The notes below the pieces were generated by a model. That model saw only the letters and a program-made list of their open reading frames with translations, had not been told where the DNA came from and ran no database searches. Shown here piece by piece: positions 1 to 64,000 of a DNA stretch of 64,000 bases (within the stretch, counting starts at the first letter, position 1; each line of letters begins with the position of its first letter). The position numbers were made by a program, and so were the translations under genes. This stretch comes from Chiloscyllium plagiosum (Eukaryota). Location of the stretch: assembly GCF_004010195.1 (NCBI RefSeq), contig NC_057755.1, forward strand, positions 4,115,462-4,179,461, in the 5' to 3' direction.

Positions 1-554
1 ACAAATAACTGACTTTAGTCCCTTTAATGCCTTTAGTATGTCTGTAATTAATAATTGAGTTGAAGAATTAACAGGACAGAATACAGAACATTTGACATGT
101 TCCTTTAATGTACTATACATGCCTCGCCCATTACAAAGAATTCGAAACCTGAATGAGTATTTTAACTAAATTAACTCTGGTTGTGTTGTACTTTATTGAT
201 AGAAATAACATTGCCATATTTTGCATTACTAAATCCTTTAAAGTTTCAGGCCCCACATTTGACTATATTCCGCTCATTCTCGGTGAATTTCAAGAAACAG
301 TGATACATACTTCTTTTCGGATGCTGCACATTCAATATAAAAAGTTATGACCCATTTATTTAACCATCAACAGTACGATTTGGTTCTGCCTACTCTCAGT
401 GTACTTCATGTCACTAATACAGCTCACAACTCCTATTTCTAGAATGTCAACTTTTCTGTTCTTTTACTGTGATAATGACAAACATTCTGTCTTTGCCCAG
501 GAGTCCAAACAGTACCAAACCCATTTACTTGTACCACAGCCTCTGACCTTGCCG

Positions 555-1160
555 ACACCTTCTCTTACCACCCTCTTGACCACAAAACCTCCTCTCATCA
601 CTAAACCATCATCTCAACACTATCCACAAGCTCATCACCTCAGCCCACCCTCAGCCTCGAATCTCAGTTCCCCAACCCCGCACCGCTCCGTTTTATCTCT
701 TGCTGAAAATCCACAAATCCGACTGCCCCAGTCGATCGATTATTTCTACCTGCCCCATTGAACTCATCTTCATTTATCTCAATTCCGTCCTGCCCCCCTT
801 GGACCAGAAACTACCCCCATATGTTCTAGACACCACTCACGTCCTCTACCTCTTCCATGATTTTCGTTTCCCCGGTCCCCAACACCTCATCTTCACCCTG
901 GACGTTCAGTTCTTATACACCTATATGCCCTATAAGGAAGGCCTTAAAGCCCTCTGTTTTACCCCTCTCACCAACCCAACTGGTCCCCCTCCACTGACAG
1001 TCTGATTCGCTTGGCAGAACTTGTGCTTGCATTTAACAACTTTTTATTTCAATCGTCCCGCTTCCTACAAAGTAGTGAGGTGGCCTGCCTCTTTGTAGGA
1101 TACATGTGTATACTCCCTCTTCCACAGCTACACTGGCACCATCCCCCACCTGTCAATGAC
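555..1160 (+). mobile_element. Penelope-like retroelement, degenerate RT fragment
   Basis: ORF 700-1005 'KIHKSDCPSRSIISTCP...PPYVLDTTHVL...IFTLDVQFLYT' matches Penelope RT motifs (KIHK..P.RPIVS; YI.DT; DV.SLYT); broken by frameshifts. Confidence 0.8.
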
Positions 1161-2049
1161 CATATTTAGGATTCCTCCCTGCACCAATGGCACGCAATGA
1201 CCAGCAAAGAATACCACCAACAAGATGTAAAACATTTAAACTCCAAGTCTCTGTCCACAGCACCTGACAAAACTATGACCTCCAACATCTAGACGAACAG
1301 GGGCTGAAAATGCACAAGAATACCATATCACATGCCAATTCCCCTTTCAACCTAGATATCATTCTGACATGGAAATCTGTCATTACTCCATCACTGCTGC
1401 AGTCTAAATATTCGTCAACTTTCCTCCAAAAACACAGAGTTTTCCTGTCCACCAGATAATGCAAATGATCCGAACTGCCACTGTCCCGGATTATCACAAA
1501 GGCAATTAGAACTGGGTAATGAATATTGGCCTAGCCACCAAATCTCATATTCTGCGAGCACCTTTAAAAATAAACAGTATTTCCAAATCTGAAAGAATAT
1601 ATCTCTGAACTCGCAGGATTGTTATTGTTCAAGAAAGTGTCACATGGGAGAGAGCCTAAGAAATGTCCAAGGGAAAAGGGTAAAAGCTTGGTGCTGAGGT
1701 CCTGCTAGATTCAGGGTGTCACATATCCCAGAAGATGGCCAAGTCAAAGCATTTTTTGTCTAATTCAATGAACTTCCCAACTACTACTGGTCTCAAACCA
1801 GGAGAAAGGTCCTTTTGCCTTTGTTACATGTGGTCTATGTATTGGTGATCCCTATTTCAGAATACTATGCTGATTCGGGCGGAGGCTCTCTTATCCTTGA
1901 AACTGGGTCAGTTATGAGAGTCACATGTTTGTGTCAATGAACTTCATGTGAGGTTATCCAGTCCTAGGCAGTGGTCTAAAATGGGAAGCAGTGATCTGTA
2001 CCAGCAAGTTGGTTGTGGATGGGAACTCCATTTTCTTTTATTCTTTCGA

Positions 2050-2378
2050 TGGGGGGGGGGCAACAATTCCTGCCCATCCCTAATTGCCCAGAGGGCAGTT
2101 AAGAGTTACCAGATTGTTGTGGGTCTGGAGTCACATGAAGGCCAGACCACGCAAGATCACAGATTACCTTCCCTAAAGGACATGAGTGAATGAGATTGTT
2201 GTCAACTGTTGGGGGATAAAAACATTTCATGGTTATCATTCCATTCTTAAGTACAGATTTCTAATAGAGTTCAAATTCCATTATCTGCCAAGCTGGACAT
2301 TGGACCCAGGACCCCACTACATTACCTAGGTCCCAGAATGAATACTCTAGTATAAGACTATTATACCATTGTCTCCCC
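2050..2378 (-). mobile_element. SacSINE1/DeuSINE-like tRNA-derived SINE
   Basis: Reverse complement has head 'ggacctaggtaatg...ggcagataatggaatttgaactc' and tail 'gggcaattagggatgggca'; the tail is shared with the LINE 3' end at ~7010-7070; similar copy at 61535-61880. Confidence 0.65.
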
Positions 2379-3404
2379 TAACTTTTAGCACTGGCCAGAA
2401 TTCAAAGTCAGCTTCTGATGCCAAACAATAGATTGGGTCACTGAGAACAAGTAGTGATTCAATTCTAGTGATTTCCATGGAGAATGTTGGGTAGGCTACA
2501 GGGATTTCTAGCCCAGTTTTGTTTTCTGAATCTGGGAAGGGGAACACTACTCACATGGAGACGGCCTAGCACAGGAGCTTGAGTGCATGAGCCTGGACAT
2601 CAGGCAGGAACTTTTGCTTAATCCCAGGTAAAGTGCCTGATTTCTAAGCCAGAAGCTTGCAATGACCAATGCTGCATGGATTCAGATTTTATTTGGTAGG
2701 GGCTGTGGTGTATCATCTTGGGCATGTGGCGTGATGCTGTACCAAACGCAGAAGTTCTTATGATTGAGTTGGGTATCCAACCTGAGAATTTATGGTTGGA
2801 TTCACTGCTGAATACTTTCATTGTTAGATTGTTAATACACTCAATTTCATTCCCATGGGATGGATTCAAAGTTTTTTTAGCATTTCATATTGTGGAGTAC
2901 GTCCTTTCCCAGTCATTGTGAAGTGATTTAATGCCCTTTTCTGCAGTTTACATACCGTGGTTATGAAATTCTAGAGGCAATCTGAGCTGTGGAAAATCCA
3001 AAACCAAATGCAGGCACTTTGCAATCAATGTTTGTGCGAGATATTTCTCATTCGTTGCTTTGCTCATCTGGGTGTCTTTGTCTGGATTTTATATCTTATG
3101 TAAAATTCCAGATAGACAGAGTAACCTATAAAGTAGCTGAAATTAACACTGCTGACCCCTGTAAAACATTAAATACATGACCATGTTGCTGGGAATAGAT
3201 TTTGGCTCATGTTCATCCCAATATCTTTATAAAATGCAAATGATTCATTTTGGTGGCTTGTTGTGATTCAAAGTATTTAATTTGATATGAAAGAGGACAA
3301 CAATTGCCCTTGTACCTAAACTCAATCCCTTATAGTCTGGACACATGGACAGAGAACGTTTGATCAGTAACTTCAATTCTTCTTTTCTTTTCTCTCTTTT
3401 ACAG

Positions 3405-4291
3405 TTAGTCTAATGGTGATTGTATTCTTGACCCGGGGCAAGTGTGGTCTTTCTGCATGTACCATTCGTTATTTGGTGGCCATGGCAACGTCTGATCTAC
3501 TGTTCATTATGTTTGATGTCATATTTCGTCGGTTTAGTTCCTATTATTATCCACAGTGTTTCCTGGACATCACGCCTGTTTGTAGCATTATCAATGTCCT
3601 GACCTTCTTAGCTATTGATTGTTCTGTCTGGTTCACTGTTGCATTTTCTTTTGATCGATTTGTCGCCATTTGTTTTCATCAAATGAAATCTCAGTATTGC
3701 ACAGAGAAAACTGCACTGAGGGTTCTAGCAACAATCTGTATTTTCTTTTCTTTAAAAAATATTCCCAATTACTTTAGATTTCGACCTGGGAAGATTACCA
3801 ACAATGTTCCATTGTATTGTGTTACCAGTTACAGTTATAATAATGACCGTCGGTGGTTGAGTTTCAAATATTTTGAAAAATTTTTAACACCATTTCTCCC
3901 ATTTGCTTTTATTCTCTTTCTCAACATTCTGACTGTCAGACATATCTTCGAGGCAATAAAAGTGCGTGAAGATCTGAGGGGTCAGAGAAAAATAGAGAAT
4001 GACTCAGAGATAGAGAGCAGAAAGAAATCTGTAATTTTACTCTTTGCCATATCTTCCAGCTTCATACTTCTCTGGTTGGCGTATATTTTATATATCTTTC
4101 AAGCTGCTTATCATTTGGGTTATGCTGCATTTGGCCTCTTTGAATTAATCGCATTTATGCTGCGGAACTTAAGTTGCTGCACAAATGCATTTATTTACGT
4201 GGTGACACAGAATAGTTTTAGATACCAGTTAAAGTGTGCAGTGATATATCCAGTTAAAAAATTAATTCAATTAATGAATAAATCCAAATAA
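3405..4291 (+). CDS. GPR139-like class A GPCR, copy A, second (main) coding exon; exon 1 lies upstream of the window
   Basis: Polypyrimidine acceptor 'ctctcttttacag|tt' at 3404/3405 (phase 1); open frame to TAA at 4291; 'RGKCGLS..T.RYLVAMATSDLL', 'DCSVWFTVAFSFDRFVAIC' (DRF motif), TM7 'SCCTNAFIY'; hydrophobic TM2-TM7. Confidence 0.9.
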
Positions 4292-4307
4292 CTGAAAGCC
4301 AGCAGCA

Positions 4308-4622
4308 GGGTTAGCATGGTTTCACAGCACCAGGGACCTGGGCACAATTCCCACCTGTGGTAACCGTCTGTGGAGATTTTTGCAGATTCTTCTCGTGTCT
4401 GCAGGGTTTCCTCTCACAACCCAAAAGACGTGCAGGTTAGGTGAATTGGCCATGTTATATTGCCCAGCGTGTTCAGGGATGTATAGGTGTCAGGTGCATT
4501 AGTCTGGGGTAAATGTAGAGTAGTAGGGGAATGGGTCTGTGTGGGTTACTCTTCCTAGGGTGGGTGTATACATATTGGGCCAAACGGCCCGTTTCCACAT
4601 TGTGGAAATTCTATGGTTCTAT
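4308..4622 (+). mobile_element. HE1/V-SINE-like shark SINE inserted just after the GPCR stop codon
   Basis: V-domain-like 'gggtttcctctcacaacccaaaagacgtgcaggttaggtgaattggccatg'; CR1-type tail 'ttgggccaaacggcccgtttccac..ttctatggttctatga'; absent at the equivalent position of copy B. Confidence 0.8.
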
Positions 4623-5179
4623 GATAGATGCAGCAGATGATGGAAGGCAGAGTCCACTTGAAGAATGGATGAAAGGAGGAGGTGGAGTAGCAATATCATA
4701 GCAGTCCTTTTCTAAGGCAAGGAAATGACTCCATCTGAAGAACAAAACGAAAAAAGAATCGAGGAGCAAAGTAGTCTCAAGCCCTGTTAGCAATGAGCAA
4801 CAGTTTGCAGAAAGCTGAACAACAAAGGCATAACCGAAAGGGAAATTAGATATGCGCGTGCAATCAGTTTTCAGTGAGTGCCATGAAGGAAAAATATCTT
4901 CGTTCACACCAGGCCAGTTTGGAAACAACAAAACAACAGTCTCCTACACACTTTTCCTCATGGAATTCTCTGATCCACACATCTGGACAATTGAAAAAAG
5001 ATTAACACATTTCTCCCATAAAAGAGTAAATAATATGATATAAATCTTCACAAATATGATGCAAATATCGTAAAGATTTTTCATCTTTTGGATGACAAAC
5101 CTATTTTCAGCGATAATTTACTTTGTCTGTTTCCATTCTTGAGAAGCCTGGAGCAGCAAATAAGGTATGAATTTGATGA

Positions 5180-7072
5180 AGCTACCAAACAGGACAACTT
5201 GCTCACGAAACACTATAAGCGGCAAGTGATAGACAGATCTAAGTGAGCCCACAACCAATGGATCAGATCTAAGCTTTGCAGTCCTGCAACATCCAGTTGC
5301 AAATGGTGGTTAAAAATTAAAACTCACTGAAGGAGATGGTTCCACAAATATCCCCATTTTCAATTTTGGAAGAGTCCAACACATCAATGCAAACGATAAA
5401 ACTGAAGCATTCGCAGCAATGTTCACCAGAAGTCCCGAGGGCATGTTCTATCTGGGTCAGTGATCCGCAGCATTAGAGATACCAGGCTTCAGCCAAGTCA
5501 ATTCACTTCATATGATATGAATATATGATTGGAGGCACTGCATGCTGTAAAGGCAATGAGACCTGATAATATTCGGACAATAGCACTGAAAACTTGTCCT
5601 CCAGAATTTTCCCAGTCCGAGGATCAAGCTCTGCCAGTACATTGTCAATAATAATAACACCTGTCTGATAATATGGAAAATTGCCAGGTATATAATGTAC
5701 ACAGAAAGCCGGACAAATCCAACTTGGCCAATTATCGCCCCATCATTCTACTCACAACCCCTTCCATCACTTCCAAGTGATGTAAGGGGTCATCATGCTA
5801 TCAAGCAGCACCAACTCAGCAACAACCTGCGCAGTGACACCCAGTTTGGGTTTCACCCGGGTCACTCAGCTCCAGGTCAGATTACAGCCTTGGTTAAAAC
5901 ATGGATAAAACAGCTGCATTCTAGAGGAGATGGATGCCCTTGGCATCAAGGCTACATTCGGCAGAGTGTGACATCAAGGACCATGAGTACACTTGAATCA
6001 ATGGGCATCAGGGGACGAACTCTCCTCTCGTTAGAGTCATAACTGACACATAACAAGATGGGTATGGTTGTTGGAAGTCAGTCATCTCAGCTCCAGGACA
6101 CCTCTGCAGGGGTTCGTCAGTGTAGTGTCCTAGTATAAACCATCTTTAGCTCTTTCATCAATGACCTTCCCTTCATTAAAAGTTCAGATTTGGGGCTGTT
6201 TGTTGACGACTGCACAGTGTTCAGCACCGTTTGCGACTCCTCAGATACTGAAGCAGCCCAGGTTCAAATACAACAAGATCTGGACAAAATCCAGGCTTGG
6301 ACTGACAAGTGGCAAGGAACATTTGTGCCACACTAATACGCAGCTATGATAATCACCAGTAAGAGACAATATAACCACCATCACTTGACACTGAATGATG
6401 TTACCATCAATGAATACAACACTATCAACAATGGGAACTGGACTTACCATTGACCACAAACTCAACTGGACTCTCGACATAAACGCAGCACTGAGAGGAG
6501 CAGGTCAGAGGCTAAGAATACTGTGGCGATTAACTCTCCTCCTGACTCTGCAAAGCCTGTCCATCATCTGTAAGGCACAAGTCAGAAGTGTAATGGAATA
6601 CTCCCCACTTGCATAGATGGGTGCAGTTCCAACAACGTTTAAGAAGCTTCACACAATCCAGGACAAAGCAACCAACTACATCTACAAACATTCAATCCAT
6701 CCACCACCAGCGCTCAGTATCAGCAGTGTGCATTATCCAAAGGGTGCACTGCAGAAATTCACCAAAGATCTTGTGACAGCATCTTCTAAGACCATTTACA
6801 TCTTGAAGGACAGGTGCAGCAGATAGATGGGAACACAACCACCTGCAAGTTCCCTTCCAAGCTACCCACCATCTTGACTTGGAAATAGATTACTATTACT
6901 TCATTGTCATTGGGTCAAAATCCTGGAATTCCCTCCCTAATGCCTTGGTGGGTCAACCCACAGCAGGTGAACTGCAGAGATTAATGGGGGCAGCTCACCA
7001 CACCTTCTCAAGGGCAACTAGGGACAAGAAATAAATGCTGGCCAGCCAGCAGCTCCCAAATCCCATGAATGT
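5180..7072 (+). mobile_element. CR1-clade LINE ORF2 remnant with 3' end (DeuSINE-partner-type tail)
   Basis: RT motifs in broken frames: 'QFGFHPGHSAP', 'FINDLP', 'FVDDC', 'KAQVRSVMEYSPLA'; 3' tail 'gggcaactagggacaagaaataaatgctggcc'. Confidence 0.8.
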
Positions 7073-7194
7073 ATGTTTTTAGAAAGAAAAGTTCACCGTA
7101 ACCTGATGGCTGATGTTATTCCCTTTGTTTGCTTCTTTCTGTGAATCAGCTGATGAGTTGGTGGGAGAATCCAAGGACAACCAAAGGGAAGACA

Positions 7195-7270
7195 GAAGCT
7201 TAGGAATGGTGTTGAATATGGCAGATGATCCGAAGCTTGGGAATGGTGTTGGATATGGCAGATGATCCGA
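7195..7270. repeat. 37-bp tandem duplication (2 copies)
   Basis: gaagcttaggaatggtgttgaatatggcagatgatcc / gaagcttgggaatggtgttggatatggcagatgatcc. Confidence 0.9.
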
Positions 7271-7519
7271 CATCCTCAGTACCTTCATGAAAATGCATTT
7301 TTGACAGTATCGATAGAGACATCGCAGAATAAATGTTTTGAGTCCAGTGTCTCTTCTGCTAGTGCTGACGAGTTTTCCCAGCAACGTCTGTTTTTGTTCT
7401 TGATGAACACCGATTGCTTGTGGCTTCAAATTTGAACCCGAGGTAATTTTAAAAAAAAAAGATATTTTCACCATCAACAAGAATTATTGTTTCCATCTGC
7501 AAAACAGCTCCTAAACTCA

Positions 7520-7830
7520 TATTGAAAACAACAGATGCTGGAGATCACAGCGGGTCGGGGGCATCCATAGAAAGAGAGCGAATGCTTCTAGTGTAAGTGA
7601 CTCTTTATGAGAACTGAAATGAAGTGTGGAGGGACAGTATTTATGCTATAATTAGGGGTGGTGATGTGGGTGTTACTGTAGCATAAATGCTGTCCCTCCA
7701 TACTTCACTTCAGCTCTGATGAAGAGTCACCTAGTCTCGAAATGTAAGTTTGCTTTATCGCCATGCATGTTGCCTGGCCCACTGTGATCTCCAGCATTGG
7801 TTGTTTTCAGTCCACATTCCAGCACCTGCA
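7520..7830. mobile_element. Palindromic Penelope-derived mini-element with hammerhead-like core
   Basis: ~130-bp imperfect inverted arms around a spacer at ~7650-7676; core 'ctgatga-a-gag...ctc-gaaa' at ~7716-7743. Confidence 0.7.
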
Positions 7831-8274
7831 GTAATATTTTTCCGAGCTGCTAAATCTAACCCAGAGTCAACTCATAATTGGTGAAACAATCATTCATTCC
7901 ACTGTTACCTCTGTACAATTGCAACCAGCGTCTTATCAGCCTGTCATCAGGCTATAAGCTGCATGCATTTATTTTGTCCAAACTTCTTCCATCCTCCTGA
8001 TTTGCTTTCTCAACAATTCCATTCCCTGATCATCCACTGACTGCAGTGACCTACTTAGAGATATTCTACACTACATTCTCTATTTTATTTGTCTATTCAA
8101 AATGTTCCATTGTCAACCAATCATTTTTTTTTACATCTTTGGACTGGTGTAAATCTTGTTTTGAAAACTCCACATGAAAGTGTTCAATGTTCTGCTGTGA
8201 TACAAATGCTACCAGTTGCTGTGATGGGGAAATAAATTACAGATAATATTGCACTGTGTCAAATGGAAAGGTAG

Positions 8275-8572
8275 ATAAAAATGCCAGAAACAATAGGAAG
8301 GTAGACAGGTGGGTGAATGGAAAAACACGGCAAGCCAGGCAGCTGGAGGCGGACAAGTCCATATTTCGGGTGTAACCCTTCTTCAGGATTGGAGGTGTAG
8401 AAGTCGGACTCCTGAAGAAGGGTTACACCGGAAACGTCAACTTCTATACCTGCAGTCCTGAAGAACTGCTTCACCTGAAACATCGAATTCTACACCTTCC
8501 GATGCTGCCTGTCTTGCTGTGTTCTCCCAGCCTCCTGCCTGTCTACTTTGGATTCCAGCATCTGCAGTCTCT
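8275..8572. mobile_element. Palindromic Penelope-derived element with tandem hammerhead-like cores
   Basis: Inverted arms; cores 'ctgaagaagggttacaccggaaacgtc' (~8412-8438) and 'ctgaagaactgcttcacctgaaacatc' (~8458-8484), plus an antisense core at ~8362-8386. Confidence 0.7.
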
Positions 8573-8689
8573 ACCCAGAAACGATATTAAGCCTGACAAT
8601 TGGGCACAATTTAGGACCCAGCAAAAGATGAGCCAGACAATAATCACGCGAGGGAGAGAATATGAATTCAGCCTTCCCATTTACATTCC

Positions 8690-9190
8690 CAGTACTTTTC
8701 CAATCCCAGTTGTCGCCTCCCCAATAGCACTCACAAACCTATTTGTGAGGATGTTCACTTCAGGACTGCCAAGATGCAAATTATCCATCTTATTGAGGTC
8801 CTACCTGCTCCAGAACTGGTCCCAACGCCTCTGTAACTTGCTGCCTGCCCTCTGGACCCAGTTCTCCAGCCACATGTTCATCCATTCAATTATTCCACGT
8901 CTATTCCGCAAGTGGAGCTGACAGTGAGTCTGAGATTACTGCGTTACCGGCCCTGCTTTTGGACCTTATTCCTAGTTTCCTGAAATCTGTTTAATGGACC
9001 AAATGTCCCTCCCTCCCTTCCCACTGAGATATTTCTCACTACCATGGAGCGCTACTTATGCCGTTTGATCTGCTCCGCAGAATTTCTTCGGCTGTTCTGT
9101 GATATCTTTGGCCCTGGAAGCAGGGAGGTTATCTTAATATGCTGAAGATATATTTATAACTGTGGAAACTCCACCCAGTTCCCTTAACTA
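8690..9190 (-). mobile_element. CR1 ORF1 (SGNH esterase-like) remnant
   Basis: Minus-strand translation 'RMNMWLENWV...RWDQFWSR*DLNKMDNLHL' resembles the CR1 ORF1 esterase 'WGRWDLYK.DGLHL' region. Confidence 0.55.
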
Positions 9191-10834
9191 ATGAACCCAC
9201 AGTCAGTCCTGTGTGCCCACTCTTTTTCCTAGCTTCCTATCGAACTGAGCTGCACACAGATATTGCTAGCATAGCTGTTGTCTGAAATCACCTTTGTCAC
9301 TCAGCACATTGTACAATCAAAGCTGCAATTCAGGTAGTGGCACAGAGGGTGTGAGACATATTCAAAGGGTCAATACTGACAGAGCTCTCTGATGTCGGTG
9401 TCATTACGGGGGACTGATGTATTGTTGGATGGTCAGTTCTGAGAGAGAGCATCATTATATTTGGGTAATTCTCAGTGTCTGATTCACTGACTGGTTTATA
9501 TACAGAGCTCATTATCTCAGCAATTTCAATCGTCTGTTCTCAATAAGTAACCTGACTTCTATCACTATTGAAAGAAAGGCATCAGGAATATTCCTGTTGC
9601 CTTGGGGCCAATAATTCTTCCTCACAATAGAACACTCACAGAAACACAAGGTGACCTGGTTCTGATGATACTACTGTCTGTGGAAGCTTGATGTGTGTAA
9701 TGTAGCTAACATTTCCCTACATTGAAAAAGAGACAACGCTTCATCGGCTTAATAAACTTCATTTTCTGTGAAACAAATTGGGATGTATGATTTTGAGAAA
9801 ATTCTTTTTTCTGAAGGAATGTGGACGAATGGCAGGGCATAAATCCCAGGATTACTCGACCAAATGATATTGAGTGAAATACAAAATAATTTCAATTTAA
9901 GTTCGTGTGATGTTACCAGTTGATGGATTCCTAAGTTTCTAAGGAACTTGGCAGTGGTCTTCTTATTTTTGAAAGTTTACATCTATGGTGCTTTGATTTG
10001 GAAGTTGAAGCAGGCAGAATCTCAGAGCTAAGCAAAAGCTGAGACTGAAAGTTACCATCCAGAGTGAAGTCTGAACCCTGTTGGGGTGGATCCAGGATTA
10101 AGCAGCAGGAGAAACAAGGATAGAAAGAGAGAATTTGCCCTCTTACCCAGGAGACGAGACAAAGATGGATTGGTGATAGGCTCTAGGGTTGAGAGAGGGA
10201 GAAATCACACTGCAGAGACTGATGATAAACGAAGTATGAACTGGAGTCTACGTCTGGACAATGACAGCAAGAGGATAGGAATCAAAACTTTAAACAATTT
10301 GTGCTGTCATGATCTCGGCTCAAAGCATAAAAGCTGAATTGATAAAAGCTTGAGATGATCTATTCCTGAGACAAATCAATGATCTTGAGTCAGAGAAAAA
10401 TAACCTTGTGTTCGGGGCAAAATGAATGACTCAGGTGAGCTTTAGTGTTTCTTCCTGAAGTGAGTGAAGGAGAAAACATTCCATGTTCAGTAAGAATCTT
10501 GGATTTGACTGCAAGGCCATCAGGGCAGGAAACATTGATTACGCTGTGTAGGCATTTGACTTACTAAAGTGAATGACGTGGTTGGAGGGTAAGTGGTCTT
10601 GCCAGTCTTTAGGTTCACCACTGGATATTCAGGATGCCACAGAACGTGACAGAAACCAAGTCCAATGGCAGCGAAGTGGGTGTTCATTCCAGAAGAATGA
10701 ACATCGTGCGAAAATAGAAATACAGACTCTAAATCTTTCCACAGAAACACATTCTCATTCATCCTGGACAATACAACATTCGGGCAATCCCAGGAAATAA
10801 AGACAAGTTTTCTTGGAACTGGAAAGATATCATT

Positions 10835-11650
10835 CTCCGAGGAGCTGGAAAATCGACGTTTGGGGCAAAAGCCCTTTATCAGGAATGGAGGCAGGGAGCC
10901 TCAAGTGTGGAGACATAAGTGTGGGGGGGTGGGGTCGGGGCTGGGGAGAAGGTAACAAAGAGTACAATAGGTGAATGCGGGTGGGGATGTAGGCGATGGG
11001 TTAGAGAGGAGGATGGGGGAAGATAACAAAGAGTAAAATGGGTGGATGGAGGTGGGGATGAAGTTGGTAGGTCAGTAGCGAGGGTGGAGTGGATAGGTGG
11101 GAGGGGAGACTGGCAGGTAGAACAGGTCATGTGGATGTTGCTGAGCTGGAAGTTAGGAACTGGGGTGAGGTGGGGTGGGGAAATGAGGAAACTGGTGAAG
11201 TCAACATTGATGCCCTGGGATTGAATTGTTCCGAGGCGGAAGATGAGTCTGTCTTCCTCCAGGCGTCGGGTGCTGAGGGAGCGGCAGAGGGCTAGGCCCA
11301 GGACCTGCATCTCCATGGCAGAGTAGGAGGGGGAATTGAATTGTTGGGCCACGGGGCGGTGGGGTTGATTTGTGCGGATGTCCCACAGATGTTCCCTAAA
11401 GCACTCTGCGAGGAGGCGTCTGGTCTCCCCCATGTAGTGTAGCCCGCATCGGGAGCAATGGATACAATGAATTACATTGGTGGATGCGGAGGTGAAACTT
11501 TGATGTATGTGGAAGGCTCCTTTGGGGCCTTGGATGAAGGTGAGGGAGGAGGTGTGGCCGCATGTTTTGCAATTCCTGCGGTGGCAGGTGAAGTTGCCAG
11601 GACGGGAGGGTGGGTTGTTGGGGAATGTGGACCTGACCAGATAGTCATGG
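10835..11650 (-). mobile_element. Penelope-like element 3' part (GIY-YIG endonuclease plus terminal repeat)
   Basis: ORF 10879-11433 'GETRRLLAECFREHL...PVAQQFNSPSYS...RRLEEDRLIFRLGTIQSQGIN' is the Penelope EN C-terminal half; degenerate hammerhead core at ~10855-10883. Confidence 0.85.
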
Positions 11651-12379
11651 GATATAGGGATTTCCTAGGTCATTGGAAAAGAGTGTAATTTGGTGTTTTT
11701 TTTATCCACGTTAAGAATCGGCTCTGGATATTTTACCAGTTTAAGTAAGTTCCAAACTTCCTCACAATAAATCTCCAGAACATTAAATACCCACTCCTTC
11801 CAAGCCCTCAATGAGTGTGGAGGTCGAATTTTAGAATAAGATTTAAACTTCACCATGTTCGGTCTGATCACGTTGCTGATAGTCTTTTCATAGCATTGCA
11901 TTCTCTCCTTGTAAAGTGAGGCAATTTGGATCTTCTCTCTGATCACACTCACTCCCAGACAGATCAGCCTGAGACACAGTCAGTGCAGTGACCTTGCCTT
12001 CCCTGAGTTTCGTCGTGCAGCCACATGCCTCCAACAAAGCCTGGTTGCAAACCGATTGTGATGTCAGGTCTCTTTCTGTGATGTTCCTGGTGAGGTCACA
12101 CTGGTTCTGTGAGGTCACACTTTGACCTGTCCAGTACAAGGGGCCTGACTGTGATCAAACATGGAGTTACTGAAATCTTCACTGTCATCAGGTTACAATA
12201 TGTTCATATTCCAGAATATGACATTGTGCAGTATGGGTGGTGCCCAGAGATGGGATTGTCATCATCTCTTATGCTTTTACATGACAATACCCAGTATTTG
12301 GCACTAATAACCAGTCACTGGTGATCACCAATGGTTGGGGGAAGCTGTTCAGTAAGGGAGATGAGAATTTGCATCAGTC

Positions 12380-12855
12380 ACCATCCCTCCATATCTCTGG
12401 ACCCTCTCCAGCCTCAACACACCGACCTCTGTAAAATCCTCCAGTTTATATACCCCACCATATTTCTGTAAAATGCTTCAGATCCTACACATCTGTCTAT
12501 CTCTGTAACCTCTTCGAGCACATAGAACTCTCCCTACCTCGTAACCACCTGCAACCCAGACATACTCTGTAATTTTTCCACACATTTCCTTATCTCTGTA
12601 ACCTCCTCCAGAATCTACCTCACACAGAACAATTGCAACAACCTCCTGCCCCTACACCTCTCCATATCTCTATATCCTCCATTCCCCTACTCTTGAACAT
12701 ATCTCTGTAACCTTCCCCAGCAATTAGAACACATCCAATATCTGTACCATCCTCTAGTATCTTCAACCCTCCCTTTCGCTCTGACCGCCACCAATACCTG
12801 CACCCTTCCCAATCTCTGTGACCTCTTCAGGCCCAACAGTCCTCCATAACCTTTT
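12380..12855. repeat. Degenerate CT-rich minisatellite (atctctgtaacctcctccag-like unit, probably derived from an L2 3' end)
   Basis: More than 8 diverged copies of 'atctctgtaacctc/atctctgtaaaatc/atctctgtgacctc'. Confidence 0.6.
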
Positions 12856-12960
12856 ATAGAGTCATACAGCATGGAAGTAGACCTTTCTGCCCAACAGTCC
12901 ATGCTGACCATAATCCCAAACTAAACTAATCCCACTTGCCTGCTTTGGCCCACATTCCTC

Positions 12961-13975
12961 TGTTAGATCTCACATTCTCCGATGAGAGTCCAAGTTGTGG
13001 GGAGGTTTCAGGTGGCCTTTATTTTCAGTACAGCTTAATTCTAAGTACAGTATGGCACACAAAAAGCTTCAGAATGTCTTAATTCATCGACTTTGAACTC
13101 AGAGCACGCACATAACCGCCCTTGATTTCTAAAGGTCAGCAGTGCTGATTTATTCTTTTGTAATAGGCTTTCTGGTACAGCATCTTACACAGTTCAAGGT
13201 TGCAACAGCAAATTCAGTGTATTTTCAATGAAGCTAATCGCATCACAGAACGACAAAGGCATGGACAGCCTTGTGTTCGACTCTAGGTCTTTCTTGATGT
13301 TTTCCCTGATTTTCTCATGTTTCTTCTTGAGCCTTTTCACAATGGATATTATATTGGTACTGTGTTAACTGCCAATTAATTGGATACTTGCCTATCACTC
13401 TAGGAACATTTAAATTCGTCACTACAGGATATACAAAATAGTGATTTTCCATCAGTTCCAACAAAGTTATGTGGTTAGCCCAATATTAGAATTCTTTAGC
13501 GAGCAAGTTGTGTCTTAATGCCATTCAATCCACATTCCAATGTCTGCAAATTGCTGTATTCGTTGCTCCCTGTAATAATATGGAGGCTGCTTTTGCTGTC
13601 AAAAATTGGTCTGAATCTTTTCCTCTCATGCATTTCGTGATTTTTTTGATATGTAGAGTCATGTATATATGTGGATGTACAACTACTTCAGAATGCATAT
13701 CTTCGATTATCTGGAGAATGTAAACTAAATCCTAGTCTTAATATTGTAACAGGTTGATTAAATAATTCAAGAGAAGCTACTAATTAGGATGAAATATTCT
13801 TATCATTGTAAGCAACTGCACGGACACATTCTATAACCTTGATTATACAGAGCGGTAATTGTTCTACTTGTGAAGACTACATTAAGTAACTATTTTCCCA
13901 AGTGCTCTAACTGTCAGCCATGCTCTGCTGCATTAGCCATGGATAGCTATTTGCCATTTTGTGCTGCTCGCAACA
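12961..13975 (-). mobile_element. Solo LTR, ~1015 bp
   Basis: Starts TGTTAG and ends GCAACA; flanked by tcctc / tcatc (5-bp TSD, 1 mismatch); removing it rejoins the CR1 sequence 'ggcccacattcctc|taaacacttcttattcatg'; minus-strand AATAAA near the left end (~13018-13023). Confidence 0.75.
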
Positions 13976-14183
13976 TCATCTAAACACTTCTTATTCATGT
14001 TCTTATCTAAATGTCTTTTAAACATTGTAACTGTACCGACGTGCATCACTTCTTTTGGACGTTTGGTCCAACAGAACCACTCTGTGTGTAAAAACGTTGC
14101 ACCTCCTACCTTTTCTTTGAATCTTTCTCCTCTCACTTCAAAAATATGGCCCCACGTCTTGAAATAACCCAGTCGAGGGAAAA

Positions 14184-15177
14184 GACATCTGTCATTCACC
14201 TTACCGATATGCCCCATGATTTTATCAGTCTCAGTAAGGTCATCTCCTATGCTCCAGTGAGAAAGGTCCAAGCCTATGCAGCCTCTCCTTATAACTCAAA
14301 CTCTCCATTGTCAGCAACATCCTTCTAACTTTTTTTCTGAACCCTCTCCAACTAGTAATATCCTTCCTAATAACATGGTGCCCAGGAGCAGATACATTAC
14401 TCCAGAAAAAGCCTCACTAACGTCCTGTACAACGTTAACATGACATCCCAATTCCTATCCTCAAAAGGTCTGAGCAATGATGGCAAGCATGGTAAGTGTC
14501 TGCGTAACCATCTTGTCTATATTTGATGCAAACGTCAATTATGTACCTGAAGCCCAAGATCTCTCTGCTCTACAAAACTACCCAAGGCCTTACTTTAAAT
14601 TGTGTAAGTCTTGCCAAAATGCCATACCTCACATTTATCCAAGTGAAATGCCATTTTCCACTCTTTATCCCATTGACCCGATGGAAATGACATCTGTCAT
14701 TCACCTTACCGATATGCCCCATGATTTTATCAGTCTCAGTAAGGGCATCTCCTACGCTCCAGTGAGAAAGATCCAAGCCTATGCAGCCTCTCCTTATAAC
14801 TCAAACCCTTCATTGTCAGCAACATCCTGTTATTTTTTTTTCTTCTGAACCATCTCCAGATTAATAATATCCTTCCTATAACATGGTGCCCAAAAGCAGA
14901 CACAGCACTCCAGAAAAGGCTTCACTAACGTCCTGTACAACCTCAACATGACATCCCAACTCCTATCCTCAAAAGGTCTGAGCAATGATTGCACGCATGG
15001 TAAATGTCTGTGTAACCATCCTGTCTGTATGTGATGCAAATGTCAATTATGTACCTGAAGCCCAAGATCTCTCTGTTCTACAACACTACTCAAGGCCTAA
15101 CTAATAATTGTGTAAGTCTTGCCAAAATTTCATACCTCACATTTAACCAAATGAAATGCCATTTGCCACTCTTTATC
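14184..15177. repeat. ~505-bp tandem duplication within CR1 (2 copies)
   Basis: 'gacatctgtcattcaccttaccgatatgccccatgattttatcagtctcagtaagg' recurs at ~14184 and ~14689, with continued high identity. Confidence 0.85.
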
Positions 15178-15275
15178 TGGGGGTATGGGTGGGTTTCGCT
15201 TCGGCGGGTCGGTGTGGACTTGTTGGGCCGAAGGGCCTGTTTCCACACTGTAAGTAATCTAAAATCTAAATCTAA
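15178..15275 (+). mobile_element. 5'-truncated HE1-like SINE 3' fragment with (tctaaa)n tail
   Basis: 'gggtatgggtgggtttcgcttcggcgggtcggtgtggacttgttgggccgaagggcctgtttccacactgtaagtaatctaaaatctaaatctaa'; flanked by a 93-bp direct repeat. Confidence 0.8.
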
Positions 15276-16494
15276 ACTACTCAGGGCCTAACTAATAATT
15301 GTGTAAGTCTTGCCAAAATTCCATACCTCACATTTATCCAAATGAAATGCCATTTGCCACTCTTTATCCCATTGACCCAATTGATCAAGATCGCTATGCA
15401 ATCTTAGATAACCTTCTCCACTGTCCACAATACCACCAATCTTGATGTTACTAGTAAACTTACTAACCATGTTTTCTCTATTTTCATCTACATAATTTAC
15501 GACAAACAAAAGTCGCACCAGTACCAATCCCAATGGAACACTGCTGGTCAAAGTCTGAAAAACAACTCTACACCATCACTCTATCGCCGTTTAAGTCAAT
15601 TATGTATCCAATTGGCAAGTTCACCAATATGGTCTAACTTTAGTACTAGTCTACTATGCAGAACTTTATCAAAGGCTTTACTAAAGTCCAAGTCAACAAT
15701 GTCTAACATTCTGCTCTCATCAATCTTCTTGCTTACTTTCTCAAAAAACGCAGTTACGTTTGTGAGATGCATTTTACCTCATGCAAAACCATGTTGACTA
15801 AACTTAATCATTCCTTACCTCTCCAAATGTATCAAAATCCGATCTTTCCAAATCACTTCAAGAATCCCCCATCAAAATCAGACTCACAGGCTTCGCCTTA
15901 CATCCCTTTTTTAAACAAAGGCAGAACATTAGACAATCTCCAGTCATACAGCAGCTTTCTGTATTTATAGATGCGAAAAATATTTCTACAAAGGGCCCAA
16001 ACATTTCCTCTCTAACTTCCCATGAAGTCCTGGGCTACACCAGATCAGGTCTCGGAGATGTATTCGTCTTTATATTTTCTATCATCTCCAGCACATCCTT
16101 CTGTAAGGTGAACTGATTTCAAAACATCTTTTTTCATCGCTGAGTGCTCTAGCCTCCATCTTTTTTCCATCACAAAAACTGATGCAAAATATTATTTTAA
16201 TAACTCTCCCATCTCCTGTGATTCAACACAAGGATAACCTCGGTAATCTTTAAGGGGACCTACTCTCACTGTAATTGTTTTCTTACTCCTCATGAACTTG
16301 AGGAATTTCTTAGGATTATCCACAACCTCACTTGCCAAGGCGACCTTATATTTTCACTTTGTCTTTCTGGTCTCCCTCTTCCGAATGCCCCTACACTTCT
16401 TCTACTGTTCAAGAGATTTATTGATTCCACTTGTTTATAATCAACAAAAGATTCTTTTTTACTCTTTATGAGAACCACAATATCTTGATTCATA

Positions 16495-18505
16495 CAGACA
16501 TAGAGATACACAGCGCGGAAACAGACACTTCAGATCAACTCCTCCGTGCCGATCAGATATCCCAACTTAACCGAGCCCCACCTGGCAGCACCCAGCCCAT
16601 ATCCCGCCAAACCCTTCCCATTCATATACCCATCCAGACGTCTTTTACTGTTGTAATTGTACCAGCCTCCATCACTTCCTCTAGCAGCCCAATCTGCAGA
16701 CGCACCACTCTCTCTGTGATAGAATTGCCCCTTGGGTCTCTTTTGTATCTTTCCCCTCTCACCCTAAACCTGTAGCCTTTAGCGCTGAAGTCTCACACCC
16801 GGGGAAAAGACCTTGTCTATTTATCCTATCCATGCCCCTCATGATTTTATAAACCTCTATAAGGTCATCCCCTCAGCCTCCGATGCTCCAGGGAAAACAG
16901 CCCCAGTCTGTTCAACCTCTCCCGGTAACTCAAATTCTCCAAACTTGGCAACAGCCTCGTAAATATTTTCTGAACTCTTGCAGGTTTCACAACATCCTTC
17001 CGATAGGAAGCAAATCAGAATTGCACGCAATATTCCAAAAGTGGCCTAACCAAAGTCCTGTACAGCCGCATTATGTCATCCAACTCGTATACTCAATGCT
17101 CTGACCAATAAATGAAAGCATACCAAAACGCCTTCTTCACTATCCTATCTACCTGCGATTCTACTTTAGAGGAGCTATGAACTTGCACTCCAAGTTTTCT
17201 TTGTTCAGCAACACTACTCAGGATATTACCATTAAGTGTACAAGTCCTGCTAGGATTTGCTTTCCCAAAATGCAGCACTTCGCATTTATCTAAATTAAAT
17301 ACCGTCTGCCACTCCTCAGCCCATTGGCCCATTTGATCAAGATCGTGTTTTGATCTGAGATAACGTTCTTCATTGTCCACTACACCTCCAATTTTGGTGT
17401 CATCTGCAAACTTACTAAATATTTCTCTTAAGCTCACATCCAAATCATTAATACAAATGTCTAGTTCTCCCTGTATTCCGTGAGATCTAACTTTACTCGC
17501 CGGTCACCCATGGGAAACCTTGTTGAACTCCTTACCAAAGTCCAGATAGATCACATCTACCGCTCTGCCCTCATCAGTCCTCTTTGTTACTTCTTCAAAA
17601 AACTCAATCAAGTTTGTGCGACATGATTTCCAACGCACAAAGCCATGTTGACTATCTCTAATCAGTCCTTGCCTTTCCAAATACATGTAAATCCTGTCCC
17701 TCAGGATTCCATCCAGCAACTTGCCCACCACCGAGGTCAGGCTCACTGGTCTATGGTTCTCTGGCTTGTCCTTACACCTTTCTTAAGCAGTGGCACCATG
17801 TTAGCCAACCTACAGTCTTCCAGCACCTCACCTCTGAATATCGATGATACAAATATCTCAGCAAGAGGCCCATCAATCACGTCCCTAGCTTCCCACAGCG
17901 TTCTACAGTACACCTGATCAGGTCCTGGGGAATTGTCCACTTTTTTGCGTTTCAAGACGTCCAGCACTTCCTCCTCTGTCATATGGACATTTTTCATGAC
18001 ATCACCATCTATTTTCCCAATTTCTATATCTTCTGTGTCCTTTTCCACAATAAACACTGATGCAAAATACTCGTTTAGTATCTCTCCCATTTTCTGTGGC
18101 TCCACACAAAGGCCACCTTACTGATCTTTGAGGGGCCCTAGTTACCCTTAATGCATTTTGTCCTTAATGCATTTGTAAAAACCGTTTGGATTCTCCTTAA
18201 TTCCATTTACCAAAGCTATTTCATGTCCACTTTTTTCCCTCCTGATTTCCCTTGTAAGTATTTTCCTATTGCCTTTCTACCCTTCTAAGGATTCACTTGA
18301 TCTATCCTGTCTCTCCCTCATAATATGCTGCCTTCTTTTTGCTTCGGTCTCTAAAACTTCCGGCCTTACCTTTCACTCTAATGGGAACATCATGATTCTG
18401 AATGCTCATTATTATATTCTTGAAGGCTTTCCACTGATCAGACTTCCCTTATCCTGTGAACAGTTTACTCCAATCAATTTTTGAAAGTTCTTGTCTCATA
18501 CCCTA
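16495..18505 (-). mobile_element. CR1 LINE ORF2 (RT) and 3' end
   Basis: ORFs 'SLTSVVGKLLDGILRDRI...SQHGFVRWKSCRTNLIEFFEEVT...DVIYLDFGKEFNKVSHG', 'SKFADDTKIGG', 'EILNEYFASVF...SPGPDQVY'. Confidence 0.92.
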
Positions 18506-18519
18506 AAAAAGTAACCTTA

Positions 18520-20145
18520 CTCCAATTGCCTTGTTTGTGTGTTTTCTAGAGCCTTTTGCTGAGTCCATCAGGAAGGATGCCAGCCTGAGAGGGGTGACTA
18601 TTCCAGGCAGTGGAGTCCGGCAGGTCAAATCTTCCCTGTGCATGGACAACGTCGCTGTTTTCTGCGCCGATCCGCTGTTAGTACATAGAATCCTGAATGT
18701 CTGAGACCGGGTGGAACTGGCCTCGGGAACGAAGCTAAATCGAGGCAGTAGCGAGGGCGTGTTCTTTGGGAACTGGGCTGACTGATTTTTTACACCCTTC
18801 AACATTAGGACAGATTACAGGACGGTGCTGGGAATATAGTTTGAATGGGCTAGTGGACGAATTCTTTGGAGGAGTGCATCGCCAAAGTGAAGCAGAAACT
18901 GATCTTTTGGGCGCACTACTCCCTGTCCACTGAGAGGAATAATCTTGTCAGCACTCTTGTTATTGTAAGTGGTACGGGTTTGGTCTATTCCCCCAAACTA
19001 CACTGTTTCAGTGACCCAAGCCATCTTCCACTTCATCTAGAGATCTAAGATAGAGTGTGTCTGCAGGGACTCTACGTCCAAACCTCTGGATAAAGGGATG
19101 AAGAATGTACCCAGTGATACCCTCATCCTGGTGGTCACATTTGTGTGTGACTGCATCAACTTGTGTGTAGACCTTTCGTATTTAAACACCAAGTGTTGCA
19201 ACGTACTAAGATTCAACCTGAAGGCACTGTTGTGAAGGATGAGATTAGGTTCCAAGTAATTGGTTCATTCCGTATTATATGTCCTTTGTGGAGAAATTTG
19301 CAAAGATAAATACTTTTGACCATAAGTCCTTCAAGGAGTGGTGGGCATCTCGCGTCCTCAAGACCTTGCCAGAAAAGAGAGGGTGGATCCTGTTGGGTTG
19401 TTCCCTAAGCAGATTGTCAGTCATTGGGCAGAATGCCTCACTACCAGAACTTTTCAACAAGCACCAAGCCGTTGCTTGGCTTGTAGTGAGAAGGACACGA
19501 CCTGTCAGATTCTTCATGTCCGCCTGGTTTTGTCTGTGCCACCGCAAGCTTCCCTCAGCGCAGGGCAGAGGATGAGACTGTCACACACCTCCTTCTATGA
19601 AGTGCCTTTGCTAAGGACGTCTGGAGAAAAATGCAATGGGTTTTGTTGAGGTTTGTCCCGAGCAGCTCTGTGATGTACGACTCTGTGGTCTACAGGCCTT
19701 TCCCCAGGATGCACACTGAGACAATCATCGACAGCATCCGAGAGTCCATAAACTCAGTGAACGACGCTCTTTGGTCTCCCTGAAACCTTGTTGTCTTCCA
19801 GAGCAAACATTTGACCGAGTTTCGCAGATTGACCAATTCCAAGGTCCAGGACTAAAAGGATGCACTAATGCTTTTGGCAACTGTCGCCAAGGCACAGTGG
19901 AGAATTACCATTGTCTGACATCAAAATGCCAAATGTAAATGGGGGATCGTTCAGTTATCAGACCCTTCAAATACGTCAGATACATAGCAATGTATTCTTT
20001 ATGCAAGGAAAGTTGTTCTTTGCTGGAGTCCAATTTCAATGTCTGTTTTCTTCCTATGCTATTGTACAGTGCCAAAATGCTTCAGTACCCATGTATGTTT
20101 GTACACTTTAATGAATAAAGTATATCTTCGAAATAAGAAAAGAAT
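18520..20145 (+). mobile_element. Tx1-like (L1 clade) LINE, 5'-truncated ORF2 and 3' UTR
   Basis: 'LFVCFLEPFAESIRKDASLRGVTIPGSG..VKSSLCMDNVAV' (degenerate YMDD); 'WEECIAKVKQKL', 'PELFNKHQAVAWLVVRR'; AATAAA at ~20115 followed by an A-rich end. Confidence 0.8.
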
Positions 20146-20753
20146 CCTTCCTTAGATATGGGACCCAAAACTGTCCACAATATTCCAAGTGCCTTATACA
20201 TCCTGAGCAGTACATCTCTGCTCTTGTATTCCAACCTTCTCAAATAAACACTAACATTGCACTTTCCATCCTAACTGCCAACTGATTCTGCATTTTAACC
20301 TGAAGACAATCCTGAGTGCGGACTACCAAGTCCCTTTGAGTTTCAGATTTGCAAAGCCTTTCCCCATTGAGAAAACAGTCTCCATCTTTCTCATTCTAAT
20401 CACAGTGCATAACCTCACACACTTTCCACATTGTACTACACACCTCCCTCCCCCAACTGAACCGTCAGAGAATCCTGAACAAGGACTCACTGCCACCGAG
20501 TATCTGTGTTTCCGGTCTGGCAGCACCTGCCCAGAGAGAGAGATAAAGAAGAGACAACGTTTCGAATCCGGGGGGTGGGGGAATGGCCATCCTTCGGGAC
20601 AGTGCGCTTTGGGAGTTGGTGCTCCGACACACAATTTCTTCATCACTTTCACCTCTCTGACTGTGACGAGTTTTCATTCTGATCCATATTATTGTGTTGG
20701 GTCCCTTTTGCGTTTTTGTTTTCTCCCGTGAAAGGGTTGTTTCTGTTTAAAGG

Positions 20754-21396
20754 ACAAAATCAATAAAATTTAGATGAGACCACCAACACTGGAAACAAGA
20801 CAATTTATTCCACGATCTTATAAGCAGGGGCATCAATTGCAGAAGCAAATGAGCAAATGAGCAATGAGAATTCAAATTCTTACACAGTTATACCTTTGAG
20901 CTGCGTGAGGTCATCTCTCCCGACTCCTACATTACCCAATCTTTCTTAGTATTCTGCCACTGCCCAGCTGTGCTCCACCCTTATTTCCCCATTCTCTCCA
21001 AATTGGCAACCTTTCCCTCTGTAAGTGCTGACACAAGGCTAAACTTGTATCTCGATGTTCTTCTTACTTTGCTTGTAACATCATTCATTGTCCATAGGTA
21101 TATTCCATTCTTGAACATACATTTTAACAATGTATCTTTTCGTGCCTAGTTTATGCATTTCAACTATCTCAGCTATTTTGATGAGACTATTATTTAAAAC
21201 ATCATGATGAAAAAAAATATTTGCTTTAATAATTCTGCACTAAAGTTAGTACTCACTTATCCACAATTATACATTAAAGATAAAGATACATTTCCCTCAT
21301 GTTTGCTTAACTGATATTTTTCTTGTACCCCTTTACTGCACATACACTCTTGCTTTTCTATTTCTGCAAAACCAACACACTTCCTCATTTCTTACA
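20754..21396 (-). repeat. ERV 3' LTR (about 10 nt of the U5 terminus missing)
   Basis: Aligns to 28803-29439 at roughly 95% identity (by eye); begins TGTAAG on the minus strand at 21396; minus-strand AATAAA at ~20804-20809. Confidence 0.95.
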
Positions 21397-21420
21397 ACTC
21401 CCCCATTTCTTTTTTTTACC
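21397..21420 (-). promoter_or_regulatory. ERV polypurine tract
   Basis: Minus strand 'ggtaaaaaaaagaaatgggggagt' immediately before the 3' LTR TG. Confidence 0.85.
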
Positions 21421-21479
21421 ATTTGTTGTTTTTGAATTTTATTTTCTGCCCTCTTTTCATCCTATGGTGCTGAGGTTCA

Positions 21480-22784
21480 CAATCTTGCCATTTCTGTCCT
21501 TCGAAGTCTGTCTTTTTGAAACTCTAGGAGTAATCTGCTACTCTTTCTTTCTTGCGCTTGTGCTATTGTCATGACCATTATTGATTGTTGTCCTCCCAAA
21601 GACATTACCAGCTTAGTCATTATCCACTTTAACACATTAAATCCTATCAGTCGACCTACAATTATTAGTAATACGTAAATGCCTAAATTAACTAACCACT
21701 TTCCCCAACCAGTCAGTCCCCAATCACCACAACCCCATCCCTCATCTTTTCGAAGTTCATCCCCAATTTCTCTTATATTGCTTATCTTTTTCTTTACTAT
21801 TTCTGCCTTATCTTCCACTATAGAAGAGGTGTCTGTGATGAAGGTGCAGCATTCCTTACCAATCAGAGCACAGGTTTCCACCTTTATCGGCCACAAGATA
21901 GTCTAAAGCCATTCGATTCTATAAACTGTTAGTCTTGTGGCAATAATTTCGCTGGTTATGGCCGATATTTGGGATTGAGTTTCTCCCATTGCGCCGGCGG
22001 TATCATTAATTAAATTTTCAAGAGCAGCCGCCAGTTTCTGTATTTCCACCCCTGCCCTTATAGTGCCGTAGTTTGGGAGTAGTGTCCACAGCAAACGGTC
22101 CCCTTCAGAGACCTCTCGGGTCTTAGGTCTTATCCCTCCCCCCCTTTCTCAGATTGGGCTCATGTTGTTCTATTCGGAGGTGAGGGACTATATAAGCGAG
22201 GTCTTGAGGCAGTGTTTCATCAACTTCATAACATGCATGTATTTCTACACATTCGGTCACGCGAACATATTTTTCCCCGGGAATAAATGGATAGGCCTTC
22301 AGACCGCATACCCAATATGTTCCGTTTAATATTCGGGGAGTGGTCATCGCAGTGGTTTGGCTGGTGTAGACGAAAGATGATTTTCCTAACTGGTAGGGTG
22401 CGGCGTCATTCTGATTACAGAAACAGGTGGTATTCACTGCTCCTTTCGATGGGGAAATTCTAAGGCTGTCGATATAACCCTGGGTTTTTAGGGCTGGCCT
22501 TGGGAACCATCCCGCAAAGTTATATTTGCTCCTTTCAGATTCCCACTTTGTATTATTTGAGCCCAAGTCAAATCGTTGTACATCGTACACTTCTTTTTTA
22601 TTGAGCGGTATTACAGAGGTGGGATTCCAGATTCTCCGTGGTGTGGAATTTCTGCACAGACCCAACAGTCGGCAAGTCCCTCTTGTTTAGCATAATTTTG
22701 GCATAGTGTAGTGAAATGATTTTTCCCACTTCCTTGAACAGTTAGTACTGCTAACATTACAATACTATACTAGTACCCGCCCAT
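21480..22784 (-). pseudogene. env: ERV env (gamma-type SU/TM), frameshifted
   Basis: Signal-like 'SIVMLAVLTVQG', SU CXXC 'DCWVC', 'NGTYWVCG..AYP', basic cleavage-like 'RPKTR', heptad repeat, immunosuppressive domain 'NRMALDYL' (in a shifted frame), CX6CC 'CALIGKECC', TM 'WLVNLGIYVLLIIVG'. Confidence 0.9.
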
Positions 22785-22862
22785 CTCTGAACCCTGCCTA
22801 TTGCCCTGTCTTAATCTTTTAGGCGCCAGGGAGAAGTGAGTCCACGCAACCCTTACACTCAA

Positions 22863-22867
<5 letters not shown>

Positions 22868-22912
<45 letters not shown>
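22868..22912. repeat. (TA)n microsatellite inside the ERV pol-env spacer
   Basis: About 22 perfect TA units. Confidence 0.95.
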
Positions 22913-22915
<3 letters not shown>

Positions 22916-22945
22916 TCAAACGTTAAAAGAGTCTTTTATCTCAGT

Positions 22946-25900
22946 TCATTCCTTCTTTCTCAGCTTAACTTTCAGAGGGTTGTCTGTAGGATGAGCATGC
23001 CACTCCGCCAACAGGGCGTTCACAGACCTTTGATGCGAGTGTGATGACTCCACCCTTTCTCAGCAGTTCGGATTGCTGTCTCAGTAGTCAGGAGGGTTGG
23101 GAATGGTCCATCCCAGCTCGGGTATCTTTCCAGGTCTTGATCAGGACCCAATCATCTGGCTGTATACGGTGTGCTGCAAATTCGAGCGGTGGTGTTTGTA
23201 CCAACAAGCCTTTATTCCTAAGAATGGATAATGAAGAGCCAAGTACCATAATATAATTTTTCAAAAACTTGTCATTAAACTCAGCTTGTAGGCACCTCTC
23301 GTTTCCCTCCTAGGGATGGTAGCCCAAACATCATTTCATAAGGAGAAAGGCCGATATCGCGCCTTGGGGCAGTCTGAATCTGTAAAAGCACAATAGGTAA
23401 ACATTTGGTCCATGGTAATCGAGTCTCTTGGACCAGTTTAGATAATTGTTTCTTTATGGTCTGATTCATTCGTTCCAGCCACCCAGAGAAGGGTGGGTGC
23501 CAAGGGGTGTGCAATTCCCAAGAGATCTCTAATCTTGCCATTACTTCTTGCAAGATATTGGAAGTAAAGTGGCTACCTTGGTCTGAGTCGATACTTTCCA
23601 CTTTTCCATATCGTGGGATGCTATGTTCAAGGGTTTTTGCCACTCCTTTTGAGGTGGCTGATGACATTGGGAAAGCTTCCACCCACCCGGTTAAATGGTC
23701 TACTAGTACTAACAGATACTTCTGTTTTCCCACTGATGCTGGTTCGGTATAATCCACCTGTATACTTTGGAAGGGTCTCATCCCTGGGTTTCTTCCTCCT
23801 CTGAGCCCTTCCCTTACTATTTTCTTATTGATCTTTTGGCAAGTTATACATCCTGCGCATATCTGTTTTGCCAACGTATATATTCCCTTACATCCATATT
23901 TTCTTAATACTGTGTCACACATGGCTTGGGAACCCCAATGACTACTCTGGTGTAAGGTGGCTAAGATGTTTCTCATGACTGGTTTACTCAGTAATTCCCT
24001 CCCATCCGGGAGGATCCACTTTCCTTCAGTTGTCTTAGTGGCTCCTATTTCTTGGAACTCTTTTTCCTCTTCTTCTATGTATATGGGGTTCACGGGAGAA
24101 GAGTCAACTAAGGGTGTAAGAATCTGTATCCTTGTTACTGTATGGTTCATAGCTGCCTCTTTGGCTATCTCGTCTGCTAGCCGGTTTCCCTTTGCTTCTA
24201 AAGTGTTCCCCTTCTGATGTCCAGGTACATGGACTATAGCTATTTCCCGTGGTAATTTCAAACTTTTCAATACTTGTCCTATTAACTCTTCATGTACTAA
24301 TTCTTTTCCTCGACTATTGATTAGTTCCTGTTTTTGCCATATCTTTCCGAAGGTATGGACTACCCCGTAGGCATAGTTAGAGTGAGTGTAAATTGTCCCA
24401 TCCCGTTTCTGTAAGTGTTTTAAAGCTTAGTTTAATGCGTACAATTCACAGGTCTGGCTGACCATGTGTTAAGCAGCTGGTTTTTGTTAACGTCCACTGC
24501 TGCAAAAGATTGTGTCTTTTTCCTTCCACTACTCTGGATGACCCATCTATAAACAATCTGTCCCCGTCATGTAAAGGTAGATATCTCAGGTCCTGTCTAA
24601 TTTTGGTTTGATATTCTATGATATCTAAACAGTTGTGCTCTAATTCTCGTTTGTCTAGAGGTTCTCCCTTCCAAAGAAAGGTGGCTGGGTTTAGACAGGT
24701 GTCTGTTGCTAACGCAAGGTCATCCTTCTCCATCAGGATTGGCTCGGATTTTAGAATTCATGAATCTGTCAACCATCTTCCTGCCTTTTGTTTTAACACA
24801 GTTCTGACTAAATGGGGAGTGCTAAGTATTAGCGCTCCTCCAAAAGTAAGTTTCCGGTTTTCTTCTACCCAGATGGCAGTTGCTGCAATTGCCTGGATAC
24901 ATTCAGGCCATCCCCTGGAAACAGGGTCCAGGATTTTGGACAGGAAGGCTATGGGCTGTTTCTTTCCCCCTCCTTTCTGGGTTAATACTCCTAAGGCTAC
25001 TCCATCGTTTACTGTCACAGAAAGGTGAAATGAGTTCTCTAGGGAAGGAACGGCCAATACTGGAGCTTGTGTTAGACTACGCTTCAACTCACGGAACCCT
25101 TCCATTTCCTCTTCTGTCCAGTGCAGTCCTTCGTGTTCTGATTCTGTCAGTTTGTAATATAACCCCTGCGTTTTCTGGGCATAGGCTTATATCCATAATC
25201 TGCAATAACCCATCAGCCCCAGAAACTTTCGTAATTCTCGTTTGGTGTTCGGGAGAGGCAGTTCTACTATCCCTCGAATTCTTTCGGGGCTAAGCGTCTA
25301 GATCCCCCGCTAATAAGGTGTCCTAAGTATTTCACCTCTTTTTCTGCATATTGCAATATATTCCTAGATACTCAAATAACCCTGTTGCTCTAGGAAATTC
25401 AACAATGCATTGGTGGCCGAAATTATTTCTCTTTTGTCCTGACACAAGATCATCCACATATTGCAACAGTGATGTCTCCCGAGGCATTTTATATTGTTCT
25501 AGGACTTGTTCCAGTACTTGCCCGAATAAGTGGGGTGATTCTGTGAATCCCTGGGGAAGTACCGTCCATCGGAACTGTTGTTATCTGCCAGTGTATGGGT
25601 TTTCCCGTTCAAAAGCGAGCATGTCGCGGCTCTCTGGGGCTAAAGGACAAGCCCAGAATACATCTTTTAAATCTATTACACTAAACCAGCGATGGTTACA
25701 CTGTATCTTACTAAAAAGGGTATATAGATTGGGCACCACTGGGTGCCGTATCCAGACCAGTCGGTTCACTAATCTGAGATCTTGTACCAGTCAGTAAGTT
25801 CCATCTGGTTTCTGGACGGGTAGTATTGAGGTATTTAAGGGTGATATGCATGGTTCTAATAACCATTCTTTTACTAGAGAGTCTATTACCGGTTGTAAAC

Positions 25901-26420
25901 CCTTGCGCCCCTCTAATGAAACTGGATATTGTTTAAGCTTTACTTTTTTATTTTCTTGTGACAGTGTAATTACGATGGGATTAACGTTTAAATGACCCGT
26001 GTCCCCGGTTTTCGTCCACACGTTAGGATTTATCTGTTCTTCATCACTAGTCGTTAGTTTATTTATTGTTACAGTTATTGAACTATTCTCTACACGAATC
26101 TTCAAGTTTAACAAAATTATTAAATCCCTACCCAAGAGATTGCTTCCAACATCAGGAATATATAATAGTTGTCCCGTCACTTCTTCGTTATTTCCCTTTA
26201 TTCGGGTCGGCTCAAAGATGGGCACTAAGAATCCTTCGCCTTTTACTCCAGAAACTCTGAGACTCTTATTAGTTACTTTAACACCGCGAGGTCTAAAAGT
26301 TAGGGATGACTGTGCCGCTCCCGTATCCACCAAAAACACTGCCTCCTCTCCTTCAGGTCCCACCTTCAGATTTATCAAAGTTTCCCGGTGGGTCTCAGGA
26401 GGAGGGAACCTCTGACTCCC
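22946..26420 (-). pseudogene. pol: ERV pro-pol (PR, RT, RNase H, IN), frameshifted
   Basis: PR 'FLVDTGA'; RT 'IDLKDVF', 'LPQGFTESP', 'LQYVDD'; RNase H 'LFIDGSS', 'HVPGH..GNRLADEIAK'; IN HHCC 'HQSSHWG...CAGCITC', 'IQVDY', 'DSDQGSHF', 'ERMNQTIK'. Confidence 0.95.
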
Positions 26421-27919
26421 CTATTCTTCATCAAAAGTCATCAATGACACTGCTTCTCTTTGTCGTCCAAACTTTGGACATTCCCTTTTAAAATGTCCTG
26501 TTTTTCCACAGTAATAACATCCCGACTGTTGCCTTCTTCCTCTACCATCTGATCTCTGTCTCTCTTGTTCTCCCCTGTTGTTCTCTGATTCTAACTTTCT
26601 CGTCGTAATTTTCTCAACCGCTGCAATCTTTATTTTAGCTTTCTGTTTTTGTTTCTCGTCTTCTCTTTTCACATATACTTTCTGTGCCTCACGTAACAAA
26701 TCTTCCATCTGGTTTTCACTCCATCCTTCTAATTTCTGTAACTACTTTTGTATGTCCGGCCATGATTTAGTCACAAACTGGCCCTTTAAGAGTCTGTGTG
26801 CTACCGGATCATCGGGATTCATTCCCGAATATTTTCTAGTGGTCTGTTTTCGTCTCTGTAAAAAGGCTGACGGGGCTTTTGCTCCTTCTCCTGTCTTACT
26901 TCAAAGGCTTTTAAAAAAATCTGAGATTTAGGTGCTGCTTCACTAATAGCCAAAATAACCATTTCTCGAAAGTCTCTCATTTCTCCTCTTTCATGTTCAT
27001 CCATGCCCTGCCAACAGGGGTCCACATTGGGGAATTTGTTTTCGGCTGGTATTTCTCTTCACCCACCGAATGTCTCTTCTTCCATTCCCTCAGGGCAGCT
27101 CTTCTGATCATACCCCTTTCTTCCCCTGAAAATAGCGTCCCCAGAATGCTCATCAGTTCACCCCATGTGTACAAAATCGGCCCCAAAAATTGGTCCAGCT
27201 GTTCCGTCAATCCTACGGGGTCTTCAATCAAGCTTTTCCTTTCTTTTTTTAAAGGATCTAACTTCACTGCTAGTTAGTGGTGCATTGACATATCCGATTT
27301 CGCCGTTCCCAACAGGTAGTTCTCTAAGGGGATATATTTGTGCCGTTGCCCCGCCTATGTTCCCCTCTTCCCTCCTTTTCACTGCTCATCTAGTCTTAAT
27401 TGGACGAGGGGGGAGGTCTTCCCCCAGACTTTTTCAATTCTTGTACTGGGGAGGGCGCTGTGGGAGAGGGGAAAATTGACAACAGACCATTACTCTCGTT
27501 GTCGGAAGGCGGGGGGTAAACTTGACAAATGATCTCAATGGGAAACCTTCGTTTCCTCAAAACCTTCTTCTGACTTTTTCGAAACAAGGATTTTCGGACT
27601 CCCTATTCAACAGGAAGCATAGTCAGATTCTTCACAGCAGTATTTTTGTTTCTTACTTACATATATATTTTAAATCTTTACATAGCCAATCTTCCTCTGA
27701 CCCATATTTTGGCCAAATTATACTTGGAGTTTTAATGCTTTCCTTCGCCCAGACAAAACAACAGAATTTTATCATTTCTTTTTTATCCTTTCCTCGCGTC
27801 CGAGGATTGTACTTCCGATTTCTTAACATTTTTCCTAAAGGACTGTCCATTGGGATGTGGTCCTCGGACGTCCTTCTAATGTCTCCTACTAAACTTAAAT
27901 CACTATTTTTATTCCCCAT
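26421..27919 (-). pseudogene. gag: ERV gag, frameshifted
   Basis: Myristoylation-type start MGNK; MA 'IPMDSPLGKML...MIKFCCFVW...WPKYGS'; single CCHC knuckle 'CYYCGKTGHFKREC'; amber TAG at 26423-26421 in frame with pro. Confidence 0.93.
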
Positions 27920-28185
27920 TTCAGTACGCAGTCGTTTCTTTATGTAATTTAGTTAATCTTTCTGAGGTCTGGTGTAACCTTCTTCCATACCCACTTCAGG
28001 GTCCTGAACTTCACAAAGGAGATTTCTCCTCTTAGCAACCGGTCTAAGGTTGGGTGATCGAATCAGGTAGACACCTTACTCGTCAGATTAATCTAGCCAA
28101 TTAGATATTTTATTTTATATGTTGCCAATTCCCCATACTTCTCGTACGTCCCCGACCACCAAGGCAATACTCAAAGGTCAATTTT

Positions 28186-28195
28186 CTTACCTTGG
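28186..28195 (-). promoter_or_regulatory. Candidate ERV major splice donor (for env mRNA)
   Basis: Minus strand 'ccaag|gtaag', a consensus donor in the leader upstream of gag. Confidence 0.55.
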
Positions 28196-28242
28196 TCTGT
28201 GCACAAGAGTTACCTGGTAGAATCAACGCACCCCATTCTGCA

Positions 28243-28431
28243 GCAATACCTGGCAACCACTACCGTTGCCTATCCTGATCTGACCAAACCTCCCGCTGCG
28301 TGTCAGCGCGCCCTGTCCCATGGCAATACCTGGCAACAACTACCGTTGCCTATCCTGACCTGACCAAACCTCCCGCTGCGTGTCAGCGCGCCCTGTCCCA
28401 TGGCAATACCTGGCAACCACTACCGTTGCCT
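28243..28431. repeat. 80-bp tandem repeat (~2.4 copies) in the ERV leader
   Basis: 'gcaatacctggcaaccactaccgttgcctatcctga...ccctgtcccatg' at 28243, 28323 and 28403 (partial); further diverged pieces to ~28630. Confidence 0.9.
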
Positions 28432-28772
28432 GTATCCGGGTCATATGTACAAAATATTTACCCGAAAGAACTCACCACATATCAGCGCGCCCTGTCCCGC
28501 GGCAATTCCCAGATATATCTACCTGGCAGCAACTACCCCTGCCTACCCCAGTCGCCCGGATAAATCTTTTAAGATCTTTCTTACTCGGGTCTTGTGCACA
28601 CAAGAGTCACCTGACCAAACCTGCCGCGTCTGCCCATCTTGTTTCCAGAGTCTCTCAGCCCGGATCACGCTCGTCCAAGCTGCTGTGGCAAGGAGGGAAA
28701 CTCGAGACCGCCGAAATCTGCGAGGTGCACCTTCTCCATTTTCCCAAAAATGCTGAGCCACCGGAGCTTGGG

Positions 28773-28790
28773 ATCCCGGATGAGCCCCCA
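28773..28790 (-). promoter_or_regulatory. ERV primer-binding site, tRNA-Pro
   Basis: Minus strand TGGGGGCTCATCCGGGAT versus the MLV Pro PBS TGGGGGCTCGTCCGGGAT (1 mismatch); 2 nt after the LTR terminal CA. Confidence 0.93.
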
Positions 28791-28792
28791 AA

Positions 28793-29439
28793 TGTGCTCG
28801 AAACAAAATCAATAAAATTTAAATGAGACCACCAACACTGGAAACAAGACAATTTATTCTACGATCTTATAGGAAAGGGCATCAATTGCAGAAGCAAATG
28901 AGCAATGAGAATTCAAATTCCTACACAGTTATACCTTTGAGCTGCGTGAGGTCATCTCTCCCGACTCCTACATTACCCAATCTGTCTTAGTATTCTGCCA
29001 CTGCCCAGCTGTGCTCCGCCCTTATTTCCCCATCTCTCCAAGTTGGCAACCTTTCCCTCTGTAAGTGCTGACATAAGGCTAAACTTGTATCTCGATGTTC
29101 TTCTTACTTTGCTTGTAACATCTTTCATTGTCCATAGGTATATTCCATTCTTGAACATACGTTTTAACAATGTATCTTTTCGTGCCTAGTTTATGCGTTT
29201 CAACTATCTCAGCTATTTTGCTGAGACTATTATTTAAAACATTAAGATGAAAGAAATTATTTGCTTTAATAATTCTGCACTAAAGTTGGTACTCACTTAT
29301 CCACAATTATACATTAAAGATAAAGACACATTTCCCTAATGTTTGCTTAACTGATATTTTACTTGTACCCCTTTGTCTGCACATACACTCTCTTGTTTTT
29401 CTATTTTTGCAAAAACAACGCACTTCCCCATTTCTTACA
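28793..29439 (-). repeat. ERV 5' LTR (647 bp)
   Basis: Minus strand TGTAAG...AGCACA; matches the 3' LTR; followed by the PBS. Confidence 0.95.
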
Positions 29440-29514
29440 GGTCACACCCGGAGTAGGTCCCTTTTGCGTTTTTGTTTTCTCCCGTGAAAGGGTTGTTTCT
29501 GTTTAAAGAGTTGT

Positions 29515-29710
29515 TCCCCGTTAACCGCCATCTCCCGCGCGAGAGGCCGGAGGGGACGGGGCCTGGAGCGAAAATGGCGGCGGCCGTTAACAGCCATCTC
29601 CCGCGAATGGGGCCTGGTGCTAAAATAGTGGCAGTGGCCGGCTCCACCCGGAAAGGAGCAGCGTCGGAGGGAGAGCTGAATATGTCGGCAATGTCCCGTT
29701 CCTGAAGGTA
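29515..29710. promoter_or_regulatory. Small CpG/GC-rich promoter-like patch
   Basis: CpG-rich in a CpG-poor background; YY1-like 'aaaatggcggc' and 'ccgccatct'; internal duplicated motif 'gttaac.gccatctcccgcg...ggggcctgg.gc.aaaat'. Confidence 0.4.
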
Positions 29711-30374
29711 ATAATGGTGGTTATTGTGGTGGGGGGAGAACGGAGAGATTCTTGCTGTTTCTCCCTTCCTCACACTGTCCTACACCAGGTGAATGATGAT
29801 GATTGTCTGTTGTTTCCATCTCTCTGATCCGGGAACTTCACTGTTCCTCAGGTTAGTGACCACTACTAGCCAGAAATGGGATCTGCAGCCACCCTGCACA
29901 AATGTTCAGCGTCTGTGAGGCTCAACGGAGCAGCTCATGTGAACAATCAGTTTCTGTCTGTATACTGAGCACTCACTTTGGGATACGTTCAGATTGAGAA
30001 ATAAAACAACAGCTTGTATTTTTAAATCATATTTTTTGGATATTTGTGAGCTTGTCCAGTTCAATTGTATTCAAAATTGAGCACAATTTTGCAAAACAAT
30101 TTGAGCATTAGTCTGAAAGAGTTGAAACAGAGAAAATTTCATAATAAAGTGTAAAACTCAGGAGCACTGATTGTTGTGAGGCTGGTTCTGACACGTTCAT
30201 CCTCTTTCCCCATCTCTGCAGTCTATGTTGGAATTGTTCAGTGATTCCAACAGCTTCTGTAATTATTTCAGATTCCCAATGGGAGCAGGATCTCATTTGT
30301 CGTGCTCAAAAAATCCCTGTGCTGACATCAACATTTAAATAAGAAATAGGAAGCAGCGGAGAGGAAAGCTTACA

Positions 30375-31345
30375 AGATGGAAAGTGTGGCACTGGAAAAG
30401 CACAGCAGGTCAGGCAGCATCCGAGGAGCAGGACATTCGAAGTTTCAAGCAGAGGCCTTCAACTGGATTTATGCTTTAAATGTTGATTCTCTTGCTTCTC
30501 GACCTGCTGTGCTTTTCTAGCACCACACTCTCGACTCTGATCTCCAAAACCTACAGTCCTCACTTTCTCTAAACCTGTCTCGTCAGGTCTGCGCCTTCTA
30601 ACAACACACCCTCCCCTCTTGGCACGTTCTTTGCAATGGCAGGAATTGCAAAACCTTTGCCCACACCTGTCCCCTCACCTCCGTCCAAGGCCCCAAAGAA
30701 CCCTTCCACATCAATCAAAATTTCACCTGCACTTCCACACATGTCATTTACGGTATCCGTTGCTCCTGATGTGGTCTCCTCTACATTGAGAGACAAAAGC
30801 GCCTCCGTGCAGAGAGCTTCAGAGAACATCGCCAAGACACCCGCACCAAACGATCCCACCGCTTTGTGGCTAAACACTTCAACTCGCCCTACCACTCTAC
30901 CGAGGACATGCAGGTCCTGGGCATCCTCCATCACTGCTCCCTCAGCACCCGACACCTGGAGGAAGAACGTGTCATCTTCCACCTTCGGACCCGCCAAACC
31001 AATGACATCAATGTGGACTTCACCATTTTCCTAATTTCCCCTCTCCACCTTCCCCCAGATCCAACCTTCTAGCTCAGCACTGTCATGACCTATCTATCTT
31101 CCTTCCCACCTATCCACTCCAGCATCCCCTCCATTCTATCACCATTACCCCCACCTCCATCCACCTTTCACACTATCAGCTACTTTTCCGCCCAGCCCCA
31201 CACCCTTCCTTTTATCGCTCCAACCTGGAGGCTCCCAACCTCACTCCTGATGAAGGGCTTTTGTCCGAAATGTCGATTTTCCTCCTCCTCGGATACTGCC
31301 TGTCCTGTGCTTTTCCAGCACAACATTCTTGACTCCGAGATGCTG
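30375..31345 (+). mobile_element. Penelope-like element 3' part (GIY-YIG) with inverted terminal hairpin and hammerhead core
   Basis: 'VIYGIRCS*CGLLYI' GIY-YIG region; 'AKHFNSPYHSTEDMQVLGI...LEEERVIFHL'; core 'ctgatgaagggcttttgtccgaaatgtc' at ~31247-31274; inverted repeat at 30390-30570. Confidence 0.85.
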
Positions 31346-31512
31346 AGAACGCTGCCTGGTTCCACATTGCAATTTCCCAGAAACCATCATCAGAAAGATC
31401 GAGCAGCAATCTGATGGATCCATTAGGTACATTTATGCACTTTTAGACAAAAATCACCAATAAATCCTATCTTGAGATTTTTCCTTTGAAAATTGCTTTT
31501 AAGCTGCGACCT

Positions 31513-31584
31513 TGCAATGACTGGGGATCAAACTCTGGTCAACTGCAAGGAAGGCAGCTATGTTCACCACTATACCACCATCAC
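31513..31584 (-). pseudogene. tRNA-Gly(TCC) pseudogene
   Basis: Minus strand gtgatggtggtatagtggtgaacatagctgccttccttgcagttgaccagagtttgatccccagtcattgca (72 nt), colinear with vertebrate tRNA-Gly-TCC; T-arm and anticodon-arm mutations. Confidence 0.85.
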
Positions 31585-32419
31585 TCTGACAACGAGCTTC
31601 TCAGTATTCCCAAACTCATTTAACTAAACTGTGATCATCATCAATTGAATCGGGCTGAATTAAAAACAGAATTGACTGGAAAAACCCAGCAGTTCTGGCA
31701 GCATCTGTGATGTGAAATCAGAGTGAAACCATTCTGTTACTTTTTTTTTAATGATGCATCAATGTATTTGCGTCACTGCTGGCTGGGACCTATTGCTCAA
31801 ACATAATTGCTGTGGCGAAGATGACGATGGGTTATCGTTTTTGAACTGCTGCAACGATTTGGTGCAGATGAATGTACCAAGGGAGGGAGTTACAGGATTT
31901 TCAAACAATGGCAATTGTGGAACCAAGATGTTTTTCCAAGCCAGAGTGATGAGTGGCTTGATGTGGAATTCTCAAGTGGTGGTGTTCCTGTATATCTGCT
32001 GTGCCTGGTGGTCTAGACTAAAGTGCCGTGGGTCTGGAAGCAGCTGTGGAAGGCAACTTGGTGAATTTCTGCAGTTAATCTTGTCTGTTGTGCACACTGC
32101 TGCTCCGAAGCATCGGTGATGGAGACAGGGGTTGTTTTTGGCTGTGGTGCTGAGCAAGCTGCACTGTAAGTGTATTCTACCTAAATAATGAGAGCACAAC
32201 TACTCTCCATTATAATCAGTCCATTTCACAGATGGTCAGCCAGTGATTACCTGGATATGTTGTACAAGCCTGTTAATTGTACAAATGACCAAGAGATTTT
32301 AAACAGATTTACTTCTTCCCTGACAATAGGTTGAGGGACATTACGCAACTGTTCAACGTTCTCATTCACATTTCATCTGTAAAAGCTGGAGATGAGTTGA
32401 TTGACACAGTTTGTGCACA

Positions 32420-32600
32420 CTGTGTGCGTGTGTTTCTGTCTGTGTGTGTGTTTTTCAGCGTCTGTGTCTCTGTGAATCTGTCTAACTAATTGTCTGTCTG
32501 TGTCTGTGTGAGTGTCTGTGTTAGAATGTCTCGGCATTGTACTAATATTTGTCTCTGTATTTGTGAGTCTCTCTGTGACTGTATTTCTCTGCAATGGGCT
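32420..32600. repeat. Degenerate (TG/TCTG)n low-complexity repeat
   Basis: tgtgtg/tgtctgtctg runs. Confidence 0.7.
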
Positions 32601-32844
32601 GTCTGTTACTTTGGGATTTGTTTCATTTGAAATGACTCTGTCCATTTTTCTTAGGTTTAAAGTGATACAATGCTGTTGGTCATATTGATGTGTATCAGCG
32701 TGTTTTGTTGTGCACCCACCTCTGTCTGCAATGGGACACAATTTATCCTGGAGTGAAGTTTGAATTAATTAATTAATTGATTAATTAAAAACCAATGAAT
32801 CAATGTCTGTGGCTCTGTCTGTATCTGTTGTTGTTTACTTGGAA

Positions 32845-34915
32845 ATCAGTAAAATGAGATCACATGGGATTCAGGGTGAGCTTGCTAATTGGATACAAAA
32901 TTGGCTTCAGGGCAGGAAACAGTGATGGCAGAGGTATATATTTTGGACAGGAGGCCTGTGACCAGCGGTGTTCCACAGGGATCGGTACTGGATCCACTTT
33001 TGTTTGGCATTTATATAAATGATTTGGATGGGAATATATAAGGCACGTTTAGTAAGTTTACGGATGATTGGTGGTGAAGTGCTCAGTGAAGAATATTACC
33101 TCAGATTACAAAGAGATCTTGATCAATTGGTTCAATGGACTGAGGAGTAGCAGATGGAGTTTAATTTGTAAATGTGTGAAGGATTGCATTTTGGTAAAGC
33201 CAACAGGGATAGAACTTAATGGTAGGGCTCTGGGTCGTGTTGTAGAACAGAAAGACCTCGGGATTCAGGTACATCATTCTTTGAAATGTGTATTCTCAGT
33301 AGACAGGGTTGTTAAGAAGGCGTTTAGTAAGCTTGGCCTCATTGCTCAGACCATTGAATACAGCATTTGGGATGTTATACTGAGATTTTACAGAATGTTA
33401 GTGAAACCTCTTCTAGATTAATATGTGCAATACTGGTTGCCCTGTTACAGGAAGGATTAAACCTAAGAGGGCTCAGTAAAGATTTACCAAGATGTTGCCG
33501 GGAATGGAGGGTTTGAGATGTAAAAATAGACTCGGAAGGCTAGGACTTTTCTCACTGGAACATTAGGGATGGGCGGTTGAACTTATTGGGGTTTATACAA
33601 TCATGAGGTGCATAGAGAAGATAAATGACAAGGTCTTTTCTATCTGGTGGGGGAATATCAAACCAAGGGGTCACATTTAAAGGTGAGAGGAGAAAGATTT
33701 AAAAAGGACCTGAGGGGCAACCTTTTTACACAGAGTGGTTTGCATATTGGAAAGAACTGCCAGAGAAAGTGATGTATGCAGGGACAGTTACAACATTTAA
33801 AAGGCAGAGATTCATAGAGATGTACAGCACAAAAACAGATCCTTCAGTCCAATTTGTCTATGTCCACCAGATACCGTAAGTAAATCGTGTCCCATTTGTC
33901 AGCACTTGGCCCATATCCCTCTAAACCCTTCGCATTCATATCCTCATCCAGATGCCTTTTAAATGTTGTAATTGTACCAGCCTCCACCACTTCCTCAGGC
34001 AGCTCATTCCATAAAAGCACCACCCTTTGTGTGGGAAAGTTGCCCTTTAAGTCTCTTTTAAATCTTTCCCTTCTCACCTAAAGCCAATGTCCTCTTGTTT
34101 TATCCTATCCATGCCCCTCATGATTTTATAAACCTCTTTAAGGACACCCCTCAACCTTCGACAATGCAGGTAAAACAACCTCAGCCTATTCAGCCTTTCC
34201 CCATAGCTGAAACCCTTCACCCCTGGCAACATCCTTGTAAATCTTTTCTGAATCCTTTTCCGGTTTCACAATATTCTTCCTTTAGGAGGGAGACCAGAAT
34301 TGAATGCAGGATCTCAAAGTAGCAGAAACAATGTCCTAAGCAGGCGGGACATGACCTTCTAACTCCTATACACGATGCTCAGGCCGATAAAGGAAAGCAT
34401 TCCAAATGCATTCGTCACTATCCTATCGACTTTCGACTCCACTTTCAAGGAACTGTGAACCTGAGCTCCAAGGTTTCTATGAGGAGAAAGTGAGGTCTGC
34501 AGATGCTGGAGATCAGAGATGGAAATGTGTTGCTGGAAAAGTACAGCAGGTCAGGCAGCATCTAGGGAACAGGAGAATCGACGTTTCGGGCATTAGCCCT
34601 TCTTCAGGACCATGAAGAAGGGCTAATGCCCGAAACGTCGATTCTCCTGTTCCCTAGATGCTGCCTGACCTGCTGCGCTTTTCCAGCAACACATTTCCAT
34701 CTCCAAGATTTCTATGTTCAGCAACCATTAAGTGAATAGGTCCTGGCCGGATTTGCTTTTCTAAGATGCGCATTTGGAAAAGTTCATGAACAGGACAGGT
34801 TTGAAGGGATACGAACCAAGCACAGGCAGGCGGGACAGTTTGGTTTTGGAAGATGGTTAGTGTGGATGGGTTGTCCCAACCGGTCTGTTTCTATGCTGTA
34901 TGATTCTATGACATT
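32845..34915. mobile_element. Plus-strand CR1 (32845-~33805, resuming ~34770-34915) with a nested minus-strand CR1 (~33806-34770)
   Basis: Plus RT '[20 protein letters not shown]'; minus 3' ORF 'RRERFKRDLKGNFPTQRVVLLWNELPEEVVEAGTITTFKRHLD'; the plus copy resumes with 'catttggaaaagttcatgaacagg...ttctatg'. Confidence 0.8.
34482..34700. mobile_element. Palindromic Penelope-derived mini-element with a 16-bp TSD and hammerhead cores
   Basis: 91-bp arms 34516-34606 / 34613-34703 (2 mismatches), 6-nt loop; TSD ctccaag(g/a)tttctatg at 34466-34481 and 34701-34716. Confidence 0.9.
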
Positions 34916-35209
34916 ATAGCAGGCTGTCAAATGACAATTTAGTCTCTGCACATGCTCCCTTTGTCCTACAACCCAGGGGCTGGGACATGACATGGAGAGT
35001 GTTGTGGATGGATCGAGACACAGAGCGTCTCTTATACACAGTGAGTGTGTAATGCAGGAACTACAGAATGGATGGTTCATGGGAGATGACGACACACAGG
35101 GAGGGCAATTAGACAGGTGCCATGAAAGGGGGAGGTACTAAGTTTGTGAGACTGCAGAATTGCCAAGGTGGGGTGTGTAAAATTGGGGCGGGAGGGCTGC
35201 AGTTTCAGC

Positions 35210-35465
35210 ATTGAAAGACAGAAATAGGGAAGGAAAGAAAGAAAGAGAAAGAGAGAAATTGAAATGTGAAGGAAGAAAGCAAGAGAGTGGGGAAAAATCC
35301 ATGAAGTTGTAAGAAGAAGTAAGAGAGAAAAAGACAAAAAGAAAGGCTGTCAATAAGAAAGAGAGAGAGAATTTAAGAGAGAAAAAGATTGAGTGAGAGA
35401 GAGATATGTGGAATGTAAAAGAGAGAGAAAATAGAGAGAAAAGAGGGAAACTCAGAGATAAACAG
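35210..35465. repeat. GA-rich low-complexity tract
   Basis: Almost purely purine (gaaa/gaga) on the + strand. Confidence 0.85.
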
Positions 35466-36069
35466 GAGTTAATGACAGTCATGACGAGATTAAAGTTGTG
35501 ATATTCTCCATTCTGTTTGGTCCAAGCTCTCTCGATGGTCTCTCATACTTCCTCTTTCCCACTGGGTACAGACCTTGCTCCAGGGGCTTGCTTTAGGAGG
35601 GGCTGGTTCAGGGAGGGAATGGCGGGCATTAAAGGATCAAACTGGGATTGAGATTCAAATGCTCCCCACACCCTTATGCACAGAAACCAACAGAACCACA
35701 CGGATACTCCCTACTCAGTGCACATGGTGAAAGGGACAGTGGCTGCCAGAACCTGTTTGAAATACCCCCAGGTCTGTCACTCAAAGACGCCTGCTCCACC
35801 CAAGTCCCAGCCCATCCAGTCATCTCCCAGCTCCCTCTTGCTGCATCAAACTTCCCCCAGAGGTGAAGCATAGCCAGAGTCATTTTTGTGGGACTAGAGG
35901 GAGGGCGGTGTGAGACAAAGTAGTAGGTAAGTAGTTTAATCCAGACTGCTCTCTGCCTGCTCCTGCTTAGCATTTTATTGTCTTGGAATAAAAACTGTAT
36001 ATATTCTTATCCTGATCAAATTCCTTTTGCCTTTGGGGTTTCCGATTAATCAATGTCTATATCGTAACT

Positions 36070-36140
36070 TACGATTGCCGGGAATGAAATCCAGGTCACC
36101 TGTTTGGAGGCAACTGTACTCACCAGGATAGTACCATCAC
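36070..36140 (-). pseudogene. Second, more decayed tRNA-Gly(TCC) pseudogene
   Basis: Minus strand gtgatggtactatcctggtgagtacagttgcctccaaacaggtgacctggatttcattcccggcaatcgta; colinear with 31513-31584 and with similar flanks. Confidence 0.65.
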
Positions 36141-36955
36141 TGTCCACTTTAACTCAACACAATCCCCAAACACATTTTAAAAAGAACTTTATCATGACAA
36201 ATTAAACAGAGATGATGATGACCCACCAAAGGTGATATTAGGTCAGGTGACAGTAACTGATACAAAAGGGCAGATTTGAAGGATCATCTTAAATCTGATG
36301 GGGACCTGGGTCATTTGAAGGTTCCAAGAGAGAGTCCAGGAGTCCCTCTGGTTGTGCTTGGTTTCCCCTCCAACCCATCAGCTGGTTCATGGACAGGAAA
36401 GAATAACAAAACAGAATGATATCAGAGATTTAATCGAAATGAAGTAAATTACTGTTGAAAATAAGTTTGCAATCAGAAGATACAGAATTTTTACAGAACA
36501 CGATTTACCCTTTATAACACTGCCCTGTTTTTACTTTTGTCGAGATGGGTGGACGAACGAATTCAGTGAGGAAGATTGGAGAGGACTCTGTCGATCCATT
36601 TCCCTCTCTGGGCCTGGAGTGAACAATGATCCTTTCCTCCAGCTCATGTATTCATGTATCAATGTCACCCACTGAGAACTGATTGCTTGGGATGAATGTA
36701 TCTTTGTGCATGTCTAACTCCTCTTTTGGTTTTGCTTTTGTTGTTCAGATTTCCAATAACTGTTGCTCCTTGCTGACAGCACTTTACACTGGCTTTGCTC
36801 CTCCAGTGTCTTTTGTTTTGTTCCTCAGATGGAGTCCTTCCTTGTCCATTAGAAAATGAGTGCTGTCACGATTGTATTCCTCCTCCTTCTCCTTCTGACC
36901 ATGCCTCACGTGGACTCCTCGTACCATTATCTGCTGAGCTGATGTTGGCTCTCTG

Positions 36956-37839
36956 CTACTTGGATTTATTCACCAGTTGCATTATTTTTATAACTGAATA
37001 GTTCACGGCATACTTTAACTGGTCTCTAAATTTTTTCTGGGTCACCACATAGATAAGTGCATTTGTGCAGCAACTTAGGTTCCGCAGCATATATGCAACT
37101 TCTCGAAAGAGACGATAATCATAGTAACTCAAGGAATCACCAGCTTCAAAGAACTTTAAAATAAACAGAAACCACAGAAGTATGAAGCTGGCGGATATGG
37201 CAAAGAGTAAAATCACAGAATTCTTTCTGCTCTCTATCTCTGGGTCACTCTCTATTTTTCCCTGAGCCCTCAGTCCCTTACGCATCTTCATAGCCTCGAA
37301 GATGTGTCTGGCGGTCAGAATGTTGAGAAAGAGAATAAAAGTGAATGGGAGCATTGGTGTTATAAAATGTTCAAAGAATTTAAAAGCTTCCCACCGGTCA
37401 CGAAAATAACTGGACCTGGTATCACAATACCATGGAACATTGTTGATAATCTTTTCAGGTTTATATCGAAAGTATTTGGGAATGTTCTTTAAAGAAAAGA
37501 AAATGCAGATTGTTGCTATAACTCTCTTTGCAGTTTTCTTTGTACAGTACTGAGCTTTCATATGATGAAAACAAATGGCGATAAATCGATCAAAAGCAAA
37601 AACAACAGTGAACCAGACAGAGCAATCAATGGTCAAGTGGCTCAGAGCATAGATAACACTACAAACAGGAATGATGTCCAGGAGACACTGTGGATAATAA
37701 TAATACGGAAATCTGTGAAGTACAACGTCAAAAATAACGAACAGTAGATCAGATGTTGCCATGGCCACAAGGTAGTGAGTGGTGCATGAAGAAAGGCCAC
37801 ATTTCCGCTGAGCTAAGATTATTATTACCACGAGACTGA
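36956..37839 (-). CDS. GPR139-like class A GPCR, copy B, exon 2
   Basis: Acceptor 'ctctctctcctacag|tc'; open frame to TAG at 36956; 'DCSVWFTVVFAFDRFIAIC', 'SCCTNALIY'; clear paralogue of 3405-4291. Confidence 0.92.
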
Positions 37840-38219
37840 CTGTAGGAGAGAGAGAAAGGAATGAACAGATTAGAAGTTACTGATCAAAGATTCTCTGATG
37901 CCTGAGCCCAGGCGTAAATAATGGCACCAAAAATAATTGTTGCTCCATGTCATATGAATTTTAAAGAATCTGAACCAAAGCAGCAATCCCTCTTGAAATG
38001 AACCATTTGCACTTTTAAAAGACAGAGGGAAGAACATGGACAGCAGATTGCTCACAAAAACAGAGTCATGTACTCATTGTTTTGGGGGGATTGGTAGTGG
38101 TTGACTTCAGTTGTTTTGTAGGTTACTCAGACTGGCTGGAGGTTCCCTTGAGACCATAGCATCCACACAATTACACCTTGAATCAGTGAAACAAAGAATG
38201 GGAGACAGCAACGTGGACA

Positions 38220-39725
38220 TTGATTGCAAAATTTCTGTGGATGCAGGTTTGCTCGCTGAGCTGGAAGGTTGATTTCCAGATGTTTTGTCACCTTAGTAGG
38301 TAACATCGTCACTGGGCCTCCAGGCGAAGCACTGTTGATGATTCCTGCTTTCTCTCTATATGTTTGGATGTCTTTGGGTTAGTGATATCATTTCACGTGG
38401 TGATGTCATTGCCTGTGGTGATGCCATTTCCTGTTCTTTTTCTCAGGGGTGGTAGATGGGGTCTAACTCGATGTATTTGCTGATAGAGTTCTGGTTGGAA
38501 TGCTATTCTTCTTGTAATTCTCGTGCATGTCTCTGTTTGGCTTGTCTTAGGATGGATGTGTCGTCCAAGTCGAAGTGGTGTATTTCCTTATCTATATGTA
38601 AGGATACCAGTGAATGAGGGTCATGTCATTTTGTGGCTAGTTTATTTTCATGTATCCTGGTGGCTAGTTTTCTGCTTATTCGTCCAATTAGTGTTTGGTA
38701 CAGTTTTTGCTTGGTATTTTGTAAATTCCATTAGCTTTTCTTGTTGTCTGTACAGAGCCTTTCAAGTTCATTAGCTGTTGTTTTAATGTGTTGGTGGGTT
38801 TGTAGGCTACCACAGCTACGACATCAAGAACCATAACCTGAGTGACAAATCTTCTCGAAACCCGCAAAATTTTAGTCTTAGGTTTTGCAGACTCTACAGC
38901 TCATATTGCCCCCAGAATTGTATATCCACACTGTATGAACGGCAGTACAGGGCATTGAATTATGCTGTCCACAATGTGGATGAACAAATGATCAGGCATT
39001 GAGTCCCTCCCTCATGGACAGTATTAAACATCCTGACAATCCGTACCATGGAAGTATTCAGCAGTGAATCCAACCACCATGTTCCAAGCTGCATGCATAC
39101 CGAAATTATGAACCCTGCAACAATTGACACGGACTCCCCCACATGTCCAACATCGTACATCACAGCCTCCACCCAAATAAGACATGAATCCATGCTGCAT
39201 TGTTCATTGCAACTTACTGATTTAGAAATCACACATTTTATAAGGGATTAAGTGAAGCTTCCTGCCTGTGTCCAGGCCCATACTCCCAAACCCATCTCGC
39301 TATGAATAGAGATCCTGGTTGGATGCCAGGCCTCTAGGAGTTCTCTGGCATGTCTTTTCTTAGCCTGTCCCAGGATAGATGTGTTGTCCTCGTAGAAATG
39401 GTGGTTTATTTCCTCCGTGTGTATGGCTACGAGGGAGACTGGCACTCCAACCACAACGCCATAAACAAACACATAGTTCTAGATACCATCTATCATTCCC
39501 TCAGAGAATGAACAGGAAATGACATCACCACAAACCCCAGGAACCCCATCCAGGACAAACATATAAATAGAAAGCAGGAGACAACAGCTTCGTTTCACTT
39601 GGAGGTCGCCACTGATGATATTACCTAGCCAAGTAATGAAACGTCTGCATATCAAACCTACAGCTCAGCGAGCAAACCTACACCCTAAGCCTCAACCTGA
39701 GCGACAAACATTCACAAACCTTGCA
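38220..39725. mobile_element. Fragments of a second Penelope family in the intron of GPCR copy B (38220-38810 -, ~39310-39440 -, ~39450-39725 +)
   Basis: 'HHFYEDNTSILGQAKKRHARELLEAWH'; terminal hammerhead core 'cca-ctgatga-tattac...gtaat-gaaacgtc-tg' at ~39612-39645; interleaved with host intron sequence. Confidence 0.75.
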
Positions 39726-42700
39726 TATGTATTGCTGGTCATGGAGTCATTGATGAAGAGAATGAGTACTGAATGATCTGTGTGCTAATCACCCCGACCG
39801 GCTGTTTGTCCTGCACAATGAGGAGCTTTGTGAATGTTACACTCAGTGCTGCATTTGAATTGCACTCAGCCAGTACATGGAGAACATTCCATCCCAGCCC
39901 TGAGCTATGCTTTCTGGATTGTAGACGTGGATTGGAGAGGCAGGCAGGGAGCTTACTGTCACAGTAATCACAGTATCTGACATACTCCCGTGGCTACAAC
40001 ACTTGTGTGGCGGGACCAAGTCATTTTCTCATCAATGGTTGGTCCAGACTATTGATAGAGACAGAAACTGCAGATGCTGGATTCCAAGCTACATCTCCAT
40101 CTCTAATTTTGAAATTATGCTGACGGGAAAGACATTGATGAGGCAGCTGCATATTTTAGGGTCAAGGTACAACCATGCAGATTCCAGCAGAGATGGACTG
40201 AGATGACTGAGCTCCAACAGCCCGAACCATTTTCACCTACAGTCAGAATGAAACCAAAGAGAGTTGTAATCTCATTTCGTTCAGTTTTTCATGGGTTCCT
40301 TACTGTGAACATGTGTTCATGATTTACATGTTTAAGAACTGAAGGTTTCTTCTCAGGAATTAAAATGTAACTGTAATAATAACTGATTGAAGAACAGATC
40401 ATCAATCGTTCTGTAAATGCAAGGTAAAGAATTCTGATTTTGGTGTATTACAGAGTTAACATGTGGAGATAGTAAGGACAGCAGATGTTGGAAGTCAGAG
40501 TGGATAGAATGTGGAGCTGGAAAGGCACAGCAGGTCAGGCAATATGTGGCTGTGTTGGAAGGTCAGAGGTTACGGTACAATAAACAAGCAGCGAGTGACA
40601 GAGTTTGGGCTCCTGGCCGAGTCTGTACGTTTATCATTATCACACTAAAAGAAGAGAAATGCGCCTAATTCTGGAAACATTGAATTAATATTGTTGATCT
40701 GCCATTTTAATGTCGTAAAAAATATCGTATCTGTTAATGTCCACTGGGACATTTCACTTTGTAAACTGAGCACCAAGCATATACAACCAGTTGCAAAGAT
40801 GTTCCCATTTGCAATTCATTGCATACTGTTACTAGATCTGAAATATTAACTCTGATTTCTTTTCACAGATGCTGCCAGTTCACCTGACCTTTTCCAGCAA
40901 TATCTATTTTTGTTGTTATTGATGTTGACTCAGTCTTCTGTACTGCACTAACCTCTGGCATTATGTCAGTCATGTTCTCTCAATCTTACAGTCTTATCAG
41001 ATACCACATGAAATTCATTTGATATTTCTCCACCCAACACTTCAACAATAACATTTTCCCTCAAGTGAACTATTTTTGAATTGAACAAAGGGGACGTTAT
41101 TGCATCGAAGAGTTTGATCCACTGTGTAACTCCCCTGATTTAAAACACCCTGTGCTAGATATGTCCCAGTCAGCAGTGTTGATGCAGCAGCCCTGACATT
41201 TACAATGTGCTGTGGGAATGAACAGCTCAGTGTTATCGTTACTGCAAACACTTATAAAATTCCAAGTGTGAGCTGGCAATAACAAGTCCCTTCAATAATA
41301 CCTCACTCCCACTGACAACGCAATTTCCAATTATCAATAGCCAAAAACAGACTGGGTTTACTCAGCATCTAAACTCCAATAAACCACCCCACCTGTAAAC
41401 CACAATCACTGTTTGGACAGACATCCCGTGTGACAATCGGTTCAATGATGTCCCATGTTATGGGGCAAAGAACATCATGCAAACCAGGGTCAACAGGCAG
41501 TAAAACAGACATGCCTTTTCACAACCAAAGAATTCAATAATACATATCATCATTCATATTATTTCAGCCGTGTGCTACTGATGGACATGAATCAACTTCT
41601 GACCCGGATATATCATCCAACTCACCAAGTCTCTGAGTCCTGAACATCAGGTCAACTGAAGGTCCCAACAGCAGGGCTAACTGTCAGTCCATATAGCCGG
41701 ATGTTCTTGATCCCAATTGGACGCTCGGAGCAACATAACAATATCAAATATCCGAAATCGCCCATCAGTCACCACAAACCAATTTGTCTTTCATCAGTGA
41801 AAAATCTGATTGTACCACCCAATCTCCACTATTCTGAGCCCTGTGGACCAGGTAGAAAAACAGAGATTTCACAAAGTTGACGGAGTACTGCACTCCATGG
41901 TGTAACACTATGGCCTCACAGTGAATCAGCTTTAAAATATATCCAGAGGATTCATCTGTCAGTACCAACAAAATAACCATAACAATAATCAAAATAATAA
42001 TAATACTTATCCAAACCGGTAGACAAAGACTAAACAACAATCCCAAACGAATGTACATGCCAGCCCCTTCACATTGACCCAGTATTTTTTTCCAGGAACA
42101 TCAAAGTGTAACAGCAATAAAGGGCAACGTGGGAAACATCCTGTTGGACAAAGTTGTTTGATCCTCTATGGGAGAGCTGCTACCACGAAACTCCAGATCT
42201 CAGTGTTTGTCCGAATACACGCCACACCACAGCACTGTCCAACGTTTTTCAAATAGCACAACTCACTCGTCTTTCTGACAATCACATGATTCAACATTGT
42301 GCATCATAATTGGAATCCTGCACTCAACACCCGTCCAAGTGACCTTTCCTCACAAATATCATGCCCCACACATCCACTGACTGAAATAAACAGACAAGAT
42401 GGTGAGAGCTATCCGTGCTGACATTCACTTCTCACTCTGTAATGACTTGATCAACTCGATTGCTGCCCAGCTGGTGTTTCTGGCTCCCATTTGGAGTGAG
42501 CTGCCTGATCAAGATCCACTAACACAGTCCCTTCACATCAAGAAATGGGTAACAGCAGGTGTCACTAAGAGGTGGGTTGTTACAAAACCCAGCTGACCAA
42601 TGTGAGGCTTTGAACTCCCAGAGAGAGAGAGAGGTCTTGAGAAACACTTTCTGGACCAGCCAGGGACGGTGCTCAGCCAAGCCCCATCAGTCTGGCCTCA

Positions 42701-42908
42701 GGGCACACCGTTTCTGCACAGTATTGAGAAACAGACAACGCTGCTCATTAATGAGGAACCTCCGAAGCAAACAAATATTTTGTGAAGATACTGGCATCTG
42801 GCATCAGTATTTGCCTCGCTGAATAGAAATAAAATGATTAAGTGTCATAGAGTGGAATGTCTGATTTAATGCAGAGATGTATATAACTTAAGTTTTCGCA
42901 AGACTTAC

Positions 42909-42975
42909 CAGGAATACCAACAACAGCAAGGATGGTGTAGTGTAGTTTGGCCACCTTTTGTATTGGAAGATGCAT
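42909..42975 (-). CDS. GPR139-like GPCR copy B, exon 1 (N-terminus and start of TM1)
   Basis: ATG at 42975: MHLPIQKVAKLHYTILAVVGIP+G|gtaagt. The phase-1 donor joins the phase-1 acceptor at 37839 to give ...GIPVSLVVIIILAQRKCGLSS; 951 nt total, 316 aa. Confidence 0.85.
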
Positions 42976-44099
42976 TTTGTTGTTTGTAAAACAACCTCTC
43001 CCTGCTGCTTGCAATCTGTCGGAACGGGAGAATTCTCTTGAAATTGGAACTGACACAGTTCAAGTGATGTGTTTTTATATACTGCATGGCATCTCCACTT
43101 AGAAATCTTTTTTATCATTTTGAACAAACAAATTATGACAACAGGTTTATTTTAGTGATGTGATGCCATTGAGATTTTCCTCTGTAATGTAATACCCCAA
43201 AGACTGGATTAATCTGAACCTATCAGGCATCAAAGTTAATTTCATTGTATCTTCAAACGACAATAATTGTATTATTTCACATACTACCAACACCATAAAT
43301 ATCAAAGTATCTTCTGATATTCTTTTCTGTGAAGCCCTTCATTTTGCTGAATTTATTCAGTCATTCAATACCTCATGCTGTCGAGCTCCTTGAGAGCTAT
43401 TCTACTGCACACTTTTATCCCGCTGCTGTTCTTGTTCATTCAGTTTTCCATCTCATTTCGGAAATTCTATCTGTGAACGAGTGCTCTAATACAAAACTTG
43501 AAGTTGATACTGATCACAGTAACAGCTGGAACTTATACTCAAACAAATATGAGAAAAGAAACCAATTCAGAACCTTCCCTTCAGAATTATAGAGTGACCG
43601 AATCACATAGAACAAAAAACTCTGGGCGGCCCATCATGTTTGTCCCACTAAAATTATACTGAGTCTACATTTCCAGCATTTGGCCGACAGCCTTCAGGTT
43701 TGTGACATTTCAAATGCTCATCAAGTATTGTTTCAAGGTTGTGAGGTTTCCCGTCTCAACTACCTTGCAGTCTCCTTCCATCCTCGAGGTGAGAAGAGTT
43801 TTCCTCATGTTCCCCCTAAGTCTTTCAGCTTAATATTATCCCGCCTTGTTATTGGCCCTTCGACAGAAGGCAAACAACTACTTTATATCTGCACTGTCCA
43901 TGTCCTTCCTGGTATTCTATACCCCGATTCCTGCTCTAAGGAAATGAGCATGAGCTAATGAGCCACCCTCTTCACAGTTGCATTACGACACCCCCAGTAA
44001 CATTTCTGGTGAATCTCCTTTGTATCTCATCCAGTCCAATCACATCCATCCTCTGGTGCAGTGATCAGAACTGCACACAATTCTCTAACAATGACCCAA

Positions 44100-45130
44100 A
44101 AAAAGTCCTGATTGATTCAGTTTTTTGAAATGGGAACCAAGAAGGTAGATGAGGGCAGTGCGATAGCCATTGTCCACATATACTTTAGCAAGATCTTTGA
44201 CAAAGTATCTTATGGGTAGGTTATTGAGTAAGGTTAAATCTCACGGGGAGAAAGTGAGGACTGCAGATGCTGGAGATCAAAGTCGAGAACATAGTGCTGG
44301 AAAAGCACAGCAGGTCAGGCAGCAGCCGAGGAGTAGGAGAGTTTATGTTTCAGGCATAAGCCCTTCATCAGGAATTATGTAGGGCTAATGCCCAAAACGT
44401 CGAAACTCCTGCTCCTTGAATGCTGCCTGACCTGCTGTGCTTTTCCAGCACTATACTCTAAATCTCACAGGATCCAGGAGAGCTAGCCAATTGGATCCAA
44501 AATTGGATTGATGATAGATGGCAGAGGATGGTGGGAGATGAGTGTGCTTCAAACTGGAGGCCTGTGACCAGCAGTGTACCACAGATTCTGGGTCCACTGT
44601 TATTTATCATTTATATCAATGAATTGGATAGGAATTTCAGAGATAACATTAGTAGGTTTGTGGATGGCACCAAGATTGATGGTACAGTAGGCAGTGAAGA
44701 AGGTTATCTGGAAATGTAGAGAGATCTTCAACAACCGGGCCATTGGGCTGAGGAGTGGCAGATTGAGATTAATTTAAATAAATGGAAGGTGTTGCATTTT
44801 GGCAGGACTTACATAGACAATGGTAGGGTCCTGGGAGTGTGACAGAACAAAGAGTTTTTTTCATCATTCAGAGCATTAGCTATTGGGATTGGGATGTCTT
44901 GTTGCAGCTGTACAAGATATTGGTGAGGCCACATTTGGAATGCTGCATGCAGTTCTGGTCGCCTTACTATATGAAGGATATTATTAAAGTGGAAAGAGTG
45001 CAGAAACGATTTACTAGCATGTTGGCTTGTCTGGATGGTTGGCATTATAAGGAGAGGTTAAATAGGCTGGGACTCTTCTTCCCAGGAGAATGAAAGACTG
45101 AGGGTTGACCTTACTGAGGTCTACAAACGC
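44100..45130 (+). mobile_element. CR1 ORF2 fragment carrying a palindromic Penelope mini-element (44247-44458)
   Basis: 'VTSSVPQILGPLLFIIYINELD..ISRFVDGTKI', 'LQLYKILVRPHLECCMQFWSP'; the insert is flanked by taaatctcac(g/a)g at 44235-44246 and 44459-44470. Confidence 0.85.
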
Positions 45131-46131
45131 GAGCATACACACACACAAGACACCTATAAATAATCTTTAGATCTTTTTTCAGGAATACCTTCCTTTGCTT
45201 CGAGATACAATTGACTCTGCTCATCCATAGTTCCTTCAATCTTCTCACAGAGCAAATGTGCTAGCCCATCTCCATCACAAGCAAACTGGACGGTCTCAAA
45301 ATTTATTAGTGATTTCAAGTCAATTTTATTGACCAATCTCACTTCGTGTGTCTGTATTCCCATTTTCTAAGGACCAAACAGAGACAAATTAATATTTCAC
45401 TAAGTGATAAATGAGCAAATTAAGGTTTATTGGGTAATTGGAACAGTTATGTTATCTTGGGTTCTTAAATGAGTCAGGAAACCAGACACTGAATCAGTTC
45501 CATATCAAGATATTTTAGAAGTATAATTGTGGATCCAGGACAAATCCTATCATGACAAATCCTATCATGAACTTAATAAATATACGGAATTATTACTCTA
45601 ATGTCAACCAGGAAACTATCATCAATTGCTGTAACAACCCAATTGGTTCACTAATGCCCTATAGGGAAAGATAAATGCTACCTTTACTTGCTCTGTTGAC
45701 GAAACAGTGAAGATAGTTGTGTCGAACTGAAACAAAAGAAAGTGGTGATCACATTGTGGGGATTGTACTAAAGCACCCCCCACCCCAATAGTCTATGGGA
45801 GACTAAAGAGTAAATATATAGGGAGATTGCAGACAGCTGTAAGAAGAGTCATGTTGTAATAGTCTGACAATTTAACTTTATAGACATAGACTGGGATTAC
45901 CACAGTATTAAGAGCTTGGATGGGGAGGAATTTGTTCATTGTGCTCAATAAAACTTTATCAATAAATAACTAGATGTCACAACTACAGAAGGGGCGGGTG
46001 TCTCCATTATCCACTGAAAAATGGCACAGGCTTTTGATGGCCCGTATGGAGGGATTATATATTGCCACTAACCCTCATGGGTATAGTCGGACCATACTTC
46101 TGGGAATCCTCATTTAACCACAACAGCAGGT

Positions 46132-46701
46132 TGTTATGGACCAGGCCAGACTCCCTCAAAATATTCCAAGAAGGTAGCCCAGACCCTTACTTGTGCTCAT
46201 TTTAATTGGACATGTGAAGTAGATATTCCAGGTGTGATGCAGCCGGTCAAACCACTCGGCTTGAAGAAAAACAGTATTTAATTAAACACGACAGTTGCAA
46301 CATGAACAAAGGAAAACAGAATTTCGAATAACTTAACTATTTAAAAACCATCCAACTGGATGCAGCAACTTAATGAAGGAGTTGTTCCAATTTGTGCAAC
46401 ATCCCATAAGCACATCCTTTGGCAAAGGGTAAATTCAAACACATGTTCTTACAGACAAGAGAGATTTCGGAGAGAAAGCCAGTCAGGAACAAAATACTGA
46501 AGCTTGAACCTTTCTGCTATTGCACGCAGCTTCTTACTGTTACAATTAAAAGAACCTCGAAAAAAACAGAACTGGGAGAGCTCCCTGCTGTTCTTAAACT
46601 AGGCTCCAGCCCAGACATATTGGCACCTTTGCTTTTACGACCACTCTTGCAAAAAAAAACAAAATACAAAATAACCTTTTCAAAGTGACAGCATCGTCAC
46701 A
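46132..46701 (-). repeat. Gypsy LTR (3' LTR of the adjacent element)
   Basis: TGTTATGG...TCGTCACA termini; lies directly downstream (minus sense) of the RNase H remnant. Confidence 0.7.
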
Positions 46702-49300
46702 GCTCCAATACGAAAATGGCTTCATTTTAAACCACTTTGTCTTACTCTGTTAGTACACTACATGATGTTGACGAGATCTATGCAAATATGCCCTGCTACA
46801 TTCTATTTCAGTCTGTTTCTTGCTGCCATTGAACGCCTTCATGTCTCAACAGTGTGTCGGCAATTACGTTTTCTCATCCTGACACATTAATAATTTTCAA
46901 ATTGAATGGCTGCAATAACAAGCACCAATAACAAGTTTAGTCCTTTAATTTGTGTCCTTAAATTTCTCTAAAACGTTTAATGGGTTATGATCAATATATA
47001 TGCTTGTCTCAGACACATTGCTGGCAACATACGTGTTGAAATGTTGTAATGCCAACACCAAGCTCAAAGTCTCCTTCTCAGTTGTTGAATACTTCTTTTG
47101 ATGAATGTTCAGCTTCCTGGAGAAATATCGACAGGTCTTTCTATCTTCCCGTCGTCTTCTTGTAAGAGTACAGCACTAACACCCACATCACTCACATCAA
47201 AAGCCACCTTGAATGGCTTTGCGTAATTATGTGTGGCTAATACTGGGGAAGTGATTGACACAGGTTTCAGGCTGTCAAATTCTTTCTGACAGTTTGTCTT
47301 CCACTGAAACTTCCTGCATTTCTGCAGTAATTCAATAACTTAGACAACTGCTAAAATACAGTATAAACTTCGGGCAAAACCCATTCAATCCCAGGAAGTG
47401 TAGTGTAGGCAACTCCCCAATAAACTGTTTTGTCTAAACCATTTGATCATACACTATCTCTGATAATTCTACTTCAATCCCCTTATCGGTATTCTGTCAT
47501 TTCTCCTCTTGTTTCAGCTGGTGAGTTTATGATCTTGTTACCACACTATCAGGAAAAATCCCAGGATATACTTCCTGCAATACCTCAGAAGCCTGATTTC
47601 ACACTGGCCTTTCAACCACAGTAGGCATCACTCTTACCTGTGACCCAGCTATATCGTTAGCAAGGACAAATTATATTGCTGGTGCCGAGAGTCCTTCCAC
47701 TCCTCCTATCACCAATTCTCCACTTTCCACTGGACACGCTGGCCTCACTCGACATAACTGAATTCCAATTATTAGCATTTTGTCTGGCAATAGTCGTTCT
47801 GAGTTACACAACTTCTCATCTCTCAACATCAAAGATTGACATGGCCCTGTATCTCTTAATACTCTAACCTCTTTACCTGCTGCTCCTGAGCTATGCGAGT
47901 AAACTTTACCTTTGCAAGTAAATGGGTTCAGATCTGGCACATTCACCATAACCAACCTCTGATTGTACATGCTGGTGCAGATTTTTAGCTTCCAATGTGC
48001 TTTTTATTGCCACTCCAACAAAATTCACTGGCTTACCCTGTTGTCCAAAACATCCACCTTCCCAGTGCTTATCCTAACCCACCAACACTGTGATTTCATG
48101 TGGTCTACTTTATTACAGTGAAAACACCGGAGCTTTTTAACTTCTCTTTCCCCTTCAAGAATTTGCATTTTACTATGTGGTAACCTATCTTTATGATCTA
48201 CACCAAGATCCAATATTCCTTTACTACATGAGGATTTCTCTTTCCCTAATTTCTATCTCTCCTGGATTGAAATTAATGTTGGAAGCCAAACTTTGACTTA
48301 TGTACCAACTCATAATTATCAGCCATTTCAGTTGCTAATCTTGTCGAATTCACTCTCTGCTCTTCCACATGAGCTCTCACTCCGTCAGGAAATGAATTTT
48401 TTAAACTCTCTAAAATAATTGTCACAGAATTTCGTAGTTTTGCTATATTTTTAATGTCCTTATTGACCTATCAAAATTGCTTTGTTTGATCCTTTCAAAC
48501 GCAATGTATCTTTGACCAGGGTCCCTTCTTAGATTCCTGAAATCTTGTCTGTAGACGTCTGGCACCAGCTCAGGTACACTTAACATGGCTTTCTTCACCT
48601 CCTCATATTCCCCAGATACCTCCTCTGACAGTGAGGCAAATACCTCACTAACTCTACATTCCAGCTTTGTTCGGATCAACAAAACACACATGGTCACTGG
48701 TCACTTCATTTCTTTAGCCACTTTCTCAAATGAGAGGAAAAAGGCTATCACATCCTTCTCCTCTGCTTAAGGCAATGCTTGGATATATTTAAACAGATCT
48801 CCACCAGCCCTTGGCTGCGATGGTTTTGCACATTCTCACTAAGCCTACATTCTATATTCACCTCCATCATTTTAAACCAACTTTCCTGTTTAAGTGCCAG
48901 TTTCCGTAGGTCAAACGTTCTCTCTTTTTCCCTTTCTTCTCTCTCTTTTCCGTTTTGTTCTGCTAAAGTCATTCTGCCCTTTTCTTTTTGTTCTGCTTGG
49001 CTCTTCCTTTCCTTTTGCTTTTTTTTCTGCGAGAGCACCTTGTTCTTTTTCTCTTTCATCTGCTTTTAATCGTAATTTAAACGTTTTCCTTTTTGCCATG
49101 TTCAAGCTGCCTCACCTCCAATTGAATTCCAGCCATTTCCAGAGATTCCAAAAACATTTTCAGCAAATGTAAATGCCGAGCAGTTGCTGGAATTATCTTC
49201 CTTTTCTCGCAGATGGAACTAAACTCAACGCAACCTTATCTGCCTGTTCCAACAGCTTTGCCTTACTTTTGTAAAACCTCCAAATCACTTCGCCCACCCT
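46702..49300 (-). mobile_element. Gmr1-like Ty3/Gypsy internal region (gag with SCAN-like segment, PR, RT end, RNase H), internally deleted
   Basis: gag 'YEEVKKAML..PDVYRQDFRNL', knuckle 'CFHCNKVDHMKSQCW', PR 'VLRDTG..QSL', RNase H 'YFSRKLNIHQKKYSTTEKETLSLVLALQHF'; no integrase between RNase H and the LTR. Confidence 0.8.
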
Positions 49301-49434
49301 CAGAAAGCTCTTAGTGACTGAAATTCCCACTATTGAACCAAGCACCAAGCACTATTTAAACCAACCGAATCAAAGACCCAGAACAAAAGACACTCACACC
49401 GAATACTCACTGCCTACAAACCCAAACCGAAATT

Positions 49435-49780
49435 GGAATGATCCAATGAAGATTGGTTCGCAAGATGAGATCACATAGAGAAATGGCCATTTGGATGCAG
49501 AACTGGCTTAAAAGGAGGAGACAGAGGGTGGTGATGGAGGGTTGCCTTTCAGACTGGAGGTCTGTGATCAGCGGGATGCCACAAGGATTGGCGCTGGGTC
49601 CACGAGTTTTTGCCATTTATATAAATGATTTAGATGTGAACATAGGATATATAGTTGTTAATATTGCAGATGACATCAACATTGGAGGCGTAGTGGACAG
49701 CGAAGAAGGTTACCACCAAGTACAACGGGATCTTAATCAGATGGGCCAACTGGCTGAGGTGTAGCAGATGAAATTTAAAA
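49435..49780 (+). mobile_element. CR1 RT fragment
   Basis: 'WMQNWLKRRRQRVVMEG..SGMPQGLALGPRVFAIYINDLD..ADD'. Confidence 0.85.
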
Positions 49781-49784
49781 ATAC

Positions 49785-52050
49785 AGCAAGTCAGACAGAA
49801 TCAAAGGAGCAGGAGGGTTGACGTTTCGGGCATAAGCCCTTCATCAAGAATATGGGAGGTGGGGAAAGGGGACTGAGAGATAAATAGGAGGGTCGGGATG
49901 ATAGTGGGGGGAAGGTAGCTGGGAAGGCGATAGGTAGGTGCATGTTGGGGCTGACAGTGATTGGTCGGAGCAGAGGGGGAGCAGATAGGTGGGAAGGAAG
50001 ATGGACAGGTCGGACAGGTGAAGGGGGCAGTGCTGAGTTGCAAAGTTGGATCTGGGATGAGGCGTTGAGAGAGGAGATTAGAAACTAGTGAAGTCGATGT
50101 TGATGCTGTGTGGTTGAAGGGTCCCACTGAAGAAGATGAGGTGTTCGTCGTCCTGGCGTCAGATGGCTGGTCCTTGGTGGAATGGGTAGGAGAGTTGAAG
50201 TGGTCGCCCACAGGGCGGTGGGGTTGTTGGGAGCATGTTCCCTGAAACTTTCCAGGTGTTGGCGTCCTGTCTCACAGATGTTGAGGAGACCATATTGAGA
50301 CCAATGGACACAGTAGATATGGTGTTTGAATATGCAGGAAAATCGCTGCTGGATGTGAAAAGATCCTTTGAGGGCTTGGATGGGAATGAGTGGGGAGGTG
50401 TGAGCACAGGTCGTACATACCTTGTAGAGGGAATGGAAGGTGCCAGGTGTGGAGAATGTGTTTGTTGAGAACGTGAACAGATCAAAGGAGTCGCGGGGAG
50501 AATGGTGTCTGCAAAATGTTGATGGGGTGGGGAGGGAAATATGTGTCTGGTAGTGGGGTCTGACTGTAAGTGGCAGAAATGGTGGAGAGTGATGCGTTGT
50601 ATCCGCGGATCAGTGGGGTTGAAGGTGAGGGCCAGAGGGGTTCTATCCTTGTTCCAGTTGGAGAGGTCTGGTTCAATGGCAGAGGTTCAGTAAATGGAGG
50701 AGATTTGCTGGAAAGCATGGTTGATCATGTGGTAGGGCCGAAAGCATTCCTTGAAATAGGAGGCCATCTGGGATACCCTGGAGTGAAATTGCTCCTCCTA
50801 TGAACAGATACAGCAGAGGCAGAAGAATTGGGAGCAAAGAGTCCTGTTTTTACGGGGGTGGGGTAGGGAAGAGGTGTAATCCAGATAGCTGTGGGAGTCG
50901 GTGGGTTTGGAATAGAGTCTGTGTTGAGTCGGTCACCAGAGATGGAGACAGAGAGGTCCAGGAAAGGGAGGGAGTTGTCCGAGATGGTCCACGTCACGGT
51001 AAAAGGTGTTAGTGAAGCTGATGAACTGTTCAACCTTCTTGCGGGAGCACAGTGTGGTGCTGGTACAGTGTTCAATGTAGTGAGGGAAAAGGTGGGGAAC
51101 GGTGCCGGTGTAGCTGCAGAAGATGGACTGTTCCAGGCATTCAATGAAGAGGCAGGCACAGTTGGGGTCATGCAGGTGACCATGGTATGAAGGAAGAGGG
51201 AGGATTCGAAGGAAAAGTTATTGAGAGTGAGGACTAGTTCCACCAAGTGAATGAGTGTGTCAGGGGAGGGGTACTGAATGAGTCAGGAGGAGAGGAAGAA
51301 ACGAAGAGTTTGGTGTATGGATGTGTACAAGGGACTAGATGTCCATGGGGGGCAGGGGAACCGAAAGTCATGAAGGAGGTGGACAGCGTGGGTGTGCCCC
51401 GAATGTATGTGGGGAGTTTCTGGATCAAAGGGGAACAGGATGGTGTTGAGATGTGAGGAGATAAGTTCGGCGGGTCAGGAGCAAGTGGAGATGATGGGTT
51501 AAATGGGGCAGTCAGGTTTGTAGACCTTGGGCAGGAGGTAGACCTGGTGGTGCAGGGCTCCTGGACTATGAGGCTGGAGGCTCTGTTTGGGAAATCCCCT
51601 GAAGTGATGAGATTGTGGATGGCCTTGGAGATATTTGTTTGGTGATGGAAGGTGAGGTGATGGTCGATGTGGCAGTAGGAGGAGGTGTTCTCGAGTTGGC
51701 ACCTAGCTTCAGTAGTGTGGAGGTTAGTTTGACAAACAACCACTGCACCCCGTCTCCCTTTCCGCTGGTTTGATTGTGCGGTTAGAGTGGAGGTGAGGTA
51801 GTCGAGGGCTGCGTTTTTGGAGGGTGAGAGGTTGGAGTGGGTGAGGGGGATGGACAGGCTGAGGCGGTCAATGTCACAGCAGCAGTTGGAGATAAAGGTT
51901 GAGGGGTTGGATAACAGATCAGGACGGGGTGTCTAAGTGGATTGCGTTCTCAGAGTGTGGGCAGGAATCACGGTTGACAAAGTAAGGACGGAGGTGGGAG
52001 AAGGAAAGTTTGATATCACAATGCATATGGAAGTTGTTTGCATGGGAACG
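49785..52050 (-). mobile_element. Penelope-like element (RT plus GIY-YIG), decayed, with a terminal hammerhead core
   Basis: 'YLLPKVYKPDCP', 'ELVLTLNNFSF', 'SLPFLDLSVSI', 'DHFNSPTHS'; minus-strand core 'ttgatgaagggcttatgcccgaaacgtc' at ~49820-49847. Confidence 0.85.
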
Positions 52051-53699
52051 TAGTGGGATGAAGATGAGACCTTTACTGAGGGCTGGTCCTTCATCCTCAG
52101 TGAAGGGGAGGTAAAGGAAAGTTTAAGAGTCATGAAGCAACTGAGAACTGATAAGTCTTTTTAAGTTAGCTTTTTATGTTCATGACATAGATACTGTTCA
52201 GTTATGATGCGTAGAGGAAAAATATGTGATCTGTGCCAGCTGAGAGTAGTTTACTGCTCTCAGAGAACATACAGGCACATTAATCTGTGTAGTTTGTGAC
52301 AGCAGTCTTCTGTTCACGTGTTGGGTAGTTCTTCTTCCTGGTGTTTGTCCATCTTCTCAGTCTCTAAAGAAAGCAGCTGCTTGATGGGGACCGCTCCTTG
52401 TCGCCAACCACTAATTTGACAAAGCAACAGTGAAGGACAGCAATCTCAATCCAAGTCTTCATGGTGGGTATCTTGCAGATGATTCCATGTATCTCATGCC
52501 CTTGTCCTTCACCATGATCGAGGTTACAGTTTTGGAAGGTACGATCTAAGGAGCCTTGATAAATTATTGCAGTGATTCCTGTCATTGGATGTTGTTTGTG
52601 AAGGGAGTGAATTTTGAAGGTGGTGGATGGGATACAAAATAGGATGATGATTCGATCTGTCAGATGTCAAGCTTTTTGAGTGTTGCTCATCCAGGCAAAG
52701 CTGGAGGATGTTTCATCACATTCGTGACTTGTGCCTTGCAGGTGGTGGATGCTTGCTACATCTACACTGTCTTTCCCATCATAAGACTGTTGAAATTTAC
52801 TGAGAACATTGTTCATTCATCTGATCTCAAGAGAAAACATGTCCAGTCTTCATAATCTCTCATTGAGGAGAGATACTGCAGGTGAGATATGCCTATATAA
52901 ACAAAATTCCCAACAGCTAACATACACTTTGCCTTCTGAATTGCTTTCTGAACCTGCATGCTAACGTTCAGTGCCTTGTGAACAGTAATATCCAGGTCCT
53001 TTCGGGACCCCAAAATTTTCTCCCTTTTACCATGTACGAAATGCTCTGCAGTGTCAAGCCTCCAAGCAAAGGAGATAATCGCGTATTTATTCACATTCTG
53101 TTTCATCTCCCACGCGGTTCTCACACGTTCAGTCCATCCAAATCCATATGAAGCCTCTTAGCATCCTCCTCAATATTTGCAATCCCACAAAGTTTTACAT
53201 CACCTGCAAATTTGGAAATATTACAGTCGTTCCCCACAGCAGGGCCCAGGCATTGATCCTTCTGGTCACAGCTTGACAACCTGACAATGACTCAGACATG
53301 ATCTTACTAAATAGCAGTACACTTTAAGGGACCAGTTGGTTCCTTGTTCATATCTACTATGGCATTGTTAGGGCCATGTGTCGATTTAGAATGAGATGCC
53401 TGGAATATAGGATGGGTTGTTAATATTAAAGATCTAAGAGAGCATATCACCAACGTTAAAATCTTCATGTTGAGTACCAAGTAAAAGGATCAGATTATTA
53501 CAACATTTCTTGATCATTGTCCATTTTCAGGTGTTTGTGTTGACAGGTTCACTTGCTCCACACAAGTTGATTGAAGCTGTAAATAAAACATGCAACAATT
53601 AACTCGATAGTAAATGTTAAATCATGAAATGGTTTTGAGAAATTGTTGTAATTGACAATACAGCTAACATTGAGAAGTGCTTTCTCTCTGTTCCGGGTT

Positions 53700-55438
53700 T
53701 GATGGTGTTCAGCAGAAACACAAGGAGATGCTCCAGGTACAAACTGAGAAATTGAGTGAACACTGCCCTAATGAATGAGACGTTGAACAGGTTCTAGCTG
53801 GCTGATCAATACACTGAGTAACCGCTCATCTCTATTGTATGAGATCAGACATCTATAGAAGATGAACTGCTGGCAAGAGGCCGCAATCTGAAGAGTGGAG
53901 AGACAGACATCTCCGGACAGACCTGGAAAAATACAAACACATCAGTTGTTCCAAAGCAGTTTTTATCCCTCAGAGAAATTCCAAATCTGGGAGTACGGTC
54001 GCAGTGACTAGAGACCCAGCGATTGGAAAAACAATAATGGTACAAAAGGTTGTTTATGACTGGGCAACTGGGAAAATATACCCAGAATTTCAATTTGTTT
54101 TCAGTATTAAATTCCAGGATTTGAACGCTATTAACTGCAGTATAAACCTGAGGGACCGGATACTGAATCAGTATCCTTACTTCGGGAATATTGTGGGAGA
54201 GCACTGTAAGAATCCAGAGGGTTTGCTGTTTACAATCGATGGTTTGGATGAATCCAAAGACAGTATTGATTTTTCTGACAGTCGGAGAAATACAGAACCT
54301 CAGTTCATGTGCACGGATCCTGAATGCTGGTGTGAAGTGTCTGATATTGTGTACAGTTTAATCCAGCACAAGCTGCTCCCAGAATGTTCACTGCTGGTGT
54401 CCGACCATCCCACTGCATTCCATTGACTGGAAAAGACTGGGATTAGTGTCTGGGCTGAAATCCTAAGATTTGTTGGTGATGAGCGGAAGGAATATTTCAA
54501 AAGGTTTTTTGAGGATCAGACGGCGGCAGCAGCTGTTTTCAAACACGTGGAAGAGAACGAGATCCTGTACGCCATGTGCTACAACCCTTCATACTGCTGG
54601 ATCCTCCGTCTGTCACTGGGTCCCTGTTTCACAGAAAAAGACAGGAAACAGTAGAAAGTTCCCAGGACCATCACCCAGCTCCATTCCTACTATATTTATC
54701 ACATTCTGCAAAACCATGGCCGAGAGATTGAAGATCCCCATGATGTGTTACTGAAGCTTGGTGAGATGACCTTCACAGGAGTCTCTGAGAAGAACATGGT
54801 GTTTAGGAAAGGATATTTGATCCACTACAACCTCCATCACCGCCCCCCCCCCCACCCTCACCCCCACCAGTTCCTGTCTAGGTTCATGATGGAACTTTTG
54901 GAGAGAGATGATTCTGTCTGCAGTGTCGTTTACACATTCCCACATCTCACCCTCAAAGAGTTTGCAGCTGCTCTGCTAAAATTCCTCACCCCAGTTCCCA
55001 GGGACAACCCAAAGCTCCTCAGTGAAGCCCATAGCAAGGACGATGGGCAATTTGGGTGATTTCTCCATTTCGTTGTTTGTATCTCCTTCCCAGTGACAGG
55101 TCGGCTCTTGGAGGAGTTTTAGGATAAATTTCTTTATCAAAAATCTGCAAAGTGATTGGGTGAAGGAGAAGGTTAAAGAACAAATTGAGAACACAGCAAG
55201 TGAAACTGATAAACGGATTTCCTGAGAACATGGCTTTATCTGTTTGAGCCTCAGATCCAAGCACTAGCTGGGTCCACATTGGGATTTCTAAATGTCTTGA
55301 AGCTTAATGGATTGATGACTGTGCAATAATATCTTATGTCAGTGAGTTCTATGACACACTCAAACACATCGATGTAAGTGACTGCTGCACTCATTGTGAA
55401 GGATTGCAGTATCATGCTCCCAAATGCCAAGTGTTGAG
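53700..55438 (+). pseudogene. NLR (NLRP3/NLRC3-like) FISNA-NACHT exon pseudogene
   Basis: FISNA-like 'QQKHKEMLQVQTEKL...LADQYTE*..EDELLARG'; degenerate Walker A 'VTRDPAIGKT'; Walker B 'LLFTIDGLDE'; 'MCYNPSYCWI'; 'VYTFPHLTLKEFAAAL'; several in-frame stops and frameshifts; donor 'gag|gtaatg' at 55438. Confidence 0.9.
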
Positions 55439-56394
55439 GTAATGAAATGTTGGTTTCTGCAGCTGTTGTTCCAGTGTTAAATGTCATTGGCTAAGTTAAC
55501 ACTTCGCTATCATGAGAAAACATCCTCTTCCTCACCCGAATAAAGACAGCGGCACAAAGCTTTATCAAAGAAGCAGTGGGGTCATGGTACCATGACCTGG
55601 CCGGGTTGGGAATGTAACCTTCAGAAACAATTGTTGTAAATGCTGTAATTCCTCCCAGATTTTAGGAGAAATTCATCATGAAATCTTGATCAAACATTTT
55701 ATTTGCATAATATAACAATACACGGACATGCTAAGGATTTCAAGAATCAATGCAGTTCAAATAAAATAGCAATATGTCTCATATTACAGTTTCAATAAAC
55801 TGTACATGAATGAAATTAAGTGTTATATAAACTATGTGGTCAAACAGACTTTGACTCAGAAAATTAGGGAAAGGACTTTTCAAAGAATTGTTTAATAGAA
55901 TTGTTCTCAATTATATTTGAATAATGAAATCTGACAATTTAAAGACTCCTTGCAGACCTATTAGAGTTACATCCTATTTGGCAGACATGTATGGAATAAC
56001 TAGGGAGATTTCCACAAGTCCATATTTCTGCTGGTTTCCACAAACACTGGTTGATAAAAACCCCATTATCATCATTGACTGGTCATTAGGTTTTTGTGTC
56101 TGAGGATCTATGGAATCACGGAACTTTCAGAAATTATCCCAAAATGCAGCAATAATTTGGCTTGAAATTAATGCAGGCACTTTGATTGTGGCTAACGCTT
56201 GAGGATATCATTCATTATATAACAGGATATTTAAACTTATTGAACCATCACAATAAACTCCTGTTATTGAAAACTCCTGGGTAACATGTAAAATAACAGC
56301 TAACACTACGTCACAGTATGGCTTACACTAAAGTATTTAACTGAGTGACATATTGGACAGAATAAAAAACGATAGCTTGTTATTTCTCACACTG

Positions 56395-57540
56395 AGTTAT
56401 CGATCATGCAGCATGAAAACAGACCCTTTAGTCCAACTAGTCTACGCTGACCATGTTCCCAACTAAAGTCATCCCACTTGCCTGCATTTGACCCATACCT
56501 TTCCTATTCGTCTACTTATCCAAATGTCTTTTAAACGTTGAAATTGTGACCACATCCACCACTTCCGAAGGAAGCTCGTTCCACACGTGAACTGCTCTCT
56601 GTATTTGTTTAGAAAAGCCTCTTAAGTCCCTTTTAACAGCTTCTTCTCTCATCTCAAAATTACAGCACCTAGTTTAGAACTCCAACGCACTGGTGACTAA
56701 ACATTTGTTATTCACCTTGTCTATGCCCCTCATCATTTCATATATCTCCAGAAGGTCACCTCTCAATCTCCTACAGAACAGTCAAAACAGTCCCAGCCTA
56801 TCCTGCCTGTTCTTCTAACTCAAACCCTCCACTTCTGACACAATCCTGTTAAATCGTTTCTGAACCCTGTCCAGTTTAATAACATCCTTCATACAGCAGT
56901 ATGACTTGAACTATACACAGTACTCCAAAAGTGGCCTCACCAATGTTCTGCACAATCTCAACATGATGTCGCAACTCTTACACTCAATGGTCTGAGCAAT
57001 GAGAGCAAGCATGTTAACCATCGTGTTAACCACCTGTCTACCTGTGACCCTACTTTAAAGGAATAATGTACCTGAATCCCTCAGTGCCTCCGGTCGACAA
57101 AGCTACCTGGGGCCTTCCCATTAACTGTCCAAGTCCTGAGGTTGCTTATTTTACAAAAATACAATAAACTCCATCTGCCACCACTCAGCCTGTTGTTCCC
57201 ATTGACCAATGTCTCTTTGTAATCTTAGATAACCTTCATTGTCAACAATACAAACAAGGATCCGGGAGTAAGGAAGGGTTTGTAAATATTTCCATAGCAC
57301 TAGCATGGACAGTACTGTCAACAGGCCAAAGGAATGGAGATGGGGTGGGGAGAATGATAGATATGGCAGTCTCTGAGCTTGTACATGATAGTGGTAGAGA
57401 GACAGTTGCCTGAAATGGAATTGAAGGAATTGAAGACAGGAGAAAAGTACCAAAGAAGGTCCACTAAATACCAGGAATTCATTGAAACTTTAAATTGGTC
57501 AATGAAGTTACTCCACATCCAGCTGATCGAAGGGAATGGA
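56395..57540. mobile_element. CR1 3' fragment (-, ~56395-57250) joined to a CR1 fragment (+, ~57255-57540)
   Basis: Minus 'DNEGYLRLQRDIGQWEQQAEWWQMEF' and CR1 tail; plus-strand sequence resembling the CR1 KSPGPDG region. Confidence 0.7.
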
Positions 57541-58149
57541 GCAAAGATAGTGATCACAGTACTGGCTCTAGCAAAGTCGCTGAATAAGACGAGAACAAAG
57601 ACAAATACACAAAGGCAGAATCAACAGCACTCCGACAGGTTCCCACACCAACACCGTGGTTGAAGTGTGGATGCACCAGTGTCTGCACCCATCACCCACA
57701 CAAACATCCCTTCCAACAGCACATGGGCTAGCAGCAGGAAGAATTATACTATTCACTCACAGGCCAGAGCCGCTGTTTAACTGAGGAAATTCAGCAAAAC
57801 TGTTTCAAAGAGCTGAAATAAATCAAGTTTAATATGTCTCTGGGACCCACAGGAGATGGTTGAAGAAAACTTATAGGGATAGGGACTGATATTTCCTCTC
57901 AGGGAAGATCTCAAGCACTGATTATTTTATTCATCTCCAGCTTGATCTTCCTGTAAGTGATATAAAGCTCAGTTAACCATGGCCAAAACCTGAATGAGCT
58001 TTGAGCTGATGGGGACTACACCCAAATCAACAAAATTAATCCTCATTCTGAGTGCGCTCCTTCACAAGACTTGACTCACCATTGAACTGACTGTCTCCTG
58101 ACCAAACCTGATTAATTTTGACTTCCCTCAAGAACCTACCACCCTCTGC

Positions 58150-60780
58150 ATCCATCATCATCTTTGTGGCTGTCTCTGGAGGTGGATGATGGTCTTCATT
58201 CCGTTGATCTATTTATGGGCTCTCAGGTGGCTTATGAGTCCAATCTTGGCTTTGAAAGGTCTTCCACATTCAGGTCAAGTCGTTCCAGATGCAGGTGGGG
58301 CTTTGGTTGTTGCTGCCGCACTTTCTGTTCTCTTCTATTTTCTTCTCATTCTGTCCATCTGTTGGCTTCGAAAGTTGCTGTTCCTTCTCGGATGATGGTT
58401 TGCTAGAGTTTCCTGTCCATGGCATTGGCTTCCCAATTGTTGATGTTACATTTCTCCGTATTGGCTTTTAATTCGTCTTTGAATCTCTTCTGTTCTCCTC
58501 CTCTTTCACGTTTGCCTTCTTTAAACTGGAAGTAGAAGATATGTCTCAGCAGAGGTTTGTCTTTCATCGGAGCAACAGAACTGCTCCATCTTCTTTCGTT
58601 CTTGATGACGTATGCTTCAATGTTTGTTGCTCTTGCTTCATTCAGCACGTTGACGTTGGGTCTTCTCCCTTCCCAGCTGATATTTAAGATCAAAGTTTGG
58701 GTGAAGATTTGTAGCTCGGGTGCTCGTTGTTGTGGTTCTGTTCGCCGAGCTGGAAATTTTTGTTGCAAACGTTTCGTCCCCTGTCTCGGTGACATCCTAA
58801 GTGCTTGGGAGCCTCCTCTGAAGCGCTTCTATGGTGTTTCCTCCAGCATTTATAGTGGCCTGTCCCTGCCGCTTCCGGTTGTCAGTTTCAGCTGTCCGCT
58901 GTAGTGGCTGGTATATTGGGTCCAGGTCGATGTGTTTGTTGATGGAGTTTGTGGATGAGTGCCATGCTTCTAGGAATTTCCTGGCTGTTCTTTGTTTGGC
59001 TTGCCCTATAATGGTAGTATTGTCCCAGTCGAATTCATGTTGCTTGTCGTCTGTGTGTGTGGCTACTAAGGATAGCTGGTCGTGTCGTTTCGTGGCGACT
59101 TGATGTTCATGGATGCGGATCGTTAGCTGTCTTCCTGTTTGTCCTATATAGTGTTTTGTGCAATCCTTACATGGGATTTTATACACTACAATAGTTTTGC
59201 TCATGCTGGGTATCGGGTCCTTCGTTCTGGTGAGTTGTTGTCTGAGGGTGGCTGTTGGTTTGTGTGCTGTTATAAGTCCTAGTGGTCGCAGTAGTCTGGC
59301 TGTCAGTTCTGAAATGCTCCTGATGTATGGTAGTGTGGCTAGTCCTTTGGGTTGCGGCATGTCCTCGTTCCATTGTCTTTCTCTTAGGCATCTGTTGATG
59401 AAATTGTGCGTCTATCCGTTTTTGGCGAATACCTTGTACAGGTGTTCCTCTTCCTCTTTTTGCAGTTCTGGTGTGCTGCAGTGTGTTGTGGCCCTTTTGA
59501 ATAGTGTCTTGATGCAACTTCGTTTGTGTGTGTTGGGGTGGTTGCTTTCATAGTTCAGGACTTGGTCTGTGTGTGTGGCTTTCCTGTATACCTTTGTGGT
59601 GAATTCTCCGTTCGGTGTTCTCTGTACCATCACGTCTAGGAATGGGAGTTGGTTATCCTTTTCTTCTCTCGTGAATCGGATTCCTGTTAGTGTGGCGTTG
59701 ATGATCCGGTGTGTTTTCTCTATTTCTGTGTTTTTAATGATTACAAAGGTGTCATCAACATATCTGACCCAGAGTTTGGGTTGATATTTAAAATGTTTTG
59801 AAAGAAGAGTTAATGGCACATTTCCTGTGTCTTCAGATGCCGTTGCTATATTGTCCAAGTTTCTGATGTGTACAGGAGCATTGGGATCACCACTGCTTTG
59901 TACACTAGCATTTTGGTGTCTGTCTGGATGTCACGATCATTAAAGACGCTTGTGTGGACACGCCCAAAAGCTGTTCCAAAGCATTTAAGACGATGTTGGA
60001 TCTCGTCATTAAGGTCGACGTTGGAGGACACGTGACTTCCAAGATATGGAAAGTGGTCCACATTTTCCAAGGTTGTTTCGCCAAGTTACATCAATGGTTC
60101 GACCAAATTTGTCTCAGTTGGTGATCGATGGTAGGTTATCTGGGTCAACATGGAATTGATGCTAAGTCCGGGTTTCATGTACGCACGGATGAAGGAAGTC
60201 AGAATCTGGTGGAGGTGGTCTTCTGAGAGAGCTGCAACACTTGTCATCTGTGTATTGGAACTAGATGAGGTAGCTCATCGATGTCTTGTTTTTGAACTTG
60301 AGACCGGCAAGATTGTAACATCGGCCATCTGTTCTGTGGACAATTTCAATTTCTTGATGATGTGGATGATTGTCGCAATAAAAATGGTGGACAAAGTTGG
60401 AGCAGTAACACATCCCTGTTTTACTCCTGATCTGACTTGAAAAGGTTCACAATTACTGTTGTTGAAGCAGGCCATCGTGGAGGAGTCATAGAGTTTGATA
60501 GTACCTTTCACGGCATCCATAGGTGGATAGGACACTCCATAGGAGTTCCCTTGATACCGAGTCGAAGGATTTGCTGAGGTCGACGAATGCCATATACAAA
60601 GGTTGAAGTTGTTCACAACACATTTCTTTAGTTGTCACACAGTGAAGATCATGTCGATTGTTCCTCGTGATGATCTAAAACCAGCTATTGTATCCAGAAG
60701 GAACTTCTCGGCTAAAGGCTTGAGCTGTCAGTTCATGACATGGGTGAGGATCCTTCCTGCTGTTGCTAAAGGGAAATCCT
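58150..60780 (-). mobile_element. RTE-clade LINE, 5'-truncated, interrupted by a Penelope insertion
   Basis: 'VRSGVKQGCVTAPTLS', 'ENVDHFPYLGSHVS...AFGRV...VYKAVVIPMLLYTSETW', 'ILNISWEGRRPNVNVL', C-terminal C2H2-like motif, (gat)n tail at ~58151-58162. Confidence 0.88.
58691..59781 (-). mobile_element. Young 5'-truncated Penelope element (RT C-terminus plus GIY-YIG) with a 13-bp TSD
   Basis: 'WVRYVDDTF', 'LPFLDV', 'VYKIPCKDCTKHYIGQTGR', with only one in-frame stop; TSD tgatatttaa(g/a)at at 58678-58690 and 59782-59794. Confidence 0.93.
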
Positions 60781-60784
60781 ATTT

Positions 60785-60995
60785 CTGACAGGGAAACGGA
60801 TGTGCAAACTAAGTACAAAAGAGAAGAGAACGGAATGCAAGAAAGCAACAACCAAAGCCCGATCTGCATCTACAACGACTTGTCCTGAATGTGGAAGAAC
60901 TTTCAAAGGCAAGGTTAGACTCTTGACAGCCCACAAATAGATCAACGGAATGAAGACCATCATCCTCGACTTCGTGGGATAGCCACGACGATGAG
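60785..60995 (+). mobile_element. RTE 3'-end fragment, inverted relative to 58150-60780
   Basis: 'TTCPECGRTFKG..' and 'atagatcaacggaatgaagaccatcatc' mirror 58150-58370. Confidence 0.8.
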
Positions 60996-61084
60996 TATTG
61001 AGCATCTGAGCAGTACAGTGAGCGATAACGAAGAGGTACTGAAAAGGCAGGCAGCACTCCGAGTGGAGAAGTCTCCGAGGCCAG

Positions 61085-61520
61085 TTGAGACCCATCCATC
61101 CCCTTGCTGAGGGAATTCAGGGAGACATTTGCAGACAGTGGATGACAGACATTTTTCCAGGTTTCTCTGAACACGGGATTGTTCCTGGAGTCTGGGAGAT
61201 TGCAAATGTGAAACTGTTGTTCATGAAAGGGGAAATGGATAACCCAATAAACTACAGACCTATTGGTTTGATATCAATAGTAAGAAACCTGATGGAGGCC
61301 ATAATACAAGATAAGTTAATTATGCAGATTGAGAAAAATAAGTTAATACTAGACAGTCAACATTCTTGCTCCTGGGGTGCTGCCTGACCTGCTCTGCTTT
61401 ACTAGCGCCAGACTTTTTCACTCTGACTCTTCAGCATTTGGAGTCCTCACTTTCTCCAAGAACAGGTTATGTCTGACAATATTAATTGTGTTCTTTGATG
61501 AGATGGGACACGGGCAGTGG
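61085..61520 (+). mobile_element. CR1 RT fragment with a small Penelope-terminus insert
   Basis: 'GIVPGVWEIANVKLLFMKGEMDNPINYRPIGLISIVRNLMEAII..DSQH'; insert at ~61362-61458. Confidence 0.8.
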
Positions 61521-61534
61521 ATGAGAATTCTTTT

Positions 61535-61885
61535 TTTATTATTCATTAACAGGATGAGGGCATCACTTGCTCGGCAACGTTTATTGACCATCCCCAATAG
61601 CCCAGAGAGGAGTTCAGAATTGACCACATTGCTGTAGGTCTGGAGTCACATGGCCAGACCAGGTAAGGATGGCATTTTCCTTCCCTACAGGGTATTAGTG
61701 TAACAGATGGGTTTTTCCCAACAATAGATTCATGTTCATTATTAGATTCTAAATTTCAGACATTTTATTGAATTCAATTCGACTGCCTGCCGTGGCAGGA
61801 TTCAAACCCATGTCCTCAGAACATTCTTTGGGTCTGTCGATTAATACTCCAGCGATAATACCACTCAGCCATTACCTCCTCCAGG
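61535..61885 (-). mobile_element. SacSINE1/DeuSINE-like SINE
   Basis: Minus strand 'ggaggaggtaatggctgagtggtattatcgctggag...ggacatgggtttgaatcctgccacggcagg...gaattgaattcaat'. Confidence 0.7.
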
Positions 61886-62049
61886 GTTGTGCTGTGGATG
61901 TTGTATTTTTCACAATAAGGATTGACGTAAAGTATCTGTACAACTGCCATTTTCCATCACTGTCTCCACAAATTGCGCAAAAAGTTTGACAAGGTATAGA
62001 GGACGCCTTCCTTTATGGGACAATCTGGAACGAGAGGATATAGTTTCGG

Positions 62050-63005
62050 GAACAGACCCTTCAGTCCAACTTGTCCGTGCTGATCGGCTATCCTAATCTA
62101 TTCTAGTCCCATTTGCCAGCACTTGAAGCATATCCCTCTGAACGATTTCTATTCATGTACCCATCCAGATGCATTTTAAATGTGGTAATTGTAGCAACCT
62201 CCACTACTTCACAGAACATAGAACATTACTGCGTAGTACAGGCCTTTTGGCCCATGTTGCGCCGATCTGTGGAATAAATCTGAACCCTATCTAACCTACA
62301 TTATTCGATTCTCATCCATGTGCCTATCCAATGACCATTGAAATGCCCTTAAGGTTGGTGAGTCTACTACTGTTGAAGGCAGTATGTCCAACGCCCCTGC
62401 TGCTGTCTGAGTAAAGAAACTACATCTGACATTTGTCCTATATCTATCGCTCCTCAGTTTAAAGCTATGTCCCCTCCTGTGAGCCATCACCATCCGAGGA
62501 AACAGGCTCTCACTGTCCAACCTATCTTACCCTCTGATTATCTTATTTGTCTTCATCTGGCAGCTCATTCCATACACACACCACTCTCTGCATGAAAAGC
62601 TTTCCCGTTAGGTCCTTTTTATATCTTTTCCCTCTCACCTTAAACATATGCTCCCTACTTTTGGACTCACTCACACCAGAGAAAAGACCTTCTCATAGCG
62701 CCGGGGACCCGGGTTCGATTTCAGCCTCAGATGACTGTCTTTGTGGAGATTCCACCTTCTCCCCGTGTCTGTGTGAGTTTCCTCCGGGTGCTCCAGTTTC
62801 CTCTAATAATCTAAAGAGTGCAGGTTAAGTGAATTGGCCATGCTAAATTTTTCATAGTGTTCAGGGATGTGGAGAGTAGGTGCAGTGGTCGGCAGAAATG
62901 CACAGCAAATGAGTAGAGGAATGGTTCTGAGTGGCTTAGTCTTCGGAGGCTCAGTGTTGGGACCAAATGACCTGTTTCCACACTATAGTAATCCCATGAT
63001 TCTAT
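62050..63005. mobile_element. Nested CR1 3' ends (-) followed by an HE1/V-SINE-like SINE (+, ~62692-63005)
   Basis: ORF 62296-62520 'RGHSFKLRSDRYRTNVRCSFFTQ..LP..VVDSPTL'; SINE 'ggggacccgggttcgatt...gtttcctccgggtgctccagtttcctc...gcaggttaagtgaattggccatgctaaat'. Confidence 0.75.
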
Positions 63006-63109
63006 TTACCATATCCCTGCACCTCACGACTTCCGGCAAATTTGAAGTTTCATAACATCTTTGCTGTGGAAGATCTAGCTCTTTCTTTTCTCCCACCCTC
63101 CAGCCAGGT

Positions 63110-64000
63110 TCGACATTATGGTGCAGCTTTTTAGCCTCCACTGTGCTTTTGTTTACCACTTTAACAAATTCACTGGCTAACCCTGTTTTTCTACATCCAT
63201 CATCCTTGTGCTTTTATCTAACCCACTAACACTGTGACTTCATGCAGCCTACTCTATTACTGCAGCTTTTTAACTTCTCTTTCCCCTTCATGGATGTCAT
63301 TTTACCTCGTGGTAAGTTATTCTTGTTCTCTTCACTGAGATCTACTTTTCCCTTCCCGCCTGAAGACTTCTCTGGTCTCCAATATTTTACCTCCTGGATT
63401 GAAATTGATGTCGGAAGCCAAGCTTTGATTTATGAACCAACTCATAACCATTAGCCGTTTCAGCTGCTAACCCTGCCATTTTAACTCTCTGCCCTCAGCA
63501 AGTCAGGCAGCATCCGAGGAGCAGGAAAATTGAGTTTTCAGTCAAAAACCCTTAATCAAAAATCATTTTGCCCGAAACATCGAGTTCCTGCTCCTTGCAT
63601 GCTGTCTGACTTGCTGTGTTTTTTCAGCACCACACTCATGATTCTTCCACATGAGTTCTCATTACCCCATAGTGAATTTTTTGAATTTCTCCAAAATAAT
63701 CAACTCTCTAAGAGTGTCATATGTTTGATCTATTTTAATGCCCTCATCCACCTCTCAAAATTACTTTGTTTGATCCTTTCAAGTTCAATGTATATTTGAC
63801 TGGGGTCCCTCCTGATATTCCTGAAACGTTGTCTGTAGACTTCTGGCTAAAGCTGATATGCATTTAAAATGGATTTCTTCAGTTCCTCATACGCTCTTGA
63901 TAGCTAATTTAGCTGTACCCACCAGTTTGGTCTGGACCAACAAAACCCAAATGGTCACTGGCCACTTCATTCTTTAGTCACTTTTGCAAATGAAATGAAA
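63110..64000 (-). mobile_element. Second Gmr1-like Gypsy gag fragment (runs off the window), with a Penelope hairpin insert at ~63496-63640
   Basis: Colinear with 48000-48740 (e.g. 'ttactttgtttgatcctttc', 'ggtcactggccacttcatt'); 'EVYRQRFRNIRRDP'. Confidence 0.8.

Follow-up and report, generated by a model that had tools for sequence, protein, structure and literature searches.

How did a retrovirus come to rest in a shark genome between two identical copies of a 53-nt host sequence, with the tip of its left LTR missing and 16 nt standing between its right LTR and the right-hand copy? The locus lies in a 64,000-nt window of Chiloscyllium plagiosum DNA (contig NC_057755.1, positions 4,115,462 to 4,179,461), which is the whole stretch analyzed here and supplies all coordinates below.

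The provirus and its flanks

The provirus is an old, dead retrovirus at a single locus in a cartilaginous-fish genome, with its elements on the minus strand between 20754 and 29439. The features at issue are as follows.

20700 to 20752, plus strand: left copy of the 53-mer, opening with the same GGTC that lies behind the intact LTR end; its other 49 nt were probably copied from 29460 to 29508
20753, plus strand: single junction base, untemplated or a changed LTR base, with 0 to 1 nt of microhomology
20754 to 21396, minus strand: 3' LTR, its U5 tip probably shortened by 7 to 8 nt (by 10 nt when 28793 is taken as the starting point), with loss of the terminal CA
21398 to 21417, minus strand: polypurine tract
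21480 to 22686, minus strand: env remnants in several pieces
23284 to 26420, minus strand: remnants of pol, with protease, RT/RNase H, and integrase parts scattered over several frames
26424 to 27952, minus strand: gag remnants, broken, with a zinc knuckle (PF00098)
28243 to 28431, no strand assigned: 80-bp unit in 2.4 copies in the proviral leader
28773 to 28790, minus strand: primer-binding site
28795 to 29439, minus strand: 5' LTR, with its U3 end intact at 29439
29440 to 29455, plus strand: host 16-mer, of which 29440 to 29443 is a putative 4-bp target duplication
29456 to 29508, plus strand: right, probably original host copy of the 53-mer, opening with a second GGTC
29509 to 29720, plus strand: CpG-rich, low-copy host unit with a splice-donor-like site near 29708

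Gag and pol lie in one frame with a single TAG between them, and the nearest solved relatives are MLV/XMRV for RNase H and PFV for integrase. With a pol related to gammaretroviruses, and gag and pol in one frame behind a stop, the provirus classes as a putative class I gamma/epsilon-like ERV. The primer-binding site is presumably of the tRNA-Pro type, and we take a motif in the TM piece of the env remnants to be CX6CC-like; a Pfam scan of two env pieces gave no matches.

The locus is a duplicated gene cluster, of which the insertion splits a CpG-rich, putatively promoter-like unit. The part of this unit at 29509 to 29720 contains what we take to be a YY1-like word and a splice-donor-like site, and is a putative promoter or first exon. 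An inverted or tandem unit in the window was considered and rejected: similarity between the left and right flanks was at chance level in either orientation (32 of 300 shuffles scored as high).

Direct comparison agrees with the original prediction that the 53-mers at 20700 to 20752 and 29456 to 29508 are identical, and the match cannot be extended by even one base on either side. The window contains no N, and within it the 53-mer has no third copy and no 12-mer relative of note. Because the two copies are offset by 8756, while the LTRs are offset by about 8040 to 8049, the 53-mers are not part of the LTR repeat. This difference, together with other LTR family copies that stop aligning at 29439/29440, rules out the idea, raised at the outset as a possible refutation, that the 53-mer belongs to the family's LTR. 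As to a second such idea, that the 53-mer is a common repeat, its region belongs to a low-copy host family, with a summed contig depth of about 95 to 105 at 29482 to 29534 against about 12 for single-copy sequence, when reads are counted from 80% likeness upward; but this family does not account for two exact copies hugging a provirus.

A putative target duplication at both junctions

The 16 nt at 29440 to 29455 occur once in the window and, as originally predicted, are absent on the left. Directly behind the intact LTR end, at 29440, they begin with GGTC, and the same word opens the left block at 20700. GGTC is unique (at 20700) within 20600 to 20800 and is present in 29380 to 29620 only at 29440 and 29456; the chance of finding it at a fixed place is about 0.005. 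Although the original prediction saw no 4-6-bp target duplication (TSD), this arrangement fits a normal 4-bp duplication of GGTC hidden at both sides. MLV/XMRV- and PFV-type viruses make 4-bp duplications according to the excerpted part of PMC4422553, and the 4-bp expectation for this provirus family is drawn from these relatives. GGTC fits only three of the five target preferences reported there for 4-bp viruses. The locus departs from a canonical provirus in that the left GGTC is separated from the clipped LTR by 50 nt. Nor does the duplicated block border the element at each end, as in a bona fide long TSD of the HML-2 type: on the right, 16 nt of host DNA separate the LTR from the 53-mer.

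No RNA run was among the 24 runs listed, which has no bearing on expression. Contigs from 4 of the 24 runs, with the possible source sample belonging to the remaining runs, were aligned over 28740 to 30300; the observations below refer to the 40 of 525 difference rows, 24 of 450 loose ends, and 30 of 1272 pieces that were listed. Organism B, a related species represented by one sample in two runs (X14 and X15), has contigs that pass from the LTR interior through the flank. Record 12 of X15 spans 29319 to 29605 with 34 differences in 285, record 6 of X14 spans 29408 to 29605 with 26 differences in about 198, and each has only 1 to 2 gap letters; the LTR end, a stretch of the 16-mer's length, the 53-mer, and the flank are all in register. 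These contigs bridge LTR and flank by 121 and 32 letters (the threshold being an overlap of 31) and mark the bases behind the U3 end as host, while organism-A contigs overlap the LTR by 29 and 20 letters only, below that threshold.

A paralogous contig in both organism-A runs was aligned by hand. It matches 29444 to 29455 at 10 of 12 positions with one gap (binomial probability 4e-5 before allowing for the choice of gap); ahead of these 16-mer-like letters, it also agrees with the end of the left flank at 10 of 12 positions. Counterparts of the left flank's end and of the 16-mer and 53-mer are joined in this paralog, which suggests that the two flanks were a single locus before being split.

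These contigs bear on the reading of the 16 nt as filler. A left side without the 16-mer would be accounted for if 53 bp were truly duplicated and an untemplated 16-nt filler were added at the intact end, or if two proviruses in paralogous units recombined (the pseudo-TSD model, as outlined in the excerpt of PMC5488345). Paralogous units do exist, since the flank is a low-copy family and the locus a duplicated gene cluster. Nevertheless, the paralog matches the 16-mer, organism B keeps its length, and filler is not expected at an integrase-made end. Moreover, paralogs differ at many positions, whereas the two 53-mers are identical, and the clip would stay unexplained. We consider both versions highly improbable: the filler of the original prediction appears to be host DNA, and the two-provirus recombination that it also offered is unlikely in view of the hand-aligned paralog. 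From the anatomy alone, we are highly confident that the 16-mer is host DNA and that the right junction is canonical. The U3 junction looks integrase-made, and only the U5 junction looks aberrant.

The clipped U5 end and a proposed route of integration

In the assembly, the left LTR is clipped at its U5 tip. The clip had been recognized originally but put at about 10 nt, whereas 7 to 8 nt is more likely: the window departs from family contigs at position 28794, and in a second subfamily the loose ends begin with TG at 28795, which maps the LTR tip of the family to 28795. We also considered whether the last left-flank bases are an LTR tip split off by an insertion (a likeness of 4 to 6 nt) and set this aside, as it leaves no TSD and needs two rare events. 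Compared with nearly all family contigs, the window's 5' LTR has two differing positions within the U5 tip or next to it, and these may represent the defect that led to a one-ended event.

The locus has the features of a one-ended integrant, namely, an intact U3 end on host DNA, a truncated other end, and nearby host sequence duplicated at the aberrant end. With modest confidence, we favor a one-ended integration rescued by host DNA synthesis in a single germline event that would be older than the split from organism B; one-ended or repair-assisted integration, one of the options first proposed, is the best reading after this analysis too. The timing and mechanism are less sure than the anatomy. 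The empty site would have run from the left flank (to 20699) through the 16-mer and 53-mer into the right flank. Integrase would have joined the U3 end before the GGTC that opens the 16-mer, at the junction seen in the assembly, and the U5 end, left unjoined, would have lost 7 to 8 nt. Its free 3' end may then have served as a primer on the neighboring host strand, at the outer end of the 53-mer, and been extended by host polymerase toward the insertion point. The first GGTC met would be the start of the 53-mer, 16 nt short of the true insertion point, where the copied strand could anneal, after gap filling, to the GGTC of the free left host end. The outcome would be a block of 53 bp, shifted by 16 bp, instead of the 69 bp expected from a plain long duplication; the copied 53 nt do start 16 nt beyond the normal junction. 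A single event would thus account for the clipped tip, the block with its opening GGTC, and the offset of 16 bp. We suggest more tentatively that the provirus is a germline fossil of second-end capture, in which the TSD word GGTC served as the annealing site that ended host-polymerase copying. The homology of the viral end to the copied template, a usual but not obligatory trait of one-ended integrants, is 0 to 1 nt, or one inserted base, and a priming site without clear microhomology speaks against the one-event model.

Deletion between short direct repeats is a known event class and offers another path to the same letters. A one-ended integration could have given a 69-bp duplication (16-mer plus 53-mer), the left copy of which later lost 16 bp between GGTC words. 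This predicts exactly the same sequence but takes two rare events and shares the identity problem of the one-event model, which makes it very unlikely.

Timing of the duplication

The LTR pair differs by 28 substitutions in 633 aligned bases (4.4%; K2P, 4.6%), plus about 4 to 5 indel events, close to the roughly 5% estimated originally. If the two 53-mers were as old as the LTRs, some difference between them would normally be expected, which counts against the one-event model: the probability that all 53 positions stayed identical is 0.05 to 0.09 on the LTR clock and 0.007 at the A-B divergence of about 9%. The view that this identity mildly favors a later event holds on the LTR clock and is still mild. 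The LTR divergence is about half of the A-B divergence (p 8e-6 under equal rates), and LTR gene conversion or a paralogous B contig is a possible source of the gap. In the right flank, 19 of 30 listed rows look specific to the window's copy, at least about 2.4% of the stretch, which fits, but does not prove, a slower A lineage.

Two other organism-A individuals also speak against the one-event model, each with a single contig that crosses the 53-mer without a break (X5 record 19, 29411 to 29846; X8 record 27, 29420 to 29726). The k=31 graph of the window branches at both 53-mer ends, and the contigs are non-branching paths after graph simplification, according to the excerpted Logan preprint. 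Because the contigs are nevertheless unbroken, the left copy may be missing in these individuals; graph cleaning could equally have removed the branch. Among the rows listed for the 4 runs over 28740 to 30300, neither an empty allele nor a joint leading from 29508 back to the LTR tip was found, and an exact 27-nt search of metagenome contigs returned 0 matches.

One history that would accommodate these contigs begins with canonical integration and a 4-bp GGTC duplication. Much later, a break at the left junction would have exposed a host end in GGTC, which primed at the second GGTC of the right flank or of a homologue, was extended by 49 nt, and was attached to the trimmed LTR by end joining; the block may then still be polymorphic. 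Perfect 53-mer identity despite the LTR and A-B divergences, unbroken contigs in both of the other individuals examined, and GGTC on both sides speak for it. Yet a further rare event would have had to strike precisely at the junction and draw on a template at a distance of 8.7 kb, while long duplications at integration run near 2% in HML-2 (8 flanking duplications of >10 bp among 451 putative TSDs, in the portion of Kahyo et al. 2017 consulted, PMC5488345). Moreover, the probability on the LTR clock is not decisive, and the unbroken contigs come from one study and can be produced by graph simplification. We regard such later repair as rather unlikely, though as the main rival of the one-event model; if the left block is polymorphic, it would record recent templated repair at a proviral edge instead.

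The same contigs could mean that the left block is an assembly artifact or private to the source individual, as they suggest a single 53-mer in two others, and the left junction is unseen in the aligned reads, which covered the right side from 28740 to 30300. Without any N in the window, and with a block whose first letters are a TSD-like word and which takes the place of the LTR tip alone, unlike a typical collapse or overlap error, we give this very little credence.

Comparison with known systems

One-sided insertions are known from laboratory experiments and primate genomes (Oh et al. 2006 is reportedly a further source on such aberrant integrants); the event class is known, and no new principle is involved. 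In the excerpted text of Varadarajan et al. 2016 (PMC5041404), one end of experimental one-ended integrants is normal, while the other is often truncated and primes host polymerase on nearby DNA, giving duplications. They arise from ASLV/RSV vectors with a mutated end and from HIV-1 under suboptimal strand-transfer inhibitors or with weak integrase. The shark provirus resembles them in its normal and truncated ends, the nearby host sequence on the bad end, and the long flanking duplication. It differs from these cell-culture integrants in that it is old and germline, and in that its block is shifted by 16 bp from the normal junction and stops where the TSD word recurs. The final joining differs as well, with homologous recombination proposed in that excerpt and 4-nt annealing suggested here.

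Germline duplications far above 4 to 6 bp also occur in fixed or polymorphic primate ERVs, and the excerpts of PMC5488345 and PMC4422153 ascribe them to inefficient integration plus host repair or to later rearrangement. Examples are HERV-K (HML-2) at 7p21.2 (250 bp), 6p25.2 (111 bp), 21q21.1 (450 bp), and 16q23.1 (61 bp) (PMC5488345), and chimpanzee Pan2Ap (15 to 18 bp; PMC4422153). Unlike the shark provirus, these elements are betaretrovirus-like, and in the cases excerpted their duplications directly abut the element (with 2 extra nt in one case); the shark provirus is class I-like, lies in a cartilaginous fish, and has a clipped U5 tip and an offset block.

In the literature on shark and fish cases, microhomology, or templated insertion at proviral junctions, as far as the portions covered extend (subscription papers lying mostly outside them), the offset structure is not described. 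Offset cases may be present in the TSD list of PMC5488345 and in the junction lists of PMC5041404 (supplements). If the tentative GGTC annealing is true, it is a step absent from the literature examined in these portions, and offset duplications ending on a TSD-word repeat should recur among ERVs and published aberrant junctions. The locus shows, in addition, how what seems a long duplication with "filler" can conceal a normal TSD, and how annotation and TSD-based dating are then led astray.

Among class I gamma/epsilon-like ERVs with a tRNA-Pro site and stop read-through, the provirus is alike in its MLV/XMRV-nearest RNase H, in-frame TAG, polypurine tract, and primer-binding site, and differs in that the best solved match of its integrase is PFV. 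On the favored reading of a single one-ended integration, it would provide a natural, old germline example, outside primates, of the repair-assisted route worked out in cell culture, with junctions simple enough for step-by-step reading.

Provirus Structure and Class

The provirus that lies between two copies of a 53-nt block (53-mer; positions 20700-20752 and 29456-29508) is decayed and runs on the minus strand. Zinc knuckle, protease, RNase H, and integrase domains were found in four of the seven provirus pieces scanned. Given the positions of the PBS and PPT on this strand, the right LTR is the 5' LTR and the left LTR is the 3' LTR:

28773-28790, minus-strand provirus: PBS
approximately 21398-21417, minus-strand provirus: PPT
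U3 end at 29439: 5' LTR (right LTR)
U5 end at 20754: 3' LTR (left LTR)

The nearest solved structures are those of MLV/XMRV for the RNase H and PFV for the integrase, and gag and pol share one frame, separated by a single TAG, on which basis we predict that the provirus is class I-like. It also contains a (TA)23 microsatellite between pol and env (22867-22913) and an 80-bp tandem repeat in its leader (28243-28431).

The LTR pair differs by 28 substitutions in 633 bases, which by thirds number 7, 7, and 14 and are densest at the U3 end (29227-29439 versus 21190-21396); this unevenness possibly reflects partial gene conversion, or noise. At 7e-10 per generation, the rate given for the epaulette shark (PMC10587355), 2.3% per LTR would correspond to an uncalibrated age of approximately 3e7 generations, provided that this rate applies.

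Junction Sequences

As the original prediction held, the 53-mers are identical, and their boundaries are sharp. A piece of the LTR repeat was considered for the 53-mer and ruled out, as evidenced by an offset of 8756 versus approximately 8040-8049 for the LTRs. A 4- to 6-bp target site duplication, said to be absent, can in fact be read on both sides: GGTC opens the 53-mer and also the 16-nt stretch (16-mer; 29440-29455) that follows the intact LTR end, and so the locus can be read from its sequence as a 4-bp GGTC duplication plus 49 extra bases and 1 junction base before the clipped left LTR. Within 20600-20800, GGTC occurs at 20700 only, and within 29380-29620, it occurs at 29440 and 29456 only; its chance of falling at a fixed place is approximately 0.005. 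MLV, XMRV, and PFV make 4-bp target duplications (PMC4422553), and GGTC agrees with three of five target preferences reported for such viruses, a weak fit.

The tip of the left LTR is clipped in the assembly, by 7 to 8 nt and not the roughly 10 nt first proposed, because family contigs and loose ends among the matches listed place the family U5 tip at 28795. Among these matches, almost every family contig departs from the 5' LTR at two positions, which lie within or next to the U5 attachment tip. Two changes within four bases (28794-28797) exceed the expectation from a 2% background; they may be original to the virus or may represent later decay.

Host Origin of the Flanking Sequence

A search with the right flank returned 24 runs, including 8 strong ones for Chiloscyllium plagiosum (4 possibly from the source sample) and 8 weak ones for a related species. 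Contigs of four runs were compared over 28740-30300: two runs came from other C. plagiosum individuals, both in a single study, and two from one sample of the related species. In both C. plagiosum runs, a paralogous contig joins into 29460 via 32 letters, which match 10 of the 12 bases of 29444-29455 (hand alignment with one gap; binomial 4e-5 without correction for where the gap was put). Letters farther upstream in this contig agree, again by hand alignment, with 10 of 12 bases close to where the left flank ends. The 16-mer, described originally as filler, is therefore very probably host DNA, and the filler or two-provirus readings built on the original description now appear highly improbable. 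Since the paralogous contig matches both the left-flank end and the 16-mer and joins at 29460, the left flank, 16-mer, and 53-mer would constitute one host unit.

Summed contig depth is approximately 95 to 105 over the 53-mer versus approximately 12 for single-copy contigs, and CpG is enriched in both flanks relative to their surroundings. The host unit is a low-copy family, which fits its location in a gene cluster with a pair of GPCR genes and a disrupted NACHT gene (2 GPCR and 2 NACHT-related frames among 144 scanned). The rhodopsin-family GPCR frames (3371-4288, plus strand; 36959-37876, minus strand) are inverted paralogs with approximately 80% DNA likeness, while the NACHT and winged-helix (NLR-like) frame at 53866-55300 (plus strand) has several stops and is probably a pseudogene. 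A promoter-like unit at 29517-29725 carries short internal repeats, the number of which varies among paralogs and in the related species, and the CpG-rich unit at 29509-29720 may serve the NACHT (NLR-like) family as a first exon. Elsewhere, fold-back repeats with arms 6 to 8 nt apart occur at 34516-34703 and 44286-44459. The decayed stretch at 18540-19900, in which the frames scanned had no Pfam matches, looks by eye like 3' sequence of a Tx1/L1-type LINE.

A Proposed One-Ended Integration and Its Alternatives

Varadarajan et al. (PMC5041404) model such events as follows: one end is inserted by integrase, and the remaining end, which is frequently truncated, serves as a primer for a host polymerase that copies nearby DNA. 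Its later joining to either side of the initial junction yields a deletion or a duplication. Here, the U3 end would have joined at the first GGTC (29440), and the clipped U5 end would have primed at 29508 and copied toward the insertion point, meeting the GGTC at 29456 first. The copied GGTC would then have annealed to its counterpart on the left, a GGTC made by gap filling at the free host end. Such an event would explain why the tip is clipped, why the block is 53 bp long, and why it is offset by 16 bp. We lean toward this single one-ended integration with host-polymerase copying, for which the junction sequences are observed and the order of steps is what we infer.

A canonical provirus whose left junction was mended later by templated repair is possible but doubtful. 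In its favour, and against the single event, identical 53-mers would have a probability of 0.05 to 0.09 if the copies were as old as the LTRs, or 0.007 at the divergence between the two species. The contigs are more telling: a graph built from the window at k=31 forks at each end of the 53-mer, yet contigs from the two other C. plagiosum individuals run through unbroken. Because Logan contigs are described as non-branching paths after simplification (Logan preprint), either these individuals lack the identical left copy or the branch was lost in graph cleaning. We nevertheless rank later repair second to one-ended integration because it requires a rare event precisely on the junction and a distant template. 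A 69-bp duplication that later lost 16 bp seems very improbable, as does an artefact in the left block.

Age of the Insertion

The C. plagiosum contigs cover 29411-29846 (no substitutions, one gap) and 29420-29726 (no differences), and both span the 16-mer/53-mer and 53-mer/flank boundaries; they reach 29 and 20 bases into the LTR, fewer than the 31 needed for a formal bridge. In the related species, contigs beginning at 29319 and 29408 continue past the LTR end and into flanking sequence, showing 12 to 13% difference but just 2 and 1 gap letters, respectively, and another covers 29716-30297 with approximately 9% difference. Both species thus appear to share the LTR end as well as a segment as long as the 16-mer, and the insertion would predate their split unless the contig from the related species is a paralog. 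Divergence within the LTR pair is half that between the two species (p 8e-6 under equal rates); a slower C. plagiosum lineage, LTR conversion, or paralogy may explain this.

Comparison with Published Cases

The locus is real and old, was partly misread originally, and represents a kind of event already published. A literature search that reached few subscription papers found no shark or fish example of a long ERV-flanking duplication and no account of the offset form. Under a strict test for long duplications of the HML-2 type, the locus falls outside, as the block does not adjoin the right LTR. Nevertheless, it works like the long duplications reported for HML-2, where 8 of 451 putative target site duplications exceed 10 bp and two have validated empty alleles (PMC5488345), and for chimpanzee Pan2Ap, whose 15- to 18-bp duplication has already been tied to RSV experiments (PMC4422153).

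Follow-up and report, generated by a model that had tools for sequence, protein, structure and literature searches.

Hammerhead-bearing palindromes in a bamboo shark DNA window are probably insertion products of Penelope-like elements

Introduction

Is the palindromic insert at positions 34466..34716 of the window (the whole 64-kb stretch of DNA that was analysed) a small mobile element in its own right, or a piece left behind by a larger one? The original prediction had described self-contained, ribozyme-bearing units mobilised by the protein of a Penelope-like element (PLE) or, alternatively, extreme 5'-truncation products. We conclude that the inserts are most likely dead end-pieces of a known retroelement class.

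A palindromic insert with a one-sided tail

Sequence comparison across the window established that the palindrome, its target site duplication (TSD) and a second copy are all real. The insert is non-coding and 219 bp long, with near-perfect inverted arms of 91 nt each that are 98% complementary and separated by a 6-nt spacer (Table 1), much as originally predicted. The 16-bp TSD was also predicted correctly and has one mismatch; among 300 random pairs from the window, one reached at least 13 and none went above 13. The insertion is hosted by a repeat, and a paralogue of this repeat (17079-17273) lacks the insert and has the 16 TSD bases only once. Such empty paralogous sites confirm two insertions, those at 34466 and 44247, each with its TSD in single copy at the empty site.

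The insert is asymmetric, which the original prediction missed: a tail is present on the minus arm only. Judged by sequence, the palindrome with its one-sided tail of 34-37 bp corresponds to the published 'inverted pLTR plus tail' build at a reduced size of about 220 bp. About three bases of the centre match neither arm. By eye, the minus strand of 34516-34550 and the family copies contain a branch-point-like word, a pyrimidine run and an AG, resembling a splice acceptor; introns are known in PLE terminal repeats.

Table 1. Coordinates of the insert at 34466, of the other palindromes and of longer PLE copies in the window
Feature	Position	Strand	Basis or remark
Left TSD, 16 bp	34466..34481	+	repeat comparison; single copy at empty site 17188-17203
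PLE 'tail', 34 bp (37 bp including 3 bases common with the far-end TSD)	34482..34515	-	arm comparison
Left arm, PLE end module read on the minus strand	34516..34606	-	arm comparison
Intact minimal type I hammerhead core	34580..34607	-	descriptor scan
Centre, 6 nt; left arm to -2, right arm from +2 (relative to C3)	34607..34612	.	arm comparison
Right arm, short-ended; core without C3; final 3 bases common with TSD	34613..34703	+	arm comparison, descriptor scan
Right TSD	34701..34716	+	repeat comparison
Second, older palindrome; insert 44248-44458	44235..44471	.	arm, TSD and empty-site comparison, descriptor scan
Composite of an inverted short arm (30375-30464), an arm with tail (30466-30569), a truncated PLE body including the GIY-YIG region (30570-31244) and an end module (31245-31335)	30375..31335	.	
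Decayed palindrome, family of 34466	63496..63636	.	left arm and left TSD lost; empty paralogue 48229-48506
Palindrome, second PLE-like family	8284..8586	.	12-bp TSD with 1 mismatch, one tail
Palindrome, third family	7526..7845	.	one tail; TATA-like box passed by both arms, a counter-example to run-off
Longest PLE copy in the 34466 family, with a broken ORF for RT and GIY-YIG, a TATA-like box (-39) and a hammerhead-like end module	49777..51977	-	tblastn
5'-truncated PLE copy: GIY-YIG region, upstream box, core	10836..11754	-	tblastn

Link of the arms to Penelope-like elements

The sequence of the arms also ends three longer copies in the window, where it lies downstream of broken RT and GIY-YIG reading frames. 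In tblastn searches, protein P0001 and its relatives matched 49777-51977, 10836-11754 and 30611-31033, in each case directly upstream of arm sequence, and the broken frames of the longer copies match a 486-aa bamboo shark protein (70% identity) and its relatives. Pfam recognised RVT_1 and GIY-YIG on the relatives, with P0001 itself below the curated cut-offs; eight pieces of the broken PLE frames of the window gave nothing relevant in Pfam, and a PDB sequence search with two PLE fragments gave no match and one chance match. On the strength of this contiguity, which bears out the predicted PLE origin of the hairpins, the arms are identified as the hammerhead-bearing terminal module of an RT and GIY-YIG PLE whose bodies lie in the window. 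Two more broken PLE-like bodies are found at 58968-59825 (minus strand, a distant family) and at 555-1106 (plus strand).

A tail of 30-40 bp at one end with an adjacent inverted, truncated copy is described as standard for PLE insertions (PMC8557442, PMC3846280, PMC8969392), and for Drosophila Penelope a tail of 34-37 bp is given (PMC2377424). Our copies have the marks of insertions by endonuclease-bearing (EN+) PLEs: RT linked to a following GIY-YIG, a head-to-head inverted 5'-truncated copy and a one-ended tail of 30-40 bp. Each unit is very probably a single insertion event of such an element in the 'inverted copy plus tail' form, reduced to the last 90-135 bases. The predicted alternative of extreme 5'-truncation products comes close to this, except that the point of truncation is not random (see below).

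Other hairpins of the window

Six hairpins had been named as related. Four of them, including those at about 30390 and 63500, are of one family, whereas those at about 7520 and 8275 belong to two further families. Duplications of at least 12 bp were found for three of the six (34466, 44247 and 8275), and none for 30375, 63500 and 7520 (at 7526..7845, none of at least 9 bp). The second copy is an independent insertion as predicted, with a TSD of 13 bp with one mismatch instead of 12 bp; its arms (44286-44368 and 44377-44459) are 82% alike, its tail of about 38 bp (44248-44285) is on the minus arm and both its hammerhead cores are broken. Its host is a repeat that, from its translation, we take to be LINE-like and RT-encoding. 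At 30375-31335 the palindrome directly precedes a truncated body and a second end module, which is the published complex form of PLEs; no TSD was found for this composite. In the plus arm of the 8275 palindrome, 8410-8497 is a decayed tandem repeat of a 46-nt hammerhead-like unit, which fails the descriptor described below and is possibly the seed of a retrozyme-like dimer.

Mis-assembly can occur at long perfect hairpins. Nevertheless, the probability that we are dealing with an assembly artefact or a chance inverted repeat is negligible, given the TSDs, the empty paralogous sites, two mismatches between the arms, aged palindrome copies with an arm identity of 76-83% and the same build in independent metagenome contigs.

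Hammerhead cores and RNA folding

A minimal-hammerhead descriptor modelled on PMC4209133 was run on both strands of the window and gave three matches, compared to none in 20 shuffles. Only one match falls within the two elements at 34466 and 44247: the minus-strand core at 34607, where the motif is present exactly as originally predicted. This core has C3 at 34607, a bulged A, a 4-bp stem II and a palindromic zero-loop stem III; the predicted cut is between 34580 and 34579 and stem I has 4 bp, with two G-U pairs. It is the only one of the four cores that qualifies as a minimal type I hammerhead: the plus-strand core at 34466 lacks C3 (A at 34612), and the predicted pairs of opposed cores are thus reduced to one intact core in four. 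Rfam gave no hammerhead match on the window up to E = 5 (five weak matches), and the core pattern had no match in viral and prokaryote genome contigs.

The 34466 unit folds into a single hairpin of -193.6 kcal/mol, and none of 200 shuffles folded as well, in agreement with the predicted potential for a dsRNA hairpin; folding of small windows did not bring out the hammerhead, which is the expected result for a motif of the dimer type. Because the unit is head-to-head, an antisense arm is transcribed first whichever strand is read. Self-cleavage of RNA from either strand, also part of the original prediction, is not supported, as only one core of four is intact and the predicted hairpin would bury this core on either strand. 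The modelled folds make long dsRNA likely, if the locus is transcribed, and self-cleavage of read-through RNA unlikely. Minimal PLE hammerheads are reported to cleave weakly even as dimers (PMC4209133), and the hammerhead of an anole PLE to need its protein for cleavage (PMC11167929). Another family in the window (38239-38315 and 39609-39685) has an intact minimal hammerhead at 39612 (plus strand) with a 6-bp stem II; a TATA-like box precedes this hammerhead by about 50 bases, and an inverted partner lies at a distance of 1.3 kb.

A second family and the position of the centres

With C3 of the core numbered +1, the arms of the four window palindromes start at -2/+2, -4/+4, -4/+13 and -4/+13; the farthest-reaching arm ends between -2 and -4 in all four. 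When metagenome contigs were scanned for the core motif (GCCC stem), 35 loci were found, of which 24 distinct ones form a second family that has only the core in common with the window family. Half of these (12/24) are palindromes of the same build, ten of the twelve with TSDs of at least 12 bp (null 7/300). Ends were counted in 22 second-family copies. The count leaves out L035 (the same locus as L028), the GC-rich chance matches L005, L021 and L026, seven loci of other families (L001, L016, L017, L023, L024, L027 and L030) and two copies with ambiguous upstream assignment (L009 and L012), which are counted against in the worst case below.

Fifteen of the 22 copies end between +5 and -14, one ends between -15 and -70, and six run on. 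This corresponds to 15 events in 276 bases at risk, compared to one in 349 (P = 4e-5 under constant hazard; P = 6e-4 with the two dropped copies counted against), with windows for this and the TATA test that were set after the data were seen, and with a sample that is biased by the required GCCC stem and under-counts ends downstream of +6. The 150 bases upstream of the core were scored with a weight table in 17 copies that extend that way, and in 13 of these, which represent at least four unrelated families, the best TATA-like score falls at -41 to -34; the boxes of the window score weakly in two of three copies. An initiator-like word (pyrimidine-A-pyrimidine) is found at -4 to -9. The usual spacing from a TATA box to the RNA start is 30 bases, which would put the start at -4 to -9. 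The centres are non-random: they cluster at the core, about 30 bases downstream of the TATA-like box. There are exceptions: the box is at -21 in L009 and at about -50 at 39612, both arms of 7526-7845 pass it, and L022 ends at about -27 to -35. TATA and initiator motifs have been reported in the pLTR of a rotifer PLE (PMC3846280); the promoter of Drosophila Penelope is also in the pLTR, but is described as TATA-less.

Two other sources of the clustered ends were rejected. Hammerhead cleavage does not account for the centres of most copies, which keep at least 28 bases upstream of the cut site, with arms starting near the predicted cut site only in L011 and perhaps in L033 and at 61378. A splice acceptor is rejected because neither family has an AG at that place. 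An ORF start in the arm is not supported, as the 120-residue N-termini of long relatives gave no convincing match.

Several metagenome loci are observations of their own. L002 (1580-2251) is a longer second-family head-to-head pair with both arms reaching more than 145 bases upstream of the core. L001, L016, L017, L023, L027 and L030 are a third group of hammerhead-bearing PLE ends; L001 has a full RT and GIY-YIG frame and a TATA-like box at -37. In L007, L008, L014, L015, L019 and L025 the arms differ at one letter of stem II (GCTC versus GCCC), which may be a recurrent stem-perfecting change picked by the search pattern, or may reflect two RNA templates.

Replicating unit or insertion product

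The outer ends recur: 1209 contigs of the shark-like run X2 diverge from the insert at 34482 into unrelated flanks (agreement 0.34), and RNA reads leave it near 34696. These fixed ends, together with the TSDs of the second-family palindromes, would suit non-autonomous palindromic mini-elements, retrozyme-like or SINE-like, that are copied whole by the PLE protein, and PLEs are described as mobilising sequence in trans and as having non-autonomous derivatives (PMC8557442, PMC3846280). However, fixed outer ends and an own TSD are expected of any PLE insertion too, and the copies have no inherited internal structure: the centres differ in all four window palindromes and are of 11 kinds among the 12 second-family palindromes. 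That the centres vary while the outer ends are fixed argues against a replicating unit. The short stubs also lack the TATA-like box and any retrozyme-type tandem, and their core would be buried in dsRNA.

Two recurrences bear on the same question. A centre form shorter by two bases at 34610 is present in 44 X2 contigs (about 6% of the summed depth at this position), 16 X11 contigs and 9 of 55 X21 reads; it could be either a favoured joint or a minor lineage. L014 and L025 have one centre and one variant in common, but their tails are on opposite arms, which would need a two-tailed master, and such a form was seen in none of 17 assessable palindromes. In both, the rare GCCC letter is on the same arm, which counts against the two-primer mechanism proposed below; as the search pattern selected for this letter (8 of 9 partner arms lack it), the chance of a same-arm position is about one half. 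All in all, mobilised non-autonomous units, as originally predicted, are disfavoured, and we regard this reading as very improbable.

No RNA data set is listed as containing 33800-35400. On 30200-35400, RNA depth is about equal on both arm strands and 95% of the reads continue into other sequence. From libraries unsuited to the purpose, run X21 (RNA) gave no pile-up of starts or ends on this stretch and run X22 placed nothing there. No circular-RNA joint or discrete RNA was found among the matches listed, a weak test with an unsuited library, and no empty-site joint of reads on 30200-35400 among the joints listed (there are 4135 more, and the flanks are repeats). In both DNA runs the summed contig depth of the arms exceeds that of the PLE body more than tenfold, a figure that is limited by sequence likeness and is not a copy number.

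Tail polarity and a possible mechanism

Exactly one tail is found in 11 of the 12 second-family palindromes (the partner arm of the twelfth is decayed), in all three assessable palindromes of the window family and, likewise, in the families of 7520 and 8275. In the second family the tail is on the later-starting arm five times, on the earlier arm four times, and three cases are tied or unclear; the tail at 30466 in the window is also on the later-starting arm. In L022 the inverted arm consists of the tail alone and begins at the end position of the short arm.

This polarity bears on ordinary PLE truncation with self-priming. In that scheme a first strand, or else an antisense RNA, forms a fold-back close to the hammerhead and is copied, and resolution of the hairpin by the endonuclease leaves a one-sided tail. 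Self-priming is the published reading of head-to-head PLE junctions (PMC3846280), and a tail by endonuclease-mediated resolution has been proposed as well (PMC8557442); it would also fit the many letters that the arms of 34466 have in common and that other window copies lack, and the short overlaps at many centres. However, because the farthest-5' arm is the template, a fold-back copy cannot exceed it at the 3' end, and plain cDNA fold-back therefore cannot produce a tail on the later-starting arm, as seen in five of twelve palindromes and at 30466; both arms must then be copied from a tail-holding source, most simply the RNA. In addition, L019 has no loop between its arms. The version with an antisense template survives the tail polarity, but requires that antisense 3' ends happen to fall some 30 bases away from a TATA-like box of the sense strand. 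We consider self-priming unlikely.

That exactly one arm has a tail indicates that two RT starts are coupled. The PLE protein of Poseidon from green anole, a predicted dimer, cuts and extends both strands and begins RT at two internal positions that delimit the tail, with uncleaved RNA as template; in vitro, both strands used the same RT starts (PMC11167929). Identical starts on both strands do not by themselves explain one tail per insertion.

We propose a two-primer run-off mechanism. Transcription from the promoter of the terminal repeat would begin 4-9 bases upstream of the hammerhead core. The PLE protein would nick both target strands 12-16 bp apart, and RT would begin at two positions within the RNA, one for each strand and 35-55 bases from each other, giving the short end and the tail end. 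One cDNA would run off the 5' end of the RNA, and the other would halt there or a few to tens of bases earlier; the two cDNA 3' ends would then be joined head to head via 0-3 bases of microhomology or filler. The product would have fixed outer ends, a variable centre, one tail and a TSD but no promoter, and would be dead on arrival; read-through would give a long dsRNA hairpin with the ribozyme paired to its own antisense. The tail-only arm of L022 looks as if one RT had halted at the start of the other. In an mRNA begun in the upstream repeat, the RT start sites are close to the 5' end, and this would account for the greater depth of the arms than of the body. The scheme is built on observations from these loci (anatomy, TSDs, the PLE link, end clustering, tail polarity and TATA-like spacing) and takes both-strand nicking and two internal RT starts from the in vitro work of others; its start site, run-off, two primings and end-joining are our own proposals, and this part could equally well prove right or wrong. 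Taken as a whole, PLE insertion products made by two-primer run-off are the explanation that we favour on balance.

The same two-primer build could also arise with ends that cluster by RT stalling or release at the folded hammerhead or at a bound protein. All ends are near one structured motif, and the later arms at 30466 and 63560 and of L010, L011 and L033 begin in or near stem II or the predicted cut site. But the farthest ends are upstream of stem II, after RT has crossed it; beyond -14 truncation nearly ceases; and the spacing to the TATA-like box is kept across families. Stalling as the cause of the clustering appears quite unlikely.

Other features of the window

A provirus-like element is found at 20700-29508, with terminal repeats (20754-21396 and 28803-29439) that are 94% alike, minus-strand matches to protease, RNase H and integrase in separate frames and an 80-bp tandem at 28243-28431. 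Two intact single-exon ORFs for 306-aa 7tm_1 receptors (3371-4291, plus strand, and 36956-37876, minus strand) are about 81% alike and of opposite orientation. An open frame at 53866-54426 (plus strand) has a NACHT domain (E 2.6e-21). A tRNA-like match at 31513-31584 (minus strand; 28.6 bits, just below the Rfam threshold) is possibly the head of a SINE. At 14174-15368 about 500 bp are duplicated in tandem (90% alike), and a partial copy is present as well.

Discussion

Taken by themselves, the inserts are ordinary PLE debris; what makes them valuable is that they form a natural experiment on PLE transposition. The origin of the inverted ends and the one-sided tail of PLEs has been named as unresolved (PMC8557442). 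Fold-back and two-strand priming can be told apart by the polarity of the tail, the position of the centre and the tail-only case, all of which can be counted in assemblies of sharks and marine invertebrates. Tentatively, the stubs may be the genomic record of a step in PLE transposition in which one RNP primes both strands at the two internal RT start sites and, on an RNA from the terminal-repeat promoter, runs off after about 100-140 bases. The order of parts (TATA-like box, a gap of about 30 bases, RNA start, ribozyme core, short end and tail end) would then be common to unrelated families from shark-like and marine metagenome hosts. If the stubs are as abundant as the read depth suggests, they also bring to introns and UTRs a large potential source of dsRNA, and if the run-off reading is true, genomes would be flooded with promoterless, dsRNA-forming hairpins.

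This analysis adds the confirmation by empty sites, a second family that comes from other organisms, a TATA spacing that recurs in several families and the argument from tail polarity. In the open literature we came across no description of PLE mini-palindromes arising by run-off or twin priming; such a description may exist in subscription papers, in Repbase notes or in the supplements of bioRxiv papers.

With EN+ PLE insertions (PMC3846280, PMC8557442, PMC2377424) our palindromes share the head-to-head terminal copy, the one-ended tail, a TSD of about 8-16 bp, RT with a C-terminal GIY-YIG in longer copies and promoter motifs in the terminal repeat. They differ in consisting of only two end modules (about 220 bp, no ORF) and in centres that cluster at the 5' edge of the hammerhead, which those accounts, as far as consulted, do not describe. 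The core itself resembles metazoan PLE hammerheads (PMC4209133) in CUGANGA, the bulge before stem II, G10.1-C11.1, the palindromic 15.2-16.2 and the short stem I. In Schistosoma, hammerhead pairs 100-700 bp apart on opposite strands were noted in 2014, and single motifs from truncated PLEs have been noted too (PMC4209133); here, in contrast, the cores are 6-30 bp apart, one is usually clipped and the motif lies in a perfect duplex.

Poseidon of green anole (PMC11167929) is alike in its two internal RT starts that bound the tail, the cutting and extension of both strands and the uncleaved RNA template. Its ORF starts in stem II, whereas a search for an N-terminal match to the arm was negative here; as far as consulted, that account does not deal with inverted products or run-off stubs. 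Non-LTR retrozymes (bioRxiv 10.64898/2026.07.22.740005; PMC7229834) are, like the inserts, non-coding, hammerhead-bearing, derived from PLE terminal repeats and present in cartilaginous fish. They are, however, described as head-to-tail tandems with two complete ribozymes per cycle, while the inserts are head-to-head with at most one. A retrozyme identity was rejected: neither 34466 nor 44247 has a head-to-tail tandem with two consecutive complete hammerheads.

In LINE-1 twin priming, the second target strand reportedly primes inside the same RNA and an inversion results, and L022 has this non-overlapping layout. LINE-1 inversions are said to duplicate no sequence; in the stubs, by contrast, the overlap between the arms is almost complete, and little homology is needed for priming.
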